Shown: positions 1-64,000 of the stretch, piece by piece | Layout: every line of letters begins with the position of its first letter | Numbering within the stretch: the stretch's first letter is position 1 | IMG/VR virus record: IMGVR_UViG_3300005805_000001 | Location: 1 to 64,000 of that record | From: a virus | Lineage: Duplodnaviria > Caudoviricetes | Length of the DNA stretch: 64,000 bases | Strand: one strand, 5' to 3' | Program-made: the position numbers and the translations under genes | The notes under the pieces: model-generated | Seen by the model: the letters and a program-made list of their open reading frames with translations, nothing else | Told to the model about the DNA's origin: nothing | Databases searched by the model: none

Positions 1-615
1 CATCCTACTATTCCTTTTGGTTGGATCCTTGATCAACCTTATGCAGGTCCTTCTAATTCTGCTTTACCAGTAGCTGATCAAGGATTTGTAACTGCAGGTG
101 CTGACTATGGTATCCGCTTTACCGGTAAAAACCTTCCTTTCACACTTGACTTCTTCAAGTTCAAGCGTGTTAACTTCACTGTGCAAATGCAAGGTTTCGG
201 CACAACTCCTTTGGTTAAAACCCAGAACACCACTTATGGACAAGGCGACGGACGTCTTTGCGCTGAAGAAGAATCATTCTGCAAAGGTTTCCAAGGTGCG
301 TTGAACCGTATGACTGTACCATTGCCAGCCATCACCATTGATTCAAACTATGGTACTACAACTTCAATAAACACCACTTATGCTGATGCATTCGTGACTG
401 CAGCCCAGTTGTATGAAACTGTACAAATTGCTTTCTATGGTGAGAATTTGCACACAACCACTCCAAGTGTGAAAATGCCTGAGACAATCAAGTTGTTCTT
501 ATATCCTGCCGCTAGTCAGAACAAGGCTGCCAACACAGGTGTATTGACTGCTCTTGATGATTGGATGGCTTCAACCCCGAATGCTTTCGCAGCAATTGCT
601 GGTTCATTCTCTTAA
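1..615 (+). CDS. Capsid-associated structural protein, 5'-truncated (likely crAss-like auxiliary capsid protein)
   Basis: Frame 1 is open from base 1 (HPTIPFGWILDQPYAGP...YGIRFTG...) to TAA at 613-615. It is followed by a strong terminator and sits just upstream of crAss-like vertex and fibre genes. The family call is from context. Confidence 0.5.
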   Translation, partial: HPTIPFGWILDQPYAGPSNSALPVADQGFVTAGADYGIRFTGKNLPFTLDFFKFKRVNFTVQMQGFGTTPLVKTQNTTYGQGDGRLCAEEESFCKGFQGALNRMTVPLPAITIDSNYGTTTSINTTYADAFVTAAQLYETVQIAFYGENLHTTTPSVKMPETIKLFLYPAASQNKAANTGVLTALDDWMASTPNAFAAIAGSFS

Positions 616-651
616 TCTTTTCTTTCTGTTTTTCAATTAATGGTTGGTTGA

Positions 652-680
652 GGGGGCGAGTGAAAGCTTGCCCCCTTTTT
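652..680 (+). terminator. Rho-independent terminator
   Basis: GGGGGCGAGT-GAAA-GCTTGCCCCC hairpin with a GAAA tetraloop, followed by TTTTT, downstream of the first CDS. Confidence 0.85.
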
Positions 681-710
681 CAACATCTCAAGGTTTAAAC
701 AAAACAATAG

Positions 711-1307
711 ATGGCATTAAACGTAAAATTCAATCTTTGTCAAACTCCTACATGTACAAGACTGGAGTTTACGGATCAGACCAAGGCATATAACCTTATT
801 GACAATCCGGGAGGTTATGATCAGAACAACGAGGTTCCGAATCAACCATCAACTGGAGAGTTTTTTGGCGAACCTGTCACCCTTGCCATAACTACACCGG
901 CAAACACGGTATATACGTTTAATCTTGCAACTGCAGGATTTCCTACAGTTGACGATACATTTACTTATACAATAGAGTCTTCTGACCTGGGATACGGTAC
1001 CAGTGGAATCCTTGACGGAATATACCAGGCGGTATATACCCTTTCAACGGCATTGGAAACCTTTACAGTCAGCAAGTATTATCTTTTTACATGCCAAACA
1101 GATTGTTGTATTGACAAATTATACAACAAGATAATGGTAAATAACAGTTGTTGTAACTGTGAAAACCCTGAACTTCAAGCCGCAATTGAAGCCGAAGGTT
1201 ATGTATGTGCGGCAAAAAACGCCCTTGCATGCGGCAGAATTTCACAAGCCAAGAACCTTCTCGCAAAGGCACAATCAGTTTGTAGTAACTTAAAATGCAA
1301 ATGCTGA
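711..1307 (+). CDS. Cys-rich virion structural protein (crAss-like portal-vertex auxiliary type)
   Basis: 198 aa with an LEFTDQT..Y...NPGGY N-terminus and a Cys-rich helical C-terminus (CQTDCC...CCNC...CKC). Its position between capsid and fibre genes matches crAss-like gene order. Confidence 0.55.
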   Translation: MALNVKFNLCQTPTCTRLEFTDQTKAYNLIDNPGGYDQNNEVPNQPSTGEFFGEPVTLAITTPANTVYTFNLATAGFPTVDDTFTYTIESSDLGYGTSGILDGIYQAVYTLSTALETFTVSKYYLFTCQTDCCIDKLYNKIMVNNSCCNCENPELQAAIEAEGYVCAAKNALACGRISQAKNLLAKAQSVCSNLKCKC

Positions 1308-1311
1308 TAGG

Positions 1312-2988
1312 ATGGCGTTACAATATACAAAGTCCCAACTTGAAAACATTTCCAAAAGGCTTCAATGCTGTGCGGCTGATGCCGCCATGGAGTCTTTGAC
1401 AGGAGAGGTATTTCTTGATCATGAAAAGGAAACATGCGGTTGGAACAAATTTAAATTCCTTACAAGGGCAAGTAAGATCCTAAAAGATTACATTCCTGGA
1501 GGTTTGTATACTTATGACGAGCCTTTTGTCCGGGAAGCAATGATAGACACTGAACTTCCAGGTTCATTCATATGCGTAGACAGTGCGGTTGTTGAGGATA
1601 TAAACAGTCCGTTTTACGGATTTTCCTTTATCATGTACCATGATTACGCATTGCCAGTCATAAATTCATACCTTTTTGTTATACGTAACGGTGAACTTCA
1701 TTCGGTATTTAGTACCGCGGATTATGCTGCACCTTATTTTGATGGTATGGCTTCAGTCACTTTTGACAGTAATTCAGGTTATCTTGTCTTAGCGGGAAAC
1801 CTTACAATTCAAAGGTTTGACCCTGCTCCCTTATTAAACGACATTCCATTACCTCCCATACCGTTGTCAAACATGGCAACACCACCTGGTGCATATGTTG
1901 AAGCAGGGATGTTTAACTACATTAACAACGAAAGTTATTTCATAGGCAATGCCTTTGACAAGGTTATAAAATATAACGCAGTATCCAATACCTATATAAC
2001 CATAACCCTTCCTGTAACGCCGTCATTTTTAAACATTGCGTTGGACTATTCAACAGGCAGGATATGGGTGTCAGGTGACAATAACATATATGTCATTGAT
2101 CCGTATACAAACGCAATAATAAATACCATTGACATTAGTGTTTTGTTTTCCGGATTTCTTTATATTGGACGATTAACCTTTGACCGTGAAAACAACAGGT
2201 TTCTTGTTCCCATATTTGATGGAGGCATTACGGGATCAGTCAAACTTTTTGACATAAGCGGAGTTCCTTATCCCGGTGATGCGTATACTGATGGAACATA
2301 TCTTGATCAAGCCTTTTATTATCCAAGGACCTCTGATTATATAATCACTTATTATAATGACGGGTTCTTTGTAAAAAACGGTCCTTTTTTCTCTTTGGAT
2401 TTTCCCAAAAAGATCCTATTTGACAGAAAGAATGATAAACTTATTGTAGGAGGATATGTGCCTTTTGGTCAAACAACTTCAAGAATACACGTATTCAATT
2501 CACCATATACTCAAGAGGAACTTTGTCTTACAGACAATGATGTCCAGACTTTGATAGAAACCGCACAAAAACATTGTTGTGATTGTTGCGGTCCTGAAGT
2601 GATCAACATTGATTATGATGCTTTTTCAAACAGTCCTTTGACTGAGGCATCAGAACAATCGTTCCCAGAAGAATTATTCACACTGTATTACGGCAAGAGT
2701 ACAAATGCCAATCTTGGAAAAGCTGATCCTGCAGCCATATTAACCCTTACTGCGGTAAACAGGTACACATTTACAGGAACCTACAATTATTATGTATCAG
2801 GCAGTCCTTCGTATCTTTATTTTGCAGTACCTGTTGCACTGGGAATACCAAACGGATTTTATGATGCAGTAACAGGAGCAGCCATAGCAATGCAGGCTCC
2901 TTATATCCTTACATATCTGGGTATTTCCTACAGGATGTATCAATCCGTAACCACATATACTTCAAACATAAGCTTAAAAGTAATATAA
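1312..2988 (+). CDS. Virion structural protein with a central beta-propeller-like domain
   Basis: 558 aa. Cys clusters ([14 protein letters not shown]) flank repeated beta-strand units ([55 protein letters not shown]). Confidence 0.6.
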
Positions 2989-3371
2989 TGGCTAATTGTA
3001 ATTGTACAGATGATTGTTGCGGATGCAATAATTTACCTTACATCCAAGGTCCGCAGGGTGTAAATGGACAAGACGGACTTAACGGAGCACAAGGACTTCA
3101 AGGTATACCTGGGCCTACAGGTCCAGCAGGTCCTGCCGGCCCACAAGGTGATCCTGGTCCCGCAGGTCCTAACGGTTCTCCAGGTCCTGCGGGTCCTGCC
3201 GGACCAATTGGTCCGACTGGACTGACAGGCCCACAAGGACCTGCAGGATTACCAGGTCCTGCAGGCCCCATTGGTCCTACCGGTCCTGAAGGTGGTACCT
3301 GGATTGAGTTTTTCATGTCAGGATTGGCTTTTGACTTATTTGATATACAAAACAAAGATTTAAACCCATAA
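2988..3371 (+). CDS. Collagen-like fibre protein
   Basis: Cys-rich N-terminus followed by a long Gly-X-Y run ([10 protein letters not shown]...GPTGPEG). TAATG coupling to the upstream gene. Confidence 0.85.
3049..3291 (+). repeat. Collagen (Gly-X-Y)n coding repeat
   Basis: Imperfect 9-nt periodic GGN-CCN-NNN repeats within the fibre gene. Confidence 0.85.
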
Positions 3372-3381
3372 ATAAAATAAC

Positions 3382-3648
3382 ATGGCAATTATTTCAACAA
3401 CTGGAGGATCGGGTGCTTATACACATGTAGCTAGTAGTGTATATTCATTATTTACAACACCTGCTATTGGCGGAGCTGTTACAGCTAATACTTTTTTTAT
3501 TGTTTACCTTACACTTATAGATACTTCTGGAATTGGAAATCCGGCACAATATAATAAGATAATAGTAGGACCAAATACTCCTGTAAGACAATTCGGTGAA
3601 AATGGAGATACTTCTATTTGGCATTATGTCGGAATGGAAATCAGTTAA
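3382..3648 (+). CDS. Small hypothetical protein, possibly fibre-associated
   Basis: 88-aa ORF with an A-rich start context, filling the gap between two collagen genes. Codons end mostly in T/A. Confidence 0.6.
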
Positions 3649-3678
3649 TCAACTTTTAAACCCTTAAACCCTTAAAAC

Positions 3679-5214
3679 ATGGGATGTAAAAATTGTGATC
3701 CTATTACCCTGCCCGTCATTACAGGTCCTCAAGGACCACAGGGTATTCAAGGTATTCCAGGTAATGACGGTGCTCCAGGACCTCCCGGACCTGCCGGTCC
3801 TACAGGTTGCATAGGTAAAACATTATATGTATCTGCATGCGGTGATGACCTTACCGCTGTTCCTTATGATTATGTCTATCACTATAGCACCATTGAAGCC
3901 GCGGTTGCTGCAGCACAAACAGGTGATACAGTAATGGTACATGCAGGAGACTACACAGTTACTTCCAATCTTTACAAGGATAATGTGCATATTCATTTTA
4001 TAAACGGAGCCCGTGTATTTTCAGTAAATGCCTTGATTCCGTTTAATGTGAATAGTGCAGGTAAATGCCATGTCACTGGAGACGGTGAGTTTTATACGGA
4101 TCCCTCAGGTGTAAGTTCTACAACTCCTGCAGTATTATATACACCTGTTGCAGGAGCTGATGTGTTCTTTGAATGTAAGAAAGTGGAAGTTGCAAATGCT
4201 ACAGGTTCTGGATCGGCTTTTGCAATATTCAATGGTAATGTTACAATCAAGGTAAAGGAAAGTGTTTCTGCAACATTTCAATGCCTACTCATACGTACCG
4301 GTACTGCACTTGTAAATTTCAGTTGTCCTGTACTTATATGGAAGGGTTTAAATGAAGCTTTGAATACATTGACCGCTTGTGTTTTGATAGGTTATGATTT
4401 TGCAGGTAAAGCCGTTATTACCGTAGATGAAATGAAAAACACGTCAAGTGGAGGCACTAACATGATTGCAATAGGGTCAATGAGTGGAAGTGCCATTATA
4501 AGATGTCCCAAAGTGGTTAACAATTTTAATGGATTTGGTACGGTAGGATTGTTTCTTATAAACAAAATAGGTTATTTTAGGTTTGAAGGAAACATTTATT
4601 CTTCTCAAATCGGGTCTTTAGCCGGAGGTATCTGGTCATCTGTACAAGAAGGCACTAATTGGAACCAGTATACTGAAATAGTTGGTAATATTTATGTAGA
4701 TACCAATTATGCAATATACCTGAACAATGGTCCTGGTATAATGAGGTATTCAGGAAATATCTGGGGTAATAATGACGGATCTCAGTTTATAACTGGTACT
4801 TGGCCCGGACCTCCTACAAATTCAGGTTCAATACCTGTTGAATTCCTTATTTATATTGGATATCAAACAACCTTAAGTAATCCTACAATCGTATCGCAAC
4901 TTTATTTAAAGGATTGTGCACTTCATCAGATGCAAAAAGATGCCATTGCAATCTATAAAAGCCAGGCTTTCCTTATGCCAGGAACCGTTGAAACAAGTCA
5001 ATACCTGCAACTGCAGAATGTAAGCATGTATGTTGAAGACGGAGATGGAACTTATTGCATTGACGGTAGTACCTTTATAGCAAACAACGATGTACATCTT
5101 ATAGGGTGTGTTTCAAATTCCCCTGTATCTGCCAACATCACTCAACTTGGTCAATCCGTAATAAGTGATGTTACAATGGAAGCTTATTATGATAATGTTT
5201 ACATGGATCTTTAA
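3679..5214 (+). CDS. Tail fibre/tailspike: short collagen segment plus parallel beta-helix (pectin-lyase-like) domain
   Basis: MGCKNCD N-terminus and Gly-X-Y repeats, then TIEAAVAAAQTGDTVMVHAGDY (a typical start of a right-handed beta-helix) and repetitive beta-strand/Asn/Gly sequence. Confidence 0.75.
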   Translation: MGCKNCDPITLPVITGPQGPQGIQGIPGNDGAPGPPGPAGPTGCIGKTLYVSACGDDLTAVPYDYVYHYSTIEAAVAAAQTGDTVMVHAGDYTVTSNLYKDNVHIHFINGARVFSVNALIPFNVNSAGKCHVTGDGEFYTDPSGVSSTTPAVLYTPVAGADVFFECKKVEVANATGSGSAFAIFNGNVTIKVKESVSATFQCLLIRTGTALVNFSCPVLIWKGLNEALNTLTACVLIGYDFAGKAVITVDEMKNTSSGGTNMIAIGSMSGSAIIRCPKVVNNFNGFGTVGLFLINKIGYFRFEGNIYSSQIGSLAGGIWSSVQEGTNWNQYTEIVGNIYVDTNYAIYLNNGPGIMRYSGNIWGNNDGSQFITGTWPGPPTNSGSIPVEFLIYIGYQTTLSNPTIVSQLYLKDCALHQMQKDAIAIYKSQAFLMPGTVETSQYLQLQNVSMYVEDGDGTYCIDGSTFIANNDVHLIGCVSNSPVSANITQLGQSVISDVTMEAYYDNVYMDL

Positions 5215-5224
5215 TCAATAAGGA

Positions 5225-5524
5225 ATGTCAATAGACACTACAGCTCTTACTATTCTTATCAATATGACGGGTTGGGTCGTAGTGGGATATCTTGCAAAGG
5301 CTTATTTTGACGATATAAAAACAGTCAAACTAAAAAGCCATGAGATAGACACTAAATACCAGCAGATTCTTCTTGAACAAAGGTTACAGGCACAAAAGAT
5401 TGAATTCCTTGAAAAAGCCATTGAAGACATTGACAACAATGTACATGAAATCAAGGAGATGCTTGAAAAAAACAACAATGTTCTTATAAATGAACTTAAG
5501 GAACAATTAAGAAACAGGGGATGA
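5225..5524 (+). CDS. Membrane-anchored coiled-coil protein (holin/antiholin-like candidate)
   Basis: One N-terminal hydrophobic helix (ALTILINMTGWVVVGYLAKAYF) followed by a coiled coil. First gene of the envelope/lysis cluster. Confidence 0.45.
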   Translation: MSIDTTALTILINMTGWVVVGYLAKAYFDDIKTVKLKSHEIDTKYQQILLEQRLQAQKIEFLEKAIEDIDNNVHEIKEMLEKNNNVLINELKEQLRNRG

Positions 5525-6369
5525 GGAAAACCTTATTGACCATATTGTTGGTGTTTTACACTGCTCTTGCATTTCCACAATGTCCAGGACCTGTAATAGG
5601 TGTTGCTGTTGCAATACCTGCAGGTTCTTTTTCCTGTACCCAACAGTCTTTTCCCGCTCCAATAGGATTAAACTCGGAGGCTACGGCAATTACCATGTGT
5701 TTCAATTATTACAATGTAGGTCCGGTTAACCTGAATTACCTTTTGGTAAATGGATTATGTGGACCGTTTCCATTGTATAACACCTTGTCATTCTCAATTT
5801 ATGATTCGAGTTGCAATGCCATTGTAATCAATGGATCAATATTGCCTACTTCCGTCAATGCGACTGTAACAACATTGACTCCTGGAACATGGTATACAAT
5901 ATGTTATACATGGTCTCCAAATTGTCCACAATACTCGGCGTGTCCCTTGATTTATACAAGTGCTCTTCCTGTTGAACTGCTTTCATTCAATGCAAAGGCA
6001 TTGGAGTCATCAAACAGGATCACATGGTCAACTGCGTCACAATCACAGGTTGATTCATTCATTGTTGACAAATCATGGGACCTGAGTGAATGGAGTCCTG
6101 TAAACACTGTTAAGGGGGCAGGGGATACAAACAACCAGAAAAACTATTTAATTGATGATTATGACCTGAGCACAGGCGCTTTGTATTACAGGTTGTCTGA
6201 AAAACTTTATTCAGGCCAAGTCAACATATTGGATATTACAGGACTTGTCAGAAACACAATACCCAGGGAACAACGGGTCTATGATCTTCTTGGAAGATCG
6301 ATGGGCCGTGATTTCAGGGGAATAAGAATTATTACAAATGACACAGATAGTAAAGTCATTATTGAATGA
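5521..6369 (+). CDS. Secreted protein resembling Bacteroidota type IX secretion system cargo
   Basis: Sec-type signal peptide and a Cys-rich N-domain. LPVELLSFNA...ITWSTAS...F.VDKS...VKGAG...Y...D...YYRL is the Ig-like module typical of T9SS substrates. The C-terminal RVYDLLGR resembles the type A CTD motif. Confidence 0.7.
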   Translation: MRKTLLTILLVFYTALAFPQCPGPVIGVAVAIPAGSFSCTQQSFPAPIGLNSEATAITMCFNYYNVGPVNLNYLLVNGLCGPFPLYNTLSFSIYDSSCNAIVINGSILPTSVNATVTTLTPGTWYTICYTWSPNCPQYSACPLIYTSALPVELLSFNAKALESSNRITWSTASQSQVDSFIVDKSWDLSEWSPVNTVKGAGDTNNQKNYLIDDYDLSTGALYYRLSEKLYSGQVNILDITGLVRNTIPREQRVYDLLGRSMGRDFRGIRIITNDTDSKVIIE

Positions 6370-6869
6370 GGCATATCTTACTGTTAATGGCATTGTGCCC
6401 TATGCTTTGCTTTGGGCAGCAGTATATTCCGTATTTGAAAGGGGAGTATGGCTATGATATTAATGTTGATAGACCTGTTCAAGGCTTTTCTGCGGAATAT
6501 ACTTATCTAAAGGACATTGGTACCTATTACAATGCCCGCCTCTTTGGGCTTACAGTAGGTGCAATGTATGACAAGTATAAATGGTCCGTACCGTTTTATT
6601 ATACCGTAAAGGTAAGTGAATGGAACGAGGTGGCCAGAATAGGTGTCATTCTGGATAAAGGCACCAAGGATCTTGATTTCAAAGGGATCAGGTTGCATGG
6701 ATCCTACGGGTTTGATAATATATTTACACGTAGGAGAACTGATGGAAGATTATGGTCCATAGAAGGATATGTAAGATATGGTAAGAACGGATTTGAGGCG
6801 GGTGGAAGATTGGGAGTTGGATTTGTATTTGACAAATATCACACGCGCATATGGTACAACAATTACTGA
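6366..6869 (+). CDS. Putative small outer-membrane beta-barrel protein
   Basis: Signal peptide (MRHILLLMALCPMLCFGQ), then alternating aromatic/Gly strands (YLKGEYGY, GFSAEYTY, FGLTVGAMY, IRLHGSYGF, IEGYVRY, GGRLGVGFVF). Confidence 0.55.
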   Translation: MRHILLLMALCPMLCFGQQYIPYLKGEYGYDINVDRPVQGFSAEYTYLKDIGTYYNARLFGLTVGAMYDKYKWSVPFYYTVKVSEWNEVARIGVILDKGTKDLDFKGIRLHGSYGFDNIFTRRRTDGRLWSIEGYVRYGKNGFEAGGRLGVGFVFDKYHTRIWYNNY

Positions 6870-7138
6870 AAGGAATACTGGTTTATCTTATGTTCGTAGG
6901 CATTGCATGCAGTTCGATACATATTGACAGCAAGACAAAATACCAAAAAAAGAACCTGAAAAGGTTCACTGAAAAAACTAGGTATTTCCATAGACCGTTT
7001 GGATTGCACATAAGAAAAAAAATAACTGTTAAACAAAGTGGGACATACAAACATCCCGCGGTTACCAGAGGTGCAAAACGAAGATTGAATTCAGAATCAT
7101 GGCTTAAAAAAATAGGAGAAGGAGAAATTGACTACTAA
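6851..7138 (+). CDS. Small basic lipoprotein
   Basis: Hydrophobic N-terminus with a lipobox-like GIAC-S and a Lys/Arg-rich body. Similar to the ORF at 61209-61418. Confidence 0.55.
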   Translation: MVQQLLKGILVYLMFVGIACSSIHIDSKTKYQKKNLKRFTEKTRYFHRPFGLHIRKKITVKQSGTYKHPAVTRGAKRRLNSESWLKKIGEGEIDY

Positions 7139-7379
7139 ACGAACCAAAAACATGAACATTTTAAAGACAAAGTATTACACGCAGAAGACAACCCCTTGGG
7201 CTACTGCGTTGGGTGACCTTGCCCTTTTACTGATTCCTGCGATCCAATTACTCGTTGCAGAAGCTCCGGGACTTACCGAGGCTCAACAATATTGGACGCA
7301 AGGTGTCTGCACTTTGCTGTTGATAACTGCAAAGTTCCTTTTGAAACTGTGGAAAGACAATGAAGAGGTTTCTGCTTAA
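7128..7379 (+). CDS. Putative holin (2 TM helices)
   Basis: Two hydrophobic helices (ALGDLALLLIPAIQLLVA; GVCTLLLITAKFLLKLW) and a short charged tail, overlapping the spanin gene. The true start may be the ATG at 7152. Confidence 0.55.
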   Translation: MTTKRTKNMNILKTKYYTQKTTPWATALGDLALLLIPAIQLLVAEAPGLTEAQQYWTQGVCTLLLITAKFLLKLWKDNEEVSA

Positions 7380-7854
7380 TATCTGTATTGCGGTATTTGC
7401 CTTGGTTTTCCTGTCAAGTTGTAACAGGAATCTTGCACCTAAGACTGAGTATGTCTATAAGGATAGTACTGTGACTGTTTACAGTTACAAGGATACCTTG
7501 ATATATGTAATGAAAGACAGTGTTGTCATTGACAGTATACGCGTGCAGGTGGATTCAGCAGGACTTGTCCAGTTGAAACCTGTAAAGGTTAAATCCAAGA
7601 ATGCCTATGTAAAGGCTGAAATAAAGAACAGTGTGCTTACTCTTGAAGGCGGATGTGATAGTCTTGCCTTGAAGATCAAGCAATTGACAATAGAAAATAC
7701 CCGTCTACAGTCTGAAAAGAAAGAGACGGTTCAAATAGTGGAGAAGGCATATATACCAAAATTCTATAAATTTTGCACGTATGCATTCATTTTATTAATC
7801 TGTGTATCAGGCGTTTACATTTACTTTAAGGTTTGGGGCTTGCCGAAATGGTAA
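7360..7854 (+). CDS. Putative unimolecular spanin (u-spanin)
   Basis: N-terminal lipoprotein signal (VFLSSC), beta-rich periplasmic part, C-terminal TM helix (YAFILLICVSGVYIYF). Confidence 0.65.
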   Translation: MKRFLLNICIAVFALVFLSSCNRNLAPKTEYVYKDSTVTVYSYKDTLIYVMKDSVVIDSIRVQVDSAGLVQLKPVKVKSKNAYVKAEIKNSVLTLEGGCDSLALKIKQLTIENTRLQSEKKETVQIVEKAYIPKFYKFCTYAFILLICVSGVYIYFKVWGLPKW

Positions 7855-7870
7855 TTTATTACTATATTTG
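7840..7870 (+). promoter_or_regulatory. Bacteroidota primary-sigma promoter (-33 TTG / -7 TAnnTTTG)
   Basis: TTG at 7840-7842, a 20-nt spacer, and TATATTTG at 7863-7870, 19 nt before the ATG at 7890. Confidence 0.55.
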
Positions 7871-7889
7871 GTAAATTCCCCCTTAAAGT

Positions 7890-8993
7890 ATGCGACAAAA
7901 ATCCAAGATCACGGAGTTCCTGGAAGAAAATCCTGAACTTCTTGACGGAAATTTCGGACACACTGCAAAGCTCTTTAATGTAAGTTATGATGCTGTCCGC
8001 TCAGCGGCCCGCAGATTAAAGGAAAGTCTAAGCAGGCATGCCCCACAGAAACAGGATCTTTTTGAAAAAGACCTGAAAGGCGTTCTTACAAAAGCTAAAA
8101 CATGGCAGTTGCCAAACGGTGAATGGAGGGAATCCCTTACTTTCCAAGTTGATTATGACCAGCAATGGAATGATTACAAGGACAAGTTCTTTGCTGAACT
8201 TGAGACCATTGGAAAGAAGAAGTTTGCTGATGTCAAAAAACCAAAGACCAACGGTTCGGTATGTCTTGAACTAAGTCTTCCTGACCTGCACTTTGGTAAA
8301 GGGGACATAGAGGAACTTACACACAGGTTTATTTATACCTGCATAGACCTTGTAAGCAAGGCGAAGCAATTTGGAATTGAAAGGATCCTTTTGCCTGTTG
8401 GCAATGATGGATTGAATTCCGAAGGAAGAAGATACACCACGACTGGTGGCACACCTCAGGATGACAGTGTTGATTGGAAGGTATCCTTCCGTGAATATTG
8501 GACTGCCGTGGCATCAGTGGTTGAAATGGTTTCAAAGGAGTATCCCGTAGATGTACTGATCATCCCAGGAAACCATGACACTGAAAGGATGTTCTATATA
8601 GGAGATGTGCTTCATGCGTTCTTCAGGAACAGTAAAGCCGTGACTGTGACAAACACAGGGGATTACCGTTCATACTATGAGTATGGTGTAAACATGATCC
8701 TGTTCACACACGGTGACAAGGAAAAACTAGCGGATCTTCCCTTGATCATGGCCACGGAGCAACCAGAAATGTTTGCCCGCACAAAGTACAGGGAAGTCCA
8801 TATGGGACACCTGCACAAGGAGAAGGTGAATGAGTTTCGCGGTATAAAGACAAGGTTCCTTCCATCAATCTGCACCACGGACGAGTGGCACAAGATGATG
8901 GGATATCAACACCAGAAAGCCGCACAGGCGTTCCTTTGGAACAAAGAGAATGGATTGGAAGGTTACTTTCAGGCAAACATTTTTGACAAGTGA
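7890..8993 (+). CDS. Calcineurin-like metallophosphoesterase with N-terminal HTH-like region
   Basis: All five metallophosphoesterase motifs are present: PDLHFG, GND, GNHD, FTHGD, GHLH. Confidence 0.85.
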   Translation: MRQKSKITEFLEENPELLDGNFGHTAKLFNVSYDAVRSAARRLKESLSRHAPQKQDLFEKDLKGVLTKAKTWQLPNGEWRESLTFQVDYDQQWNDYKDKFFAELETIGKKKFADVKKPKTNGSVCLELSLPDLHFGKGDIEELTHRFIYTCIDLVSKAKQFGIERILLPVGNDGLNSEGRRYTTTGGTPQDDSVDWKVSFREYWTAVASVVEMVSKEYPVDVLIIPGNHDTERMFYIGDVLHAFFRNSKAVTVTNTGDYRSYYEYGVNMILFTHGDKEKLADLPLIMATEQPEMFARTKYREVHMGHLHKEKVNEFRGIKTRFLPSICTTDEWHKMMGYQHQKAAQAFLWNKENGLEGYFQANIFDK

Positions 8994-8996
8994 CAA

Positions 8997-9425
8997 ATGA
9001 TAAGATTCACGTTCAGGCATCCACAGTATCCCATAAAAATATGGGTGGTAATGGGATGCCCGCAAAAGGACGTGCTTCCCTACATTTCCACAAAGGCCGT
9101 ACCAATAACCCTTGATGATATCTGTCATGATCCTGATGATCATGATGAGGAAGTTGGAAAAGCCGTAATGTTCAAGAATGGGTGTTTTCTCATATGGGTA
9201 CAAAGTTTACCTGAGGATCCATTGACATTAAGTAATCTTGTACACGAGATATTTCACACTGCATACCAGATAAGGACATGGATAGGGGCTCCATATCTCA
9301 CTGATGAATCGGAAGAGGATTGGGCTTATCTCATATCATGGTTAACAGAAAACATTTTAAAGAAACATGAAACCCATAGAAGGAGAGGACGAGGGACTGG
9401 AACTGTTCCTGACGTTGCACCCTAA
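8997..9425 (+). CDS. Small zincin-like metallopeptidase
   Basis: LVHEIFH (HExxH) followed by EEDWAY, which supplies the likely third ligand in an E..AY motif. Confidence 0.7.
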   Translation: MIRFTFRHPQYPIKIWVVMGCPQKDVLPYISTKAVPITLDDICHDPDDHDEEVGKAVMFKNGCFLIWVQSLPEDPLTLSNLVHEIFHTAYQIRTWIGAPYLTDESEEDWAYLISWLTENILKKHETHRRRGRGTGTVPDVAP

Positions 9426-9466
9426 TGAAAGAAAACAGTTCCGTAAATTAAAAAAGAACAATAAAC

Positions 9467-10201
9467 ATGGCAACCCAAAGGGAACTGATATACACGGTAA
9501 AAAACATCCTAAGGGGTGGTCAAATAACCGATGATGACACAATCACGGATCGTCAAGTGGCTTTTCTGATTGATGCTGCAAGAGCCACTTTGCTTCGTCA
9601 ACAATACAATAGGGGACAAAACCTTTCAGACAATAACATACAGACCGTGCCTTGCATGGCTGTTGAACAGGTTGACACTTCCTTTATGCCGGGATTTCCT
9701 TCAAACTGCACGGTATACAAGACAATCAATCCTCTTCCAAAACCGATTGAATCAAAAGGCAAGGACCTTATAACGGGAATAACTTCCCCTGTTTTGGGAA
9801 GCCTTTCCTATGAATACATACCCTATTCGCGTTTACCTTACGCCGGTTTTACCAGGTTTAAAAGACCAATGGTAACTGTTTTCAACAGGTATGTCTATAT
9901 GATAGACGCCCCTTATACAATCAACATAGCGATAAGCGGGGTATTCGAGGAACCCAATGAGCTTTCAACATACAATGATTGTGAGGGACAACCTTGTTTT
10001 GACTGGGATACTGAATATCCCATGTCTTCCCATATGATTGATGCTGCCATTAAAATGGCGGTACAAAACCTTTCATTGACAATAAGGACACTTGCAGACA
10101 GGACAAACACCGGTGCACATGAATTGGAGTCACAACTCAATTCAAACGTAGGTGGCAAGTTCGGGGCTGCACAGTCAAGTTCAAAATCATCCGGTTCATA
10201 A
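9467..10201 (+). CDS. crAss-like tail ring/tubular protein
   Basis: 244 aa. The helical N-terminus (ITDRQVAFLIDAARATLLRQ) and C-terminal YPMS..MID..IKM pattern fit ring proteins. It lies immediately before the IHF-like gene. Confidence 0.65.
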   Translation: MATQRELIYTVKNILRGGQITDDDTITDRQVAFLIDAARATLLRQQYNRGQNLSDNNIQTVPCMAVEQVDTSFMPGFPSNCTVYKTINPLPKPIESKGKDLITGITSPVLGSLSYEYIPYSRLPYAGFTRFKRPMVTVFNRYVYMIDAPYTINIAISGVFEEPNELSTYNDCEGQPCFDWDTEYPMSSHMIDAAIKMAVQNLSLTIRTLADRTNTGAHELESQLNSNVGGKFGAAQSSSKSSGS

Positions 10202-10710
10202 TGACACGTCTTGGAAAAAGGGGCAAAGGCAGATACAACGTCGACAAGGGGTTGCAGGATGCCTATGCCCTTTATCTTTCCAAGACTGAACTAGGATCAG
10301 GACTTACAAAGTTCAGTGACTCATCGTCAAGGTTCACTCCACTTGACAAGAACAAATACAAGGAAGTGGTTCATGCTCTCATGGACAAGTTGATGGAAGA
10401 GATACTTTACCGTTCCATGACACTTTCACTTCCTTACAACCTTGGTGTGATAAGGGTGAAAAAACTCAAGATGAACATGGGGTTGCTACATGCAAACAAC
10501 AACCTCAAGACTGACTGGGGACATTACCAGAAAACAGGTAAGATTATCAAGCACCTGAATGAACACAGGGACAATTGCAGATACGGGTTTTATTGGCTGT
10601 GCAAGAAAGGACCGAAGGGAAAGAATCTGTATAAATTCCAGGCACTGCGCCAACACAGACGCAAGCTTGCAGAACTTTTAAAGAACACAAACATAGATTA
10701 TTTCGACTAA
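10201..10710 (+). CDS. IHF/HU-like DNA-binding protein (conserved crAss-like gene)
   Basis: Basic protein with KYKEVVHALMDKLMEEI...LSLPYNLGVIRVKK, an HU/IHF-like helix-strand pattern, at the canonical position between ring genes. Confidence 0.65.
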   Translation: MTRLGKRGKGRYNVDKGLQDAYALYLSKTELGSGLTKFSDSSSRFTPLDKNKYKEVVHALMDKLMEEILYRSMTLSLPYNLGVIRVKKLKMNMGLLHANNNLKTDWGHYQKTGKIIKHLNEHRDNCRYGFYWLCKKGPKGKNLYKFQALRQHRRKLAELLKNTNIDYFD

Positions 10711-10711
10711 G

Positions 10712-11608
10712 ATGCAAATAGCCAAATATACCTCCACAAAGGAGATCATAAACAATTTCATGAGGAACACGGCTTACAATGAGCATGTGAACCTTGGTGA
10801 CATGGCTTACTGGGTATACGAGGCAATGGAACTCATAGGGTTTCCATTGCAATACATACCCAAAGTCATTGGGCATAAGAACGATTCTCAATACATGCTT
10901 GGCGGTACAAGCGCAGTCCCTGTTACTAACGCGACACAGGAGCATCCTGCCGAACCCCATACACATCTTACCTCATACGAAACAAGCACCACGATAGGGC
11001 ATTACAAGGTTGAACTGCCTTGTGATTTCCATAAACTCATGGCTGTGTCGGTTGACGGGGTAATGGCAGTACCTGCCTCAAGCCTGTTTCATCATCTGAT
11101 TGACAGTGATTGTTGCGGTGATTTCACAGACTCGAATCCTCCCGAATTGTTTTATGACAACTTCGGGAATGTCTTTTCCCCACAGGCTTTACCGTTGAAC
11201 ATATACCTTGCGACCAATCCTCCGTCATTTACCATAAACAACAACTTCATGACATTCAATGTCAAGGAAGGAAAAGTGTGTATGGCATACTGGGCTTTTC
11301 CATTGGATGATGAAGGGTTTCCACTCATACCCGATGACATAAAATACAAGAGGGCGGTATCAAGTTACCTTCAATACAGGATGGATTATATCATGTGGAG
11401 ACAGGATCTTTTGACAGACAAGGTATATGTCAAGTCTGAACAGGATTGGATGTGGAACGTGGCTTCCGCTTCTTCACATTTGAAGACTCCTGATCTTAAC
11501 CAGATGGAGGCGATGCGTAGACAGTTTACCAAGATGATTGTCCGTAACCAGGATTTCCGTACAGGCTTTGCAAACATTTCACTTCCAGGATACAGAGGAA
11601 GATATTAA
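10712..11608 (+). CDS. crAss-like tail ring/tubular protein (P22 gp4-like)
   Basis: Contains W..EAMELIG, VELPCDFHKL, F.INNN...FNVKEG.V.MAY.A.PLDDEG.PLIPD and lies directly upstream of the muzzle gene. Confidence 0.7.
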   Translation: MQIAKYTSTKEIINNFMRNTAYNEHVNLGDMAYWVYEAMELIGFPLQYIPKVIGHKNDSQYMLGGTSAVPVTNATQEHPAEPHTHLTSYETSTTIGHYKVELPCDFHKLMAVSVDGVMAVPASSLFHHLIDSDCCGDFTDSNPPELFYDNFGNVFSPQALPLNIYLATNPPSFTINNNFMTFNVKEGKVCMAYWAFPLDDEGFPLIPDDIKYKRAVSSYLQYRMDYIMWRQDLLTDKVYVKSEQDWMWNVASASSHLKTPDLNQMEAMRRQFTKMIVRNQDFRTGFANISLPGYRGRY

Positions 11609-11631
11609 TGGACAATATTTCAGGATAATAG

Positions 11632-14600
11632 ATGAAACAATTCATAAAGGATTTAGGTGGTGCAGTAAACAAGGACCTGGGATTCAGTAAAGTCAAACAG
11701 AATGTGGTTTATGATTCACAGAATTTCAGGATTACTCCCAATGATGACGGTACTTTTGTTGTACGTACAAACATACGTGGCAATGAAAACATACTTACCA
11801 TTCCTGACGCACCCACCGAATGGCAGATAAAATTCAATGATTCCTTGAAATTTATTGCAGGTAACAAGTATCGTCTAATTTTACAAGGACAGAATTTCGC
11901 AACAGGTGTAACAGGTAGTTACACTTTTGACTTTGATTATGTAACTGAAACGATATTCTATCAGGAACTTGTAGGAGGTAACGGGTATTCACCGGGAGGA
12001 TTGAACGGGCAAGCCTTGCTTCCAACTTCTTTTCTTTACGGTTCAATAAGCGCCGTTTCCCCTACGTTTGATTATCTTGTAATATCCGGTAACTTTACTT
12101 CCCTTACGATATTATCCGTAACACAACTCTTTCCAGCCGTTACTTATGGTGAACTTGTGATTAACGGTAATTTTTCAACAAATCCACTGGGAACCTGGAC
12201 ATATATACTTCCATGGACATGGGATAACATAAACAATAAAATGGATGCGGTAAATGCAAATGGTGAAACTTTGCAACAGGTTTTCACTACGCTTGCATAT
12301 GGACAGTTATATACCGTTGAGTTTGATGTGACTATTACATCAGGAGACATGCTTGTACTTCTGGGTTATCCGGACCCTAACCAGACAAGTACTCCCCTTA
12401 TAACAGCCACTGGATCATATTCATATGACTTAAGTACCTTGTCATTGGTTCAGACATTGACGTTTTTTCCAGGTAACAATTTTACCGGAAGTATAGACAA
12501 TGTAAGTATCAAGGCAAAGGAATTCACAGGATTCATTGACCTTACACTTGTAAAACCGGCACAACAAAACCTCAGGATAATAGGTTGGACTACTTTGCGG
12601 GATGACATAATCCTCATAACAACCAATGGTGCGTTTAATCCCGATGATCCTGCAACAGGACCTTTTACATCATATGGCCAGATCTGGAGACTCACATATG
12701 ACAAGGGTGGAAACCTTGTTTCCCCTTCGAATTACAATTTGACATTGCTTTACAATGATGAATTGAACCTCACGGTTTACAGACCGATTGCCAATCCCGG
12801 TATGATTGAGACAAGGTATGAAAACCCGAGTATGACTCCAATATACTGGACTGACAATTACAACACCCCTAGAAGAGCAAACCTTGCAGATCCGGAACTT
12901 ATCACATTGACACCCGAAGCACTTGCATTGCTTCCATCCTTGTCATTGGACATACCCATATTGACAAAAATGTTGGATGGCGGTAATTTAAGAACGGGGA
13001 CCTACCAGATAGCCTACAGGTTAAAAACCCCTGGAGGAACAGAAACAAGATTCAGTCGTTTCAGTAAAATGATTCCCATCATAGATGCTCCTGAAACAAG
13101 CAGTCTTTTAAGTTATTATCCGATAGCTGTATATGATCCCCTTACAGGAATCACAAGTTCAACTCCAAGCGCACCTGGACAAGAGACAGGGGCAAATGCA
13201 AACAAGTCAATAGAAATAAGCATATCCAACCTTGATACGAATTACACTACGATAGAAATAGTTACGCTTTATTACAATACACCTGAATCAATACCTGAAT
13301 GTCACATAGTAAAAACAGATGCAATACCACCTTCAGGTACATACATATCGGTAATAGATTCAAGTGACAATGACATTCCAATTACAATTGACGAACTTAC
13401 CGCATTTAGCGCTTCAATTGTAAGATGTAAAACATTGGCGACCAAGGCTCAGACATTGTTCCTTGGCAATCTGAAAACCACTGATTTGGATTTTGAGTTT
13501 GATACCCGTACATACAGGTTTCCGATAAACTCCACCACGACAAAAATAAAAAGTACTACAAACGTCGAGTATACCATCAGGGATACGGATTACAAGATAA
13601 CACAGGTAGGACCTAATCCTGTTGTTCCTTTTGACGTACCTGAGGATTTCGACTGTATACAGGATTATGATTCACAGGCACCTGATTCGTTTTATAACAA
13701 CCTTTATCTTCCGAATTCCGAGATCCTTGGTGGGGAAGGTCCGAATATAAAATATGTCTTTATAACCGAGAACATGCTTTTGGATTCAAAGGTAATGACT
13801 CAAAATGTTGGAAGAGGGGCTAAAAACGTCGACAGATATACCACAACAATCACAGGTGTCAATGGTGTCACCTTTGAAAACGTAAATTCCTTTCAAAACA
13901 ACTCGTCACCTTTCCTTTATGATACAATTGTAGGATACAGAAGGGATGAGATGGAAAGGATAGGCATAGTCTTCTTTGACCAGTTTGACAATCCTTCCTA
14001 TGTATCCTGGATAGGCGACATAAGGTTTCCACACCAGTTCATGGTAGATCCTGTTACGAATGAAAGAACAACCTTGTGTTCTGCTTCACATCAGGCAAAG
14101 GTTACACCTAATTACGTATATTCCACTCCTGAAGGTCCCATACTTTTCAAATCCACTGTTGCAACCTGTGAAAGAAAAGATCCTGCAAGTACTGAATTTA
14201 ACCTGATAGGCAACATAATGGGGTTGCGTATAACAATAAAAAACTTTACCGGCATACCTTCTTTCTTTAAAAAATGCGGCATAGTCAGGGTTCCCAAGAA
14301 GGAAACTGACAGGCGTATAATAGCCCAGGGATTTGTCAGGCCTACATATAAAAATTATGGTGGAGACAGTGGGGATGAAAACTGGTTGTTTACAAACAAC
14401 ATTGACATTGGAGGAATATCACCTTGTTCATTAAACTATGAAGACAAAGGATGGTTTTGGCCCGATGTATTCAGTTTTGTAAGTCCTGAATTCCTGTTTA
14501 ATGTTTCAGATCCAAATGTCCGTCCAATTGATAAACTTGACATTGTAGGCACATACCGTAAAACAGCCTTAAAGGATAATGGATACCTATGGTCTTGGAT

Positions 14601-16833
14601 CGTGCCTAATGACGGAGGTACTTGGAATGGAACCAAGGAAGATGATAATGGAGAGGACAATTACTGGGGTTTCCTTACAAAGAACTATTACATAGAAGAC
14701 AGGGCTTTTACTCCCGGGCCTGTTAAAATGTCAAACAGTGATAACCCTTATATAATTAGAAACACTTTTAATATTCCTAACAAAGTTACACAAGGTATAG
14801 CTTTTCCAAACAGTAACCTTGAAGATGCTTATGGCGTAGGTGTGGTTTCACCTATTCCTCCTTCTACCAATCCCAGAACAATATATAACTGCAGTATAAA
14901 ATATCCCAATGCCAATGATTGGATAAGTACGAATGCTAACTGCGGTGGCCTTAATCCAAGTGGTGGGCGTGCGGCAGGTGATTTCCATTCTCACGGTAAT
15001 AACATGGTATTACTCCAATTGGGCCCTTCTGATGTTACTAATTTTAATTCATCTGCATTTGGTGGACACAATTACATGCTTAATGTCGATAAGCTTCACC
15101 AGCATTATGAATTTGGTAATGCCGGTATAGGTATTCCGGATGCAAGAGGTCTCAATGGATACATGGCAAACTATGTACGTAATGTCCAAAACCAATACGG
15201 CGGTAATTCCTTTTCAGACAGGGCTTCTTCGGAATATGTATCAACAAACTGCATAATAGACATAAGTGACAGGACCAATCCCATAACCACAAAGGTTCTC
15301 GGAGGTGATACTACCGTTGAAGTCATGGATTATAAACCCCATTTGCTTGACCAGTCAATGGCAAAAAGGGTTCGTGATGAGGTAAGTGGAGGTGACAATG
15401 AATCAAACCTGACTGTGTGGTTTTTGTTTTTTCCGTGTGAAACGTCCGTAGCCATTGACTATCGTAGAACCTGGCAAAACGTAGTATACAATGATTGGCG
15501 TAACACTAATACAAATAGAAGTGAACTAAAAGGCGCCTTTAATTATAATAGCGATCGATGGTACGATTCAGGACAAGGGGGATATAGACCCTACATGACC
15601 GAGTTTTCAGAACTCTTCAATGTAAGTCCGGTATTCAATTACTATCCTGAAAAGAAGTTTGTAAAGTATTTTCCAAGACCTTACAAGGGATTGGAACAAA
15701 ACATTTTTGATTGCCGTGTATGGAAGTCTGAAAAAAAGATAGATGGTGCGCTAGTTGATGCATGGAGTATATTCAGGTCTGCGGCAATACTTGATGTTGA
15801 AAGCAAATATGGTCCGATCAATAACCTTGTGGTTTTTCAAAACAAGATGTTATATTTTCAAGACAAGGCTTTTGGACAACTTCAGATCAATGAGCAAAAA
15901 CTGATAAACTCGGTAGGGGATACCACTGATCTTGTACTGGGGTCATCCGGTATTCTTGAAAGGTATGATTACATATCGACCCAGACAGGAACAAAGCATC
16001 AGTTCAGTATGAGTATATCCGACTATAGTCTTATATGGTTTGATACCCTTGCACGTAAGATCTATAAGTTTGGAGACGGTCTTAAACCTGTAACTGATTT
16101 AAAAGGATATCATGCCCTTTTGTATAACGGTACTGAAGGTAAGTTACAAAACAATGACAATCCTTATTTATACAAGGGAGTCCATTCAACCTATGATTAC
16201 AGGTTCAATGAATTTTACATGACTTTCCTTTCGGAGGAAAACCAGTTTACACTTGTATATAATGACATGGTTGACGGGTTTGTGGGAGAGTATACCCATT
16301 ATCCGGTAGTCTACATCAATGACAAGTCAAATATATTTTCCGTACCTTACAGTGGAGGTGCCAGTGAGATATACATCCACAACTATGGTAATTACGGCCA
16401 GTTCTATGGAGTAGTGAATCCTTCAAAACTCAGCTTTGTAGTGAATCCTGAACAAGGGTTGGAAAAGGTGTTTACCAACATGGAGGTTACCGCTGAATCA
16501 TTTAAGACCGTTTTTGGTTATGATCAACCTGACTTCAATGATTTCTTTGATACCATGCGTGTGTATGACAATTATCAGAACACGGATTTCATATCCACAA
16601 GCCTGATAGCCAAGAAACACAAGACTATATGGGACGTGAAGATTCCTTCGGACAGGGTGCTTGATGTGACCCAACCCATATTCAATGCCGCAAACCTCAG
16701 TTCCGTACGTCCCGCACTTACGCGCAGGATGAAAGACAAATGGTTCATGGTGGATTTCATTTACAATAATACCGATAATAACAAATTCGTGGTGCACTTT
16801 GCTAATGCACTTTACATGATAAACTCACGATAA
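11632..16833 (+). CDS. Muzzle / tail stabilization protein (P22 gp10-like, crAss001 gp44-like)
   Basis: 1733 aa with IYWTDNYNTPRR, YRRDEMERIGIVFFD.F...S.V.WIGDIRFP, the C-terminal D..SKYGPINNL...QDKAFG.L.INE and YDY.FNEFYMTF, at the canonical position. Confidence 0.8.
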   Translation: MKQFIKDLGGAVNKDLGFSKVKQNVVYDSQNFRITPNDDGTFVVRTNIRGNENILTIPDAPTEWQIKFNDSLKFIAGNKYRLILQGQNFATGVTGSYTFDFDYVTETIFYQELVGGNGYSPGGLNGQALLPTSFLYGSISAVSPTFDYLVISGNFTSLTILSVTQLFPAVTYGELVINGNFSTNPLGTWTYILPWTWDNINNKMDAVNANGETLQQVFTTLAYGQLYTVEFDVTITSGDMLVLLGYPDPNQTSTPLITATGSYSYDLSTLSLVQTLTFFPGNNFTGSIDNVSIKAKEFTGFIDLTLVKPAQQNLRIIGWTTLRDDIILITTNGAFNPDDPATGPFTSYGQIWRLTYDKGGNLVSPSNYNLTLLYNDELNLTVYRPIANPGMIETRYENPSMTPIYWTDNYNTPRRANLADPELITLTPEALALLPSLSLDIPILTKMLDGGNLRTGTYQIAYRLKTPGGTETRFSRFSKMIPIIDAPETSSLLSYYPIAVYDPLTGITSSTPSAPGQETGANANKSIEISISNLDTNYTTIEIVTLYYNTPESIPECHIVKTDAIPPSGTYISVIDSSDNDIPITIDELTAFSASIVRCKTLATKAQTLFLGNLKTTDLDFEFDTRTYRFPINSTTTKIKSTTNVEYTIRDTDYKITQVGPNPVVPFDVPEDFDCIQDYDSQAPDSFYNNLYLPNSEILGGEGPNIKYVFITENMLLDSKVMTQNVGRGAKNVDRYTTTITGVNGVTFENVNSFQNNSSPFLYDTIVGYRRDEMERIGIVFFDQFDNPSYVSWIGDIRFPHQFMVDPVTNERTTLCSASHQAKVTPNYVYSTPEGPILFKSTVATCERKDPASTEFNLIGNIMGLRITIKNFTGIPSFFKKCGIVRVPKKETDRRIIAQGFVRPTYKNYGGDSGDENWLFTNNIDIGGISPCSLNYEDKGWFWPDVFSFVSPEFLFNVSDPNVRPIDKLDIVGTYRKTALKDNGYLWSWIVPNDGGTWNGTKEDDNGEDNYWGFLTKNYYIEDRAFTPGPVKMSNSDNPYIIRNTFNIPNKVTQGIAFPNSNLEDAYGVGVVSPIPPSTNPRTIYNCSIKYPNANDWISTNANCGGLNPSGGRAAGDFHSHGNNMVLLQLGPSDVTNFNSSAFGGHNYMLNVDKLHQHYEFGNAGIGIPDARGLNGYMANYVRNVQNQYGGNSFSDRASSEYVSTNCIIDISDRTNPITTKVLGGDTTVEVMDYKPHLLDQSMAKRVRDEVSGGDNESNLTVWFLFFPCETSVAIDYRRTWQNVVYNDWRNTNTNRSELKGAFNYNSDRWYDSGQGGYRPYMTEFSELFNVSPVFNYYPEKKFVKYFPRPYKGLEQNIFDCRVWKSEKKIDGALVDAWSIFRSAAILDVESKYGPINNLVVFQNKMLYFQDKAFGQLQINEQKLINSVGDTTDLVLGSSGILERYDYISTQTGTKHQFSMSISDYSLIWFDTLARKIYKFGDGLKPVTDLKGYHALLYNGTEGKLQNNDNPYLYKGVHSTYDYRFNEFYMTFLSEENQFTLVYNDMVDGFVGEYTHYPVVYINDKSNIFSVPYSGGASEIYIHNYGNYGQFYGVVNPSKLSFVVNPEQGLEKVFTNMEVTAESFKTVFGYDQPDFNDFFDTMRVYDNYQNTDFISTSLIAKKHKTIWDVKIPSDRVLDVTQPIFNAANLSSVRPALTRRMKDKWFMVDFIYNNTDNNKFVVHFANALYMINSR

Positions 16834-19800
16834 TGAATAATTGGCTTGACAATTATGACGATAAGGAAATGGCTAAAAAAGCCCGCAAGATTTCCAAAGG
16901 AACAAGAATACCACGTGTACCAAAGTCAAGGCTTGAAACGGAAGACAGGTTGGGATTTCCCGTAGATGAAAGTGACTTGCCTGTTCCAGGGGTTCCTGTA
17001 AACTTTGACATACTTATGAACATGCATAAGTTCAAGGTTCCGAATCCTGATTATTATGAACAACAACCAATGATGATTGCCGCTGATGGAGGTCCTATAG
17101 GTCCAGAGGAAGAACAAAAGCCTGGTGTAGCAAGGGTCATGGGTGTTGATAAGGAAGGAACCCCTGTATTACGTCCTACCACAGGATACTATCTTCCTGA
17201 GGTGGAAATATTCGCGGACGCGCCTGATACCTATAACAACTATATCAGAAACAAGTATAAGGACGCAGGTCTTGGCGTAACCATGTTTGGAATGCCTTTG
17301 GACTACGCTTTTGGATTTCCCCAGGCGGCGATGACCAAGGCGTTTACAGGCAAGTACCAGCTTCCTTCAGAAGCCATGGGTATTGAGAATCCTGTAGTAG
17401 CGTTATTGACGGATGCAGCACTTGATCCTGTGAATATTACAGGCGCTGGTTTATTGACCAAGGAAAAAGCATTGGCTGCTCTAACCTCTAGTAAGGAATC
17501 AGGAATGCTTTCCAATGCTTATAAATATAATCCTTGGGCGTTTAAACCTAATCCTGAAGCTGGCTATAGAATGATTGGTGGAAAAGAAGGTTATTTAGAT
17601 GCTATAGTTTCTGGAGAAATAAGACCTACAGGTAGATATGAACATGCTCATTTTAATATTGGACAACCTTTAAATCCAAATAGACTTTCACCAGAGGAAT
17701 TAATTCAAGCTGGTAGTCCTGGTGGGTATAAGGGTCCTTATATGGCTGAAATGAAAGAGGGAACATGGCAAAGAATGTCAGATGCTTTTCCCAATAATCC
17801 AGAAATGCAAGAACAGTTTAGGTTACTAGGAAAAGACAAAGATGTTTGGCAACACCCATTACTTGGACATATAAAAGTGGATGATCCAAGACTAAAACTT
17901 TATAAACAAGATTGGTTAAGAGGATACAAGGAAGTTCCTAAAAAAGAAGTTGGTGGTTATGTGACTGATGAATATAAAAAGGTACGCAGTACCGTACCAC
18001 GTGTATCATACACTGAACCTTCAAACATGTACACCGGACCAACTACCCAAAGAGGAATAACCTTTGCCGAAGGGGGAGAAGTTGAAAGACCTACAGGTAC
18101 ATATGTTGAATCAATGTGTGGACCTGATCATGTGGAAATAAAAGATGAAAAAGGTGTTCCTGTAGAATGTATAAGTCCTGAAGAGTATGAACGCAGGCTT
18201 AAACCATTCAATGATGCCGCGCAAGCCAGATTGGAAGAAGCCAGAAAGAACGATCCTAATCCAAGCGGTAATCCAAAAGTGTCATGGAATCCAGCCATTG
18301 ACGGACCTTATCCTAGGATAAAAAGATACAATGAACCTTTGGAATCCAACTTTTCAAGTTATTGTCCTGATTGTTCTGCAGCTGAAAAAAAGGCAATGAG
18401 GCAGTATGAGAGATCCCAAAGGCGTTTACAAACAAACCAAGGCCGTAACATGAGGAGAGCTGAAAGGCAAAACTTTTTTGACAACATCGGTAATATAAAC
18501 CTGCGGATCCCGCCTCTTGGTATTGGCGCCTTTTTTCAAAACCTTTGGGATGCATGTCGTCCAGGTGAACGCTGTTTTAAATTTGAAGACGGAGGTCCTA
18601 CAAATCCTCCTGACAAGACATGGGAATTAAACCCAAATACTTATGATACTCCCAACAGGATAACCTTTCCTTTGATAGGCGGGATTGATTGGAGTACAAA
18701 AGGTTCACAAGGAGCCGGAGGTGACCGTGCAATGGTATTAGGGTATGAAAGGGAAGGATTTGGTTCCAATCTTTCCCCCTTTGTTGACTTGAATGCCGGA
18801 ATTGCCTCAGCACCTTCTTCTTATAAATATACTACATATGATTCTGGAGTGGGACAATCCCAGGCAGAGTTACCCGCTGGTGCGGGAGTGTTTGGCAAGG
18901 TAGGATTCAAACCTTCTTTTTCAGTGGGGCAATCATGGATACACCCTAAGACCGGAAAGGACAAGTACAAATCATCATTCTTTATAGAACCTAGCGTATA
19001 TGCTGATATAAACGCCGGAAAAATCCTGCCTAAGGAACAGTCAGAATATTCAAGTGTCATGAATCCTGCGGAAAACCCCAGCATGACAATGCTTGAACGT
19101 AATGACAAGTTACTTGACAAACCATGGTATGCCACGGTAAATCCCGGTGCAAGTCTTGATTTTTCAAAGACAGGTAGGGTGGGATATATGGATTCAAAGG
19201 GAAGTCTTGGACTCACTTATGACCAATACGGTCCTGGGGTAAAGGCTTCTGTAATCGGTGAAAACTTTGAAGGATCTCTTCCTTATGGTGTAAAGTTCCA
19301 TGCGGGATATCAACCAGGTGACAAAGGAAGAGGTTTTTATGGAGGAACTGAAATCCTGATTCCAATCGGCGAAAGTTGGAACAAAGTAAGAAGGAAAAAA
19401 CAAACTCCTACACCTCTTCCAGGGACAGTATCTACTCCACGTTTTGAAGATGGGGGACCTATTAAACCATTTGTAACATCTAATCTTAGTGAATATAACA
19501 AACGTAAAGCAGCATATGCTGATAGTTTAGATTTATATAATAGGTTTAAGAACAGTAAAGCTGATTACTATAATTTTATAAAAAGTCAAGGATTTGACCC
19601 TAGTCGTATAGAGGAATGGACTACAGATGGATATGTAAACACAGATGTGCATCCTAAAATAGGTGCGACTTCATATGGTATATTGACAAATAGTGGTGGA
19701 GGATATAATAGAGATGCTGCAGGTAATCCAATAAATTATACAACATATCCAACAATATCAAGTACTGGTATTCGTAGTTCTAGAAATGTACCTGATAATA

Positions 19801-20897
19801 GTGAACTTAATAAAAAAATAAGAAAATCGGCAGGGGCATCTTCATTTGGTTATGCTGTTTATGAAAAACCAGTACAAGAGGTAATATTAAGTAGACCTGA
19901 TATGAAACCCATGACTCCCATAGGGTTTTCCCAATATGAACCTCAACTTCAACAATGGAAAGGACCTATACCACAAATGGTTTCAGGTATTGACGAAACC
20001 ATTATGATGCCTAGCGGCGTTGAAATATCCAAGAAGCAGTTCATAAAACAGTATGGAGAACCTGCATGGAATAGAGCCACTAATAAAAAAGCAGATGGGG
20101 GACCTACGGGTCCTGGAGATCCTACTCCTAAACCAAAACCCGAACCTACATCGTGGTTGGATTATATCAATCCAATGAACTGGGGAGTATCAAACCTTGA
20201 TGATGCAGGTACTTTTGAACAAGCGTTTGCAAAGGCTGATAAGGAAAACATGGATGAGTTCATGTGGTATGGTACAAGATATCCTGTTGTATATGCTGAA
20301 ACTCCTAATAAACAAGAAATGTCTTACCAAAAAGAGTATCCAATGACCTATGCACTTGCATCAGGTCTGCAAAAACTTGACAGGTACAAGGAATATAAGC
20401 CTGAAGAATTTATGGACATGCTTGGAATGATACGCCAGGTTGAAAGCAGGGATGCAAACATTGCACAATCAGGTGGAGGACCCGGACGGGGATATTACCA
20501 GTTTGAACCTACTTCAGCCAAGACAGCATATAAAAGGGCAAAAACACTTGCAAGCGAGTTAAAAGACCTTACCGGAGTAGAAGTAAAACTTCCCAAGAAA
20601 TTTGATGAGAATTTCATGAATCTTGACAAGGATACCCAAAGTTTTTATACATTGAGTAATCTTGTAAAAGCGGCTACTGCAAGAAGGGAAGTTGATCCTA
20701 ACTACAAGTTCAATCCCCGTGAAGCGGGAAATGCATGGTTTGATTTGCATTGGGCTGGAGAAAGTTCACATCCCGAAGATGTTCCTGTAAGGATAAAGCA
20801 CTGGAACACCACGCATCCCAAGAACCTTATCAACAGGGTAGCCAAAAACAAAAAGAAGGATGGGGGAACAATAGATGATTTCATCAACAACCTTTAA
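16833..20897 (+). CDS. Modular virion cargo/ejection protein with GG-delimited modules and a C-terminal lysozyme-like domain
   Basis: Seven x-x-(D/E/V)-G-G motifs. The C-terminal module has RQVESR...GPGRGYYQFEP (lysozyme/transglycosylase-like). It follows the muzzle gene. Confidence 0.65.
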   Translation: MNNWLDNYDDKEMAKKARKISKGTRIPRVPKSRLETEDRLGFPVDESDLPVPGVPVNFDILMNMHKFKVPNPDYYEQQPMMIAADGGPIGPEEEQKPGVARVMGVDKEGTPVLRPTTGYYLPEVEIFADAPDTYNNYIRNKYKDAGLGVTMFGMPLDYAFGFPQAAMTKAFTGKYQLPSEAMGIENPVVALLTDAALDPVNITGAGLLTKEKALAALTSSKESGMLSNAYKYNPWAFKPNPEAGYRMIGGKEGYLDAIVSGEIRPTGRYEHAHFNIGQPLNPNRLSPEELIQAGSPGGYKGPYMAEMKEGTWQRMSDAFPNNPEMQEQFRLLGKDKDVWQHPLLGHIKVDDPRLKLYKQDWLRGYKEVPKKEVGGYVTDEYKKVRSTVPRVSYTEPSNMYTGPTTQRGITFAEGGEVERPTGTYVESMCGPDHVEIKDEKGVPVECISPEEYERRLKPFNDAAQARLEEARKNDPNPSGNPKVSWNPAIDGPYPRIKRYNEPLESNFSSYCPDCSAAEKKAMRQYERSQRRLQTNQGRNMRRAERQNFFDNIGNINLRIPPLGIGAFFQNLWDACRPGERCFKFEDGGPTNPPDKTWELNPNTYDTPNRITFPLIGGIDWSTKGSQGAGGDRAMVLGYEREGFGSNLSPFVDLNAGIASAPSSYKYTTYDSGVGQSQAELPAGAGVFGKVGFKPSFSVGQSWIHPKTGKDKYKSSFFIEPSVYADINAGKILPKEQSEYSSVMNPAENPSMTMLERNDKLLDKPWYATVNPGASLDFSKTGRVGYMDSKGSLGLTYDQYGPGVKASVIGENFEGSLPYGVKFHAGYQPGDKGRGFYGGTEILIPIGESWNKVRRKKQTPTPLPGTVSTPRFEDGGPIKPFVTSNLSEYNKRKAAYADSLDLYNRFKNSKADYYNFIKSQGFDPSRIEEWTTDGYVNTDVHPKIGATSYGILTNSGGGYNRDAAGNPINYTTYPTISSTGIRSSRNVPDNSELNKKIRKSAGASSFGYAVYEKPVQEVILSRPDMKPMTPIGFSQYEPQLQQWKGPIPQMVSGIDETIMMPSGVEISKKQFIKQYGEPAWNRATNKKADGGPTGPGDPTPKPKPEPTSWLDYINPMNWGVSNLDDAGTFEQAFAKADKENMDEFMWYGTRYPVVYAETPNKQEMSYQKEYPMTYALASGLQKLDRYKEYKPEEFMDMLGMIRQVESRDANIAQSGGGPGRGYYQFEPTSAKTAYKRAKTLASELKDLTGVEVKLPKKFDENFMNLDKDTQSFYTLSNLVKAATARREVDPNYKFNPREAGNAWFDLHWAGESSHPEDVPVRIKHWNTTHPKNLINRVAKNKKKDGGTIDDFINNL

Positions 20898-20924
20898 TCA
20901 TAAAACATAACAATACAACATACA

Positions 20925-23900
20925 ATGACTAAAAAAGAAATTTTGAAGATGACCGGACTTTCAGAGTCTGACTTCTATAAGAAATACCCTACACAGGAAT
21001 CCTTCATGATGGAATATGGCGGAAAGATTGCAGGATATGAATCTGGAGGCAAGGTAAGTTACTCGGCTAAGGATGCCGCAGCAGGTAAGGATATTGGAAA
21101 ACCCGGTAAGAACTTCAGCAAGATAGCCGCTGAAGCGGGTGAAAGATATGGATCTAAGGAAGCAGGACAAAGAGTCGCTGGTGCAATACTTGCCAAGCTT
21201 CGTGGTAAACGCAAAGATGGTGGTAAAATAACACCTGATGAATTTGTAAAAAAATATTACGGTGAAAAATATCAAAGCGATAAGGATCCTAAAACAGGTG
21301 AAGATTTAAAAGGTTATGATTATTGGAGGAACCGTATACTTTCAGAAGTTGATTTGCCTTTAAATGAAGATGGTGATATTATGTTTGAATCTGTTTCAGA
21401 CATATTGAAAAGAATGGAATCGGCCAATCCACAAGGTAAAGGGTTTTTACAGGTTCCAATAAACCAAACCGTTGTTAAAGAATTAATGGAGGAACAAAGT
21501 GATCTGTATGATACACCGGAAAATGTAAACTATAACCTTGTCAAGGAGAATGTAAAACTGAATGCAGTTAAAAACCCTGCCAATCCGGTACGTCCTTTTG
21601 GTTGGGGATACGACGAGGGTTCTATGGATGGCGGATATAAAAAAGGTGGAAGCATTACTCCCACTCCGACAGGAGATATATTCGACATGATGGGCATGTC
21701 TTATCTTAATGCTTATGGGAACGGATCATATACAAGAGGCAACAATCCGACTCCTTATCTTTCATTGACATCTACACAAATGCCTTATAGTCAATCTTTT
21801 GTAGAAGGTCTTCCTCTTGGAAGTGACGTATCAAACCTGACAACTGGAAGATACGGCATACAAGGCGGTATGCCATTAGGCGCAGGAAAAGGTGTTTACC
21901 TTACAGGTGAGGCTGGCGTTGAAAGAGGATTGTCCCGTGACGTAGCTACAAAGACTGTCAATCCTTATGGACAGGTAAGTAATTTTTCAATGACTCCTTG
22001 GGAAGAGACAAACAAACCTTATGGATCATTGGGCCTTAATTTTCAAAATCCTGAGAAGCAATATTACAAAGGACTTACAGGAAATCAAAGTAGTGCAGGA
22101 TTTGGAGTATCATATGGTAATGATATGATATCACCTTATGCTGATGTCAACCCACGACTTGCAGTAAACTTTGGTAGTCCTAGAAGAGGTAACCAACCAT
22201 TGACTGCTGCTGTAGGGGTTGATGCAAGATTACGTCCTTTTTATGAAAAGAAGTATGAAGAGAATTCCTGGAATGAAGCAAACAGTGGTGCAAGTTATGC
22301 CACACCGTATTTAGGCGCAAGTGGAAGACTTGGAGGTGGACTTGAGGTTGGTGCAAAAGGTGGGTATAACCTGATGACTGACAAACCCCAATATGGTATC
22401 TCGGTTACTAAGAAATTTCAGCAAGGTGGAGACATAGATGTCAAAGCGCCTTTGTATGATGAGACTGAACTTAATACTAACATTAACACAAACCTTTATG
22501 CATCAGGTAGTTACACACCAATGTATGCTGGAGGTAGTTATATTCCAATGTATGGTTTTGGTAACTGGGTTAAAGATGTAGGTAAACTTACATTAAATAA
22601 CCTTGCAGCTCCTTTGGAACATGTTTCTGGAAACAACTTTGTAAACTTTGATTATGACAATAAAGCCATGGCGGATGCCGCTGCAGTCAGTGAAGGATTG
22701 AGTGGCGCAGCTACGGATATAGTAGGTACTACTTTTTTAGGACCTGCATATGGAATGGCAAAAGGACAAGTTCAAGGTGTTACCAGAAATCTAGGAAGTA
22801 GTTCTGAAGAACAAAAAGGTGCAAGTAAGGCAGCAAATCAAATTGGACAGATTGCAGGAAGTACCGGAGATCTTATTTCAGGGATTTCTTCAGGTAATGT
22901 TCAACAGATTGTAGGAGGAGCTGGTAATGTTTTAGGCACAACAGGGCAACAACTTGGTTCTCAAGAACTTGGAGCTGTTGGACAGTTAACAGGTACAGCT
23001 TCCCAGTTTGTAGGTAGTGGAAAATCAACACCTTCTACAACAGGAATGGGGCCAATGGGAGACATGGTTTCTCCACAAAATGCTATGGGATTCTTTGCAA
23101 AAAATGGAGGTAATGTACCTGCATATATGCAAAATATGCGTAAATTCGCGCAAGGCGGTATGACCGTGGGTAACGTAGAAGGTAAGGAACTTTTGATTGA
23201 TCCTTACAAACTTGAAGCAGGAGGAGTACCCAAAATACTTGCGGATTATACGAATATTCCCCGACATCCTTCCGACGGTTCAATTGATGAACGTGGAACT
23301 GTCCCATTGCCTGTAAATAAATATGTTATTACCAATGCAATGCGTGAAAAATTTAAGAAATCTAAACAATCAAATGATGGATTATGGTCTTCAGCAATCA
23401 TGAATAAAATTGATTTTGACAAGAATAAAAAGGAACAGCAGGAAATGCAAAAGGCATCCAATGCTTATGGAAGGTTCATGGCAAAATACGGAGGCACCAT
23501 TGAAAAAATGTATGCCTGTGGTGGCAAGACTTATGGATGTGGAGGCATGACAAAATATGATGATGGAGGAGGAACTCCGTCATATCCATTGAACATGACA
23601 GGTCCAAGGGATATCCTTCCACTTATGTTTACAGATCCATATGTAGTTCCGGTAAATAACAACATCGGACTTACTTCTTCTATGATCGGCAGTTCATTGC
23701 CCCAAGGAGGATTGCAGTTATCCTTACCTTCATCAGGTGCTCCTGCCCTTCCAGCTGATTGGAACAGTGGAATGCGTTCAGGCGTATTAACCGAACCACG
23801 TTTAAACACTCCGGCAATGGGAAGTTCATTACCTCAGGGTTGGCAGTTACAAAACCCTTCTGCAGATGACGGTTGGAAATTGGATGCCAATCTTTCTCCT

Positions 23901-24614
23901 GCACGTGTTGATTTATTTGATGGACCTATGACCCTTATGGAACCTTTAGGACCTACAGGTAGCCAAGCACCAAGAGGACCTGTTGGAGACAGTGCTCGAA
24001 AAACCGAAATGGTATCAAGAAGGGATCCCAGTGATTATCTTGGACAACAATATGGAATGAACCCCAGTGTGCTTGGACAGATAGCCCCAATGCTTCCGGC
24101 CCTTGGATTGGGTTTGGAAGCCGCATTGTCAAAACCTTATCAGGTAAAGGCAAGTGACTACATGGTAAATGAGCGTTTAAAACCTGAAAAGATCAGTCCT
24201 AATTACCGTCCGATATATGAAGCTGAAAACCGGGCTGCTTATGACATTGCACAAATGGCTCCAGGTTCAGGAGGATATCTTGCAGGGCGCACTGCCTTGA
24301 ATGCAAATACAAAAAAGGTAATAGCTGATTATAAAAAAGCGTTGGAAGATGAATATGTAAAACAAAAACTTGGTGCTGACCAGTTTAACATTACCAAGGA
24401 TTTGCAGAATGCGCAAACCAAGTTGGCCGTTGATCAGTTCAACGAACAAAACAGGGCGGCACGTCGTAACGCAATGCGTGAACAGTTTGGTAAGAATCTT
24501 CCTGCAGCGTTCTTTAACCAGCAATACAACAACATGGGAATGCAGGCAATTCAAGCCCAATATCCTAACCAGCAATTCAACTGGGGTATCTTTGGAAAGT
24601 CAAAACCTGTTTAA
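20925..24614 (+). CDS. Virion cargo/ejection protein (crAss001 gp45-like) with repeated xxxGG motifs
   Basis: At least ten YxxGG/FxxGG/KxGG motifs, a Gly/Ala-rich membrane-like segment, a VEGKELL motif and a helical C-terminus. Confidence 0.65.
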   Translation: MTKKEILKMTGLSESDFYKKYPTQESFMMEYGGKIAGYESGGKVSYSAKDAAAGKDIGKPGKNFSKIAAEAGERYGSKEAGQRVAGAILAKLRGKRKDGGKITPDEFVKKYYGEKYQSDKDPKTGEDLKGYDYWRNRILSEVDLPLNEDGDIMFESVSDILKRMESANPQGKGFLQVPINQTVVKELMEEQSDLYDTPENVNYNLVKENVKLNAVKNPANPVRPFGWGYDEGSMDGGYKKGGSITPTPTGDIFDMMGMSYLNAYGNGSYTRGNNPTPYLSLTSTQMPYSQSFVEGLPLGSDVSNLTTGRYGIQGGMPLGAGKGVYLTGEAGVERGLSRDVATKTVNPYGQVSNFSMTPWEETNKPYGSLGLNFQNPEKQYYKGLTGNQSSAGFGVSYGNDMISPYADVNPRLAVNFGSPRRGNQPLTAAVGVDARLRPFYEKKYEENSWNEANSGASYATPYLGASGRLGGGLEVGAKGGYNLMTDKPQYGISVTKKFQQGGDIDVKAPLYDETELNTNINTNLYASGSYTPMYAGGSYIPMYGFGNWVKDVGKLTLNNLAAPLEHVSGNNFVNFDYDNKAMADAAAVSEGLSGAATDIVGTTFLGPAYGMAKGQVQGVTRNLGSSSEEQKGASKAANQIGQIAGSTGDLISGISSGNVQQIVGGAGNVLGTTGQQLGSQELGAVGQLTGTASQFVGSGKSTPSTTGMGPMGDMVSPQNAMGFFAKNGGNVPAYMQNMRKFAQGGMTVGNVEGKELLIDPYKLEAGGVPKILADYTNIPRHPSDGSIDERGTVPLPVNKYVITNAMREKFKKSKQSNDGLWSSAIMNKIDFDKNKKEQQEMQKASNAYGRFMAKYGGTIEKMYACGGKTYGCGGMTKYDDGGGTPSYPLNMTGPRDILPLMFTDPYVVPVNNNIGLTSSMIGSSLPQGGLQLSLPSSGAPALPADWNSGMRSGVLTEPRLNTPAMGSSLPQGWQLQNPSADDGWKLDANLSPARVDLFDGPMTLMEPLGPTGSQAPRGPVGDSARKTEMVSRRDPSDYLGQQYGMNPSVLGQIAPMLPALGLGLEAALSKPYQVKASDYMVNERLKPEKISPNYRPIYEAENRAAYDIAQMAPGSGGYLAGRTALNANTKKVIADYKKALEDEYVKQKLGADQFNITKDLQNAQTKLAVDQFNEQNRAARRNAMREQFGKNLPAAFFNQQYNNMGMQAIQAQYPNQQFNWGIFGKSKPV

Positions 24615-24633
24615 TACGATAAAGACATAACAC

Positions 24634-26727
24634 ATGGCATATTCTATTTGGGACAAACAACCTGAACTGGCATTACCGAAACTGCCTTTTGAACTGGTAC
24701 TCTCGCTTGCCGAGATGACCCGTAAGAAACAGGAGGAAGCCGATACAACCGTAGACAAGATCAATGAATCCATGTTAAGCATTCCCGCCATCCCAGTGGA
24801 TGTGCCGGGAAGGGACAAAAGGATAACTGAACTTCAACAACAGATATACGACATCAGTGACATGTATTCCAATAACATGGCTCAGGCATTACCTGCCTTG
24901 AAGTCATTACAAAGGGAACTTAACAAGGAAATGAGTATCGGATATCTAAGTGGAGTAAAAAAACGTCATACAGACATGGTCAAGAGTTTTGAAAACCTTG
25001 ACCTGATGCAGAACGAATATATCAAAACAGGAGGCAAGCAAGGCATGTCTCCTGAGGACGTACAGGCTGTAAAAACCCGTGAACTTACCGATCCGAATTA
25101 CAATGGTGCTCCAATACAACGCACTCCAAGTGGAGCATGGCAGTCTTATAACCAATATGAAAGGTTAAACACCTATAACTATTCTGACAAGGCAAATGAA
25201 CTTGGCAAATGGCTAGGGGAACATCCTGAGAAAGTAACTCAACTTACAGGACTTTCATATTCTTCAAAAACAGGTTATTATGAACATGGTGATGTAACCA
25301 GGACGGTAATGACAGCTGAGGCCATTCAAAGGGCTTTGAAAACCTACTTTAGGAATGACCCCGAAGTTACAAAGTATGTTGACTGGCAGGCAGGAGTTTC
25401 AGGTAAACATGATGCTGCACGCAAATTACTTGCAGAAGGAGCGCAAAAAGGTTATATCCCTTCCTATGATGCGGCAGGTAACGAGATATCGGCTTATAAT
25501 CCCGATACATGGATTAATCAGGTTTATACCCCTAGCTTGTATACAAAAGCTGATCAAGCCGCTGATGCGGTTGCCGCAGTATATCAAAGGAATGAGATTG
25601 ACAGGAACAGGTCTTATGTATGGAATCAACTTGCAGAAGAAGGACGAAAGAGGGAAGAACAAATGGGTTATGCAATAGTAGGCCAGGCGCCTATGACTGC
25701 AGTTCCCGGAACTACTTTGGATCCTTCCATATTTGATCCTAATGCAGGTGTGAAAACAGGCAAATATTTGTTTACCAGTAATCCTAGGACAGGAGAAGCC
25801 AGGTATCTTGATCCACAAGGAAACACAATTACAAGGGAACAGTATGACAAGGCAATGGCTGCTCAAAAGGGAAATGTATCTTATATTGATTTAAAGGATC
25901 TTTCAGCGGCACAACAACAAAAAGTTTCATCGTATCTGCGTACCTTGTCAAAGAGTACTGACATGGGTGAAGCGGCAAAACGGATTATGGATGGAAAAGG
26001 TACGGATGCTGATAAGAAACTTGTATATCCTGCCTTGAAAAAAATGTCAGAGGCAGCCGTAGGAACCAATCAAATGAATTCCACGTTTACAACCATAAAC
26101 GATAAACTTGAAATACCTTTGGTAAACCAGATGTTAAGCGGACGTACTGATGAAGTCATATCCGTACAACAACTGGGCGCAGGACTTGCAGGTGACATGA
26201 AGGTGCGTTTACCTGATGGTCAATCCGTACCCTATAAGGATTTTGTCACTTACATAAAGAATAATGCCAAACCTGAATCACTTGTTTCAATCCCGGCCAA
26301 ACTTCGTGGTGTAAATGCATTAACCAATGCTACAGGAGACTTGTCGTTTGGAAATGCCTATCAAATGGTAATTGAAGGTGTTCCTTATTATCTGCATGGT
26401 GATTACCAGTTTACCACTGATAGTCCCAAAGGCAAGGCCAAGCAGGCTGAAAAAGTCACAAATGAATATACGGCAATGTTCGGTCAGGCACAAGCCACTC
26501 CTAGAGGTACTTCTACCGGTAATTATTTTGGAATACCCGTTGAATGGGTATACATGCCTGATGCAGGTGATCCAAACAAAGGGACATATAACCTTACAGG
26601 ATTTGGAACGGATGCACAGGGTAACATCATGCCTGTGACACCCGGGGTGGGAACCCAGTATTCTTCTGCTGAAGAAATGGAAAGGGTTTTAAGAATACAG
26701 TTAAGTAACACATTAAACGGTAAATAA
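24634..26727 (+). CDS. Virion cargo protein of the RNA polymerase gene block
   Basis: 697 aa with a coiled-coil N-terminus (LPKLPFELV...), directly upstream of the giant RNAP gene as in crAss-like phages. Confidence 0.6.
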   Translation: MAYSIWDKQPELALPKLPFELVLSLAEMTRKKQEEADTTVDKINESMLSIPAIPVDVPGRDKRITELQQQIYDISDMYSNNMAQALPALKSLQRELNKEMSIGYLSGVKKRHTDMVKSFENLDLMQNEYIKTGGKQGMSPEDVQAVKTRELTDPNYNGAPIQRTPSGAWQSYNQYERLNTYNYSDKANELGKWLGEHPEKVTQLTGLSYSSKTGYYEHGDVTRTVMTAEAIQRALKTYFRNDPEVTKYVDWQAGVSGKHDAARKLLAEGAQKGYIPSYDAAGNEISAYNPDTWINQVYTPSLYTKADQAADAVAAVYQRNEIDRNRSYVWNQLAEEGRKREEQMGYAIVGQAPMTAVPGTTLDPSIFDPNAGVKTGKYLFTSNPRTGEARYLDPQGNTITREQYDKAMAAQKGNVSYIDLKDLSAAQQQKVSSYLRTLSKSTDMGEAAKRIMDGKGTDADKKLVYPALKKMSEAAVGTNQMNSTFTTINDKLEIPLVNQMLSGRTDEVISVQQLGAGLAGDMKVRLPDGQSVPYKDFVTYIKNNAKPESLVSIPAKLRGVNALTNATGDLSFGNAYQMVIEGVPYYLHGDYQFTTDSPKGKAKQAEKVTNEYTAMFGQAQATPRGTSTGNYFGIPVEWVYMPDAGDPNKGTYNLTGFGTDAQGNIMPVTPGVGTQYSSAEEMERVLRIQLSNTLNGK

Positions 26728-26731
26728 AGAA

Positions 26732-29700
26732 ATGGCGGATAGCAAACCTATTAACCCCGGAATAAGTTTTCAGGATTATGTACGATATACTGATCTTCGA
26801 AGGGACATTATTGCAGATCCTGTAAAAATAAAAGCTGAAAGTTCACAGTATGATGCGGGGTTCATATTACCCCAAGTCAACCCTGAACAGGCTTTAATGG
26901 ACCATCGTGCAAATGCACAACCCTGGGAAGACAAACTGGGTAATGGGTTGATGAACATGACTTCAAGCGCATTCACAGGTGCGCTTGAAAGTACCCTAGG
27001 ACTTGTATATGGCGCAGGTGCGGCCCTTGCTTCAGGGGATGCTTCCAAATTCTATAACAACGAGTTTGGAAAAAGCATTGATGCATTTACCGAAGCGACA
27101 CGTGAAAAATATCCGTTTTATTATTCAAAGGCGGAAGAGGATGCTTCTTTGCTAAGTTCACTTGGTACCGCTAATTTCTGGTATGACAAGGTTCTTGGAG
27201 GTGCGGGATATACGATAGGTTCAATGGTGACAGGTATGGGTGCAGCCCGTGCATTCAACATTGGTAAGAACGCACGTCTTGCACAATTAAGTGCAGAGGC
27301 TTCCGCGGCTGAGACTGCAGGAAACCTTACGGCTGAGGCTGCAAAGTTTGCACGTTGGGACATGGGTAAGCAAGCTGCGCTTGGATTTACCATAGCGCAC
27401 GGCGAGTCATCCATGGAAGCCCGTCAGACATACGAAGAGACTAAACAGAATTATGAGAAGTTGCGCAGTCTTGCACAGATGGATCCTTCCAATCCGGAGT
27501 ATGCCGACTACCTTAATCTTTCAGACGAAAAGATAGAACAACTCGCATCTGATGCGGCTGATACCAATTATCTCATGAACCTTGCAGTCACAGGTCCTAC
27601 CAACATGATGTTGCTTGGCAAATGGATCAATCCCGGTAAACAGGCTGCAATAAGGACATACAATGAGATAGGCAAAAGGACTGCAGTGGACGGTGCTACC
27701 CAGTATTTTGACAAGGTCGTCACCCAGAAGGGCCGCGCCTTGCTTAATGTCGGAAGCAAGTTCATGAAGGGTTTTACCTTGGAAGGTTCACAGGAAGGAC
27801 TGCAGTTCGCATCCAACAAAGCGGCTCAGGAATTTGTAGAGCTACATGGTTTACAGGGACAGGACTGGTTTACTTCATTGACTACCGGTCTTGCGGAAGG
27901 ATTGGGTGAAACACTTTCCACAAAGGAAGGTCTTGAAGCAATCCTTGTCGGAGGACTTGTCGGGGGACCTTTCGGTATGAGGGGAGCAGGTGCTGAACGC
28001 ACTGCAAAGGATGCAAGGACCAAGATACTTGTGGACAAGTTGAACTCCGATCCTACGTTTGTACAAGCCAATCCACTTGTACAGAAGATGCTTGCATCGA
28101 CCAATTCTGCAAACAATGCAGAAACATATTTGAAAAACGGTGACTTGTTCAATGCAAAAAACGCGGCTGACCAGTCACTAAACACATATATCAAAGGACA
28201 GATTGACGCAGGTACCACGGATTACTTTGTGGAACGACTTGAGTCAATCAAACAAATGGATCAGACGGAACGCGACAAGTTCTTTGGTCCGGGCACAACT
28301 CCTGCACAGGTTGACCAGGTGATAGACAAGGTCAGGAAACTTGAAGGTTTGTACAATTCCATTGAGACATTGTATGGAACTCCCGGTGGAACACCTGAAC
28401 AAAAACAAAGAAACACAATGTTGCGTGAAATGCTTTTCTTTTCTGCAAGCACCATCAAGGATGTTGAAGGACGGATGAGTAACATAGTGAAGGAACTTAC
28501 TGCAATGGCTAATCCCCAGGTTGCTGCAATTATTGCGGCACGTGAGATAGCGATCAATATGCAGAAAACCATTACACCTGAATCCGTACCGGCAGGAAAA
28601 GACTTTGAACAGTATCTTGCTGAAATGGAAGACCAGGCGGTAAAAGGATACAATGCCCTTCTTACACAGTTTATAAAAGACAATCCTGTTGAAGCTTCGC
28701 AAACCACACAACTTTTTGCCGACCTTAACCAATTGGATAAACGCAAACAGGAATTCATAAAGTATTACAATGAACTCAATGATCCTGAGAAAGCCGAAGC
28801 ATTGCTGAAGAAGACGCAGGAAACACTTGAGAAGACCGGTGAAAGGCTTCAAATGGAAGCTGAAAGGGAAAAGGAAAAAAAGACCCAGGGAAGAACGGTT
28901 CTTCAGGATGTGGACACTTTCCTGCCTTTGAACCCAGACAGGAAAAACGAGGTTACAAACAAAGGACAGGTTCTTGACATATCCAAGCTTTCAAACATAC
29001 AGCTTGATGAAATGCAGAAGAACCTTCAACAGGAAGAAACACAGGGTACACAGGTTTTACCTGAACTGAAGGCCGCAATTGCAAAAGAGATAGAGTTCAG
29101 GACAACCACGGATCAAATACGTTTAGGTATAAAGGAAAGGCTTCTTGGAGCTGTTACACCTGAACAGGTTGACGACATAATTTCCCAGATAGCCAATGAC
29201 GGTTCATTCAATGTGAATGCCCAGGAGATTGAGAAACTCAAGAAAAACCTGACAGAAGCCAATGAAGCCCGTATTGCACAAGAGGCCATTGCTGAAAACA
29301 TGAAGAACAACTTCAAGGGTGTCAATGAGTTCTTTCATGTGTTTACCACTTCCGAAGAGGAAAAAAGACTTGTGGCACAGGTTACCTCAGACCCTGAACT
29401 CAAGAACAAAGTCTACTTCAAACTTTCCACCAATCCCAATCCAGGGACCATAAGTAACATAGGAAAGGCGGAAACAAACACCCTTAATCCGCGTCTGAAG
29501 AAGCAATCACCTAACATACTGATAGAGGTATGGACAACCTTGCCTGACAATACGCAGGCAAGGATTGGAATGATGCCATGGTTCGGACAATATGTAAACA
29601 ATGTAGGTAATCCGATAGACATACAGAACCTTACATTTGATGAATATGTAAACCTTTTCCTTCCCGGACTTGATAAGCAAAAAGCAGCGGAGTTCATTGC

Positions 29701-32700
29701 AAGTGATCCTTTGAAGTATGATCTTGAAGCATTCAAGCGTGCACATGCCGACATGATGGACCTGTATGCAGGTGCGCAAAAACTCATGGAGAATGCAATT
29801 GCACGTCAATTGTCACCAGGTGAAACAAGGAGTCTTGTAGGTGTTAGCGTATCACAAGGTACGTATAATTTTGATGATGCCCCGTTGTCTGACTTCCTGA
29901 ATGAAAGCACGGTGAACAAACCATTCGTATTGAATGGTACACCTGTAATCATATCCACTTCGACTTTTGACGGTTCAGTGGAGTTTAGACCGGGAAAGGA
30001 AATCCTGCCTACCATGACTGTTGCATCAGTTCTTGATGCTGATGGTAATCCGGTGGTATTGGATGTCAATGGTGTTGGAGGATTGCGTGCTGAACTTCTT
30101 CCTGCATTGAATGCCTTGAGTCAAAGGGTTACACAGGCAAGGGTAGGTGAAAACATATACAACAAATACTGGATGATTGTGGAGGATCCACAAGGGACAG
30201 TAAAGATACCAGGTGTGGAAGGATCATTTGATTGGAGGCCTGTAAGTCCGAAATCAATGACTCCACAACAAGTTGATGAAATACTCAATAACCTAAGGGC
30301 TACTGCTGAAAAGCACGCTACATTAAAAGACGCCTCTGAAAAAGATAAAAACATGGCGGTATTGAGGAATATTTCAAACAAATTGTTCATAGCCGTTTCT
30401 TCGTTTGATGCCGTAAAATCCTTTAAGAACGTACAAATAGGATTCACATTGAGTCCTACAAATAAACTTACCTTGGAAGTTGACTTCAAGTTCAAGCCGG
30501 GTAATATGCCAAGAAATCAAGCCGAGACTGCAGATGTGAATCAAGGCAAGGTATACATGACCGTTCCTGATAATATACGCACTTCACAGGATTTAATAAA
30601 CTGGTTTAACCAGGAGTTGCAAAAAGATCAGACTCTTGTGTATAAACCCAGCATGGAGTCAAAGGGAACTGAAAGGGTTCCTTTTAGCATGAAAGGCAGG
30701 CTTGCTCCGATTACTCATACCAGCATGCGTATGAATTTCAGTTCAGGATCTGCAGAACAACGTCGAGGTATAAGGGCAATCAATCCTACGAATGTGTGGG
30801 ACAGTTTCTCTGTGAATGTAAGCAGGCTTAATCCAAGGGTGGATCAAAAGGTTGTAGTACAACCTGTAAGGACTGCCGCTGGTGCCGCAATGGCCCAGAT
30901 GGCAAGGACCTCTTCCACGCCACCTGTTACTGCCACACCGCAGACAGTCACACTTGCACCTGGACTTACATCAGGACAAGGTGAAGTCGCTCCTACAACT
31001 CCTGTTTCTACAGATATAATTACAGATAATATATATAATAATTTTGTAGATAAAAACATAGTTCCTGAAAATGTTTTAAACTTTATTGCAGATAAAGTAA
31101 TTAATAGATCTGCTTTATCACAAAAAGAGATTGCAATATTTAATGGAAAAACATCTGAAATAAATAAAATAATTAGAAATAAAGCCGCTTTAGGCGCTCC
31201 TACAACTCCTGCCGCTCCAGCAGCCATAATGACCATGGAACGTCTAAATCAGGTATGGGATGATATAAGGAACGGCAAACCTGTTGATTCATTTTTCAAT
31301 GAGTTTAAGGAAGGTTATGGCAGTAAGTATCTTTTTGTCGAAGACTTAAAGGACTGGTTTGAAAACAAGACCAACACAAAGGTTGCAGTCACCACGACTC
31401 CAGGACGCATAGCGCCTAATGCCGCTGCTGCCCCTACCACTACAACTACAATTGATGCAGAAAAAGCCAAGATTACATCTTCAGAGTTTACAGAGTTAAA
31501 AAGACTGGCTAAGTTTTTTTTAGAGAATCCTAAAGAACCTACTGTATCAGGAAGTGTTGTTACAAGATACCCAACTTTGTTTAAAACTGTTACTGATATA
31601 GAAAAAAGAAGACAGAAAGAATTAGAGGGAGAAAAATATTTTGTAAAAACTAATGCAGAAGGACTCAAAGCTGCTAAAGAATTTGTTGATAGAGTTAATG
31701 CTAAATATGATGCAGAACTAGATGCTTTAGGTGCTGCTCCTGCACAGGAACGTCCTTCACGTAGAAAATCCGCGGGAGGTGATGCGTTCACAGGTGCCAA
31801 CAGCATAGGTACTTATGATGAAGGTGAGGTTATTGACCGTGAGACGGCGATAGAAAACATCAAAGGACTTCTTCCTGAGTTCATAAGCATAGGTGAACTT
31901 CTTCCGACACTCGAGGCTTTGCGTGATGGAAGGATCACATTCGGTTCATTTTACAACAACATGGTGCGCCTGGCATCAAAGCTTGTGAAGGGACGTGAAT
32001 ACCACGAGGCGTTCCACGCCGTGTTCCGTACCATGTTCACCGATAAACAACTTGACGCACTTTACAAGGAAGCCAAGGCTTTGATGATAAGTGAGTTCAA
32101 GAAACAGGGAAAGACATTCGTACAAGCCTATGCTGAATGGAAAGAGGATCGTATAGATTATGAAAGTCTTCCTGAAAGCATAAAGAAAGACCTCTTCATA
32201 GAGGAGTGGATGGCTGACGAGTATCCCAAATGGAGGGAAGGCAAGTCAGTCGTGCCGAAGAAATCCACTACTCTATTGGGAAAGATATTCAATGCGATCA
32301 AAAGGTTTGCTGATTGGTTGACAGGCACGCCCACATTGGGAGAGGTCTTCCAATCCCTGGACGAAGGAAAGTTCAGCGGCGCAAAGAACCCTGTGATGAA
32401 CAGGTTCACAAGCGGTAAGATTGATACCATGGCAAGGTCCCAGATATACGTGGGTAACAGAATGGGAACCAACGGTATAACATACGCGTCATACCTTGAT
32501 CCTTCACTTGAGATGGTGCTTGTCAATACTATTGCAAGTAGGGTGATGGAGGCTCAAAAGACAAATCCTGAAGCTCCAGCAGATTATCTCATTGAGATGG
32601 AAATACTTAAATTGGGTGACAAGTTCAATGTGGATGATCCAATTTATAATCCTATCGCTGACAATCCATCATACAATGATGTGTTTGAAAAAGTTCAGGA

Positions 32701-35700
32701 TCTTGACTTCCTGTTCAATGATAACACTGAACATGCGATTGAAGTCACAAAAATGATTGACGGCAAACAGACCGTTGTGACTGAAAAGCGTAACTTCGGA
32801 AAGGAAGCACGCACCATGTTCAAGGACAAGATAAAAAAGCAATTGGATGAATACTCGGTTGATGATTATTCATTCGATGCGAATGAGGATAATGCGGATG
32901 GTGAAAGCAATACCACTGAAAGGAACTTCGACCAGAACTTTGAGAACAAGGGAGGCTTCACAAGTCTTTCACAGTTCCTCCGCAAATACATAGGACAGAC
33001 AACATACAATACCACACTTGACGAATTCTTCGGTCTTGAACCTGGAAGTGTCTTTGGTGGTGAGGTGATAACCGTCGCTGTGAATCCAAAGAAAGTATAC
33101 AACGGCCTTACAAAGCTTACGGCAAACCAGTTATCACCTGAGAAAGTGTTGCGTAAACTTGCATACGCGGCACGTGAAAGTTCAGAGTCAGGAAGGTTTG
33201 CAGGAAAGTTTCTTGAAGAAGCAGGTATAAGTTTTGACCAGAACGGCGTACTTACATACGACAAGGATAAGACAGCCTTGATACAAAGTGTCGTAAAAGG
33301 GTTTTCCAATGTTAGATTGAATTACCTCTTTACACAGTTTGACCGTTTTTATGGAAAAGAGGAACAACCTTTTGCACGTGTGTTCATGGCCAATACAAGG
33401 GGCATGGATGTGCAACAGCTTGAAGCCTGGAGTAACCAGTTTAATGTTCTTACAAAAAGAAACGGTAAGACAGAGATGACAAGGCGTGCAGAGAATGTAC
33501 GCGGCATGCAGCATCTTGAACTTACTTCAAGGATAGATGATGCAGTTGTTGAACAAGTGGTTACTGCACTTAAGTCGGATCTTGAAGGGCTTGGCATAAG
33601 CCTTTCAAGGATGTACCTTAAATACCTTGTCCTTCAAAACAGGGTACAAAAGAGTGAAGCCCAAAGACAATTCATAGAGGAATTTGAAAAAGAGGTGCAA
33701 GTCAATGCAAAGGATGTCCATGAGTCATTGATACGTGTCGTACAATCCATTGCAAAAGGAGGGGTTCCCTTTGAAAGAAAGCAGGAAAAACCTTCCGAAG
33801 AAGACATGTCTGCAGTGACACGTCTACGCAAAATAGCAATGGATAATGCCGTGTTTGACGAGAATGTGAGCATCACCACAATGGTGAATGCAGACGGCAA
33901 GAACATCTATCCTTACCAGAAAGCCAACTACCATGTGCAGCGCATGTTGGAGTTGCAAGAGATTGACTTTACCCAGACTGATGAGGATGGCAACCTGTTG
34001 TATCCTTCCGAAGTGCATTCGGAACAACCGAACCAGGATTATGTGCTAAACAACTATCTTCTGAACAATCCGGATTTCCGTGAAATGCTGAAGTCTGCAA
34101 AGATTGACAGGATTGACGGGATGAAGCAGACCACTCTTGAAGAAAGAGGCGGTGACCTGAAGGTTGTCATGGATGGAAAGGACCGTGAAGGGGCGACATA
34201 TGGTGGAATGACCGAGCGTGAATTGATGCTGCAGTTCTATTCTCTTTTTGCTGATTCATCAACTGATACCAAGGTTAATTTTACAATGCCTGACGGCAGT
34301 GTGGAAAGAAGGAATGTCCCTTCGAGAAGAATGGCATTCAACATAATGGAGGCATCCAACACGCTTGATGTGTTGAACATGCCTGTGCAAACAGTGTATC
34401 AGAACGGTAAACTGACTGACAAGTTCAAACAGGCTGTAATTGACAACATAGCCAGGGAACTGAACAGGATAAACAAGGTTCGCGCAGGTGAATATGTTGA
34501 CATCAATGGTAATCCCATTGACTATGTCAACTTCAATTCATATAACAGTGCCGACAAACTCCGTGGACTAAAGTTCTGGGAGAATGAAAGATTGTTAAGT
34601 TCAATAGGCATAAAGAACCAGCTTGAATCAGGTGAGATTTCACTTGAAGAAGCCTTGCCTATAATCCTGGACGGTATGGACACGTTCTTTAACAATGAAC
34701 TTGCCGAACACATGGAAGCATTGAAGGATGCGGGCATATTGAAGGAAGACGGTACAAACCGTTTGTTACCTGGAAAGTTCACAGGCATAGGCATAGTCGA
34801 CAGCACAGGTAAAAGTGATACCATGTTTTCCACGGTAATGACGGACAACATAGGTAATGCTTATTTCAACATGTACCTTAATGCCACGGCGATAGACCAG
34901 ATCCTGATGGGAGATCCCGCATTGACCTTGAAGGATTCCACAGACTGGTTCAAACGTGCAAAAGGTAATAACGCCGCAGGAGACAACATGTTGCATTTTG
35001 ATCCTGCTAACAACGCTCCTGTGAAGACACTTGTATTTGGAAGAGAGACTGACAAGGGCACGTTTGATGACTTTGTCAACACGGACTATGTCAAAGAGGA
35101 ACGCATATACAAAAAAGGTTCAAAGGAATACAATGATTTTGCCGCCAGTCTTCCAGAGGAAGAACGTGAAGCATTTCTTGCAAAAGACGCTGAAGAAATA
35201 AAGGTGGGTGATGCCCAGGCATACACTAGTGTTGCAGGTATGTTGAGGTTCCAGACAAACCTTGGTCGCATGACAACCAGGGGTGAGGCAATCTACAAGT
35301 CCATAATGGATGGAAAGAAACTCACCCAAGAAGACTGGGAATACCTGAAAGACAATGGGTTGATGTTGAACTCACAAAAGTTCGTGTATTATGACGGCGT
35401 AACATACGTCAAGATGTCCATAGTGCCTTTGACTCCCGAGTATACAACCACTCCTGCAGGCACACCCATCAAGGGAATGGAATTCCTCCATAACCTGAGG
35501 ATTCAAATGGAGGCCAACAACATTGAGATGGCTGGACAACCTTCAATGATGAAGAAGATGATCCGCAATCCCTTGGTGATTGGCGAAGGACAGACTGACT
35601 TTGTGATAAGTCCTGAGAATGTGATTGACCTTGATTTGCGTTACTTGAGACTGCAACAGGAAAATCCTTCCAACAAAACAACCATCAAGGATCCCACACA

Positions 35701-38700
35701 GATGATACATCTGATTGCGGCTGAACAGGATCCTTCAACCCCTATAGATTTTCCATGGGATCCAAGCATAAAGACGGTAGGTCAACTTGTAAAGAAATAT
35801 GACTCGTTGCTTGCTGAAAGGATACGCACACAGTATATCCCGGCAAGGAATTACCTTACACAACTGCAGGAGGGAAACAGGACCCTTGATACAAAAAGAC
35901 TTGTAAAGGCGTTCAGGAAGATGCTTGAAACAACAGGCGCTTCACAACAGCTTCTTGACTTCCTGCGCACCGATGATGCGGGATATCCGATTGAAAACTT
36001 CAACATGCCTCACATAGTGACGGCGTTTGAACAACACTTCAACAACTACTTCAACAAGATATTCAGCCAGAAGGTTCCAGGTTACAAGACCACGCTTCAA
36101 TCAGGATTCGGGCACAAACTCATCTATGATACAAAAACAGGGAAACTGATCCCACGCAACGTGTATCTTGAGAATCCCTCGAAGTATGATAATGATCCGA
36201 ACATAGGCACCCGTGATCTGGGCTTTGACATTCCACACATTGTGGATGGCAAGGAAGTTTACAAGTATTCCGAGGTTATACTTCCATTCCATTTTGCCGA
36301 GCAATTCGGATTGAAACCTGGTGATGAGATTCCACTTGAGATTGCCGACATGTTCGGTACAAGGATTCCAAGTCAGGACAAACACTCGTCAAGGGTGTTG
36401 AGAGTTGTTGATGTTATGCCTGCTTCATACGGTTCAAACATGATATTCCCGCATGAACTGATTCTCTTGACAGGTTCTGACTTTGACGTTGACTCCTACT
36501 TTAACCAACGTTTTGACCACTATGTGAAAGACGGTGAGTTCAGGGTGTATGGAAACAACAAGGATTCAAAATGGGATCAGTTCATGAAATGGAACATGGA
36601 GAACAACTCCATGCTCAGGGATGTGGCCAAGGAAATAAAACTTGAATACCCTGACACACCTGCCCAGGACATCTTTGCACAGGCATTGAAAACACTTGGT
36701 CTTCCTTCGACAGAAGAGGAGTTCAACAAGTCAGGAATGAGAAGCGTGGGTGAGATAAACAATGACATATTGCGTGCCAAGATGGTGTTGCATTCCAACC
36801 CTTCAATGGACAAGATCAATAAGACTCCTGCCACACTTGATGCGATTCAAAACAGCAATGGAACAGGTGTACTTGATCAACTTGCCACAAGACTCGGTTA
36901 TGCATCATGGAAGCAACTTGAAAAATCATACAATCCCACATCAATGATGGGAATGGTGAATGCCTTTGTAACAAACAAGGCAGGTAGCAAGGCGATTGGT
37001 GCGGCGGTTAACAATTCACAGGTGTATGCCGTACTTACACGATTCGGGCTTCAGACTGTGGAAGAAAACAAATCTACTCCTGAAGTCGAGATTTCAGGTT
37101 ACAAGATAGGATCAATTTCCCCCAGTAACTTCCTGACGGAAGACGGTAAGAGAATCATGGACTTGTTGTCCACCCTTACTTCGTCAATGACAGATAACAC
37201 AAAGTACGGTTACAACAGCAAGATGAACGTGGACATAAACACATTGTCCGTGGTGTCATTGATGACCATGAACAGGATTCCTTTGATGGATGCGGTCATG
37301 ATGATCAATTCTGAATATGTACGTACCCTTGTAAAGGAATCACGCGGCTTTGCAATTCAAAATGAATCCGAGGCGAGCTATCAAAATGAAGCGTATGAAC
37401 GTCTTATCAATGTCTTAAGGACCAAGGTAAAGGAACTTGATCCTACATTGTTGGATGAGTTTGAAAAACAGGAGAACATGCCTGTGACTGCCGAGGACCT
37501 TGCACTTGCAATGGACTTCAGTCCTGAACGCAAGGAATTCAAGACAGCCAAACCAGGACAAAGACCCGGATTGTTGATGAGGATTCCCGTTGAATATTAT
37601 TTTGCTCAGATGAGGATCCTTTCGGCATACAATACAATGTCGCAGAAGCATGTCGGCGAATACATTGCATTCAGCCAGATCATGAAACTGACCAAAGGCA
37701 TATCCTCAAGCAACAAGGAGACAAGTTTCAAAGGTGATGAAGAGATAAAACAATACCTTGACACACTTGGTCTTCAACTTACGGTAACCCGTGAAGGATG
37801 GCGTGTTGAATATAAGAGCAAGGAGGCAAAGGAAAAACAAGTGTATGATTTCGCAAGTGTGATAAACAGCCACTTGATCACACTTGAAAACCTTGCGGTG
37901 TTTGGTGAAAAAGGCAGGATACAAAAGACTTACTTCATTTCGCAGACAGATTTCTCAGAAGCGGTGAAGGAGCGCATCCTTGCGAACATCAATCCAAAAC
38001 TAGGCAGGAAAAAGAAAGCCAAGGCGCTTGCCGCAATGAGGGACAACCTGTTGGGTTACATGATGATAAAGGCATGGCGTAAAAGGAACAATGTCACTGA
38101 GAACATGAATGCCTATATCTTTGATGACGTGGCAGAAAAAGAAGGACGCAAACCACTTGCCACATTTAAAGATGAGATAATTGCAGCCAATCGACATCTT
38201 GAAAACAACCTTGTATTCACACAGGTTTTCTTTGGAAACAAAAGTGGTATAAGCACTGCAAAATACAGTACATGGTCCAAAGGACAGAAAGGGTTTGAAG
38301 CCCTGTTGCTTGGTGACATGAGGCAGTTGGCAAACAGTGAGGCACGTCCATTGGTGCATCAGATGATAAAATACATGATTTCTAAGGATGCAATGTTGTT
38401 CAAGAATGACAGTCCGATATCCCTGATCAATCCTTCTACATTGGGTGTGTACAACTTCTCGCAGTTATTGACCGAGATGACTCCAATGTTGAACCAGATG
38501 AATGACGCCCAGTTCCAGGAAATGTTTGGAATGACAAAAAACGAACTTCTTGCCGAATTTACGGACATGTTCATGCGTGATGTCAACAACAGGGCTTATG
38601 TTCCTAGGGTAAAAAATGCTGAAATACTTGAGAACAGGGATACTGAAAAAGCCAAGACCGTGCATCCTGTGACCAAACTTGCAAATGGTGGATTCAAAGT

Positions 38701-39622
38701 CAACTTTGACGCAGGTTACCGGATGGTTGACGAGGAGACTGGTGATGAGATCCGTCCTACTGATGATGTCAAGGCCAAACAGCAAATGCGGAATAAAATA
38801 ATATTTGGTCAGTTTGGATTTGTACAGTCATCTGATTCCTTTAAAAACAAAAAAGGTGAAACCAAACGGGCAAAAGCCTTTGAATTCCCAACTTATCTGC
38901 AAGCAGGACCTGTGTTGTATAAACTGGTTGCATATGTAAAAGTGGAAAACCGTTTCAATAACACTGAACAACGCTATACCAGACCTGCTTTGAATGAAAC
39001 AGTGTTCACTGGAATAGAAGCCGTATATCAGCCTGTTGAAAGATTCGGTGGAAAGTTCAATGGTGTTACCCTTAGTCCTTACGGACGTACCATTCAAGAG
39101 AATGATGAAAAATCGTTTGAAAAAGTCTTAAGCCAAAAGAAAGCAGAGGAAGATGTTGAAGACACTGATAATGAGGTTATTGACGAAACAACTGTCACTC
39201 CTTTGCCTCAGATAAATGCAGTACCTACGGCTGTTCCATCAACAGGAATAAAACCCGTACCTTTGCAACAACCCGGTAATCAAAAAGAAATGGAGCAAGG
39301 AGCACAGGCTATTGCAAACCTTAACATGTTAAGCGCCTCTACCGCTGATGCCAATGTTGCCTCAAGGGATAATATGATAAACTGGTTTGTAGGATTGAAA
39401 ACCAAAAGGGATTCAAATGACGCTACTTGGAAACAGGATTACGCGCAATTCTATTTGAACCTTGAAGAGTCCAATTCTGAATTGGCAAAAATGTTTAAAA
39501 CTCCTGGCAGTCCTATGCTCATAGGTATGCCAAAAAGTGGAATACCACTTGAAAATGTGATTGACATGCTTAGAAATATGAACCCCACACAAGTCGCAGA
39601 ACTTGACAAATACCGTTGTTAA
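26732..39622 (+). CDS. Giant virion RNA polymerase polyprotein (double-psi beta-barrel RNAP, zincin domain, N-terminal membrane segments)
   Basis: 4296 aa. The catalytic-type motif GSDFDVD has DFDVD at 36479-36493 (compare DFDID in phi14:2 gp66) and is preceded by GTRIPSQDKHS. HEAFH is at 32003-32017. Hydrophobic Gly/Ala segments lie in the first ~420 aa. Confidence 0.88.
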   Translation: MADSKPINPGISFQDYVRYTDLRRDIIADPVKIKAESSQYDAGFILPQVNPEQALMDHRANAQPWEDKLGNGLMNMTSSAFTGALESTLGLVYGAGAALASGDASKFYNNEFGKSIDAFTEATREKYPFYYSKAEEDASLLSSLGTANFWYDKVLGGAGYTIGSMVTGMGAARAFNIGKNARLAQLSAEASAAETAGNLTAEAAKFARWDMGKQAALGFTIAHGESSMEARQTYEETKQNYEKLRSLAQMDPSNPEYADYLNLSDEKIEQLASDAADTNYLMNLAVTGPTNMMLLGKWINPGKQAAIRTYNEIGKRTAVDGATQYFDKVVTQKGRALLNVGSKFMKGFTLEGSQEGLQFASNKAAQEFVELHGLQGQDWFTSLTTGLAEGLGETLSTKEGLEAILVGGLVGGPFGMRGAGAERTAKDARTKILVDKLNSDPTFVQANPLVQKMLASTNSANNAETYLKNGDLFNAKNAADQSLNTYIKGQIDAGTTDYFVERLESIKQMDQTERDKFFGPGTTPAQVDQVIDKVRKLEGLYNSIETLYGTPGGTPEQKQRNTMLREMLFFSASTIKDVEGRMSNIVKELTAMANPQVAAIIAAREIAINMQKTITPESVPAGKDFEQYLAEMEDQAVKGYNALLTQFIKDNPVEASQTTQLFADLNQLDKRKQEFIKYYNELNDPEKAEALLKKTQETLEKTGERLQMEAEREKEKKTQGRTVLQDVDTFLPLNPDRKNEVTNKGQVLDISKLSNIQLDEMQKNLQQEETQGTQVLPELKAAIAKEIEFRTTTDQIRLGIKERLLGAVTPEQVDDIISQIANDGSFNVNAQEIEKLKKNLTEANEARIAQEAIAENMKNNFKGVNEFFHVFTTSEEEKRLVAQVTSDPELKNKVYFKLSTNPNPGTISNIGKAETNTLNPRLKKQSPNILIEVWTTLPDNTQARIGMMPWFGQYVNNVGNPIDIQNLTFDEYVNLFLPGLDKQKAAEFIASDPLKYDLEAFKRAHADMMDLYAGAQKLMENAIARQLSPGETRSLVGVSVSQGTYNFDDAPLSDFLNESTVNKPFVLNGTPVIISTSTFDGSVEFRPGKEILPTMTVASVLDADGNPVVLDVNGVGGLRAELLPALNALSQRVTQARVGENIYNKYWMIVEDPQGTVKIPGVEGSFDWRPVSPKSMTPQQVDEILNNLRATAEKHATLKDASEKDKNMAVLRNISNKLFIAVSSFDAVKSFKNVQIGFTLSPTNKLTLEVDFKFKPGNMPRNQAETADVNQGKVYMTVPDNIRTSQDLINWFNQELQKDQTLVYKPSMESKGTERVPFSMKGRLAPITHTSMRMNFSSGSAEQRRGIRAINPTNVWDSFSVNVSRLNPRVDQKVVVQPVRTAAGAAMAQMARTSSTPPVTATPQTVTLAPGLTSGQGEVAPTTPVSTDIITDNIYNNFVDKNIVPENVLNFIADKVINRSALSQKEIAIFNGKTSEINKIIRNKAALGAPTTPAAPAAIMTMERLNQVWDDIRNGKPVDSFFNEFKEGYGSKYLFVEDLKDWFENKTNTKVAVTTTPGRIAPNAAAAPTTTTTIDAEKAKITSSEFTELKRLAKFFLENPKEPTVSGSVVTRYPTLFKTVTDIEKRRQKELEGEKYFVKTNAEGLKAAKEFVDRVNAKYDAELDALGAAPAQERPSRRKSAGGDAFTGANSIGTYDEGEVIDRETAIENIKGLLPEFISIGELLPTLEALRDGRITFGSFYNNMVRLASKLVKGREYHEAFHAVFRTMFTDKQLDALYKEAKALMISEFKKQGKTFVQAYAEWKEDRIDYESLPESIKKDLFIEEWMADEYPKWREGKSVVPKKSTTLLGKIFNAIKRFADWLTGTPTLGEVFQSLDEGKFSGAKNPVMNRFTSGKIDTMARSQIYVGNRMGTNGITYASYLDPSLEMVLVNTIASRVMEAQKTNPEAPADYLIEMEILKLGDKFNVDDPIYNPIADNPSYNDVFEKVQDLDFLFNDNTEHAIEVTKMIDGKQTVVTEKRNFGKEARTMFKDKIKKQLDEYSVDDYSFDANEDNADGESNTTERNFDQNFENKGGFTSLSQFLRKYIGQTTYNTTLDEFFGLEPGSVFGGEVITVAVNPKKVYNGLTKLTANQLSPEKVLRKLAYAARESSESGRFAGKFLEEAGISFDQNGVLTYDKDKTALIQSVVKGFSNVRLNYLFTQFDRFYGKEEQPFARVFMANTRGMDVQQLEAWSNQFNVLTKRNGKTEMTRRAENVRGMQHLELTSRIDDAVVEQVVTALKSDLEGLGISLSRMYLKYLVLQNRVQKSEAQRQFIEEFEKEVQVNAKDVHESLIRVVQSIAKGGVPFERKQEKPSEEDMSAVTRLRKIAMDNAVFDENVSITTMVNADGKNIYPYQKANYHVQRMLELQEIDFTQTDEDGNLLYPSEVHSEQPNQDYVLNNYLLNNPDFREMLKSAKIDRIDGMKQTTLEERGGDLKVVMDGKDREGATYGGMTERELMLQFYSLFADSSTDTKVNFTMPDGSVERRNVPSRRMAFNIMEASNTLDVLNMPVQTVYQNGKLTDKFKQAVIDNIARELNRINKVRAGEYVDINGNPIDYVNFNSYNSADKLRGLKFWENERLLSSIGIKNQLESGEISLEEALPIILDGMDTFFNNELAEHMEALKDAGILKEDGTNRLLPGKFTGIGIVDSTGKSDTMFSTVMTDNIGNAYFNMYLNATAIDQILMGDPALTLKDSTDWFKRAKGNNAAGDNMLHFDPANNAPVKTLVFGRETDKGTFDDFVNTDYVKEERIYKKGSKEYNDFAASLPEEEREAFLAKDAEEIKVGDAQAYTSVAGMLRFQTNLGRMTTRGEAIYKSIMDGKKLTQEDWEYLKDNGLMLNSQKFVYYDGVTYVKMSIVPLTPEYTTTPAGTPIKGMEFLHNLRIQMEANNIEMAGQPSMMKKMIRNPLVIGEGQTDFVISPENVIDLDLRYLRLQQENPSNKTTIKDPTQMIHLIAAEQDPSTPIDFPWDPSIKTVGQLVKKYDSLLAERIRTQYIPARNYLTQLQEGNRTLDTKRLVKAFRKMLETTGASQQLLDFLRTDDAGYPIENFNMPHIVTAFEQHFNNYFNKIFSQKVPGYKTTLQSGFGHKLIYDTKTGKLIPRNVYLENPSKYDNDPNIGTRDLGFDIPHIVDGKEVYKYSEVILPFHFAEQFGLKPGDEIPLEIADMFGTRIPSQDKHSSRVLRVVDVMPASYGSNMIFPHELILLTGSDFDVDSYFNQRFDHYVKDGEFRVYGNNKDSKWDQFMKWNMENNSMLRDVAKEIKLEYPDTPAQDIFAQALKTLGLPSTEEEFNKSGMRSVGEINNDILRAKMVLHSNPSMDKINKTPATLDAIQNSNGTGVLDQLATRLGYASWKQLEKSYNPTSMMGMVNAFVTNKAGSKAIGAAVNNSQVYAVLTRFGLQTVEENKSTPEVEISGYKIGSISPSNFLTEDGKRIMDLLSTLTSSMTDNTKYGYNSKMNVDINTLSVVSLMTMNRIPLMDAVMMINSEYVRTLVKESRGFAIQNESEASYQNEAYERLINVLRTKVKELDPTLLDEFEKQENMPVTAEDLALAMDFSPERKEFKTAKPGQRPGLLMRIPVEYYFAQMRILSAYNTMSQKHVGEYIAFSQIMKLTKGISSSNKETSFKGDEEIKQYLDTLGLQLTVTREGWRVEYKSKEAKEKQVYDFASVINSHLITLENLAVFGEKGRIQKTYFISQTDFSEAVKERILANINPKLGRKKKAKALAAMRDNLLGYMMIKAWRKRNNVTENMNAYIFDDVAEKEGRKPLATFKDEIIAANRHLENNLVFTQVFFGNKSGISTAKYSTWSKGQKGFEALLLGDMRQLANSEARPLVHQMIKYMISKDAMLFKNDSPISLINPSTLGVYNFSQLLTEMTPMLNQMNDAQFQEMFGMTKNELLAEFTDMFMRDVNNRAYVPRVKNAEILENRDTEKAKTVHPVTKLANGGFKVNFDAGYRMVDEETGDEIRPTDDVKAKQQMRNKIIFGQFGFVQSSDSFKNKKGETKRAKAFEFPTYLQAGPVLYKLVAYVKVENRFNNTEQRYTRPALNETVFTGIEAVYQPVERFGGKFNGVTLSPYGRTIQENDEKSFEKVLSQKKAEEDVEDTDNEVIDETTVTPLPQINAVPTAVPSTGIKPVPLQQPGNQKEMEQGAQAIANLNMLSASTADANVASRDNMINWFVGLKTKRDSNDATWKQDYAQFYLNLEESNSELAKMFKTPGSPMLIGMPKSGIPLENVIDMLRNMNPTQVAELDKYRC

Positions 39623-39625
39623 AAA

Positions 39626-42600
39626 ATGGCTTTAAACTGTCCAAACAAATCATGGCCCGCCTATAAGGAGATGGAGGCCAAGCATGGCGAAGATGCGGCA
39701 TATGACGCGTTCAGGTTCAATGGTTATAAGATGTTCAACTCCGTACAGGAGGCTGAACTCTTGATAGCCAAGAAGAAAGCCTTTGACCTGAAATATGTAT
39801 CAGATATAAAGAAACGTGTAATCGAGGTCTTGCAATTCCAGATCAGCAGGTATCAGGGAAGACCTTCGGCTGCAAGCCGTGAATATGTGCAGAACATAAC
39901 CTCAATCATTGAGGAAATAAAGTCCAACAATGACCTTGTGGGAATCATGCGTCTTCTGGAATTGTCTTCTGAAAAAAGCAACGCGGTGTTTCAAAGAATC
40001 ACCGAAATACAACAGCAATACCCGAACGGGTTTGACAACCTTACACAAGAGGAAGTTGCACGTGTCGCTGAAACCATGCAGGAAATACGTGTGTTCATGA
40101 GTACCTATGACATCATAGATGAAATAGAGACGGTATTCCCTGACAACAGTCCTGTTATGCAAACCCTTTCAAACCTGAGGATGAACAGGAAAAACATCAT
40201 TCGCAGGTACAAGGACATGCATGAGGAGGTTCTTGCGTCATGGCTTGCCAGTCAGGTTGAACGTGTGAATAAGAACCTTTCTTCCGATGACCAGAAACAG
40301 TATTTCATTACCAAGACGAGGATCAAGGAACTTTTGAACAGTGCTGTAGCCGATATAAACGTAGTGGAAAAAATGCTTGGCACGCAAGCAAACTCAAAAG
40401 ATCCGCTTACAGGACTTATTGCCGCCCGTATAAAGGAAGAGTCTTTTGCAGTACGTCAGGAAAATGTCGATGTGACTGATACCCTTCTTGGTTTGTACAA
40501 AGCCACGGGAGGTTCAAACAATCCTGATGAATTCAATAAACAGTACATGAGAAGGGCACAGAACTTCGAGTTTGTACATAAGATGGAGAATGGGCAGTAT
40601 GTATATGACAAGGATGGAAAAGCCGTTGGTGAATGGAAATATGTACCAAGGTTGGCCATAATAACGGAATTCAACGAGGATCAATATGCAAAGGAACTGA
40701 AGGAATTTAAAGCTTCATTACCTCCCGGAGCTGAAGAAGCGGCAATACAAAGACGTATGAAAATGATACGTGACTGGAGAAAAGCCAATACACAATTGCG
40801 TCAGGATCCTTCACGTCTGATAGAGCAACGCCGTAAAAACCTTACACCCCTTGAATTTGACAGATGGTTTGCTGAAAACACGGTAAGGATTGAGATAAAA
40901 CATTACAGTAACGGGAGTACAAACATGGATTACCATGATCCCGCCACGATACACAGCACGTCAAAAGACGGAAAAAGTTTTGTGATTTACCGCGACATAT
41001 CGGAGTTCTACCGTCCTGCGGACAAGTACAGGAACAAGGATTTTGCAAGATTGATGGCAACTGATCCTTATTTCAGGGAACTGCATAATGCATACCAGGT
41101 TGCAAACCAGCGCGTGCATCCGTTGAAAAGGCTTAAGTATGGAATCATTCCACAAAAAAGGAAGAAGGGTTATGACAAGTACATAACGGGTAATGGTGAA
41201 ACAGTATGGACAAACATACGTGATGATTTCAATCATGCTACGAATGTCGAGACTTACGATACGGTATATGGACTTCAAAGTCCTGATGGAAAAGACCTTA
41301 ACAACATTCCGATTTATTTTACAGACCTCCTTGATGAAAGAGAATTGAGCACCGATCTTTTGGAGTCGGTACTTGATTATTACCAAATGGCCAATAATTT
41401 CAATTCAATGAGCAAGATTGAACCTTTCATTGAGATGGTATATGACGCCATAAAAGGTAATGAGATTGTGGATATAAAGCCAAGAAATGTCCAGACACTT
41501 ACAGCCAAAGGTGATGTTAAAAAAGACAGGAGTACAAAACGTCCCATCATGTCAAGGACACAGAATGTCAATGAGGCGTTGATTGAGTTTCTTGACAAGG
41601 TTGTATACGGTGAGTATGAGATTCAATCAATCATGCAAGTCGGTGAAAGAGAGATAAGTAAAAACAAGATTGCCGCAAATGTCATGAAGATGACATCCCT
41701 TAACGGCCTTGCCTTCAACATAAACTCGTTTTTCAACAACTCCCTGATAGGTAACTTTACCATGTTGATAGAATCGGTTGGCGGCAAGAATTTCAACCTT
41801 AAGAATTTCATAAGTGCGGAAAGTGTATTTTTCAAGGAACTTCCTTCCGTAATGAATGACGTTGCAAAAGGACATCCTACAAGCAAACTCGGTAAACTAG
41901 TCATAAGATATGATGCCATTCAAGGTGAGTTTGAGGATAACATGGGTAACAACATTTCAGGCAATGCCTTGAAAAGGACTTTCAGTACTGATGCGCTTTT
42001 CTTCCTTACCAAGGGTGCTGAATACCAGATCCAGGCTACCGGACTTATCGCCATGATGAAGAACCAAAAAGTAAAAACAAAAGGTGGAGCGGAGATATCC
42101 TTGTGGGATGCATATGACCAGAACGGTAACCTCAGGTCTGATGTATTGTGGTCAAAGGAACAACAGTTCCAATTTACACAACGTCTTCATGCTGTAAACA
42201 AAAGCATGCATGGTGTATATAATAATTTTGACAGTCCGACCTTGCAACGCAGATGGTATGGTAAACTGGCATTGCTTTTCAGGAAATGGATCTATAGTGG
42301 ATTCCAAAGAAGATGGTCAAGTGAGTTCCATAACATGGAAAACGGGGATGTTGAACAGGGATATTACAACCTGTTCTTTAGAAAATTATTGACGGATATC
42401 AAACAGGGACGTCTTGACATATTGCTGGGGTCAGGTTTAAGTCCCCGTCAAAGGGAGGCCCGTGCAAAGGCATTATCTGAAGTCCTTGTAATGACTGCAG
42501 CTTGGTTGCTGTACGCAGGATTAAAAGGTGATGATGACGATGAACCTAATTCCTGGTTACAGGATCAGGTTATCCTCCAATCAAGAAGACTTGCGGGGGA

Positions 42601-42874
42601 TTTCATGTTCTTTACTCCTGTAAATCCCATGGAGTGGATGCGTGTACTTAGGAGCCCAACCGTATCAATGACTTACATTGAAAAACTTTCCAGGTTCTTT
42701 ACACAATTGATATTCAATCCATTTGAACAATATGAACGTAAGACATCAGGTTATCAAAAAGGTGATTACAAACTGGAAAAAAGGTTTGATGACGTACTGC
42801 CTATCTATAACCAGATAATGAATGCGATGTATCCTGAAGACCAATTGTCGGTATACAAGAAAACCGGTGGTTAA
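39626..42874 (+). CDS. Large ejected virion protein, last gene of the RNAP block
   Basis: 1082 aa, helical, with a conserved-looking C-terminal region (HGVYN..D...LQRRWYGKLALLFRKW...GFQRRW) and a hydrophobic helix near the end. Confidence 0.65.
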   Translation: MALNCPNKSWPAYKEMEAKHGEDAAYDAFRFNGYKMFNSVQEAELLIAKKKAFDLKYVSDIKKRVIEVLQFQISRYQGRPSAASREYVQNITSIIEEIKSNNDLVGIMRLLELSSEKSNAVFQRITEIQQQYPNGFDNLTQEEVARVAETMQEIRVFMSTYDIIDEIETVFPDNSPVMQTLSNLRMNRKNIIRRYKDMHEEVLASWLASQVERVNKNLSSDDQKQYFITKTRIKELLNSAVADINVVEKMLGTQANSKDPLTGLIAARIKEESFAVRQENVDVTDTLLGLYKATGGSNNPDEFNKQYMRRAQNFEFVHKMENGQYVYDKDGKAVGEWKYVPRLAIITEFNEDQYAKELKEFKASLPPGAEEAAIQRRMKMIRDWRKANTQLRQDPSRLIEQRRKNLTPLEFDRWFAENTVRIEIKHYSNGSTNMDYHDPATIHSTSKDGKSFVIYRDISEFYRPADKYRNKDFARLMATDPYFRELHNAYQVANQRVHPLKRLKYGIIPQKRKKGYDKYITGNGETVWTNIRDDFNHATNVETYDTVYGLQSPDGKDLNNIPIYFTDLLDERELSTDLLESVLDYYQMANNFNSMSKIEPFIEMVYDAIKGNEIVDIKPRNVQTLTAKGDVKKDRSTKRPIMSRTQNVNEALIEFLDKVVYGEYEIQSIMQVGEREISKNKIAANVMKMTSLNGLAFNINSFFNNSLIGNFTMLIESVGGKNFNLKNFISAESVFFKELPSVMNDVAKGHPTSKLGKLVIRYDAIQGEFEDNMGNNISGNALKRTFSTDALFFLTKGAEYQIQATGLIAMMKNQKVKTKGGAEISLWDAYDQNGNLRSDVLWSKEQQFQFTQRLHAVNKSMHGVYNNFDSPTLQRRWYGKLALLFRKWIYSGFQRRWSSEFHNMENGDVEQGYYNLFFRKLLTDIKQGRLDILLGSGLSPRQREARAKALSEVLVMTAAWLLYAGLKGDDDDEPNSWLQDQVILQSRRLAGDFMFFTPVNPMEWMRVLRSPTVSMTYIEKLSRFFTQLIFNPFEQYERKTSGYQKGDYKLEKRFDDVLPIYNQIMNAMYPEDQLSVYKKTGG

Positions 42875-42880
42875 TGGTTT

Positions 42881-42918
42881 GAAAAAGGGGGGAATCAAAT
42901 CCCCCCTTTCTTTTTTTG
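42881..42918. terminator. Bidirectional Rho-independent terminator at the convergence of the two arms
   Basis: AAAGGGGGGA-ATCAAA-TCCCCCCTTT hairpin with an A-tract on the left and a T-tract on the right, between convergent genes. Confidence 0.85.
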
Positions 42919-43557
42919 CATCTTTTTAGAATAGTCCCTATAACCGGTACCCAAAAGGCTTTTGAGTTTCCTGGTGACTATGTAACTGGATATGCCCGTC
43001 TCGCGGGATATCCTGCTTATGCTTGTGCCTTTTTTCACATAATCAAGAAGTTTGCTGGAATCCTCCTGCCTTTTACCTTCTATTCCAAGGGATGTTATAA
43101 CCCTTGATATTGAACCGTCAAGTATTGACTGGCTGTTGGAGATCTTGAACTTATCATTTATCTCCTTGTAAGTATAACCCGCAAGCCTCATGTTGAACAT
43201 GGCGGCTTCCGTCTTGTCAAGTGCATTGACTGCTTTGGAAAGTTCCTGGTTGAACAGTTTAGGTTCCACAAGGGAATCATTATAGGAAGTGTCAAGTATG
43301 AACTCATCCACGTTTGTCTCCCGCATGCTCCTGTTAAGGTCCTTAAGTGTCCAGAACACAAGGTTTCTTATCACCTGTTCCAGTTTCTTTTCTTCGTAGT
43401 CTTTGAACTTTTCCTTGTAATGCACATATGAAATATAAGCATCATGCACTATGTCTTCAGCCTTGTAGCCTTTGACCATGAGCCATGGCATCCTGTACAA
43501 CAGGTTGCTTGCATATGTGTGCAGATCCTTGTAATTCCTTATGAATATGTCCATCAT
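42895..43557 (-). CDS. Sigma70/ECF-like sigma factor with an extra C-terminal HTH
   Basis: Region 2-like AEDIVHDAYISY, region 4-like LDKTEAAMFNMRLAGYTYKEINDKF, and an additional HTH (SISRISRETGISSYIVTRKL). Confidence 0.75.
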   Translation of the reverse strand: MMDIFIRNYKDLHTYASNLLYRMPWLMVKGYKAEDIVHDAYISYVHYKEKFKDYEEKKLEQVIRNLVFWTLKDLNRSMRETNVDEFILDTSYNDSLVEPKLFNQELSKAVNALDKTEAAMFNMRLAGYTYKEINDKFKISNSQSILDGSISRVITSLGIEGKRQEDSSKLLDYVKKGTSISRISRETGISSYIVTRKLKSLLGTGYRDYSKKMQKKKGGI

Positions 43558-43561
43558 AATT

Positions 43562-43593
43562 AAAAAGACACGGAATTACGGTCCCGTGTCTTT
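43562..43593 (-). terminator. Terminator-like hairpin immediately upstream of the sigma factor start
   Basis: AAAGACACGG/CCGTGTCTTT inverted repeat at 43564-43593, read on the - strand as a stem ending in TTTTT four nt before the ATG at 43557. Confidence 0.6.
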
Positions 43594-43596
43594 GAG

Positions 43597-44202
43597 TTAA
43601 GGAGCTTCCCACAAGCTCAGATCGAGATTTGTGGGGCTCTTGATTTTACAACTCTTCGTATAGGTCTCCTTCAGGAGATCCAACGCACTGGCAACTTCCG
43701 CCTCTTCGGGCAAAGCCACATCCAACTCCTCTTCCAATTGCCTTTTCTTTTCCAAATCCCTATACAACACCTTGTATACCTGGCTGCTGGGACCTAGGGC
43801 ATAGAACTTAAGTATCTTTCTTTTGAGTTCAATGCTTATTTGACTATAACGGGAATCCCGAAACTTATGGAAATCCTCAAGCCAATGAGCAGGAATGTCA
43901 AAATAGAATATGGTAGTGAACTTGTCTGGATCAAACATGCCCCTGAATTCAGGTAACTGTTTGAAATTGTTCTCCAACCGTGCGAAACTTCCGTCCATGT
44001 CCTGGTATTCATACAGCAGGAATATGGTATCCTTCTCTTCAGGCATCTCTTCACAAAACAGATAGGCGTTCAGCAGAAGATGTACCTGCATATAGATGGG
44101 ATCCAAGTCAAGCATGGGAGGAAGAAAGACGTAGGACTTGGTCCTTTCTTTGGGTTCAAAGCGTCTTTTCCTCATATCCCTTTTTATTGCAAAGTTAAAC
44201 AT
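43597..44202 (-). CDS. Hypothetical protein of the replication block
   Basis: 201-aa ORF with phage-typical codon usage, overlapping the neighbouring genes' ends. Confidence 0.7.
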   Translation of the reverse strand: MFNFAIKRDMRKRRFEPKERTKSYVFLPPMLDLDPIYMQVHLLLNAYLFCEEMPEEKDTIFLLYEYQDMDGSFARLENNFKQLPEFRGMFDPDKFTTIFYFDIPAHWLEDFHKFRDSRYSQISIELKRKILKFYALGPSSQVYKVLYRDLEKKRQLEEELDVALPEEAEVASALDLLKETYTKSCKIKSPTNLDLSLWEAP

Positions 44203-45179
44203 TCCAGGACAGGAATGTCCTGTTCATAAATCTTTCGTGGAAACTCCCATTGATCGGTACACATATGCCATGCAAGGTCAGTCAAATCATTGTCAATCTC
44301 TTGCATTCCCTTGGCTATGTAACTGGAGTCCACTTTGTAAATCACGGTCTTGTTACGGACCACATCGATGGGAACAACATACATCTCAACTTCAATTTCC
44401 CAATCAGGAAATTTCTGTTTTGCCCATTCGTGTATGGCCAGATAGTAAAAGGCAAACTGCCTGTACGTCCTCCAATACTCAAATGAATCGACGTATTTGT
44501 GCACAGGTTTCTGACTGTCTGTCTTGTAGTCAAAATACTTGATTTCCAACTTGTCCTTTCCGGTATGGATGAACAGATGATCAAGCTTTGACTTCATAGG
44601 CAGGACAATGTCACAACCTTCAACCTGGATCATGGTTTCCCAATAGATCTCAAGCTCATTGTGCTCTTCCCAAAGACTCTTGTCTCCAAGGATCTTGGCC
44701 CAATACGGACTGTTGTTCACATTCTCAACATGCATTTTTGCAGAATCAAACATGAACTGTGACACGAGTTGGCGCTTATCCCTAAGTTCCTCAAGATACT
44801 TCTTAAAGGAAGTACTTTTATTAAAATTTTCAAGGACCTTGTCCCTGGAAATCTTGTATCCTGATTTAATGTAAGCTGCCTCATGGGCAATTTCATCAAC
44901 TTCAGGAAACGTGGCAAGTGTTTTTACGTATTCAAGCATCATCCCGGAAGGCATTTCTTCCGGGGCAACACTTGATACAAAATAACGGCATTCAAATTCA
45001 GAAGGTTCCAGAAGCATACAGTGAATGATCGATCCAAGCAGCATTGCATCACTTTCCTTCTTGTCCTGTAGTTCTTTGGTTATGTGCACCTTGTAGAAAT
45101 ACGAAGGGTCATAACTAAAGACAGACAGGCTCGAGTTACTGATTGACAGATTTTCGTAATAAGTCATCCTGTTTTTCAA
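44184..45179 (-). CDS. PD-(D/E)XK exonuclease (RecE/ExoVIII-like)
   Basis: N-terminal LSISNSSL...AMLLGSIIHCMLLEP, catalytic E...KSKLD...DYKT, and Y.RQ.AFY. Confidence 0.8.
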   Translation of the reverse strand: MKNRMTYYENLSISNSSLSVFSYDPSYFYKVHITKELQDKKESDAMLLGSIIHCMLLEPSEFECRYFVSSVAPEEMPSGMMLEYVKTLATFPEVDEIAHEAAYIKSGYKISRDKVLENFNKSTSFKKYLEELRDKRQLVSQFMFDSAKMHVENVNNSPYWAKILGDKSLWEEHNELEIYWETMIQVEGCDIVLPMKSKLDHLFIHTGKDKLEIKYFDYKTDSQKPVHKYVDSFEYWRTYRQFAFYYLAIHEWAKQKFPDWEIEVEMYVVPIDVVRNKTVIYKVDSSYIAKGMQEIDNDLTDLAWHMCTDQWEFPRKIYEQDIPVLECLTLQ

Positions 45180-45516
45180 GTGTTAAATCAATAATCTGCA
45201 TGAGTTCATACCATGCTTCATACATCAAATTCAATTGGTCAACACGCGCATTGTGGATGCTATGCTCGTCAGGACCTATGTGTTGGTTGATCTCATACTG
45301 CAGATCATCTATGGAGTCATCCATGCAACGTCTCACGACGTCAGCTTTACCCATTTCCAGGTTCTCCATGATCTTGGCAAATTCAGGGGAGTATTGATAT
45401 GCTTCAGAGCACCTTCTCTTAAACTCCCGTTCAAAGGATATTATCATCTCATTTAGGATTAATGACCTTGGCGTCCGACTTAAGCACATGCATATGCATG
45501 AATTTGTCAAACTCAT
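45136..45516 (-). CDS. Hypothetical protein
   Basis: Acidic helical ORF between the resolvase and the nuclease. The true start is probably near 45447 (MIISFE). Confidence 0.55.
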   Translation of the reverse strand: MSLTNSCICMCLSRTPRSLILNEMIISFEREFKRRCSEAYQYSPEFAKIMENLEMGKADVVRRCMDDSIDDLQYEINQHIGPDEHSIHNARVDQLNLMYEAWYELMQIIDLTLEKQDDLLRKSVNQ

Positions 45517-45880
45517 CCAAGGTCATGATGACATTGGTTTTTTTGTTTCTCTTATGGAAGATCACGATTGGATACTCACCGCGTTCAGGGACAAGCTTTG
45601 CAATCTCTTCGGTTATCTCCTCTGTAAGTTTATGGTAGTCTATCTTTGCCTCGACAGCCTTGCATTGCACGTTGAAGGGTACATTGCATACATCTATCTT
45701 TGCGGCATCCATAAGCCTGCTTCCAAGCCGTGTTGTCATGGCTTTGGAATATCCCAGGCTTTTAAGGTAATTGACTATCGTCCTTTCAAAGTTATGACCC
45801 TTGGTCCTGGCTTTCCTGCCACTGTTGGAAGGTCGTGATCTCACCACCTTCTTGGACTTTCTCTCTTTTCGTGATTCCAT
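45449..45880 (-). CDS. Holliday junction resolvase (PD-(D/E)XK, Hjc-like)
   Basis: RTKGHNFERTIV..L, D..KID, VQCK, and PIVIFHKRN motifs. Confidence 0.75.
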   Translation of the reverse strand: MESRKERKSKKVVRSRPSNSGRKARTKGHNFERTIVNYLKSLGYSKAMTTRLGSRLMDAAKIDVCNVPFNVQCKAVEAKIDYHKLTEEITEEIAKLVPERGEYPIVIFHKRNKKTNVIMTLDEFDKFMHMHVLKSDAKVINPK

Positions 45881-46856
45881 TTATCAAATGGTTTAACAAT
45901 TCACGGGTTTTCTGTTGGCCATACATCCGATAATAATCGGATATGTCCTTCGTACCGGAATCCCCGGGGACAAATATAGGCATGAAATCATATAATGTGG
46001 AGAACTTTTCTCCGTATTTCATACCGGTAATATCATTGTCCCATAACAAGTATATCTGCTGAAATCTTTTTTTGTAGTCTTCTATAGTGGCTTCAGGAAT
46101 GAACACAGATTCACTTTGTGATGCTATTGAATTGAATCCCAATGTCTTGAGTAACAACACATCCTTGTATGATTTGGTTATAATCAGGATATCCCCTGTC
46201 TTGGCAAGGAATTCATCACCTTGTACATTACAGGTCTTGGCATTGGTGACCCACTTGAACCTTTTTGCAAAAGGTCTATAGATCTTACGTATGCCTTTGC
46301 CAAACTCTATGCTGTAGGCAGGGTCATAAGGTGTATACCAATACACCAGGTTGTCATTCACCCAGTAATTCTGCAGTGGAACTATCTTATGGTTCTGCAG
46401 AAAGTCTGTCTTCAATCCAAACTGGCCCCAATACTTTTCATCGGCCTTGTTCCATGCGCGTTTCTTGACTGGAAGCTTTGTTTCTTCCCTGATCTCAATC
46501 CGGTCATCCGAAGGAATGCCTATGTATTCCATGGTAGGTCTTTCAAACATCGGTTTGCTTGATAACCCCAGATTAAAATCATTGTCTACGACACGCAATG
46601 CCTCTATGAACGTGAGTCCATAGATTGACTGCAGGAATTGCCAAATGTTGTACGTACCCAGTTGAAAATCCTTCAACAGTATTCTTCCGTCAGTGGCCAC
46701 AAACAGGGAGGCGGAAGGATTCTCATCCTTGCGCAACGGGCTTTTGAAACTCCGTTTCAATTGCACTCCAGGTATGTAATAACGCCACAGGTCCCATTCT
46801 GAAACCTTCTTGGTTATTGCTTCTATGCTGAGTTCTTTGGGTTGATCGCCGTACAT
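45792..46856 (-). CDS. DNA primase (DnaG-like, crAss type)
   Basis: SPLRKDENPSAS and KDF in the N-domain, TOPRIM IITKSYKDV, WDNDITG, and KDISDY. Confidence 0.85.
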   Translation of the reverse strand: MYGDQPKELSIEAITKKVSEWDLWRYYIPGVQLKRSFKSPLRKDENPSASLFVATDGRILLKDFQLGTYNIWQFLQSIYGLTFIEALRVVDNDFNLGLSSKPMFERPTMEYIGIPSDDRIEIREETKLPVKKRAWNKADEKYWGQFGLKTDFLQNHKIVPLQNYWVNDNLVYWYTPYDPAYSIEFGKGIRKIYRPFAKRFKWVTNAKTCNVQGDEFLAKTGDILIITKSYKDVLLLKTLGFNSIASQSESVFIPEATIEDYKKRFQQIYLLWDNDITGMKYGEKFSTLYDFMPIFVPGDSGTKDISDYYRMYGQQKTRELLNHLINGITKREKVQEGGEITTFQQWQESQDQGS

Positions 46857-46874
46857 CTGATTGGTATTGATGTA

Positions 46875-46899
46875 AAAGGGGAAGGTGTTACCCTTCCCC
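46875..46899 (-). terminator. Rho-independent terminator after the SSB gene
   Basis: GGGGAAGG/CCTTCCCC inverted repeat, followed on the - strand by TTTT. Confidence 0.65.
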
Positions 46900-46922
46900 C
46901 CTTACAAACATTAACCGGTTTT

Positions 46923-47471
46923 TTAGAATGGCAGATCATTACCGGCCATAACATCCACATCCAAGTCAGCCTTGGGTGTTTCAGGACGTACAAGACGGTC
47001 CTGGATGTATTTGCTCAATACGAGCTTGGTCGGTGTTACGGACATTGGCTCGATGAAATTGGGATAACGCGGTACAGTCACATATCCCTTGTTGTTATAA
47101 TGGAAGATCATACGGAATTTACCTGCGGTCTTACCGTTGATCAACGCGTTAACGCGGTTAAAGAAGTCAGGAAAACTTGTTGACCCTGCAACTGCAGCAT
47201 CATACTCAGCTTCCGTTACAAGTTTTGTACAGATGTGCTTCACACGACGGTTGGTACCATCGATGGATTGTGCATCATCATTCTTCCACTCTTTGTGCGT
47301 CACGTCGGATCCATTGCCTTGGCTGAATGTGATACTAGCCACCGAGTTGTCCTCGTTCAATTCAAATCCTGTCTTAATCTCGCAATTCTCCACAATACCC
47401 ACTCCTGGGATTACGCGGTTCTCATCAGCATTAATAGCTTTTCCATCTGAAGTTAACTTACTTCCGTACAT
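46923..47471 (-). CDS. Putative single-stranded DNA-binding protein
   Basis: 182 aa, beta-rich, with an acidic tail ending DLPF. Located between RecT and primase. Confidence 0.6.
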   Translation of the reverse strand: MYGSKLTSDGKAINADENRVIPGVGIVENCEIKTGFELNEDNSVASITFSQGNGSDVTHKEWKNDDAQSIDGTNRRVKHICTKLVTEAEYDAAVAGSTSFPDFFNRVNALINGKTAGKFRMIFHYNNKGYVTVPRYPNFIEPMSVTPTKLVLSKYIQDRLVRPETPKADLDVDVMAGNDLPF

Positions 47472-47494
47472 AGTTGATTGGTTTTAAAGGTTAA

Positions 47495-48073
47495 TTACTT
47501 AATTGTCACATCACCCTCTTCGTTAATCACGACATTCGATGCGTTGGGTGTAACATCGGTCATTTCCTCCACGGTATACAAACCGAGGATCTTGTCAGGC
47601 GCTATACGCTGAGCGCCAAGGGCCAAAGCCCTAGCATACAACATGTGTCTGGGCATCTTGACCCAGTTGTCCTTGCTGGTCCAGCCAGCACGAACCGCGT
47701 CAGACCACTTGAAGGAAGCCCTGTCCACGATGTTTCCACGATAGAATTCTATTGTAGTCACATAATCGGACTTTCCATTATCCTCGATCTTCTCGAAGTC
47801 CTGTATGGTCTTGTACTGTATTCCATTGGCCCACAGCAAAGCGCCAAGACCTTTGGAACTCAAGGCAAGTCTGCCTTGGATATTGTAAATCTGATGAAAC
47901 GCCTGCATGGGTTTCATCCCCAAGTCCTTGCCAAACTGAGCAATAGTGAATGCCTGCTCAATTGTCTTGATGTTCGACGGCAATGACTTTGAATCAATAA
48001 GAATCTGCAACTGCTCCATCTCATTTTGTGGAACGGTTGGAAGTTGTTTTTCAACCTTGGCTAATTCTGACAT
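47495..48073 (-). CDS. recT: RecT/Redbeta-like single-strand annealing protein
   Basis: GKDLGMKPMQAFHQIYNIQGR, W..MPRHML.ARAL...AQ...PD...GLYTVEEM. Confidence 0.75.
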   Translation of the reverse strand: MSELAKVEKQLPTVPQNEMEQLQILIDSKSLPSNIKTIEQAFTIAQFGKDLGMKPMQAFHQIYNIQGRLALSSKGLGALLWANGIQYKTIQDFEKIEDNGKSDYVTTIEFYRGNIVDRASFKWSDAVRAGWTSKDNWVKMPRHMLYARALALGAQRIAPDKILGLYTVEEMTDVTPNASNVVINEEGDVTIK

Positions 48074-48327
48074 CAGGCCTCCTCTGTTTGTAAGTTTCCT
48101 TGTGCAGCAACAATCTTTTCAAAGATTTCCGTGCGTAACGCTGCGTATTCAGCAAGGTTCAAAGTCTTATCAGACTCAATCACCAAGCGTGTTGCAATGT
48201 ATTGCAAAGCCTCATTCAATGAATTGACCTTTGCAATTGTCTGTCCATTCGGACCTTCCACTTTCAGGCCCTGGAAATCTTCCAGAACCGAGTACCCTCC
48301 AAGGGCCTCATCCACGATTTTAACCAT
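48073..48327 (-). CDS. Hypothetical protein
   Basis: 84-aa ORF tightly coupled to its neighbours. Confidence 0.6.
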   Translation of the reverse strand: MVKIVDEALGGYSVLEDFQGLKVEGPNGQTIAKVNSLNEALQYIATRLVIESDKTLNLAEYAALRTEIFEKIVAAQGNLQTEEA

Positions 48328-48328
48328 T

Positions 48329-48622
48329 CTATTTATTATTTAATTTGTTAGCAATCTGTAAGTGTATCAGATACCCGATAAGGTCATCCACGGTATCCTC
48401 AGTCTTGTCATTCAATCCAACCTGTTTTATCCTGTTGAGCTTGTCGTTTATCCGCGCCTTTATTCCAGTCGCGGCATCCATGTCAAACAGGATTGGTTGG
48501 ATATGCAATGAATCGTTGTAATCCCTGTTCTTTTTCAAGAGCAAGGCTTTCAAACGGTCACATTCGAACTCTATGAGTTCATTTGTTGTTTTTTGTTTTG
48601 AAACTTTCTTTGACTTTGTCAT
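48329..48622 (-). CDS. DUF1599 / nucleotide-modification-associated domain 1 protein
   Basis: LLLKKNRDYNDS...ARINDKLNRI...EDTVDDLIGY pattern. Confidence 0.75.
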   Translation of the reverse strand: MTKSKKVSKQKTTNELIEFECDRLKALLLKKNRDYNDSLHIQPILFDMDAATGIKARINDKLNRIKQVGLNDKTEDTVDDLIGYLIHLQIANKLNNK

Positions 48623-49079
48623 AAGGGAGCGTCGTTATGGTTGACATGTACAAAGATAACAAATCAACATTCTTGGAGTACATCAACATCAAACCTTTTT
48701 CATCCAACGTAACCACTTTACAGAGTATCATGTAATACGTATCCTTTGGATTGTCAAGTGCATTGCTTACAAAGAATAACGCCTTGTCAAAGGATTCCTC
48801 GGGTTTGTTCAACGAAGCAAGTACTTCATCCTTGAGTTTGGATGGAAACCCGTTAAGGAAATCAAGTATGTTGTCAATGTCATGTTCAACATTTACCATG
48901 TCATCAACACTGAACTCAAGCGTATCATATTCCTCCTCGATTAGTACAGGAGGTTTTTTGACACGCGGTCTCTTGGTTTTCTTACTTGGCTTTCTTGTTC
49001 GTGGCTTCGATGCCTTTGTAGTGCTCTTCCTTGATTTCTCCGGGAAGAGGAAGTTCTTTAAAAAAGTTAACAGCCCCAT
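48579..49079 (-). CDS. Hypothetical protein
   Basis: 166 aa with an amphipathic N-terminus, a Lys/Arg-rich segment and an acidic segment. It overlaps both neighbours. Confidence 0.5.
   Translation of the reverse strand: MGLLTFLKNFLFPEKSRKSTTKASKPRTRKPSKKTKRPRVKKPPVLIEEEYDTLEFSVDDMVNVEHDIDNILDFLNGFPSKLKDEVLASLNKPEESFDKALFFVSNALDNPKDTYYMILCKVVTLDEKGLMLMYSKNVDLLSLYMSTITTLPYDKVKESFKTKNNK
48651..48658 (-). promoter_or_regulatory. Possible Bacteroidota -7 promoter element
   Basis: TATCTTTG (TAnnTTTG) on the - strand, 28 nt upstream of the DUF1599 start. No clear -33 element was seen. Confidence 0.4.
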
Positions 49080-50127
49080 TGAAGTATAAGTCTATGTTTG
49101 TGAATCCCGAACCGCTCCTGTTCAACATTACAAGGAATTCCCTGTAGTTGTCTCCGAGCCTGTCAATGTCATACCCTTCGTAATTCTCGATCTTGTAACG
49201 ATGCGGAGCAAACAGTCCGAACATCACATTTACATCACGCTGGGTAAGTTTGCAATCTGCAAGACCGTCGGGACTTGGTCTGAGTTTTGCAACTATGCTG
49301 TCACCTTTGAAGGTGAATTGCTGTTTCTCCTGGTCCGCTGCCTGCTGCTGGATGACCACTGGAATGTATCTCCACCTGTCACGCATCGCAAGACAATACT
49401 TGCTGCTGAAGGAGAAGATGGTGCTCCACAAGTCAGCTCCCCTTTCGGGATGCAGAAGACTTAGGTGATCCACGACAACTATCACATATTCATTAGGGTC
49501 ATTTGGCTCATATCTGTTTATTGACAAATTGGCTTTGTCCCTGATCTGCGGATCATCACTCATAAGGCTTGACAATGGTATTGCATTGTTGTTGGCGTCA
49601 TAATGAGTACCGTTCCTGAACGCATGATTCCTCACATGTTTGTAGATACCATAGGGATTCTTCACATTGTCTATGAACTCAACCATTGATTCGAATCTTT
49701 CCATCTCCTCGTCATAGGTGTCAATGAGCTTCTCTATCTCATCCTCGAGGATGTAACTCTCGAAGCGGGACTTGAGTTTCTCAGGGGATATCACTATCCC
49801 ATGGTCCTTGTACAACCTGTAACTATAGTACTGGCTTATCTTCTCCTCCTTGCTGACCTCCAGCGAAAAGTAGAATATCTTGACCTTTATGTCAGACTCG
49901 TACTTCGTGGCAAACTCATAGGGATTATACACGAATAGAAAGTCAGCGAGCTTTGTCTTGCCCACCTTGCTATTGGCGGTCACAAGATAATACTTCTCCT
50001 GTTCTATTCCAGGGACGATCTTTCCAAGTTTTGGAAGCAGCACGAAAGGAACACAGGTATATCCTCCATCGAGGCGTACCTGTTTGTTCTTCTTTATCTC
50101 CTTTTTTACATTCTTGAATATGCTCAT
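48982..50127 (-). CDS. dnaB: DnaB-like replicative helicase
   Basis: Walker A ANSKVGKTK, FSLEVS, Walker B VVVDHLSLL, VIQQQ, and GLADCK.TQRD.NVMFGLF.P.R. Confidence 0.85.
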   Translation of the reverse strand: MSIFKNVKKEIKKNKQVRLDGGYTCVPFVLLPKLGKIVPGIEQEKYYLVTANSKVGKTKLADFLFVYNPYEFATKYESDIKVKIFYFSLEVSKEEKISQYYSYRLYKDHGIVISPEKLKSRFESYILEDEIEKLIDTYDEEMERFESMVEFIDNVKNPYGIYKHVRNHAFRNGTHYDANNNAIPLSSLMSDDPQIRDKANLSINRYEPNDPNEYVIVVVDHLSLLHPERGADLWSTIFSFSSKYCLAMRDRWRYIPVVIQQQAADQEKQQFTFKGDSIVAKLRPSPDGLADCKLTQRDVNVMFGLFAPHRYKIENYEGYDIDRLGDNYREFLVMLNRSGSGFTNIDLYFNGAVNFFKELPLPGEIKEEHYKGIEATNKKAK

Positions 50128-50681
50128 ACCCTTTTCTCCCCCGTGCTTAAAATATGCGCAGTCTTGTTGTCAAAGTCCTCACACAATGAAGCAAGCTTCG
50201 AACCTCCAGCCTTCTGGATAAAGTAATCAGCCTGTGTCATGTACGCATAGCCGTTCCTTCTCATCTGCTCGACATAGAGTTTTGTCGCTTCAAGTATGGT
50301 GCGCTTCGAGAACTCGGGATAAGTCATAAGAAACCATGTGAGTTTCTTTATGATCCCGTTCTTGTCACCACGTATTGGCGTACCATTCCCTGACTTTACT
50401 CCTTTTGGAAACAGCGACCTGTATTGGTCTACAAACTGCATGAAGTCATCAGGTTTCTCAAACAATGCAAGGCCTGAACCTGTAAGGTTATACTTACGTT
50501 CTTCGTCAGGGTCTTCCCTTAATAATTTTCTTTCCACCAATGAATGGTACTCTGATTCAGGCAGGTCCATAAACTCAGCTGGATCCTGTCCGTTTTTTAT
50601 ACAATGTAAAATGCAATAACAGTTTGGACTCAAGTCCATGCCTTGCAGTTTCTCAAGGTCGATGTTTATGTTCATCGTCAT
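50124..50681 (-). CDS. Putative replication initiator/helicase-loader-type protein
   Basis: Winged-helix-like N-part (YHSLVERKLL..YNLTGSG) and a helical C-part (F..YP.....ILEATKLYV), immediately upstream of DnaB. Confidence 0.45.
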   Translation of the reverse strand: MTMNINIDLEKLQGMDLSPNCYCILHCIKNGQDPAEFMDLPESEYHSLVERKLLREDPDEERKYNLTGSGLALFEKPDDFMQFVDQYRSLFPKGVKSGNGTPIRGDKNGIIKKLTWFLMTYPEFSKRTILEATKLYVEQMRRNGYAYMTQADYFIQKAGGSKLASLCEDFDNKTAHILSTGEKRV

Positions 50682-50943
50682 CCTGTTTTAATCCGTCCAA
50701 CTCATCCTTCAAATCACGCAACCACTTTTTGTTGGCTTGAACCAGTTCCTTTTTGGAAAGGGTTCCTCCTTTGCAAACAGGGCAAGGCGTAAAGAGCTTA
50801 CCGTCCTTGGTAAGCTCTTCTGCGCCAAAGCAGTATTCACATTCAATATGGTGGTGTTCCTCCATCCAGAGGCAGAATTCTAATACATTTAGTAGTCTTA
50901 CGCCAGTAATCGCTGTGCCAGTAATAAGTGTTGTAAACGACAT
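50653..50943 (-). CDS. Small zinc-finger protein
   Basis: CEYC...CPVC. The true start is probably the ATG at 50865. Confidence 0.55.
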   Translation of the reverse strand: MSFTTLITGTAITGVRLLNVLEFCLWMEEHHHIECEYCFGAEELTKDGKLFTPCPVCKGGTLSKKELVQANKKWLRDLKDELDGLKQDDDEHKHRP

Positions 50944-51034
50944 ACAGATAAATTCCGTCTATCTGTCTTCCAAGGCTGAGCCTTATACCGGAGCAGAGAT
51001 AAGCCAACAAAGATAATACAATAACCTCAAACAT
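50843..51034 (-). CDS. Small membrane-anchored hypothetical protein
   Basis: 63 aa with a hydrophobic N-terminus (MFEVIVLSLLAYLCSG). Its start overlaps the upstream stop. Confidence 0.4.
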   Translation of the reverse strand: MFEVIVLSLLAYLCSGIRLSLGRQIDGIYLYVVYNTYYWHSDYWRKTTKCIRILPLDGGTPPY

Positions 51035-51209
51035 AGCCTAGGTTTTTATAAATTAAATACCTGTCCATCATCTCAATGCGGACATCCTTACTCAACTTGT
51101 TCTTTTTCAGCATCTTGTTGTGCTGTTTGACAAGCTTCTTGTTCAGATTGCATGAGCTTTTGGTACTTTTTGATGCAATCTTCCGTGCCGTTGCAATAGA
51201 TTTCTTCAT
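51027..51209 (-). CDS. Small basic hypothetical protein
   Basis: 60-aa Lys-rich ORF. Confidence 0.5.
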   Translation of the reverse strand: MKKSIATARKIASKSTKSSCNLNKKLVKQHNKMLKKNKLSKDVRIEMMDRYLIYKNLGYV

Positions 51210-52344
51210 AGTTAGTGATGTTTTCCATGGCCTTCTTGTACCACTTTGCTTCTTGGGTACCCAAGGTCATGTAGATGAATACATTACCTGTCTGGTCACT
51301 CACCCTTTGACGTCCTATCGCCTGGATCATGTCAAGCTCCTTGCTGTAATAGGACATTAGAATGGTGTTGTCCAGATCCTTCAAGTTGGCACCCTGCTTG
51401 AGCATCTTGAATGAACCGACTGTGTTTATCACACCATTGTCAAAGTCCTCACGGATCTTTTGGTTCTGCTTGTCAGTTTTCTTGTTGCTTATCACATTGG
51501 GTGTTACCTGTGTCAGTGCGTCAATGCTGTTGCCAAACACGAGTGTCTTGCCTTCCAGGACCTTCAACAATTCCTGTACTGCCACAATCTTGCTTGGTAA
51601 ATTATACAACACCTTTGCACGTCCCGCGGATGTCATCCTTATGCGGAACAGTTTCTTCTGTCCTTCAGGCAGGAACAATGTCCTTCTGAATTCAGAATCC
51701 CAGTAATCATAGGAAGCCTTCTCTGTCGTCATGAAGGGATTTGCCTTTGTGCCTGCGGGAACATTCTTATGCACATCATCAAGCTGATGATAGATTATGA
51801 ACATCCGCAGTTTCTTGGCAGTCCCGTCACTCACAGCCTCATTCAAGGTGTATTTGAAACAGACAGGTGCGATGGAATCAACCATCATCCCCTTGTCCAC
51901 TTCCTGTTCGTCAACCATGTAGGTGGTTCCACGGTCTATCGTTGCTGACAGACCGAGGAGCGCACCATACTGGTTTTGCTTGTAAAACATTCCATATACA
52001 GGAGTAAGCGAGCTGTGTATCTCGTCAGCACATACCAGATCCCATTGGGTGTTCTGCCACTTGCATGCGGATTGGTAACAGCTGAACGTCAGGCTATGTT
52101 CCTGCAGAAGGTTCCAGCCATAGACCTTCTCGAAGAACTGTATGTCCTTCATCAAGTCAAATTCACGCTGGGTTGTCTCTGCAAGAAACAATACCCTGGA
52201 GCCTTTCGGCAAAAGCCGACAAGCTTTGAGAAAACAGAACGTCTTCCCAATACCGGTACTGAGGTTAACAGTACCTTTCTTGCCGGCCTCTACCCAGGCT
52301 TCCACCGCTTTATCTTGTATTTCAGCCCTTTTGGCGTCTAACAT
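51088..52344 (-). CDS. Superfamily 2 (DExH) helicase
   Basis: LSTGIGKT, DEIH, LGLSAT, and IQAIGR motifs. Confidence 0.9.
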   Translation of the reverse strand: MLDAKRAEIQDKAVEAWVEAGKKGTVNLSTGIGKTFCFLKACRLLPKGSRVLFLAETTQREFDLMKDIQFFEKVYGWNLLQEHSLTFSCYQSACKWQNTQWDLVCADEIHSSLTPVYGMFYKQNQYGALLGLSATIDRGTTYMVDEQEVDKGMMVDSIAPVCFKYTLNEAVSDGTAKKLRMFIIYHQLDDVHKNVPAGTKANPFMTTEKASYDYWDSEFRRTLFLPEGQKKLFRIRMTSAGRAKVLYNLPSKIVAVQELLKVLEGKTLVFGNSIDALTQVTPNVISNKKTDKQNQKIREDFDNGVINTVGSFKMLKQGANLKDLDNTILMSYYSKELDMIQAIGRQRVSDQTGNVFIYMTLGTQEAKWYKKAMENITNYEEIYCNGTEDCIKKYQKLMQSEQEACQTAQQDAEKEQVE

Positions 52345-52353
52345 AAGTCAGGA

Positions 52354-53676
52354 TTAAAATGAGTGTTCCTCACAATACTCTCCATTGTCACAATTATCAC
52401 AGTAATCATTTTCTTCATCATAAGAATAACTCTCACGATCAGACTCTTCCTCTTCCCAAATGAAATCAAGACGTTTTTTTACGACTGATTCGGCATTAGC
52501 GAGGTTATGGAAGATTGAACTGAATGCTGCGGAACTTGACACGCCGAGGATGTGGTTCACATTCAATTCATAAACAGAACTGCGTGCAACCATGTCTTTC
52601 AACATCACAACCTGATCAGCGAAGTGATCAAGAAGAATGTCAGAACCATCAAAGTCGGAAGAATCCAACAATGAGTTCTCATCATTGTCCTCAAGCACTG
52701 CAATTGGAGTGAACGCACAGGTACGCAACTTACCATCCTCACCTTGAGGAACTGCAAGCACATCCATTGGATTCACAACCACGAGGATCGGTGTATCGCC
52801 AAAGCCTGAATAATCATAGGCTTTGCTTGCGACATGCAATCCGCGTGAGCAGCTCACCTGATTGGATTGATTGCCCTCATGACGCTCGATGCGAGCCTCC
52901 ACACCAATGCGGTAATCCATCCTGCGGGTATGATTGTCGGTGAATTGCTGTTCCTGATTGGACAACTCATCATACAACCTGTCAAGCTTACCAACCACAT
53001 CACCGTCAACCACTGGAGCTATGTGATACTGTCCATGCTTGGATATCACATAATAGTTTGCAGGATCCATGCGCCAGATGGTCTTTACCTTCACATAGGA
53101 GTTTGATACAAACTCGATCAGGTCTTTAGCAGCTGTCTGGTTCAAGGATACGACACGACGATACGCAAGGAACATACCCTGCGAAGTGATAGGCATGCCA
53201 TGATGCTTCAAGAAGCGGAACAAATCCTCACGACTTGCAGGATTGGGATTTAATGCACACCACATCCAGAAATTGTCAAGGGACTTGAACGCCTTGAAGT
53301 TTTCAAGGGTGTCAAGATTAAATTCCTGTTTCTTGAACTGATTGTACGCCTGTACATATTCAATGGCAAGATCCTCAGGGATGCTTAGCTCTATGCCTGT
53401 GCGGTAAAGGGCTGTGCCATTCACTTTGAAAAGACTTGGATACTCGGATGCAAGGTCATTGATAGTAGCTACCATTTCCTTCTTGGCGGCAAAACGTGCC
53501 TCCTCATTACTCAATTCAGGGACAAGAAGCCTCTTAATGCTTTCAATGTCGCCTTGTTCATACAGGGAATGAACCCTTTGAAAGAGTTCATCCGTGCAGT
53601 TGTTTGTCGTGATGATCGAACCGTCATCAGTCATTACGGTAAGGTTATTACCGATTTTCAGAAGTTTCATCTTCAT
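52354..53676 (-). CDS. rIIB: rIIB-like protein
   Basis: FW.W..LNP, LF.FL....MPIT..G.FLAYR, and C-terminal CSRGLHVAS..Y...FG...LV.VNP.DV.AVP.....KLRTC. Confidence 0.8.
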   Translation of the reverse strand: MKMKLLKIGNNLTVMTDDGSIITTNNCTDELFQRVHSLYEQGDIESIKRLLVPELSNEEARFAAKKEMVATINDLASEYPSLFKVNGTALYRTGIELSIPEDLAIEYVQAYNQFKKQEFNLDTLENFKAFKSLDNFWMWCALNPNPASREDLFRFLKHHGMPITSQGMFLAYRRVVSLNQTAAKDLIEFVSNSYVKVKTIWRMDPANYYVISKHGQYHIAPVVDGDVVGKLDRLYDELSNQEQQFTDNHTRRMDYRIGVEARIERHEGNQSNQVSCSRGLHVASKAYDYSGFGDTPILVVVNPMDVLAVPQGEDGKLRTCAFTPIAVLEDNDENSLLDSSDFDGSDILLDHFADQVVMLKDMVARSSVYELNVNHILGVSSSAAFSSIFHNLANAESVVKKRLDFIWEEEESDRESYSYDEENDYCDNCDNGEYCEEHSF

Positions 53677-54016
53677 GGTTTATTAGGTTTAAAGCGGTTA
53701 AATTAATGATGTAAGGTACTGAATCTCCAGAAGTTCTCCAATGGGCAAGTCCAAGACTTCTTGATTCTGTCTGGTTTTTAAGGTCTTTTATACCTTCTTC
53801 AAGACTTTCATGCCCTCTGGTCTTAAGGTATTTTTTGTCATGGTTGCCCCATCTGCTTTGACCATACTCTGCCGTAACAGTCAAACTTTTTTCGTTTATA
53901 CGCAACACTTTACCTACGCGGATGCCTATCTGTCCGCACTCTGCAATCACATCACCCACTGTTATCGGGTGGTTCATAAAATCAACAAGGTTCCTCTGAT
54001 TCATCTGATTTTTCAA
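53648..54016 (-). CDS. Hypothetical protein between rIIA and rIIB
   Basis: 122 aa, overlapping both rII genes. DFMNHPITVGDVIA suggests an SH3/KOW-like start. Confidence 0.55.
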   Translation of the reverse strand: MKNQMNQRNLVDFMNHPITVGDVIAECGQIGIRVGKVLRINEKSLTVTAEYGQSRWGNHDKKYLKTRGHESLEEGIKDLKNQTESRSLGLAHWRTSGDSVPYIINLTALNLINHEDETSENR

Positions 54017-56369
54017 TTATTTGAGGTGTTTGATAATGTGTTAATGCCAAACGTATCTTCCTACGCTTAGCCGTGTCAATTGTGAACTTCACAGTTTCAG
54101 GACCGAATGTATTGTAATACACTGATCCTCCATTCGAACTGTAATCCCTGTTACTGCCCGCAGTCCTGATGAATTGCAGGAACTCATAATCATCAAGGAT
54201 TTTGTTAAACTTGCTGAGTAAGGCGAGTAATTCAAAGTCCCACATGTTGGTCTCCTTCGCCTTGTCAATCATGACCTGGTGCAATGCTGCGGCTTTCTTG
54301 AATCCGTGTTGTGCATTCAAGGTCTTGTACATTCCACACTGCAGTTTGATTATTTTGTCAACAATCTCACTGGCCGCAGGATCCAATATACTCAGGAGTT
54401 TGTTGTTTCCAAACCATCTGTAATAAGGGGAAACCTCATTATATACAAATGCCAAGGTACTCAATTTTGCAAACAGTTTGCACTTGCCTTTCAACAATTC
54501 GTTTATCTCGATGAAGTTTGTCAAAGGTGCGAAATACTTGTGATGTGTCTTTGCGACCATCAATGTCTCCATCTTGACTCCTTCATGATAATACCCGAAA
54601 GTATGCATTCGAGCAAGCAGTTCTTTGTCATCCTCCGTGCCATATACAATCCATTTGCGGATGTTTGGAAGTTCTGAAAGCTTCATGTCCTTGTTCTGGA
54701 ATGATGCCGTGGCATTGTAAACAGCGGGAGTAACGGCAACCTTGACAAGTATCTTGCCATTGGATTTGCGCAACGCGTTGATCCCACTTCCAGAGTTTGG
54801 AACAAGGGCCCTTTGTGCAGCAAGCCAATCCTTGGTTGGATTCATGTCGTCATACTTCAGGACTTGCCTTGACATGATGAAATTCCTTTGGAACTCCTGG
54901 AAAGCCTTGATCCTTTCACGCCATTTGGCACGAGGAACATTGGCCAATCCAAGAATGAAATAATAGGAATGCTGGTCATCATATCTGTACACGGACTTTT
55001 TAGAGAACAATGGAGTGCCTATCCTTTTGATACACATCCAGTCATTTGTCGAGTGGGTTTCACACATGAACTTGGTGCGCTTGGGATCAAGCGTGTGTGT
55101 CTCCATCAACAGGACTTTGGTGTTTGTATATTCACCATTCAATGTGTCAAGAAAGCTGTGGTTAAGCATGGAATAACGCGTATTGCCGTTCTCATCCTTG
55201 GCTTGTTTCGACTTCTTGCCTCCTTGAATACTGGCATATCCCATGTAATCCGAAAGGATTTGACGCCAATCACTTACATTCAAATGATATGGAAAGCCTT
55301 TTAACCTCACAGGCTTTGTGACTTGGGCACTTTGACTGGGAGTGAGATAATACATCTCATTACCTATCTTCACGCATTTGTTCTTGAGCATCTTGACAAA
55401 ATCCTCAAGATCCTCAACTTCCGTGTTCTTGGCGTCATACAATGCCACAATCTCCTTGTCAAACTCTTCGAGTCTTTTCTGGACATTCTCAACGGTCTTC
55501 TTGTTGTAAAGGATTGACTCACGGTTTGGAGTGATTGCAAGCTCACCTATGCTGAAATTCAAGGCAAGATCCTGATATCCCTCACTTCCATTTCTATACT
55601 TGGCGGAAATATTTGAATCAAGCTTGGACCAATCCAAAGGATAACTCACAGGACCCAACTTGATGCGCAAAGGCCTGTCCGAAAGCTCGGAATATGTGAA
55701 TGACTTGCCCTTGATCATCTTGTAGTTGTTCATCTGTGCCTCTTCGTCAATGTTAAAATACACATTCTCGAAGAAACAAAGCTGTTGCTTGGTTGCCCTG
55801 ATGAAGTCACGCTTGTCACTCCAACCATTGATGAACACTTTGATGGTGGTACCACTTGGAAGATCACTCGGGCTGATGCCAAGCATATCAATCTGTGGAA
55901 GACCATCCGCCTTGTGCATGATGTACTGATACTGCATGCCGTTGTGACGGGTGGTGATGTAGATCTGGTCAGTGTAACTAAGACCTGCGAACTTACCAAG
56001 ACCCATCATGCCGATGGCTTCATTTGATTCACGTTTTGTGGACTTACCGAACTTACGGTAAACCTTCTCAATCCTTTCAGGCGATATGCCTGGGCCAAGA
56101 TCAGTCACATACCAATATGATCCCTGATCCTTGTCAGTCTGTATGCCCACCTCGATAGGCTTGTCTTTGTTACCTGACTCGACATTTGCGTCCCACGCGT
56201 TCGAACTGTACTCCCGTACAAGTGAACCGATGGGATCTGAATACAGATTGCTTGATAAGATCTGGAGTATCCACCCCAGATCCTCTGCGTCAATCTCAGC
56301 CTTGTGAGATTGGATTTCACCCACTATGGTTACATCCTGCAGGTTTGAATTAAGAATGTCCTGTTTCAT
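53982..56369 (-). CDS. rIIA: rIIA-like protein with N-terminal GHKL (Hsp90-like) ATPase domain
   Basis: LSSNLYSDPIGSLVREYSSNAWDA, VTDLGPGIS, FGKSTK, and G.MGLGKFAG.SY. Confidence 0.85.
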   Translation of the reverse strand: MKQDILNSNLQDVTIVGEIQSHKAEIDAEDLGWILQILSSNLYSDPIGSLVREYSSNAWDANVESGNKDKPIEVGIQTDKDQGSYWYVTDLGPGISPERIEKVYRKFGKSTKRESNEAIGMMGLGKFAGLSYTDQIYITTRHNGMQYQYIMHKADGLPQIDMLGISPSDLPSGTTIKVFINGWSDKRDFIRATKQQLCFFENVYFNIDEEAQMNNYKMIKGKSFTYSELSDRPLRIKLGPVSYPLDWSKLDSNISAKYRNGSEGYQDLALNFSIGELAITPNRESILYNKKTVENVQKRLEEFDKEIVALYDAKNTEVEDLEDFVKMLKNKCVKIGNEMYYLTPSQSAQVTKPVRLKGFPYHLNVSDWRQILSDYMGYASIQGGKKSKQAKDENGNTRYSMLNHSFLDTLNGEYTNTKVLLMETHTLDPKRTKFMCETHSTNDWMCIKRIGTPLFSKKSVYRYDDQHSYYFILGLANVPRAKWRERIKAFQEFQRNFIMSRQVLKYDDMNPTKDWLAAQRALVPNSGSGINALRKSNGKILVKVAVTPAVYNATASFQNKDMKLSELPNIRKWIVYGTEDDKELLARMHTFGYYHEGVKMETLMVAKTHHKYFAPLTNFIEINELLKGKCKLFAKLSTLAFVYNEVSPYYRWFGNNKLLSILDPAASEIVDKIIKLQCGMYKTLNAQHGFKKAAALHQVMIDKAKETNMWDFELLALLSKFNKILDDYEFLQFIRTAGSNRDYSSNGGSVYYNTFGPETVKFTIDTAKRRKIRLALTHYQTPQIIEKSDESEEPC

Positions 56370-56384
56370 TTAATGCTGAATTGT

Positions 56385-56669
56385 TTAGTTGGTTTTGTCT
56401 AAATAGATAAATAAGCCTTCCTGTTCGAAAGGGTACTGAAAATCATGAAATACAAACGCAGTCCAATCAAAATACTTTTTCCTGATGTACTCGTCTTTTA
56501 TTCTCCAATATGCATTGTTTACATACTGCAACACAGAGTTGCGCATATGTATCTTCCTGAATACCTCTGATTCTGTAGAGGCTGTAATCTTTTCTTCAGC
56601 CTGTAAGACAGGCAAGTTCCCTTTTCCAGGAACAGGACAATAAAACTCCACTTCAATCGTTACATTCAT
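56385..56669 (-). CDS. Hypothetical protein
   Basis: 94-aa ORF in the - strand operon. Confidence 0.55.
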   Translation of the reverse strand: MNVTIEVEFYCPVPGKGNLPVLQAEEKITASTESEVFRKIHMRNSVLQYVNNAYWRIKDEYIRKKYFDWTAFVFHDFQYPFEQEGLFIYLDKTN

Positions 56670-56826
56670 GTTTGTAGATTTTAATCAAGGCGTTTTCAAA
56701 CGCCTCTGTGGTTTTCAATCCTTCGTCTTTTATCATCCTTGAAATGTTTATCTCCGTGTTGTCGAAATAAACAATAAGAGCTTTGTATTCCTCAAGGCTG
56801 AGTTCCAATTGAATCATTTTGTCCAT
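56653..56826 (-). CDS. Small hypothetical protein (not in ORF track)
   Basis: 57-aa ORF MDKMIQLELSLEEYKAL..., read by hand. It fills the gap and overlaps the next start. Confidence 0.45.
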   Translation of the reverse strand: MDKMIQLELSLEEYKALIVYFDNTEINISRMIKDEGLKTTEAFENALIKIYKHECND

Positions 56827-56828
56827 GT

Positions 56829-56948
56829 TTAGAATCTGATTATCATTTTATAATGTTCCAGGGCTTCTTCATATGTATAAGCCCAAATCCTATATCCGTC
56901 AATTACAAATAACTTTTTTTCCTTGACGGTTGTGTTTATTTTGTCCAT
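56829..56948 (-). CDS. Small hypothetical protein (not in ORF track)
   Basis: 39-aa ORF MDKINTTVKEKKLFVIDGYRIWAYTYEEAL..., overlapping the polymerase stop. Confidence 0.4.
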   Translation of the reverse strand: MDKINTTVKEKKLFVIDGYRIWAYTYEEALEHYKMIIRF

Positions 56949-58819
56949 GAATCACTGATTGTTATGTCACTTAATACTGGTACTGTTTTAATCATTTCCA
57001 TGCCTGCCTCCTGCATCAATCTCTGTTGTATCAGGGACCACTCTTCCGCAAAGTCTGCCCGTACCTCACAATCGATTTGATCATGAACAGTCATCACAAT
57101 GTAGACTTTATCATTCATTAAGTGGTCTTTTATGTACTTACGAATGAGATATAATGCACGCTTGACCATTTGGGCACCCGAGGCTTGGATGGGAGTGTTC
57201 ATTGAGGCACGCTCAATCTCTCCGACCATCTTGAAGTCATCCCTTTCCTTCAAGGATTCCCATTTTGGGAACCATCTGATGATTGAGTATGGCTTGAATG
57301 ATCTGATGAATCCCTTGCTCATGCCATACTTGCGGCACTTGGAGAGATATGCGTTGAGATTGGCTGTCGCCTTGAAATAATCCTTGATGATCTTGTCCGC
57401 ATCCTTGACTTCAATGCTCAATGTGTCAGCAAGTTTGAACTTGGACATGCCGTAAATCAAGCCAAAATTCACAGTCTTTGCAGCGTCACGATAGGACTTG
57501 CCACGAAGGAACTCAGGCTTGTCCCTGACTTGATCCATTGGTACATTGAACACCATTGACGCCACCTTGGAATGCAGGTCCTCACCATTATTGAACGCGT
57601 CAACCCATAATGGTTCCTGACTGCCTTCAGCACACAATCTTAACTCTTGGCCACTGAAGTCACAGCTCACCATCTTGAATCCAGGTCTTGCAGTGAAGCA
57701 ATTCCTGTACTCGATTTTCGCAGGAATGTTCTGCATGTTGGGAGCACGTTCCTCTTTTGAACCAGAAGTCACACGGCTTGTCTCCGCCATTTGCCAGAAG
57801 GAAGTATGTATCCTGCCTGTGTTAGGATTGACATGATCCATGAAATCCAGACCATAGGTTGTCACAAGCTTCTGTTGTTTCTTGTAATCAATAAATGTCT
57901 TGATCAACGGATACTTGTATTGATACTTGACAAGAAACCTCTCACTCGTGCTCTCCAAGTCAAGACCCAATGCCTTGAAGACCTTGTCTACCTGGCTTGG
58001 ACTGGACCATAGAATGGCGACAGGACTCTCATGTTCATATCCATCCTCAATGCCTGCGAACATGTTTGCTTGCACCATGGGTTTTACAAACCTTTCAAGC
58101 TTTGGTTCCTCAAGAACAAGCCTGTTGAGTTCCTCTTCATACTTGATCTCACTCTCTTGTGCCTTGGACGCCAGTTCAATCCATGCCTCACGACTGAATC
58201 CCATGCCGTTGTACTCAATGTCTGCAAGGGCGAGACAAGCGTTGAACTCATTCTCAACCCATGGCAGAATGTCAAGCTCCTCGAGTTTCTTGAGCTGAGC
58301 CTCCTTGATCTGAGTCAGACATGTCACGTCACCCACGCCATACATTATCTGCTGCTCGGTAAATGGTTGTCCCTGGATGTCAGAGAACTGTCCACGCACG
58401 GCTTTGTTCAGCTTTATGCCGCAATACTTGTCAGCCAGATGCGCAAGACCCAATGATCTTGTCTCATAGCCATTGGTGATGCAGCACTCCGCAAGCATGG
58501 TGTCATAGATGTTCTCCAATGTGATGCCATGGAACTTCAAATACTTGTAATCAAACTTCAGGTTCTGGCCTGTGACCTTGATCTGCTCCAACCTTTTCAA
58601 CACACTGATGTCCGTGTACCTGACGTCAATGACATATGTCACATCAGCCCAGTTCATCTGGAGCATCAATATCTTGTTCTTGTGGTTGAAATGTCCCTCA
58701 GTCTCAGTATCCAAATTGACCTCATCAAGACCAGAAAGCCAGTCGATGCATTCCTGCAGACTGGCCTTTTGATACAGATCGCTTTGAAGCAATCCGTCAT
58801 TGCCTATAAAATACACCAT
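56936..58819 (-). CDS. polA: DNA polymerase family A with 3'-5' exonuclease domain
   Basis: Exo I LDTET, Exo II GQNLKFD, Exo III YGVGDV; motif A DFSGQELR, motif B R..AKTVNFGLIYG, motif C VHDQ. No 5'-3' exonuclease domain. Confidence 0.95.
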   Translation of the reverse strand: MVYFIGNDGLLQSDLYQKASLQECIDWLSGLDEVNLDTETEGHFNHKNKILMLQMNWADVTYVIDVRYTDISVLKRLEQIKVTGQNLKFDYKYLKFHGITLENIYDTMLAECCITNGYETRSLGLAHLADKYCGIKLNKAVRGQFSDIQGQPFTEQQIMYGVGDVTCLTQIKEAQLKKLEELDILPWVENEFNACLALADIEYNGMGFSREAWIELASKAQESEIKYEEELNRLVLEEPKLERFVKPMVQANMFAGIEDGYEHESPVAILWSSPSQVDKVFKALGLDLESTSERFLVKYQYKYPLIKTFIDYKKQQKLVTTYGLDFMDHVNPNTGRIHTSFWQMAETSRVTSGSKEERAPNMQNIPAKIEYRNCFTARPGFKMVSCDFSGQELRLCAEGSQEPLWVDAFNNGEDLHSKVASMVFNVPMDQVRDKPEFLRGKSYRDAAKTVNFGLIYGMSKFKLADTLSIEVKDADKIIKDYFKATANLNAYLSKCRKYGMSKGFIRSFKPYSIIRWFPKWESLKERDDFKMVGEIERASMNTPIQASGAQMVKRALYLIRKYIKDHLMNDKVYIVMTVHDQIDCEVRADFAEEWSLIQQRLMQEAGMEMIKTVPVLSDITISDSWTK

Positions 58820-58848
58820 GTCTATTCTTTTTTATAAGTTTCATTGTT

Positions 58849-59127
58849 TTATTTTGAATATACAATGTTTGCCTCAACTCCTTTTACGACAATCTTTGTA
58901 GGTCTATAGTTTTTGGGATTTAATAATAAGTACCCAAGCTGATATCCTCTCAAAGAGTTGTCAGGACAATACTCACCAAAAGGGGATAGTTTTATCTTCT
59001 CTCCCTTTGTTTCAATATTATTTGTTGGTTTAACAACCTCAAATTCAATAATAGTAGTCCAATTTTTCTTTTTCATCAGTACTTTTTCTAAAGATCCCCT
59101 ATATACTCTAGAGGCGGTTTGTTTCAT
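58849..59127 (-). CDS. Hypothetical protein (AT-rich)
   Basis: 92-aa ORF with A/T-ending codons. Confidence 0.5.
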   Translation of the reverse strand: MKQTASRVYRGSLEKVLMKKKNWTTIIEFEVVKPTNNIETKGEKIKLSPFGEYCPDNSLRGYQLGYLLLNPKNYRPTKIVVKGVEANIVYSK

Positions 59128-59193
59128 AATGTGTTATTTAATACCCAATCGGGTGTGTTTTTGTTAGTTTAAGCATTTATTATACCTTATCTG

Positions 59194-59254
59194 ATGCACA
59201 TGAGGGACTCGAACCCCCTACTTTTCAGTGTTACCATGTTACAACCAATGTGCA
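59194..59254 (-). ncRNA. tRNA-like RNA with collapsed anticodon arm (pseudo-tRNA)
   Basis: - strand: acceptor TGCACAT/ATGTGCA, D arm around AACATGGTA, T arm GGGGG-TTCGAGT-CCCTC. Only ACT-GAAA-AGT lies between the D and T arms. No encoded CCA. Confidence 0.6.
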
Positions 59255-59261
59255 TTCCTTG

Positions 59262-59349
59262 TAGTCAGGACAGGATTCGAACCTATATATATCGTTCCTC
59301 TTTTCTATGTTTTCTTGAGACGATAGCCGTACCATTCAGCCACCTGACT
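59262..59349 (-). ncRNA. tRNA-like RNA with expanded 24-nt anticodon loop
   Basis: - strand: acceptor AGTCAGG/CCTGACT, D arm GCTG-AATGGTA-CGGC, anticodon stem ATCGT/ACGAT enclosing CTCAAGAAAACATAGAAAAGAGGA, 4-nt variable region, T arm ATAGG-TTCGAAT-CCTGT. No encoded CCA. Confidence 0.7.
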
Positions 59350-59398
59350 AATATTCTGTATTCTTTGCGGAGAATATGAGAAATAATCTCCGCATCAA

Positions 59399-59638
59399 TT
59401 AGCTATGTCTTTCAAACAAAGCTGATTCAATCGTGGCTATATCAAGCCATGATGGTCTTTTAGGAAGTTTGTTTCCGTCTTCATCGTAATAACTGATTAC
59501 CCTCCATCCTTGATTAATGGTATGTCCGGGATAATTATCAGTACCTTCATGATACTTGTCAGCTATTTCAACGTGTACAGTACACAATACATCATCTGGC
59601 CCGATGAACTCGAGCTCATATTCAAATATTTCTGTCAT
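59399..59638 (-). CDS. Hypothetical acidic protein
   Basis: 79-aa ORF coupled to the upstream gene. Confidence 0.6.
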   Translation of the reverse strand: MTEIFEYELEFIGPDDVLCTVHVEIADKYHEGTDNYPGHTINQGWRVISYYDEDGNKLPKRPSWLDIATIESALFERHS

Positions 59639-59850
59639 TACTTTGAGGATTTTGTTATGAAACCCATGAGGGTCTTGATGTCCTTTGCCTTTAGGATCTC
59701 AGTCCTAGGCTTTTCACCATTGAAATATGCTTCCTTGTCTTCACGCTTAAACGCACTCCATAACTGTGTGTGAGGATTGTAATGGAAGAGGTAATCGTAC
59801 AAAGGATTTGCTCCAGGATTGTTATCCATGTGTTTGTTTTTTAAGTTCAT
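59638..59850 (-). CDS. Hypothetical protein
   Basis: 70 aa with LYDYLFHYNPHTQLWSAFKR. The true start may be near 59829. Confidence 0.6.
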   Translation of the reverse strand: MNLKNKHMDNNPGANPLYDYLFHYNPHTQLWSAFKREDKEAYFNGEKPRTEILKAKDIKTLMGFITKSSK

Positions 59851-60052
59851 GTCTTACCTTAGTCCAGAATACATGGTCAGGATTTATATCCTCACCTATG
59901 AATCCTGGTTTGAAGATCCTTTCAGGAGTTGCATCAAGAACCTTGTCAACCACTGAGATGCATATTTTTAATGCCTCATCAAGTTGTATGTCCCTGTTTT
60001 TCCATATGTCAAGATACATACTTTTTGCAGTTTCCCTTGGATCCCTTTCCAT
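59822..60052 (-). CDS. Hypothetical protein
   Basis: 76-aa ORF coupled to the peptidase stop. Confidence 0.6.
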   Translation of the reverse strand: MERDPRETAKSMYLDIWKNRDIQLDEALKICISVVDKVLDATPERIFKPGFIGEDINPDHVFWTKVRHELKKQTHG

Positions 60053-60483
60053 CAGCTTATCCTTAATTCCTGTTTACGATTCTTACCTGGTCCTACATAT
60101 GACACATGAACCCATGCTGGATTCTTATCATCACCATACTCCCATATCAACTGGTCAAAGTCTACATTCTTTTTCAACCAATTGTAGATCTGTCCATTAG
60201 TCAATCCATTCTTGAATATGTCAGCATCAATGTCAATCGCTTGACCCAGCATATGCTGTGATTTAATTGAACCATTCACAGCCTTGTTGAGAGCCTTGCT
60301 TCTGAAGAAACTTGATATTCCTATTGGTTTGCCATGCCATTCACGCAATGGTTCAAAGCAATTCTTTGCCACGGCTTTCATAGCCCTGATTTGCTCATCA
60401 TTGGGAGCATTGTCAATTCCTTTTCTTACGGCAGTCTGGCTTTTGATTGCCTCTGCCAATGTGATGTGATCACTTATTTTCAT
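60052..60483 (-). CDS. Peptidase M15 family protein (endolysin candidate)
   Basis: ISSFFRSKALNKAVNG...SQHMLGQAIDID...FDQLIWEY...WVHVSY, the LAS-type Zn ligands H, D, H. Confidence 0.88.
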   Translation of the reverse strand: MKISDHITLAEAIKSQTAVRKGIDNAPNDEQIRAMKAVAKNCFEPLREWHGKPIGISSFFRSKALNKAVNGSIKSQHMLGQAIDIDADIFKNGLTNGQIYNWLKKNVDFDQLIWEYGDDKNPAWVHVSYVGPGKNRKQELRIS

Positions 60484-60676
60484 TCTTGTCCGGTTTTAAG
60501 ATTAGATTTGGATCATAGTAATCTTCAGGCCAATACTCACTGCATTTTCCTTTATTCTTGTCATAAGGAAGTTCTATGAAATATGCTTGCCTGAATTCAT
60601 TGGGTATAGCGTTTACCCTGTAGCAGTTATGACGTAAAGGACAGTTGATTCCTTCACACATTGTAATGTCAGCCAT
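60470..60676 (-). CDS. Small Cys-rich hypothetical protein
   Basis: MADITMCEGINCPLRHNCYR...CSEYW. Confidence 0.7.
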   Translation of the reverse strand: MADITMCEGINCPLRHNCYRVNAIPNEFRQAYFIELPYDKNKGKCSEYWPEDYYDPNLILKPDKNENK

Positions 60677-60691
60677 TGGTTTAGTGTTTAA

Positions 60692-60811
60692 TCAATAACC
60701 TGTCCAATCATTGTCATTATCATTCTTTATTGATATGAGTATCAATAATAACAATAAAACACATAAGAATACAGACATTAATACAATGATTGTAAGTTGT
60801 GTGATGGTCAT
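60692..60811 (-). CDS. Small single-TM protein (not in ORF track)
   Basis: 39 aa MTITQLTIIVLMSVFLCVLLLLLILISIKNDNDNDWTGY, with ATGA coupling to the upstream stop. Confidence 0.5.
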   Translation of the reverse strand: MTITQLTIIVLMSVFLCVLLLLLILISIKNDNDNDWTGY

Positions 60812-61212
60812 AACAATAGGATTTTGGAGAATCTTCTTGGAAGGAACACATTCTCAAGTTCAAGAGCTGGCTTGAACATTGGGGCTATGTCTTCAACCTT
60901 GTTACCTGCCAATCCACAGCCAATCTCCGTTACAAGAAAGTCAAATTGCACATTCTGATGTGCAAAATCAATGAATTTATGCACATAATCACAGATGCGG
61001 TATAATGGCAGTTTGCCAATGGTACGGTCTTTTGTGGGAATTGCATATGATTGTCCGTACAATCCCTCACCCTTTCCATACTCAGCGCCAAACATGAAGT
61101 AAGCCTGATGCGCAGCTCCTGCCCCATGTATTCCCGCTTCATTGGAACCAAAGACAAATATCTCATTGTCATACAGTTGGTAAATCTTACCTTCGGATAC
61201 CCTGGCTATCAT
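60808..61212 (-). CDS. A1S_2505-family macro-domain-like phage protein
   Basis: EIFVFGSNEAGIHGAGAA, GEGLYGQSYAIPTK, F.VTEIGCGLAG. Confidence 0.8.
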   Translation of the reverse strand: MIARVSEGKIYQLYDNEIFVFGSNEAGIHGAGAAHQAYFMFGAEYGKGEGLYGQSYAIPTKDRTIGKLPLYRICDYVHKFIDFAHQNVQFDFLVTEIGCGLAGNKVEDIAPMFKPALELENVFLPRRFSKILLL

Positions 61213-61418
61213 TGGAATCTTTGTTGTTTGAGGATTTTACGTGATTCCTTTGTGACTGCAGGATGATACCATGATCCAGGTAATCTTATTTCCTTGGAGT
61301 AACGCTTCTTGTTATGGAAGCACCACAGGTTCTTTTCCCTGGTCGTTCTGCATGAGCACATCATTATCATTGACATGAATGCCATTGTCAATGTCATGCT
61401 TTTTGATTTGATTTTCAT
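61209..61418 (-). CDS. Small basic lipoprotein, paralog of 6851-7138
   Basis: Hydrophobic Met-rich N-terminus with MCSC, and KNL..F..K.RY and HPAVT shared with the 6851-7138 protein. Likely start is the ATG at 61397. Confidence 0.55.
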   Translation of the reverse strand: MKIKSKSMTLTMAFMSMIMMCSCRTTREKNLWCFHNKKRYSKEIRLPGSWYHPAVTKESRKILKQQRFQ

Positions 61419-61842
61419 ATTCCAATCTTAGTTTGTCATAGAGTGTTGTGAATTCGAAGTGTTTGGTTTCCAGCATATCCTTTGCCGTACGTATTGAATG
61501 TATGACAGTCACGCGGTCCAGTTCAAGGTAATCCTTAATCATATTCTTACTCATTCCTGCTATGTAACATAGCCTGCAAAACGACTGCCTTAAGAATACA
61601 AGTGCTCTCTTACGGCATTTCGTTCTAATCCCTTCGGGATAATATTTATCTGTGACTTCTTCCAATACAATGTCTGCAGCTTTCATTAAAACCCAGGGAT
61701 TGATGTCTATGGTTCTATCCATGATTACATCAACCCTGAGTTTGAATTTTTCAAGTGCAAGCCTTTTGACCTCAGCCACGAAATTGTCATATTCCTCTAT
61801 GATGTCAGATTGATTATCACGAGGGTCCAGAATATCACGCAT
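61312..61842 (-). CDS. DnaA C-terminal (domain IV)-like HTH protein
   Basis: RKRALVFLRQSFCRL...SKNMIKDYLELDRVTVIHSIRT resembles the DnaA RDHTTVIH helix. The ORF-track TTG start at 61863 lies inside a promoter-like element, so the ATG at 61842 is preferred. Confidence 0.65.
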   Translation of the reverse strand: MRDILDPRDNQSDIIEEYDNFVAEVKRLALEKFKLRVDVIMDRTIDINPWVLMKAADIVLEEVTDKYYPEGIRTKCRKRALVFLRQSFCRLCYIAGMSKNMIKDYLELDRVTVIHSIRTAKDMLETKHFEFTTLYDKLRLEYENQIKKHDIDNGIHVNDNDVLMQNDQGKEPVVLP

Positions 61843-61860
61843 GCCGATAAGATTATAGCC

Positions 61861-61868
61861 CAAATATA
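61861..61868 (-). promoter_or_regulatory. Bacteroidota -7 promoter element
   Basis: TATATTTG on the - strand in an intergenic gap, 18 nt before the ATG at 61842. Confidence 0.5.
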
Positions 61869-61900
61869 AGGCATAAAACTGTCATTTTCATCTTTTTTCA

Positions 61901-62392
61901 TTACCAAGATGATTGATATTTGTATGAAATGTTGATGTCACGTGGCTCATCAAGGATAGCTTTAAGACATTCGTGAGTCTTCATCACTTCATTCCAATAC
62001 CACTCATCAATGTCATAGGTACCAAAGAAGAAACCTACTTGTGGAGGTAATAACTTCATTGCCAGATTGTTACGTTCATCACCTTCAGGAGTGCGTAGCA
62101 ATTCATCGCATATCTGAAACAGTTCTTCCAATGATGAATAGGATACAAAATGTTCTTCACAATTGTCATTACCCCTTTGTACATTGTCTACGAACCATTT
62201 ATGTATATGATTGGCTTTACGCCAGTACAATACATGCTCAGTTACTGATACAATCTTGTGCATGATAATGTCAATCTTTTTTCTTTGATCATTATCACCT
62301 TTGCAAGTGAGGTCTACAGTGCCTTGCACATCACGGTATTCATGATTGGCTCCCACATAGATTTCCCGATATAAATACATATCTAATCCCAT
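61901..62392 (-). CDS. Conserved-type phage hypothetical protein
   Basis: MGLDMYLY...YWRKANHIHKWFV...LPPQVGFFFGTYDIDEWY...YQSSW. Confidence 0.75.
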   Translation of the reverse strand: MGLDMYLYREIYVGANHEYRDVQGTVDLTCKGDNDQRKKIDIIMHKIVSVTEHVLYWRKANHIHKWFVDNVQRGNDNCEEHFVSYSSLEELFQICDELLRTPEGDERNNLAMKLLPPQVGFFFGTYDIDEWYWNEVMKTHECLKAILDEPRDINISYKYQSSW

Positions 62393-62589
62393 CAGTTATA
62401 AGTTTTTAAATGTTCGATAATAGCTTCGTTTATGCTGTTCTCACATAAACCGATTTCATGTTGCATTGATCCTCCGTCTTCAATCTCATCTTTGCAGAGT
62501 TGATAGTAATCTACGAATTGATCTTGAAGTTCAGGATATTTTTGGATTGCATTCCTTACAAAATCCTGTAACTGTGATAATGTAGTCAT
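62392..62589 (-). CDS. Hypothetical protein
   Basis: 65-aa acidic helical ORF coupled to the next gene. Confidence 0.6.
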   Translation of the reverse strand: MTTLSQLQDFVRNAIQKYPELQDQFVDYYQLCKDEIEDGGSMQHEIGLCENSINEAIIEHLKTYN

Positions 62590-62600
62590 TGTTCTACGAT

Positions 62601-62924
62601 TTAATGATTAGATTTTTCTTTTAAGCGTTTGATTTTAATCATTTCGAGAGTCATCGTGGTCATTTTATCATAACCATATGCCGTGTTTTCAAGTGTACCG
62701 TCTTCCCTAAATTCCAATACTGTACCTCTTTCATCAGTGATTTTCATTATGTTAGCAGTAGTATGTGGTATATCACCTAATGCAATCTGACGTTGAATGT
62801 TTCGTAAATCATATTCAGTAAGTACGGTATCCTGACAATAATACAGTGGAGGTTCTATAATATCTATGACGATTATATCCTTACCTATCTTGAAGACTTT
62901 TTTGTTTTTGTTTAACAATTTCAT
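62601..62924 (-). CDS. Hypothetical protein
   Basis: 107-aa ORF in the - strand operon. Confidence 0.6.
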   Translation of the reverse strand: MKLLNKNKKVFKIGKDIIVIDIIEPPLYYCQDTVLTEYDLRNIQRQIALGDIPHTTANIMKITDERGTVLEFREDGTLENTAYGYDKMTTMTLEMIKIKRLKEKSNH

Positions 62925-62927
62925 GCT

Positions 62928-63806
62928 TTAGAATATATAACGTATTGTGTTCCAAGGTATGATTTGATCATGTAATTCAATGAATTGCTCTATGAATTGA
63001 CGCTTCAGATTGTGCTCATACCTTATGTTTTTACCTCCATATTGCGAGGTTTTCTCTTCCTGCATATGAGGTTGCCATAACAAGTGTTCGCCAGGAAGAT
63101 TGTTCTCAACATTATAACGATGTTTGTTCTCATTGTGTGTCAAGAAGATAACCTCCGCTTTGACATCATCATTATAATATGCATCTCCAACATAGTGATT
63201 TACAAGAGTAAACAAGTCACGATACTTGTCAAGCCAGCCTGGATATACAATCACAGGACTGAAATTCAGATGTACCTCATAACCAGCTTCATAGAAAGGT
63301 TCTATAGCTTCAAGACGTTCCTGTATGGTGCTTGTGTTAGGCTCAAGTAATGTGGAATAATCTTGTGGCATCAGACTAAAGCGTATCCTGATTTTCTTGT
63401 CATAATCCTCATTCTCAGCTTTATAATCAAGAAGATCCTTATTCACGTACTTTGTTGCAAATGAAGCCATTGCAGTAGGATGGTGTTTGAAGAAATCAAA
63501 TATCCTACGCCAGTCGTGATGTTTGGCGTGCAATGCAAAGTCCTCATTACAAGAGATGTCATATGTGATAAATCGCTCATGTGTCTGATTAGGCTTTTGC
63601 ACATCAGCCAACCATGAATGGATGTTTATGGCGTTCAGTATGTCAACTGTGTTCTTTGCAACGTCAAGTCCCTCAGGCTTATGACGTTTCATATAACAAT
63701 ACGAACAATTATACAAACAACCATATCCAAAACTTGGACTGATGAAGTCTGTTGATCTGCCTGATTCTCTGATTGTCAGGGATTTGCGTTTTACTTCTTC
63801 TAACAT
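62928..63806 (-). CDS. splB: Spore photoproduct lyase-like radical SAM protein
   Basis: STDFISPSFGYGCLYNCSYCYMKRH (CxxxCxxC), DISCNEDF, FATKYVN, IRFSLMPQ, ERLEAI..F..AGYEVHLNFSPVI. Confidence 0.82.
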   Translation of the reverse strand: MLEEVKRKSLTIRESGRSTDFISPSFGYGCLYNCSYCYMKRHKPEGLDVAKNTVDILNAINIHSWLADVQKPNQTHERFITYDISCNEDFALHAKHHDWRRIFDFFKHHPTAMASFATKYVNKDLLDYKAENEDYDKKIRIRFSLMPQDYSTLLEPNTSTIQERLEAIEPFYEAGYEVHLNFSPVIVYPGWLDKYRDLFTLVNHYVGDAYYNDDVKAEVIFLTHNENKHRYNVENNLPGEHLLWQPHMQEEKTSQYGGKNIRYEHNLKRQFIEQFIELHDQIIPWNTIRYIF

Positions 63807-63930
63807 GATGATAACATTAGAATGATTAATGCTGTTAATGACAGTATGGCGATTACTATATTTGCATTGAATGTATAGTCATCCCATTTATCTATTGGTT
63901 TCTTTTTCATGGTTTGAAGTTTTAAAGGTT

Positions 63931-63963
63931 AAAAAAGCGGGGAGACACCCTATATGTCTCCCC
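63931..63963 (-). terminator. Rho-independent terminator
   Basis: GGGGAGACA-CCCTATA-TGTCTCCCC hairpin. On the - strand it is followed by GCTTTTTT. Confidence 0.75.
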
Positions 63964-64000
63964 TGAATCCTAACCTTATTTCATTGAAATGTCATTCTGC

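What the first reader, a model, noticed from the sequence alone, without database searches (positions are those of the whole stretch)
16833..24614. Two virion cargo proteins built as cassette arrays of unrelated modules delimited by a recurring xxx-GG motif
Seen in the first protein: AADGG (GG at 17088), EVGG (17952), FAEGG (18072), FEDGG (18591), FEDGG (19452), KADGG (20097), KKDGG (20862), four of them followed by P(T/I)xP. Seen in the second: EYGG (21018), YESGG (21045), RKDGG (21219), YKKGG (21645), FQQGG (22425), YAGG (22530), KNGG (23106), FAQGG (23154), KYGG (23490), and YACGG/YGCGG/YDDGG (~23513-23570). The segments between motifs are unrelated to each other and differ in base composition; some look like complete domains (beta-barrel, lysozyme, possible ART). 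Known: crAss-like phages pack cargo proteins encoded between the muzzle and RNAP genes and eject them into the host. Inferred: the motif is a packaging or processing signal and a recombination joint, making these genes a plug-and-play payload system that delivers a shuffled set of effectors at infection. This is my best candidate for an undescribed system here.
Basis: partly seen in the sequence, partly recalled or inferred. Interest (0 to 1): 0.88.

Follow-up and report, generated by a model that had tools for sequence, protein, structure and literature searches.

The report
Gly-Gly seam tags in crassvirus cargo
Two large proteins that this freshwater crAss-like phage most likely packs and injects are strings of unrelated modules, each ending in one short conserved Gly-Gly peptide; wild populations of the same phage have swapped whole modules at these seams, but what the peptide does (docking tag or cutting site) is not shown.

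Summary
Every motif is at the stated coordinate. The GG dipeptide alone is not enriched, but the extended peptide is: K/aromatic-x-[D/E/N/Q/K]-G-G, often followed by P-T/I-x-P or W-L-D-K-Y.

Homology breakpoints fall on it.

New here: contigs from four independent studies, 98-99% identical to the window, break at 19472 and resume at 20109. Module M6 is therefore replaced, and the alien cassette ends in its own KKADGG. A second swap ends at 21663 with its own FKQGG. These two cassettes are the compositional outliers (GC 0.35 against 0.42).

Pfam domains in relatives (ART-PolyVal, SLT, SET, GH24) all lie between motifs. The seams are predicted disordered.

The same tag occurs in crAss001 gp45, where the cryo-EM model runs uncut across one seam. 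It also forms the exact C-terminus of this phage's gp49-like RNA polymerase subunit.

No protease gene was recognised. Conservation is at peptide level, not DNA level.

Best reading: a cargo tag and seam that is probably not cut. A protease site remains possible. This scan found the motif before in at least 15 other crAss-like genomes; I found no published description.

The parts
11632..16833 (+). Muzzle protein gene. It fixes the context: the cargo genes follow it.
   Evidence: PF25731 crAss_MUZ E 3e-133 and PF25729.
16833..20897 (+). Cargo protein 'C1-like' P0001, 1354 aa. It has seven modules, each ending in a GG tag. The N-terminal cap is WLDNY (aa 4-8) and the C-terminal cap is TIDDFINNL.
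16833..17093 (+). Module M1 (aa 1-87), ending in AADGG. It lies at an internal position in homolog P0023.
   Evidence: query 11-225 matches subject 1001-1240.
17094..17957 (+). Module M2 (aa 88-375), the most widespread module, ending in DWLRGYKEVPKKEVGG. Its fold is unknown. It has a variable core between conserved flanks.
   Evidence: About 30 homologs carry it at N-terminal, central or C-terminal positions. Alignment A2. No PDB or Atlas hit.
17958..18077 (+). Mini-module M3 (aa 376-415), bounded by GG on both sides and ending in FAEGG.
   Evidence: It occurs twice in P0006 and at the N-terminus of P0038-40.
18078..18596 (+). Module M4 (aa 416-588), rich in cysteine, ending in FEDGG.
   Evidence: P0025 matches query 418-588 only.
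18597..19457 (+). Module M5 (aa 589-875), rich in Gly, Ser and Tyr and probably beta-rich, ending in FEDGG.
   Evidence: P0030 and P0031 match query 580/583-877. The fold was not determined.
19458..20102 (+). Module M6 (aa 876-1090), a low-GC cassette ending in KADGG. Wild near-identical phages carry another cassette in its place.
   Evidence: GC 0.347, GC3 0.177, 0.8th percentile. Loose ends at 19472 and 20109 have the same consensus in four runs of four studies. 81% identical to the copy in P0003.
20103..20867 (+). Module M7 (aa 1091-1345): a Pro/Thr linker followed by a lysozyme-like (lytic transglycosylase-like) domain, ending in KKDGG.
   Evidence: In the AF2 model the core 1124-1336 has pLDDT up to 92 and both seams are below 50. 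VIA-align hits: phi6 lysin Z 6.5, phiKZ gp144, Slt70, MltE, T7 gp16.
20925..24614 (+). Cargo protein P0002, 1229 aa. It has a conserved backbone plus optional cassettes and about 12 aromatic-x-x-GG tags. It is remotely related to crAss001 gp45.
   Evidence: hhalign of the family against gp45 residues 302-430: probability 82%, E 1e-5.
21225..21650 (+). Optional cassette C2_a (aa 101-242), low GC, ending in YKKGG.
   Evidence: Absent from P0044, P0045 and P0047. GC 0.354. A wild variant joins TTFKQGGITP to 21663.
21651..22430 (+). Optional cassette C2_b (aa 243-502), rich in Gly and Tyr, ending in FQQGG.
   Evidence: P0043 is 95-98% identical elsewhere but lacks aa 268-490 and joins at its own FANGG.
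23100..23597 (+). The most conserved block of P0002 (aa 726-891), with invariant GG pairs: KNGG, FAQGG, EAGG, KYGG, YGCGG.
   Evidence: Invariant columns of alignment A1. 28 representative clusters share the block. No member matches PF25725.
24634..26727 (+). Third cargo-position ORF (697 aa). Its only GG sits in the context EYIKTGG (aa 133-134).
   Evidence: No family hit.
39626..42874 (+). gp49-like virion RNA polymerase subunit (1082 aa). It ends exactly in VYKKTGG followed by the stop codon.
   Evidence: 28% identity, E 3e-53, to a crAss001-type RNA polymerase subunit. C-terminus. The crAss001-type homolog ends in FFKQ.

Best explanation
P0001 and P0002 are virion cargo (ejection) proteins of a freshwater crAss-like phage. 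They are of the 'polyvalent protein' kind: strings of autonomous, unrelated modules.

Shown:
- Each cassette carries at its C-terminal end a short conserved peptide: K/aromatic, K/A/E/Q, D/N/E/K, G, G. It is commonly followed by P-T/I-x-P or by W-L-D-K-Y.
- In the one module modelled, the peptide lies in linker that is predicted to be disordered.
- Modules have been gained, lost, moved and replaced at these seams. This is seen between distant relatives and, very recently, within wild populations of this same phage.
- The peptide is conserved as protein, not as DNA.

Inferred:
- The peptide is a short linear tag that stays in the chain. It marks or docks cargo inside the particle, for loading or for binding to the portal and tail-barrel interior, and it gives the string its flexible joints for threading through the tail.
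- Because it sits in linkers, recombinants that break there keep every module intact. Selection therefore leaves breakpoints at the seams. The few shared bases of the tag may also help crossovers.
For: Position and identity:
- Muzzle gene upstream; RNA polymerase subunits downstream.
- Complete 87.3 kb crassvirus genome with MCP, portal, TerL and ring proteins.

Seams equal breakpoints:
- 68 of 116 HSP ends at the seven motifs against 12.4 expected.
- 35% of 3197 internal HSP ends in 53 proteins lie within 5 aa of a GG, against 11.5% for random positions.
- Module order is reversed in P0003.
- P0043 (95-98% identical) lacks aa 268-490; P0044 and P0045 lack aa 105-237.
- L004 and L005 (muzzle 69% identical) differ by insertions and a transposition, all at GG.

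Recent exchange:
- Four runs from four studies give contigs 98-99% identical up to 19472 and from about 20400 onward.
- Between those points is an alien cassette that ends EGKKADGG. A second swap ends TTFKQGG.
- Those two cassettes are the GC outliers.

Tag rather than plain hinge:
- The GG pairs and their aromatic residues are among the invariant columns of a family with 26-58% identity.
- WLDKY-type caps lie within the last 15 aa of 19 of 62 proteins and within the first 15 aa of 8 of 62, against about 1 expected.
- The gp49-like subunit ends exactly in YKKTGG, and the only GG of C3 is in YIKTGG.
- 64 GGs in 14,061 aa of non-cargo proteins mostly lack the motif context.

Probably uncut:
- crAss001 gp45 carries the tag. 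Its cryo-EM model, residues 425-552, runs through AFGG-WLNTQ-GG. Both resolved segments lie between tags (PMC10172136).
- No protease family was found in the head module or the window ORFs.

Other:
- Seams are disordered in the AF2 model.
- Pfam domains of relatives lie wholly between tags.
Against: - No experiment shows these proteins in a virion or shows the state of the seams.
- The single uncut seam in gp45 (AFGG) is not of the canonical form, which has an aromatic residue at -3.
- Order-independent modules, and a natural C-terminus that ends exactly in GG, fit a polyprotein cut after GG equally well.
- Failure to recognise a protease is weak evidence, because most ORFs of this phage match no family.
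- No binding partner for the tag has been identified.
- P0001 and P0002 do not match the portal-binding domain PF25725.
- Some breakpoints lie away from GG: inside M2, and at 18440-18474 and about 20400.
Confidence: 0.5

Rival explanations
1. The tag is a protease cleavage code. The cargo genes would encode polyproteins, built like polyubiquitin or double-glycine leader substrates, that are cut after GG by an unrecognised phage or host protease. This would release free modules (lysozyme and other effectors) in the particle or in the host.
For: - The information lies mostly on the N-terminal side of GG, as in LxGG-type sites.
- Module order is free.
- Short terminal caps resemble leader and tail peptides.
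- One cargo protein ends exactly in GG.
- The seams are disordered and accessible.
Against: - No protease family was found in the genome parts scanned.
- The gp45 model is continuous across GG 427-428 and 434-435 (PMC10172136).
- Bayfield et al. interpret gp45 as one chain spanning tail and capsid.
- Stand-alone proteins capped at both ends (P0051, P0053, P0058) would need no cutting.
Confidence: 0.22
2. The motif has no partner. It would be only the sequence signature of flexible Gly-containing linkers, and breakpoints fall there because any linker tolerates recombination.
For: - The GG dipeptide is not enriched over composition.
- The seams are predicted disordered.
- P/T-rich stretches follow many tags.
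Against: - Specific residues at -4 to -1 are enriched 2- to 4-fold.
- The GG pairs and their aromatic residues are invariant across a family with 26-58% identity.
- The tag occurs at the extreme termini, where a hinge has no use.
- It is shared with gut crAss001 gp45 and marine phi14:2.
Confidence: 0.15
3. Conservation is driven at the DNA level. The tag-coding sequence would be a recombination signal, either microhomology or a site for a recombinase, that promotes cassette exchange.
For: - Short direct repeats coincide with DGGP seams: D3 at 17085, 18588 and 20094; D17 at 19448 and 20093.
- The left crossover of the wild replacement lies 15 nt after FEDGG. The alien cassette shares AAAGC-GATGG-GGAC with the window at the right seam.
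- GGG GGA is used at 4 of 7 seams, although GGG is 10% of Gly codons.
Against: - Codons at seams vary within and between genomes.
- The repeats are only 14-20 nt at about 80% identity, which is what the peptide plus codon bias would give.
- The right crossover of the wild replacement lies inside M7, at about 20400, not at the seam.
Confidence: 0.05
4. The tags are epitopes for host envelope machinery, working like the Tol or Ton boxes of colicin translocation domains. They would let periplasmic host proteins ratchet the unfolded cargo string inward.
For: The only support is resemblance, recalled from my own knowledge. Colicin translocation domains are disordered and Gly-rich and carry short D-G-x-G-W type boxes. 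Here D-G-G-W-L is common.
Against: The tag also occurs in proteins expected to stay cytoplasmic after injection, such as the RNA polymerase subunit.
Confidence: 0.04

Closest known systems
Cargo proteins C1 (gp45) and C2 (gp46) of Bacteroides phage crAss001 (Bayfield et al. 2023, PMC10172136; PDB 7QOG, 7QOI, 7QOJ, 7QOL, 8CKB; Pfam PF25725, PF25712)
   Same: - Same gene position, between the muzzle and virion RNA polymerase genes.
- gp45 carries the same aromatic-x-x-GG tags, including GGWL.
- Its two cryo-EM-resolved segments lie between tags.
- The N-terminal modules of the P0002 family align to gp45 residues 302-430 (probability 82%).
   Different: - There is no match to the portal-binding CARG1 domain or to CARGO2.
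- The proteins here are much longer and carry extra cassettes, among them a lysozyme-like one.
- The paper does not mention the motif or any module exchange.
Polyvalent proteins of phages and conjugative elements (Iyer, Burroughs, Anand, de Souza, Aravind 2017, PMC5512222)
   Same: - Many unrelated domains in one virion-delivered polypeptide.
- Lysozyme, SLT and ART-PolyVal domains occur in relatives.
- Extensive mosaicism.
   Different: - A search of that paper for 'linker' gave no occurrence, and the passages returned (terms: processed, autoproteoly-, cleav-, crAss, Bacteroidetes) describe no conserved junction peptide.
- Its proposed processing relies on MPTase domains, which were not found here.
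- crAss-like phages are not treated there.
Ejection / internal core proteins of podoviruses (T7 gp14-16, P22 gp7/16/20, N4-like ejection proteins)
   Same: - Packed in the head, ejected before the DNA and threaded unfolded.
- T7 gp16 carries a lytic transglycosylase domain; M7 resembles that fold weakly (6yt5_G, Z 3.6).
   Different: - Those proteins have fixed architectures.
- No repeated seam tag and no cassette exchange is known to me for them.
Polymorphic toxins with a conserved demarcation motif before swappable cassettes (CdiA VENN, Rhs PxxxxDPxGL); recalled from my own knowledge, not tested here
   Same: A short conserved peptide marks where variable cassettes are exchanged between otherwise similar genes.
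   Different: - Those systems have one C-terminal toxin cassette with an immunity gene, and they are secreted by bacteria.
- Here many cassettes sit in series, inside a phage particle, with no immunity genes seen.

Membership tests
Crassvirus cargo protein 1 (gp45-like) | Gene lies between the muzzle gene and the virion RNA polymerase genes of a crassvirus | tested here: met
   Muzzle PF25731 upstream. The giant ORF and the 1082-aa ORF downstream match crass RNA polymerase subunits. Crass_capsid and ring proteins are present.
Crassvirus cargo protein 1 (gp45-like) | Portal-binding domain crAss_CARG1 (PF25725) | tested here: not met
   No hit for P0001 or P0002 at E<=0.1. None of 29 family members hit at E<=0.01. 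gp45 and phi14:2 gp081 do hit.
Crassvirus cargo protein 1 (gp45-like) | Profile-level similarity to gp45 outside CARG1 | tested here: inconclusive
   hhalign of A4 against gp45: probability 82%, E 1e-5, over gp45 residues 302-430. The shallower alignment A1 gave nothing.
Crassvirus cargo protein 1 (gp45-like) | Present in virions and ejected | not testable with these tools
   The phage is uncultured. There are only DNA contigs from lake, sediment and aquaculture metagenomes.
Polyvalent proteins (Iyer et al. 2017) | Several unrelated domains in one polypeptide of a phage, in a virion or late-gene context | tested here: met
   The modules are mutually unrelated, recur independently in relatives, and lie in the structural gene block.
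Polyvalent proteins (Iyer et al. 2017) | Hallmark effector or processing domains (ART-PolyVal, MPTase, MuF, lysozyme) | tested here: inconclusive
   ART-PolyVal, SLT, SET, GH24 and PG_binding domains are found in homologs only. In the window, only M7 has a lysozyme-like fold, at Z 6.5. No MPTase was seen.
Protease-processed polyprotein (GG-type sites) | A cognate protease encoded by the phage | tested here: inconclusive
   No protease family by Pfam or PHROGs in 30 ORFs, including the head module. Most ORFs have no family at all.
Protease-processed polyprotein (GG-type sites) | Mature products that begin and end at the sites | not testable with these tools
   The only indirect evidence is that the gp45 model 425-552 is continuous over two GGs (PMC10172136).
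Lytic transglycosylase / lysozyme-like domain (module M7) | Lysozyme-like fold with a catalytic Glu | tested here: inconclusive
   AF2 core pLDDT 60-92. Top VIA-align rows are almost all lysozyme-like or LT folds, but with Z<=6.5. Foldseek E>0.01. An E-S pair at QVESRD is seen in the sequence. No Pfam hit.

The most novel reading that the evidence does not exclude
The K/aromatic-x-x-G-G peptide is a true cargo code of Crassvirales. It would be either a loading/ejection signal sufficient to put any protein into the particle, or the cleavage code of an unrecognised protease that turns these genes into polyubiquitin-like polyproteins releasing free effectors. In both cases natural populations reshuffle the payload at the code.
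Probability: 0.3. Interest if true: 0.85.

Novelty: new variant of a known kind. Interest (0 to 1): 0.62.

Why it matters
Crassviruses are among the most abundant phages in the human gut and in waters. How they load, order and eject several megadaltons of protein is an open question (Bayfield et al. 2023).

A conserved tag shared by all cargo proteins, from gut crAss001 to this lake phage, gives a concrete and mutable handle on that question. It could also be a way to load foreign proteins into such particles.

The population data show that the injected payload is a fast-evolving, cassette-swapping locus. That is the behaviour expected of host-range or counter-defence determinants.

Tried and rejected
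- GG dipeptide enrichment: not significant.
- tblastn of both proteins against 50,697 phage records: no match.
- PDB sequence searches with the proteins and with profiles A2 and A3: nothing.
- Pfam, PHROGs and NCBIfam on P0001 and P0002: one PHROG of unknown function only.
- ESM Atlas on M5 and M2: no usable lead.
- AF2 of P0002 residues 502-1229 with 12 sequences: pLDDT 38, and the Foldseek rows are meaningless. The idea that aa 741-881 is the CARG1 portal-binding domain is therefore not supported. No family member hits PF25725.
- Foldseek of the M7 model against PDB and BFVD: no E<=0.001.
- The look-up of encoding contigs: closed, so the DNA of P0043 and P0003 could not be fetched.
- Exact-pattern scans for the wild variant allele in IMG/VR and JGI metagenomes: no hit.
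- Relatives of the 1082-aa subunit in IMG/VR: none confirmed.
- crAss001 SDS-PAGE band assignment for gp45: not in the text or supplements held.
- In the laid runs, 19670-20036 had no cover. I rely on the shared loose ends at 19472 and 20109, not on that gap.
- Small loose ends near 21224-21297 and 17895-17930 come from short contigs at 85% likeness and were not used.

Full report
CONTEXT

The window is the first 64 kb of a complete 87.3 kb genome that closes on a 99-nt terminal overlap. It is a crassvirus:
- muzzle protein at 11632-16833 (PF25731, E 3e-133);
- tail ring proteins 1 and 2;
- ring 3/4 and the Crass_capsid MCP (E 2e-127);
- portal and large terminase.

Two ORFs follow the muzzle gene: 16833-20897 (P0001, 1354 aa) and 20925-24614 (P0002, 1229 aa). 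After them come a 697-aa ORF, a 4296-aa ORF and a 1082-aa ORF. The N-terminus of the 4296-aa ORF weakly matches a crass RNA polymerase subunit. The 1082-aa ORF is 28% identical (E 3e-53) to the crAss001-type RNA polymerase subunit.

This is the order found in crAss001: muzzle gp44, cargo gp45 and gp46, then RNA polymerase subunits. There, gp45 and gp46 were detected in virions and named cargo proteins (PMC10172136). The phage is a freshwater one. Runs from nine studies of lake, sediment, aquaculture and freshwater samples hold this stretch or part of it.

THE OBSERVATION

All listed GG positions are correct. GG as such is not more frequent than composition predicts: 16 against 11.7, and 22 against 20. 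The context is what is special.
- In P0001 six of the seven motifs are [D/E]GG and four continue as P-T/I-x-P.
- In P0002 nine GGs have an aromatic residue or Met at -3, against 2.6 expected. No other ORF of the window shows this enrichment.

Over 578 distinct GG contexts in the homologs, the profile is K at -4, Y/F at -3 (32%, fourfold over background), A/K/E/Q at -2, D/N/M at -1, then G-G, x, T/I/L/V. A frequent longer form is GG-WLDKY-xx-GG.

BREAKPOINTS

The homologs of P0001 are metagenomic. They match it only in pieces, at 50-87% identity, and in other orders. For example, P0003 has query 870-1092 placed before query 81-588.
Shifted HSPs give 12.4 +/- 3.4. No end lies near the nine other GGs.
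- Over 53 proteins, 35% of 3197 internal HSP ends lie within 5 residues of a GG, against 11.5% for random positions.
- P0043 is 95-98% identical to P0002 but lacks aa 268-490 and joins at its own FANGG. P0044, P0045 and P0047 lack aa 105-237.
- Two IMG/VR relatives have muzzle proteins 69% identical to each other. Their C1 genes differ by a 735-aa insertion and a transposed module, with every junction at a GG.
- P0038-40 and P0049 combine C1-type modules with the P0002 backbone, so modules also move between the neighbouring genes.

Not every breakpoint is at a GG. M2 has a variable core between conserved flanks.

EXCHANGE IN WILD POPULATIONS (new here)

I laid Logan contigs of four runs from four studies on 16000-27000. 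All four carry this phage at 98-99% identity. All four show the same two loose ends with the same consensus: contigs leave the window after 19472 and re-enter at 20109.

Read in frame, the variant is ...RFEDGGPIKPF | PMAQTGIPTP... on the left and ...EGKKADGGLI | GPGDPTPKP... on the right. Module M6 (aa 881-1092) is therefore replaced by an unrelated cassette that brings its own KKADGG tag.

From 20109 to about 20396 the variant is only about 88% identical, and about 99% again beyond that. The right crossover therefore lies inside the lysozyme-like module.

In one run a contig joins ...TTFKQGGITP to 21663, which replaces cassette C2_a, again with its own tag.

M6 and C2_a are also the compositional outliers of the locus. 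Their GC is 0.347 and 0.354 against a genome mean of 0.418, at the 0.8th and 2.7th percentiles of same-size windows.

WHAT THE MODULES ARE

The modules are unrelated to each other.

M7 (aa 1091-1345) folds with a confident core, with pLDDT up to 92. The seam and Pro/Thr linker before it and the KKDGG cap after it are below 50. Its best structural neighbours are nearly all lysozyme-like: phi6 lysin (Z 6.5), phiKZ gp144, Slt70, MltE, MltC and T7 gp16. The scores are modest.

In relatives, every recognised Pfam domain lies wholly between two tags:
- ART-PolyVal, residues 197-359 of P0028;
- SLT, in P0006 and P0028;
- SET, in P0020;
- PG_binding, in P0029;
- GH24, in L004 and L005.

This places the family among the polyvalent proteins of Iyer et al. 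2017. A search of that paper for 'linker' found no occurrence, and the passages returned for the other search terms describe no junction peptide.

M2, M4, M5 and M6 remain without an assigned fold. I could not confirm a beta-barrel or an ART in this window.

RELATION TO gp45

crAss001 gp45 and phi14:2 gp080 and gp081 carry the same tags. In gp45 they bracket the two segments seen by cryo-EM, residues 214-245 and 425-552.

A 29-sequence profile of the P0002 family aligns its N-terminal modules to gp45 residues 302-430 (probability 82%, E 1e-5). No family member matches the portal-binding domain PF25725. P0002 is thus a remote relative of C1 in some modules. It is not a demonstrated member of the CARG1 family.

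WHAT THE TAG DOES

DNA signal. Codons at the tags vary. The repeats are 14-20 nt at about 80% identity. The conserved element is the peptide.

Plain hinge. This is unlikely, for four reasons:
- The GG pairs and their aromatic residues are among the few invariant columns of the P0002 family.
- WLDKY-type caps sit at the last 15 residues of 19 of 62 proteins and at the first 15 of 8 of 62, against about 1 expected. Some short proteins are capped at both ends.
- The gp49-like RNA polymerase subunit ends exactly in VYKKTGG, where its crAss001-type homolog ends in FFKQ.
- The only GG of the third cargo-position ORF is in EYIKTGG. The 64 GGs of non-cargo proteins mostly lack the context.

Protease site. 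This remains possible, given free module order, accessible linkers and a natural end at GG. Against it, no protease family was recognised in 30 ORFs, including the head module. Also, the published gp45 model runs unbroken through AFGG-WLNTQ-GG.

I therefore favour an uncut tag that marks or docks cargo and doubles as a permissive seam (0.5). A cleavage code is second (0.22).

PRIOR KNOWLEDGE

Full-text searches for the motif and for modular crassvirus cargo found no description. This scan has noted the same tag in at least 15 other crAss-like genomes, with the same open question. The population-level cassette replacement and its match with the GC outliers are my additions.

TOOLS

Noticed in passing
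window 42866-42874: The 1082-aa gp49-like RNA polymerase subunit ends exactly in ...VYKKTGG followed by the stop codon. It also has an internal LYKATGG. The crAss001-type homolog ends in ...FFKQ without the GG.
   Followed up: partly
window 42895-43557 (- strand): A 220-aa ORF convergent with the cargo block ends in ...MQKKKGGI. It may be another small tagged cargo protein.
   Followed up: no
window 18440-18474 and 25715-25933: Wild variants replace 33 nt with 72 other letters inside module M4 (aa 536-548), and they diverge over about 217 nt inside the 697-aa ORF. These are variable patches that are not at GG tags.
   Followed up: partly
window 17094-17957 (alignment A2): Module M2 has conserved N- and C-terminal flanks (the latter ...DWLRGYKEVPKKEDGG) around a core that differs completely between relatives. 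It looks like a cassette within a cassette.
   Followed up: partly
window 19452, 20097, 20862, 18072: Four of the seven seam GG pairs in P0001 are coded GGG GGA, although GGG is only 10% of Gly codons in the gene. Relatives L004 and L005 do not show this.
   Followed up: partly
window 26732-39622: A single 4296-aa ORF stands where crAss001 has separate RNA polymerase-associated proteins. Only its N-terminus (aa 53-483) shows weak similarity to a crass RNA polymerase subunit.
   Followed up: partly
window 62928-63806 (- strand): A 292-aa ORF has a CxxxCxxC motif (CLYNCSYC), which suggests a radical-SAM-type enzyme. It also contains a chance WLDKY.
   Followed up: no
genome 1-99 and 87232-87331: The contig ends overlap by 99 nt, so the 87.3 kb genome is complete and circularly closed. 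Near-identical phages occur in lake, sediment, aquaculture and other aquatic metagenomes from nine studies, 2016-2025.
   Followed up: partly
window 3679-5214: A 511-aa ORF in the structural block has a collagen-like repeat near its N-terminus (PF01391, E 2e-5). It may be a head or tail fibre.
   Followed up: no

Follow-up and report, generated by a model that had tools for sequence, protein, structure and literature searches.

Some podoviruses carry proteins in the capsid that enter the outer membrane of the host at infection and supply the outer-membrane section of the ejectosome. T7 gp14 and N4 gp52 are capsid-stored ejection proteins that have no signal peptide, are expelled before the DNA and insert in the outer membrane; every podovirus protein described so far in this role is alpha-helical (PMC13434306). 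In PhiCrAss001, virion cargo proteins are the products of the genes behind the muzzle gene, and the first two of them (C1 and C2; gp45 and gp46) are expected to build a transmembrane channel. An alpha-helical fold is predicted for the second of these, gp46, and a transmembrane helix for gp45, and no barrel is described in either (PMC10172136). Phages also encode stand-alone outer-membrane barrels, such as proteins of the lambda Lom type and those annotated as porin, DUF481 or Opacity-like in BFVD, which are small separate proteins of 180–250 amino acids. Lom-type proteins are Sec-exported in the infected or lysogenic cell.

Here we describe a module within a 1229-residue protein, P0002, of an uncultured phage. 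Like the stand-alone proteins it is a phage-encoded sequence predicted to fold as an outer-membrane barrel, but it forms part of a giant putative virion protein. Whereas T7 gp14 and N4 gp52 are alpha-helical and essential, the module is predicted to be beta, monomer-sized and accessory, and a likeness to them in role is only proposed. A search of full-text literature returned no paper in which a cargo or ejection protein of a phage contains an outer-membrane-type barrel.

Genomic context

The source is a complete IMG/VR virus record of 87,331 bp with direct terminal repeats. The window analyzed here is the stretch of 64,000 nucleotides formed by the first positions of that record, and all coordinates refer to it. 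On sequence grounds the virus is a crAss-like phage. The genes that frame the locus, in their local order, are as follows.

9467–10201, CrAss_Ring_2 (Pfam match)
10712–11608, CrAss_Ring_1 (Pfam match)
11632–16833, plus strand, gene for the crAss muzzle protein (crAss_MUZ; PF25731, E 3e-133), which defines the cargo block
16833–20897, plus strand, upstream neighbor P0124 (1354 amino acids), with a transglycosylase-like C-terminal region (phrog_3108)
20925–24614, plus strand, open reading frame for the 1229-residue protein P0002, the second large gene downstream of the muzzle gene

The muzzle protein has relatives at 24–27% identity in Crassvirales records, including phages of Bacteroides and Cellulophaga. 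Its gene is followed by reading frames of 1354, 1229 (P0002), 697, 4296 and 1082 amino acids, in that order. Homologues of the central module of P0124 bear Phage_lysozyme or SLT domains, and the succession of a muzzle protein, a hydrolase-bearing protein and a protein with the predicted barrel is seen both here and in two divergent phage contigs (L003 and L004).

A gene position directly after the muzzle gene is common to P0002 and the PhiCrAss001 proteins C1 and C2. However, P0002 has no detectable sequence similarity to gp45 or gp46, either by Pfam or by tblastn against 50,697 phage records at E 1e-5, and gene position is therefore the one ground on which we infer its cargo status. By this measure, P0002 is probably packed in the virion and ejected into the host.

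Other features of the region were considered and set aside. A Gly/aromatic module in the upstream neighbor (18597–19451), considered as a possible second barrel, gave no established fold (AF2 pLDDT 36, pTM 0.24; protein-language-model atlas scores below 0.9). When the 4296-residue reading frame was compared by phmmer with solved structures, among them phi14:2 gp66, there was no match, so that its identity as a polymerase received no confirmation. When a T9SS-like phage protein was used as a query against genome contigs, for cellular relatives or a host, there was no match.

The protein and the boundaries of the module

P0002 is Gly-rich throughout, and neither the whole protein, nor the module, nor its homologues could be assigned to a Pfam or PHROG family. 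The N-terminus is hydrophilic and, as the first-pass annotation of this DNA had maintained, there is no signal peptide; no signal-like stretch lies before the module. Furthermore, none of the six large reading frames, P0002 among them, contains a strong hydrophobic helix at a mean Kyte-Doolittle cut-off of 1.5 over 19 residues. The interval 21651–22418 that was originally singled out is an open translation of 256 residues (P0001), corresponding to residues 243–498 of P0002. The module consists of 15% Gly and 7% Tyr and has no Cys. Its GC content of 0.40–0.44 does not differ from that of the flanks, and a foreign origin by GC was accordingly rejected. The following elements can be placed in and around it.

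21636–21650, plus strand, YKKGG punctuation motif (residues 238–242), directly upstream of the module
21651–21710, plus strand, 20-residue junction motif of the TPTPTGD...SYLN type, kept in barrel-less homologues (pLDDT about 30)
21723–22424 (approximate), plus strand, segment lacking in P0003, from the alignment with this 95% identical homologue; it marks the edges of the cassette
about 21756–22412, plus strand, predicted 12-stranded outer-membrane-type beta-barrel (module residues 36–254), from AF2, structural matches and dyad pattern
22383–22418, plus strand, last strand (P-x-[YF]-x-h-[GS]-h-x-[KR]-x-F), which ends in an invariant Phe and fits the BAM beta-signal only in part
22416–22430, plus strand, FQQGG punctuation motif, whose Phe is residue 498, the final residue of the module

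The initial description of an outer-membrane-like module between two GG motifs was accurate in its details. Every one of the Gly/aromatic strands that it listed is found in the translation, YKKGG lies directly upstream, and the module ends in VTKKF, the final Phe being the first residue of FQQGG. As the extent of a barrel, however, the interval had to be shortened to about 21756–22412. Its first 20 residues form a separate junction motif, which we place outside the barrel because barrel-less homologues keep it. The C-terminal part of the predicted barrel (22002–22412) is the best conserved and has the cleanest amphipathicity.

Motifs of the form [FYW]xxGG occur in 7–11 copies per protein in the P0002 family, compared with about 1.5 expected. 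One is present at the same junction in the barrel-less homologues P0003 (FANGG) and P0007 (FQEGG).

Distribution of the module among relatives

Full-length relatives of P0002 are few (P0003–P0011). In the full-length alignment, P0004, P0005, P0006 and P0008 carry the module. P0007 lacks it cleanly, as does P0003, which has 997 rather than 1229 amino acids and is otherwise 95% identical, and in P0009–P0011 an unrelated low-complexity sequence takes its place. All aligned relatives, with or without the module, retain the junction motifs on either side. Across four divergent members that share 28–38% identity, 24 columns of the module are invariant.

The module is also rare in its own right. When 1.84 billion representative proteins were searched exhaustively with phmmer, there were four matches, all of them large phage-type proteins and none of them a cellular outer membrane protein. 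The module of a further protein, P0123, used as a search seed, retrieved only itself. Scanning IMG/VR with the module sequence gave no match, whereas the family alignment found three loci there, two of which have the module, and a scan of JGI metagenomes found one locus. In total, eight module sequences are available, including those of close relatives and P0129, the protein of L001/L004.

Comparison of these sequences indicates that the module is an accessory, exchangeable cassette. It is accessory because the 95% identical P0003 lacks it, and since it is missing in P0003 and P0007 and replaced in P0009–P0011, the entry machine cannot depend on it.

Predicted fold

The model that AF2 produced from a seven-sequence alignment is all-beta and its strands are long (mean pLDDT 60, pTM 0.53); the strand blocks have pLDDT values of 65–80 and residues 1–64 of the interval fall below 50. 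We compared this model with 48,161 PDB representatives using VIA-align, for which a Z of 7–8 is the usual best for models without a clear match. Fifteen chains were matched at a Z of at least 8, and the best 50 matches are all outer-membrane barrels. The top match is KdgM (4pr7_A; Z 13.2, rmsd 2.6 Å, 152 of 171 residues), followed by BrkA (Z 12.5), NanC (12.5), VhGalP (12.1) and NalP (12.1) and, lower down, by other autotransporter domains, FapF, a COG4313 channel, LpxR and Tsx. The best of these structures are nearly all 12-stranded barrels. Structure prediction had been named as the check on the original proposal, and the all-beta barrel that it returned is neither a sandwich nor disordered.

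Other comparisons point in the same direction, with weaker scores. Among the Foldseek matches listed for the PDB, nearly all are outer-membrane barrels or their organelle equivalents (E 0.012–0.2, TM 0.3–0.47). The best matches in BFVD are small proteins of uncultured phages, several of which are annotated as porin, DUF481 or autotransporter beta-domain. In a protein-language-model atlas the named neighbors all belong to outer-membrane barrel families (Tsx, OmpG, KdgM and SlipAM), although the recognition score is low. As a control, the identical AF2 procedure applied to the neighboring Gly/aromatic module gave no fold (pLDDT 36), and a barrel is therefore not the automatic outcome of AF2 on such a sequence.

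The model predicts an even-stranded antiparallel barrel, the closure of which is judged from superposition on whole 12-stranded barrels. Residues 278–498 most likely fold as a 12-stranded antiparallel barrel of the outer-membrane type, a prediction of moderate confidence that rests on seven sequences.

Alternation of strand residues compared with chance

The strand pattern was compared with shuffled controls. The single sequence contains seven strongly amphipathic 10-residue windows compared with 3.4±1.6 after shuffling, a number reached by 14 of 500 shuffles. In the seven-member alignment there are 12 non-overlapping dyad windows, in which conserved hydrophobic and polar columns alternate, compared with 4.6±1.8 when columns are shuffled; none of 2000 shuffles reaches 12. 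The alternating strand pattern is above chance.

In the C-terminal strands one face is 60–100% hydrophobic (Ala, Val, Leu, Phe and Tyr) and the other 0–24% (Gly, Ser, Asn, Asp, Arg and Lys) throughout the family. The four N-terminal strands are weakly conserved, with a weak pattern and Arg on the nominally hydrophobic face. Alternating hydrophobicity by itself would also be in keeping with a soluble beta-sandwich.

Relation to known outer membrane proteins

The porins KdgM, NanC and VhGalP and the autotransporter beta-domains BrkA, NalP, EstA, AIDA-I, Hbp and EspP provide the best matches to the module model. The likeness to these 12-stranded barrels extends to 152–215 aligned residues (Z 11–13, rmsd 2.6–4.3 Å), to a size of about 220 residues and to the dyad repeat. 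Unlike them, the module has only 8–15% identity to these proteins and no Pfam match, and it is signal-less and located in the middle of a 1229-residue protein. It also differs from the autotransporter and porin references in having no confidently predicted pore-filling helix.

At the level of sequence, no Pfam outer-membrane family (OMP_b-brl PF13505, KdgM PF06178, Autotransporter) matched above its gathering threshold, and seven of the eight module sequences were silent. The remaining one, P0123, has a sub-threshold match to OMP_b-brl (E 0.031, 14.9 bits with a cut-off of 28.7 bits). A search with PF13505 across the whole phage genome gave no match, and searching the PDB by sequence with P0002 and two profiles returned chance matches only (E above 1) and no solved outer membrane protein. 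The predicted fold and the conserved dyad pattern favor the barrel module that was originally proposed, while a sequence link to outer membrane protein families was not found. The module resembles an outer-membrane barrel, but membership of a known family cannot be demonstrated for it.

The BAM beta-signal is GxxPhixPhi, in which Phi is aromatic (PMC13067283). All aligned module sequences end their last strand in Phe and most have Gly at -5, whereas every member has Lys or Arg at -2, where an aromatic residue is expected. The match to a BAM-type beta-signal is therefore partial, with agreement at the terminal Phe and, in most members, at the Gly, but not at -2. The Phe does coincide with the GG boundary, as had been reported. 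However, the same residue opens an [FYW]xxGG motif, and the exact coincidence is less telling because barrel-less homologues keep that motif at the junction. In P0123, GG follows the Phe directly, so the Phe there tracks the strand and not the motif spacing. It is possible that the Phe is the end of a beta-signal and possible that it is a residue of the GG motif.

The architecture of P0002 can be likened to that of OmpA. In OmpA the N-terminal barrel has an internal last strand, which is followed by a linker and a periplasmic domain; in the module the last strand is also internal and ends in Phe, and beyond it the chain continues through a Gly-rich linker. The barrel of OmpA is 8-stranded, with a Sec signal before it and an aromatic residue at -2. 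In contrast, the barrel of the module has 12 predicted strands, is preceded by 277 residues without a Sec signal and has Lys or Arg at -2.

Alternative interpretations

It is possible, if doubtful, that the module is a beta-rich domain that stays out of membranes, being soluble or internal to the virion, or that its fold is mispredicted, with the Gly/aromatic dyad composition accounting for the likeness to outer membrane proteins. A pLDDT of 60 obtained with seven sequences, weak Foldseek E-values, low recognition in the atlas, the lack of sequence-level membership and the modest dyad enrichment of the single sequence would all be in keeping with this, as would the fact that close relatives dispense with the module. 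Such an origin is harder to reconcile with the structural matches, since all of the best 50 are membrane barrels and Z reaches 13.2 as against a typical 7–8, and with strands of 9–11 residues that conserve one face of Gly, Ser, Asn and charged residues and another of Ala, Val, Leu, Phe and Tyr. Moreover, a plug-less 12-stranded barrel cannot bury a hydrophobic core inside. Still less weight can be given to a largely disordered spacer, rich in Gly, Ser, Asn and Tyr and without a stable fold, between the functional modules of an extruded protein, which we regard as quite improbable. The whole protein is Gly-rich, residues 1–64 of the interval are at pLDDT below 50 and low-complexity sequence takes the place of the segment in P0009–P0011, all of which would suit a spacer. 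However, a spacer would not be expected to show periodic conservation over 12 windows, and 24 invariant columns at 28–38% identity in four divergent members, together with a pTM of 0.53, also argue against it.

In another interpretation, cleavage of the cargo protein at its GG motifs would leave a Phe at the new C-terminus to serve as a canonical beta-signal for BAM, and the released outer membrane protein could be part of a DNA conduit or a block to superinfection, the two roles put forward by the first-pass annotation. The invariant final Phe, the Gly at -5 in most members and the [FYW]xxGG motifs on both sides of the module are what this model would lead one to expect; even so, we consider it improbable. 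The residue at -2 departs from GxxPhixPhi in every member, the junction Phe persists in barrel-less homologues and the module is accessory. Cleavage is also unnecessary for a role like that of outer membrane proteins because OmpA has an internal last strand before its linker and domain. Of the two roles, that of a DNA conduit is unlikely because a monomeric 12-stranded barrel is in the size class of the narrow porins and autotransporter domains; the pores of 12-stranded barrels such as KdgM, NanC and the autotransporter domains are too narrow for duplex DNA. A superinfection block fares no better, since a few dozen ejected copies per cell could not mask receptors. In PhiCrAss001 virions, peptides from several regions of gp45 were found and proteolytic processing is unmentioned (PMC10172136). 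Purely by conjecture, the module could instead act as a decoy substrate for BAM, engaging or blocking the complex in the host and so weakening the outer membrane at the entry site. It has strands like those of outer membrane proteins and a last strand close to a beta-signal, followed by about 730 residues that would be unable to pass BamA, a concept akin to EspP-MBP fusions that stall on BAM (PMC13067283). However, the copies delivered per infection would be tiny in number relative to BAM and the non-canonical -2 residue argues against optimized BamA binding, so that we judge a decoy to be most improbable.

Possible role of the module during infection

The interpretation that we prefer is that P0002 is ejected into the host and has, in the module, an anchor for the outer membrane that is like OmpA and is not a DNA pore. 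Packaging, ejection, insertion, the route taken and the role as an anchor are all inferred, and we put the probability of this reading at roughly 0.45. P0002 would travel inside the virion as one of its cargo (ejection) proteins and, at infection, would be extruded unfolded through the tail. The barrel cassette could then fold into the host outer membrane, either by way of BAM from the periplasmic side or spontaneously. There it would serve as a membrane anchor in the manner of OmpA, with the other approximately 970 residues on one side, and may help to hold an ejected assembly that crosses the envelope while conducting no DNA itself. Since a near-identical phage lacks the module, the cassette is likely an accessory aid that is specific to the host envelope.

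The more general proposition, that a signal-less barrel is carried unfolded in the capsid and assembled by BAM or spontaneously to anchor an entry complex that spans the envelope, with exchangeable cassettes tuned to the host, is one that we hold to be conceivable but unlikely. If true, it would be without precedent, both as an exogenous, Sec-independent delivery of an outer membrane protein and as a phage ejectosome with a beta-barrel component. It would also raise a question for outer membrane protein biogenesis, namely whether a barrel coming from outside the cell, with neither Sec nor a signal peptide, can be folded by BAM or by the bilayer. At about 220 residues the module is small enough for direct in vitro work.

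CrAss-like phages are among the most abundant viruses, and how they cross the envelope of Bacteroidota and the structures of their ejected cargo are unresolved (PMC10172136, PMC13434306). A swappable host-type beta-barrel cassette in a cargo protein would be a solution to envelope crossing different from that of the alpha-helical ejection proteins.

Motifs and conserved segments of the putative cargo proteins

Motifs of the form [FYW]xxGG mark the module junctions encoded at positions 16833-24614, which include the putative cargo protein P0002 and its upstream neighbour P0124, and those of their homologues. Most relatives carry 7-11 copies, versus about 1.5 expected from shuffling, with fewer in P0124 (3) and in P0123 (1), a short relative that carries the barrel-like module. 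The motif may serve as a linker, a recombination joint or a protease site. Three further segments were delimited in the two cargo proteins.

21057-21203: 49-residue segment, P0002 residues 45-93, shared with other proteins
23130-23600: best-conserved region of the P0002 family, residues about 736-890
18597-19451: 'second barrel-like module' of P0124, with three homologues

The 49-residue segment shares 60-90% identity with segments in more than 100 proteins of 680-1190 residues that are unrelated elsewhere; the annotation of some of these includes PF11450, and a few bear a SlyB-like name. The segment is a mini-cassette common to very many proteins. The best-conserved region contains the motifs FAQGG...NVE..EL...P, GGVPK, HP.DGS, and YGG...MY.CGG and matched no known domain; P0123 terminates in a block related to these motifs. 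The AF2 model of the 'second barrel-like module' was too poor to assign a fold (pLDDT 36), and atlas scores were below 0.9. The proteins holding its three homologues have Phage_lysozyme or SLT domains.

Other predicted proteins

26732-39622: 4296-residue ORF, one PHROG match
5521-6369: 282-residue protein with a clear signal peptide and many cysteines

The larger ORF is presumed to encode a virion RNA polymerase. Its sole PHROG match, near the N-terminus, is to a group of unknown function, no Pfam families were found in the three segments scanned, and phmmer matched the C-terminal half to no solved structure; the sequence therefore does not confirm the presumed assignment. The 282-residue protein contains a segment of the LPVELLSF type, as is typical for surface proteins of Bacteroidota; no close relative turned up when 185,579 species genomes were scanned by pattern.

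Cassette exchange between cargo genes

17955-18077: 41-residue cassette, P0124 residues 375-415, with a counterpart in P0010
21643-21655 and 22423-22435: near-identical 13-nucleotide stretch at both borders of the barrel-like module, with the core AAGGTGGA forming K/Q-G-G codons

The 41-residue cassette matches, at 78% identity, the N-terminus of P0010, a full-length homologue of P0002 with low-complexity sequence in place of the barrel-like module. This identity shows that cassettes pass from one of the two cargo genes to the other. The two 13-nucleotide copies flanking the barrel-like module are spaced 780 nucleotides apart, and may represent either chance similarity or microhomology for cassette exchange.

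Follow-up and report, generated by a model that had tools for sequence, protein, structure and literature searches.

A tRNA-shaped RNA gene with a hairpin in place of the anticodon

The window analyzed in this work (64,000 nt) covers the opening 64 kb of a phage genome from IMG/VR, which is 87,331 bp long and bears direct terminal repeats. It carries a genuine small RNA gene, here called element 1, which combines the upper body of a leucine tRNA with a conserved A-rich hairpin in place of the anticodon (Table 1). The neighboring genes all share one strand and include that of a family A DNA polymerase, ~450 nt downstream of element 1; no promoter or terminator of its own is evident at the element.

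Table 1 Positions and characteristics of the RNA features at the locus.
Feature	Position	Strand	Characteristics
Element 1, tRNA-Leu-shaped non-decoding RNA gene	59262..59349	-	88 nt, from A1 to A73; ARAGORN, Rfam, fold, five-sequence covariation
Acceptor 5' strand AGTCAGG	59343..59349	-	Partner 59263-59269; U at -1 (59350)
D arm GCTG-AATGGTA-CGGC	59326..59340	-	A14, A15, G18G19; diverged form of the family Leu-type GGCGGAATTGGTAGACGC
Module at the anticodon position	59291..59324	-	Outer 5-bp stem ATCGT/ACGAT, invariant CTC/GAG, 2-nt GA bulge, 16-nt A-rich loop at 59301-59316
Short variable region ATAT	59287..59290	-	Last U positioned to pair with A15
T arm ATAGG-TTCGAAT-CCTGT	59270..59286	-	Two pairs covary in homologues
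Acceptor 3' strand CCTGACT, discriminator A73 (59262) and encoded C74 (59261)	59261..59269	-	CCA not encoded
Element 2, tRNA-like minihelix	59194..59254	-	61 nt; 7 nt downstream of element 1
Conserved hairpin GCGGAGAT...ATTCTCCGC	59367..59393	-	Between the stop of the upstream ORF (59399) and element 1; no U-tract

ARAGORN reported the element as a 'tRNA-???' at 59261-59349(-), with the anticodon (caag) at position 33, and could assign no amino acid to it. The Rfam tRNA model (RF00005, gathering score of 29) matched it from end to end at 59262-59349(-) with 50.9 bits (E = 5.7e-08 for the window), aligning it with a 20-nt insertion within the anticodon loop, and this was the only Rfam tRNA hit in the 87-kb genome. 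The original prediction, made from the letters alone, had described a tRNA-shaped element with intact stems, D-loop GG and T loop and had proposed ARAGORN and an Infernal-type search as checks; both recovered the full cloverleaf on the minus strand.

The requirements of a cloverleaf are present in element 1: a 7-bp acceptor (AGTCAGG/CCTGACT) followed by U8 and G9, a D arm with G18G19, and a T arm with TTCRA. What is absent is the 7-nt anticodon loop of a decoding tRNA, in which U33, the anticodon, and a purine at position 37 would be found; 24 nt stand between the stem halves instead. This is exactly the number first read within the 5-bp ATCGT/ACGAT stem (CTCAAG...GAGGA), and the variable region of 4 nt is also as read; it measures 6 nt (AATGAT or AATAAT) in three homologues. 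At minimum energy, the element folds into the cloverleaf, in which CTC/GAG prolongs the stem at the anticodon position and leaves a 16-nt loop. The fold energy is unremarkable (z -1.4); it is the covariance model, together with covariation among the relatives, and not thermodynamics that supports the structure.

The D arm of the window (GGCTGAATGGTACGGC) matches the Leu type (GGCGGAAT(T)GGTAGACGC) at A14, A15, and G18G19 and differs from it by a stem of 4 bp, where the Leu type has 3 bp. Homologues L262, L263, and L296, presented below, have no standard 13-22 pair and a D stem of at most 3 bp, as in tRNA-Leu, and the canonical tRNA-Leu genes of phages share this type of D arm with the family to which element 1 belongs.

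Element 2 is built of an acceptor (TGCACAT/ATGTGCA), a D-like arm with GG, and a T arm (GGGGG-TTCGAGT-CCCTC), with nothing more than ACT-GAAA-AGT at the position of the anticodon arm; its discriminator is U73, and its D-like arm is not of the Leu type. The GGTTCRANYCC T-loop motif occurs twice in the whole genome, once in each of the two elements. The mascRNA model matched element 2 below threshold (18.5 bits for a cut-off of 42.5), and an assignment to mascRNA/menRNA was rejected on that score. A wide family for element 2 was rejected as well, since its frame is limited in IMG/VR to the sister phage. The hairpin upstream of element 1 was not called a terminator by a consensus scan and is kept in both sister phages described below (L001 and L003).

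Conservation of the hairpin in other phages

The window D arm, used as a query, retrieved no orthologues from IMG/VR. Four homologues of the core were found: L262 and L263, which are metagenome contigs retrieved with a looser pattern, and L265 and L296, which were retrieved from IMG/VR with the loop motif. The core of the window is therefore a type of its own that exists in four other phages as well. The five sequences share the outer stem with its return strand, an AAKAAAAC....AAA loop that is 16 nt long in each, and the invariant CTC and GAG-G on either side of it.

In the five-sequence alignment (A3), 95% of the cells are paired, as compared to 34-51% in a control where the 3' partners were slid by 1-3 columns. 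Five pairs show changes on both sides: two belong to the T stem, and the other three are among the five pairs of the outer stem at the anticodon position, where the double changes are compensatory. Because CTC/GAG never varies, the pairing of the inner helix is an unproven prediction, and the 24 nt may instead form an open loop. No homologues of the window's neighboring ORFs lie beside the four core homologues, and no conserved upstream motif or promoter is common to the five. With a stem that covaries and a 16-nt loop that is kept in five unrelated contexts, the core of element 1 is functional and under selection.

The original prediction had asked for covariation in related phages and named a normal tRNA or random decay in relatives as what would speak against it. 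The outer stem does covary around the retained A-rich loop, and what the relatives have at this place is this non-canonical hairpin, a different RNA, or no element at all. Random decay, which had been argued against from the conservation of everything outside the decoding arm, is further contradicted by the odd arm itself, kept with compensatory changes in four other phages. An antisense target in the phage was also considered and rejected, as matches to the complement of the 16-nt loop are at chance level within the window (3 found, including the locus itself, versus 2.1 expected).

A phage-borne family with constant ends and variable middles

The 22-mer GGTTCGAATCCTGTCCTGACTA, which spans the 3' half of the T arm, the acceptor strand, and A73, was found exactly in at least 120 IMG/VR contigs, often in multiple copies per contig (six copies in 3.4 kb of L013). 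Element 1 matches both this 22-mer and the AGTCAGG exactly. All copies of the 22-mer having a 5' strand begin with AGTCAGGTGGCGGAAT... and differ in their middles, and the 5' half that they have in common is a D arm of the leucine-tRNA type. Extracting the sequence from the 22-mer to the nearest AGTCAGG yielded 129 distinct elements among the matches listed, most of which begin with AGTCAGGTGGCGGAAT(T)GGTAGACGC and nearly all of which end with (T)ACAGGTTCGAATCCTGTCCTGACTA. These 129 are 54-182 nt in total length (54-196 nt for the family elements overall), and their middles are unrelated in sequence.

A second scan, in which the D and T arms were fixed and the acceptor was left free, yielded 95 elements. 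An anticodon arm is present in none of them (0/95). The early reading of element 1 as a tRNA look-alike is supported, and it cannot decode. AGTCAGG is found in about two thirds of the 95, and most of the others have different acceptor stems that still pair; across all 447 elements collected, 259 have this 7-mer. When 345 elements were pooled, their cores fell into 281 clusters, 238 of them singletons, and in small clusters the loop sequences are fixed while the stems covary. The insert that takes the place of the anticodon and variable arms is structured and non-decoding and differs between members. The discriminator, scored in 274 elements, is A73 in 251, G73 in 19, and U73 in 4. The conservation outside the decoding arm is real and extends over hundreds of elements.

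The frame is on none of the canonical tRNAs of these phages, and the canonical tRNA-Leu genes in the same loci have acceptors other than AGTCAGG (GCC...). Enzymes that read shape, such as RNase P, do not explain a constant AGTCAGG, and we considered another cause: the 7-mer may be recognized by a sequence-specific partner, or the constant halves may serve as recombination arms. Rfam at gathering thresholds found tRNA and one tmRNA only in 20 element-rich loci (143 kb), and the presence of known RNA families inside the cores was rejected on this basis. Clustering of 2,619 ORFs from 138 loci showed that no neighboring family recurs at more than 16 of them (DUF932, terminase, a phosphoesterase, and T5orf172 being the most frequent), which led us to reject a linked protein partner. 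Likewise, no defense or counter-defense gene was linked to the elements across the 138 loci. We found no description of the family in the literature or catalogues searched, including by a search with the frame sequence.

The family is found in phages only. In 50,697 GenBank phages, the frame had no match other than generic tRNA fragments. Among 185,579 species genomes, its only carriers were 18 contigs of MAGs, and isolate genomes had none, indicating that the frame is phage-borne and is no copy of a host tRNA; an origin from a host tRNA or an attP site was rejected for the same reason. About half of the 18 MAG contigs are Bacteroidota (Chitinophagia, Sediminibacterium, Flavobacterium, Saprospirales). 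A Shine-Dalgarno (SD) motif precedes 4 of the 40 gene starts in the window, and the leaders are A-rich and G-poor, which fits a Bacteroidota-type host.

The flanks of the elements follow those of the real tRNAs of the same phages. U at -1 precedes 118 of 148 elements, versus 162 of 230 canonical tRNAs, and C directly follows N73 in 144 of the 148 elements and likewise in the canonical tRNAs. In both, N73-C is followed by A or T, with no CCA, and element 1 conforms in each respect (U-1, N73-C, no CCA). The base after its A73 is a C followed by AA, not CCA; as this C is common to all the tRNAs of these phages, it is uninformative.

Gain, loss, and transfer as a unit

Element 1 behaves as a cassette that is gained, lost, and transferred as a discrete unit. 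Homologue L265 is 95.5% identical to the window over exactly 59261-59349, and its flanks have no match in the window or the rest of the genome, either as DNA or when translated. Two sister phages, L001 and L003, have a polymerase that is 98-99% identical to that of the window's phage and DNA that is 85-95% identical across matching blocks. In L003, a relative 93-95% identical, 59262-59360 is precisely missing and the flanks are joined. L001 has a different structured sequence of ~100 nt at the site of element 1, part of which recurs as a free-standing sequence beside a tRNA in L195. The minihelix of element 2 is kept whole in L001 and, in L003, until the breakpoint in the 3' acceptor strand. 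More distant relatives by their polymerase (L103, L239, and L078) also have elements with the frame, built around other cores and located 1-4 kb upstream of the polymerase gene.

Relative to L003, the insert is flanked by CAAAGAAT and CAAGGAAT, where L003 has a single CAAGAAAT. Being an imperfect repeat that shares part of its length with the conserved C-A-A trailer, it was not relied on as a target-site duplication. Retroposition was set aside because the genome has no reverse transcriptase.

Comparison with known stable RNAs

Element 1 belongs to a barely known kind of RNA, the phage tRNA-like stable RNAs, and its closest annotated relative is RNA1 of phage T5 (AY543070, misc_RNA 30501-30644), which is annotated as a 'tRNA-like stable RNA with unknown functions'. 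RNA1 is located in a phage tRNA region and, like element 1, has acceptor-like ends, a Leu-type D arm (GCCGGAATTGGTAGACGG), and a canonical T arm (GAAGG-TTCAACT-CCTTC), and its ~85 nt of unrelated sequence at the position of the anticodon and variable arms give it the same architecture. However, the acceptor of RNA1 is a different one with mismatches, its core is much larger, and no sequence similarity to element 1 is detectable outside the D arm. T5, in addition, infects E. coli and has a full set of tRNAs, whereas the phage of the window has no canonical tRNA. What distinguishes element 1 is a minimal single-hairpin core kept in five phages, its presence in a phage without a decoding tRNA, and its gain, loss, and transfer as a unit.

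Species 1 and 2 of phage T4 (rnaC and rnaD) are also small stable RNAs, located at the end of the phage tRNA cluster. The end of rnaC is a canonical T arm (CCGGG-TTCGAAT-CCCGG), but no clean 7-bp acceptor stem and no D arm of the Leu type could be seen in either RNA; they resemble element 1 in kind and not by demonstrated homology. Class II tRNA-Leu (RF00005) shares with element 1 A73, U8, a similar type of D arm, the T loop, and the flanks (U-1; N73-C, no CCA). Unlike element 1, a canonical tRNA-Leu has a 7-nt anticodon loop and a long variable arm, and AGTCAGG is never found on a decoding tRNA-Leu of these phages.

The tRNA-like domain of tmRNA, YrlA, and mascRNA are, like element 1, non-decoding mimics of the tRNA elbow. 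The ends of YrlA sit in a Ro-binding stem and not in an acceptor stem. No tmRNA or Y-RNA-like model of Rfam matched element 1 at E values up to 10, and a Y-RNA-like nature was rejected on that ground. A tmRNA was rejected because ARAGORN finds none in the window and because position 3-70 is U-A, not G3-U70. The working model for element 1 is the engineered tRNA scaffold (Ponchon and Dardel; PMC3401473), which is man-made, for example from human tRNA-Lys.

A proposed natural tRNA scaffold and the competing explanations

We judge it slightly better than an even chance (~55%) that element 1 is a small RNA which does not decode and uses leucine tRNA as its chassis, that is, a natural tRNA scaffold showing a variable effector hairpin. 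Its upper body, in which the acceptor stem with A73 and the Leu-like D arm join the T arm, forms the tRNA elbow and would serve as a handle for the host tRNA machinery. Element 1 would be co-transcribed with its neighbors, as the lack of a conserved promoter before the five homologues, and of an evident one here, suggests excision from a longer transcript. RNase P, aided by the U at -1, and the 3' tRNA pathway, acting on N73-C with CCA added later, would then release it. Both the flanks and the constant parts match the needs of tRNA processing, which favors the scaffold reading.

[quoted passage not shown] The effector arm would consist of an interrupted 8-bp stem and the conserved 16-nt A-rich loop, which could bind a U-rich RNA or a protein of the host or the phage, and element 1 might be charged with leucine as well. 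The structure, the family membership, the covariation, the gain and loss as a cassette, and the restriction to phages are observed directly, and processing, stability, charging, and the binding by the loop are what we infer.

Leucylation is a plausible rival of the scaffold reading, and the main one, or else its complement. LeuRS requires A73 and the D/T tertiary core, and deletion of the anticodon stem-loop results in a loss of affinity of only 2.5-fold (PMC2377443). Since element 1 retains what bacterial LeuRS relies on, and the anticodon arm is one that leucylation can do without, it may be charged. It could then be a charged tRNA mimic, bound by EF-Tu, that titrates LeuRS, evades the sensing of uncharged tRNA, donates leucine, or takes its loop to the ribosome. 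The set that is kept (A73 in 251/274 elements, U8, A14, G18G19, and U48) is the identity set of bacterial LeuRS (PMC2377443), the D arm is of the Leu type throughout the family and of no other tRNA type, and the loop resembles the A-rich, G-poor mRNA leaders of the phage. Still, we hold such a mimic to be unlikely as the explanation of element 1. The 19 elements with G73 and the 4 with U73 would be poorly accounted for, given that G73 lowered leucylation 143-fold in Aquifex (PMC2377443), the adjoining element 2 has neither A73 nor a Leu-type D arm, and the Leu type could be an ancestral inheritance and nothing else.

A decoy, as suggested by the original prediction, that soaks up tRNA-cleaving or tRNA-modifying host defenses or toxins, and so spares the pool of real tRNAs, appears rather doubtful. 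The phage-only distribution, the fast gain and loss between near-identical phages, and the horizontal spread would all fit a gene engaged in an arms race, and with the acceptor end and the elbow intact, enzymes that read those parts could bind. Anticodon nucleases, however, read the anticodon loop, and a decoy for them is not favored because this loop is precisely the missing and variable part, different in nearly every member of the family. Nor does a decoy call for hundreds of distinct cores that are structured and keep their loops conserved, and the 138 loci revealed no linkage to defense or counter-defense genes.

It is improbable that element 1 is a punctuation mark for RNA processing, whose RNase P and RNase Z sites would cut the mRNA of a 92-aa ORF and the polymerase free from the transcript upstream while the middle drifts largely at will. 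Its place between same-strand genes with no promoter or terminator of its own, the two tRNA-like units in tandem, the absence of a conserved upstream motif among the five homologues, and the restriction of constancy to the parts needed by processing enzymes would be consistent with this role. A drifting middle, on the other hand, is at odds with the selection on the core seen in five unrelated contexts and with the other core types, which also hold their loop sequences while their stems covary, and L003 manages without element 1 at the same junction.

The original prediction had also offered a tRNA with a Leu anticodon (CAA) and a 17-nt insert at the intron position. Removal of the insert would give a 7-nt loop CUCAAGN in a tRNA with a short variable arm that reads UUG. 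The 5'-side CUCAA, the 3'-side G, and the length of the insert are indeed invariant in the five homologues, A73 and the body are Leu-like, and a type I tRNA-Leu is reported to occur in Streptomyces (PMC6614811). This proposal did not hold up well, and we regard it as very improbable. A bulge-helix-bulge is absent: CTC/GAG gives a helix of just 3 bp, next to a 2-nt bulge, and the A-rich loop of 16 nt that it closes is unpaired, with no second helix. In addition, 17 nt is far below the size of a group I intron. The 87-kb phage genome encodes no RtcB, tRNA splicing endonuclease, or RNA ligase, as it has no match to PF01974, PF01139, or PF09414. L263 has a U at what would be position 37 if the junction lies at 37/38, where G37 had been read, the remaining family has no anticodon arm, and the phage genome has no other tRNA.

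A decaying tRNA pseudogene or a leftover of attP-type integration, to which the non-decoding nature of element 1 and its absence from a close relative might point, is close to refuted, as all four helices are intact and covarying, the aberrant arm is conserved across phages, the gene is full-length and not a 3' half, and no bacterial isolate genome has this sequence as a tRNA.

An extension of the scaffold reading, which we put forward very tentatively and consider doubtful as a whole, is that phages of (probably) Bacteroidota and other hosts keep a mobile, leucine-chargeable tRNA chassis onto which RNA modules of hundreds of kinds are swapped. These would be delivered via RNase P, the CCA enzyme, LeuRS, EF-Tu, and perhaps the ribosome to targets of the host or of rival phages, and the A-rich loop of element 1 would mimic the SD-less, A-rich mRNA leaders of the host, thereby capturing an initiation factor or the small ribosomal subunit. 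If such a plug-in chassis exists, it would be a new class of phage effector RNAs and a counterpart in nature to the tRNA scaffold of the laboratory.

The usual accounts of tRNA genes in phages invoke codon usage or evasion of defenses that cleave tRNAs. Here, a phage without a working tRNA retains two tRNA look-alikes, one of them from a family in which a single constant frame carries hundreds of middles. If the frame is a carrier, phages preceded the laboratory in the tRNA-scaffold trick, and the middles would be a large untapped library of functional small RNAs, such as binders, decoys, and regulators. T5 RNA1 provides a tractable E. coli model to study their function.

The family also bears on genome annotation. 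Of 176 elements, ARAGORN recognizes only 30 as tRNAs and gives them scattered anticodons, and Rfam scores the family elements at 31-50 bits, so that both programs label them as weak or undetermined tRNAs. As non-decoding elements are called as tRNAs in this way, counts of phage tRNAs, and the arguments on codon usage drawn from them, are contaminated.

A second tRNA-like gene and the flanks of the insert

The tRNA-Leu-shaped, non-decoding RNA gene (element 1) is followed by a second tRNA-like gene, element 2, with a 7-bp acceptor carrying a U1-A72 pair and U73, a GG in its D-like arm, a canonical T arm and, at the anticodon-arm position, only ACU-GAAA-AGU. The sister phage L001 keeps this minihelix at 98% identity, and L003, the sister without element 1, keeps its first 51 nt, with GACA as the loop. 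A search of IMG/VR found no match for the element 2 frame in any other contig.

Relative to L003, the window insert is bracketed by an imperfect direct repeat, CAAAGAAT / CAAGGAAT, where L003 has one CAAGAAAT in place of the two copies. This repeat could be either a target duplication or the scar of a microhomology deletion. The GC-rich hairpin upstream of element 1 is conserved in both sister phages with a changed loop, and could be a signal for processing or for stability. L001 has, between this hairpin and the 79-aa gene, an additional 239 nt (L001:3243-3482) with a stop codon at its end, missing from both the window and L003; it is the tail of a small ORF.

Features neighbouring element 1 in the window.
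Feature	Position	Strand	Remark
Element 2, second tRNA-like gene	59194-59254	-	7-nt gap after element 1
Repeat copies	59351-59366 and 59254-59261	-	compared with L003:3525-3540
GC-rich hairpin without U-tract	59367-59393	-	between 79-aa ORF stop codon and element 1
70-aa ORF	59638-59850	-	two genes upstream

A different RNA at the same site in L001

At the site occupied by element 1 in the window, L001 bears a different structured RNA (L001:3560-3625), which includes GCAATGCGGGC...CTGCGGAGCAAGGTGACA followed by the hairpin CCG-GAAAGA-CGG. The same motif stands free at L195:738-800, immediately upstream of a canonical tRNA, and its hairpin covaries there (CCAG/CTGG). Neither copy matched any family in Rfam.

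Neighbouring ORFs and gene starts

The 70-aa ORF, in which no Pfam domain was found, has 40-50% identical homologues in four unrelated loci (L104, L079, L008 and L120), in each case no more than a few kb away from frame elements, the members of the anticodon-less tRNA-Leu-shaped family. Among 40 long ORFs of the window, Shine-Dalgarno motifs precede only 4 starts and the leaders are A-rich and G-poor, a composition similar to that of the 16-nt loop of element 1. Such starts and leaders fit a Bacteroidota-type host.

Additions to the family chassis

In some family members a second T-arm-like hairpin is nested within the core (e.g., TTGGTTCGATCCCAA), and other members carry hairpins inserted within the D loop (L033, L024, L040, L026, L085 and L091 for the two kinds together); the chassis thus accepts additions at several points. 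A full tmRNA (L064:553-939, minus strand; Rfam 68.8 bits) is encoded on one of the phage contigs that bear a frame element.
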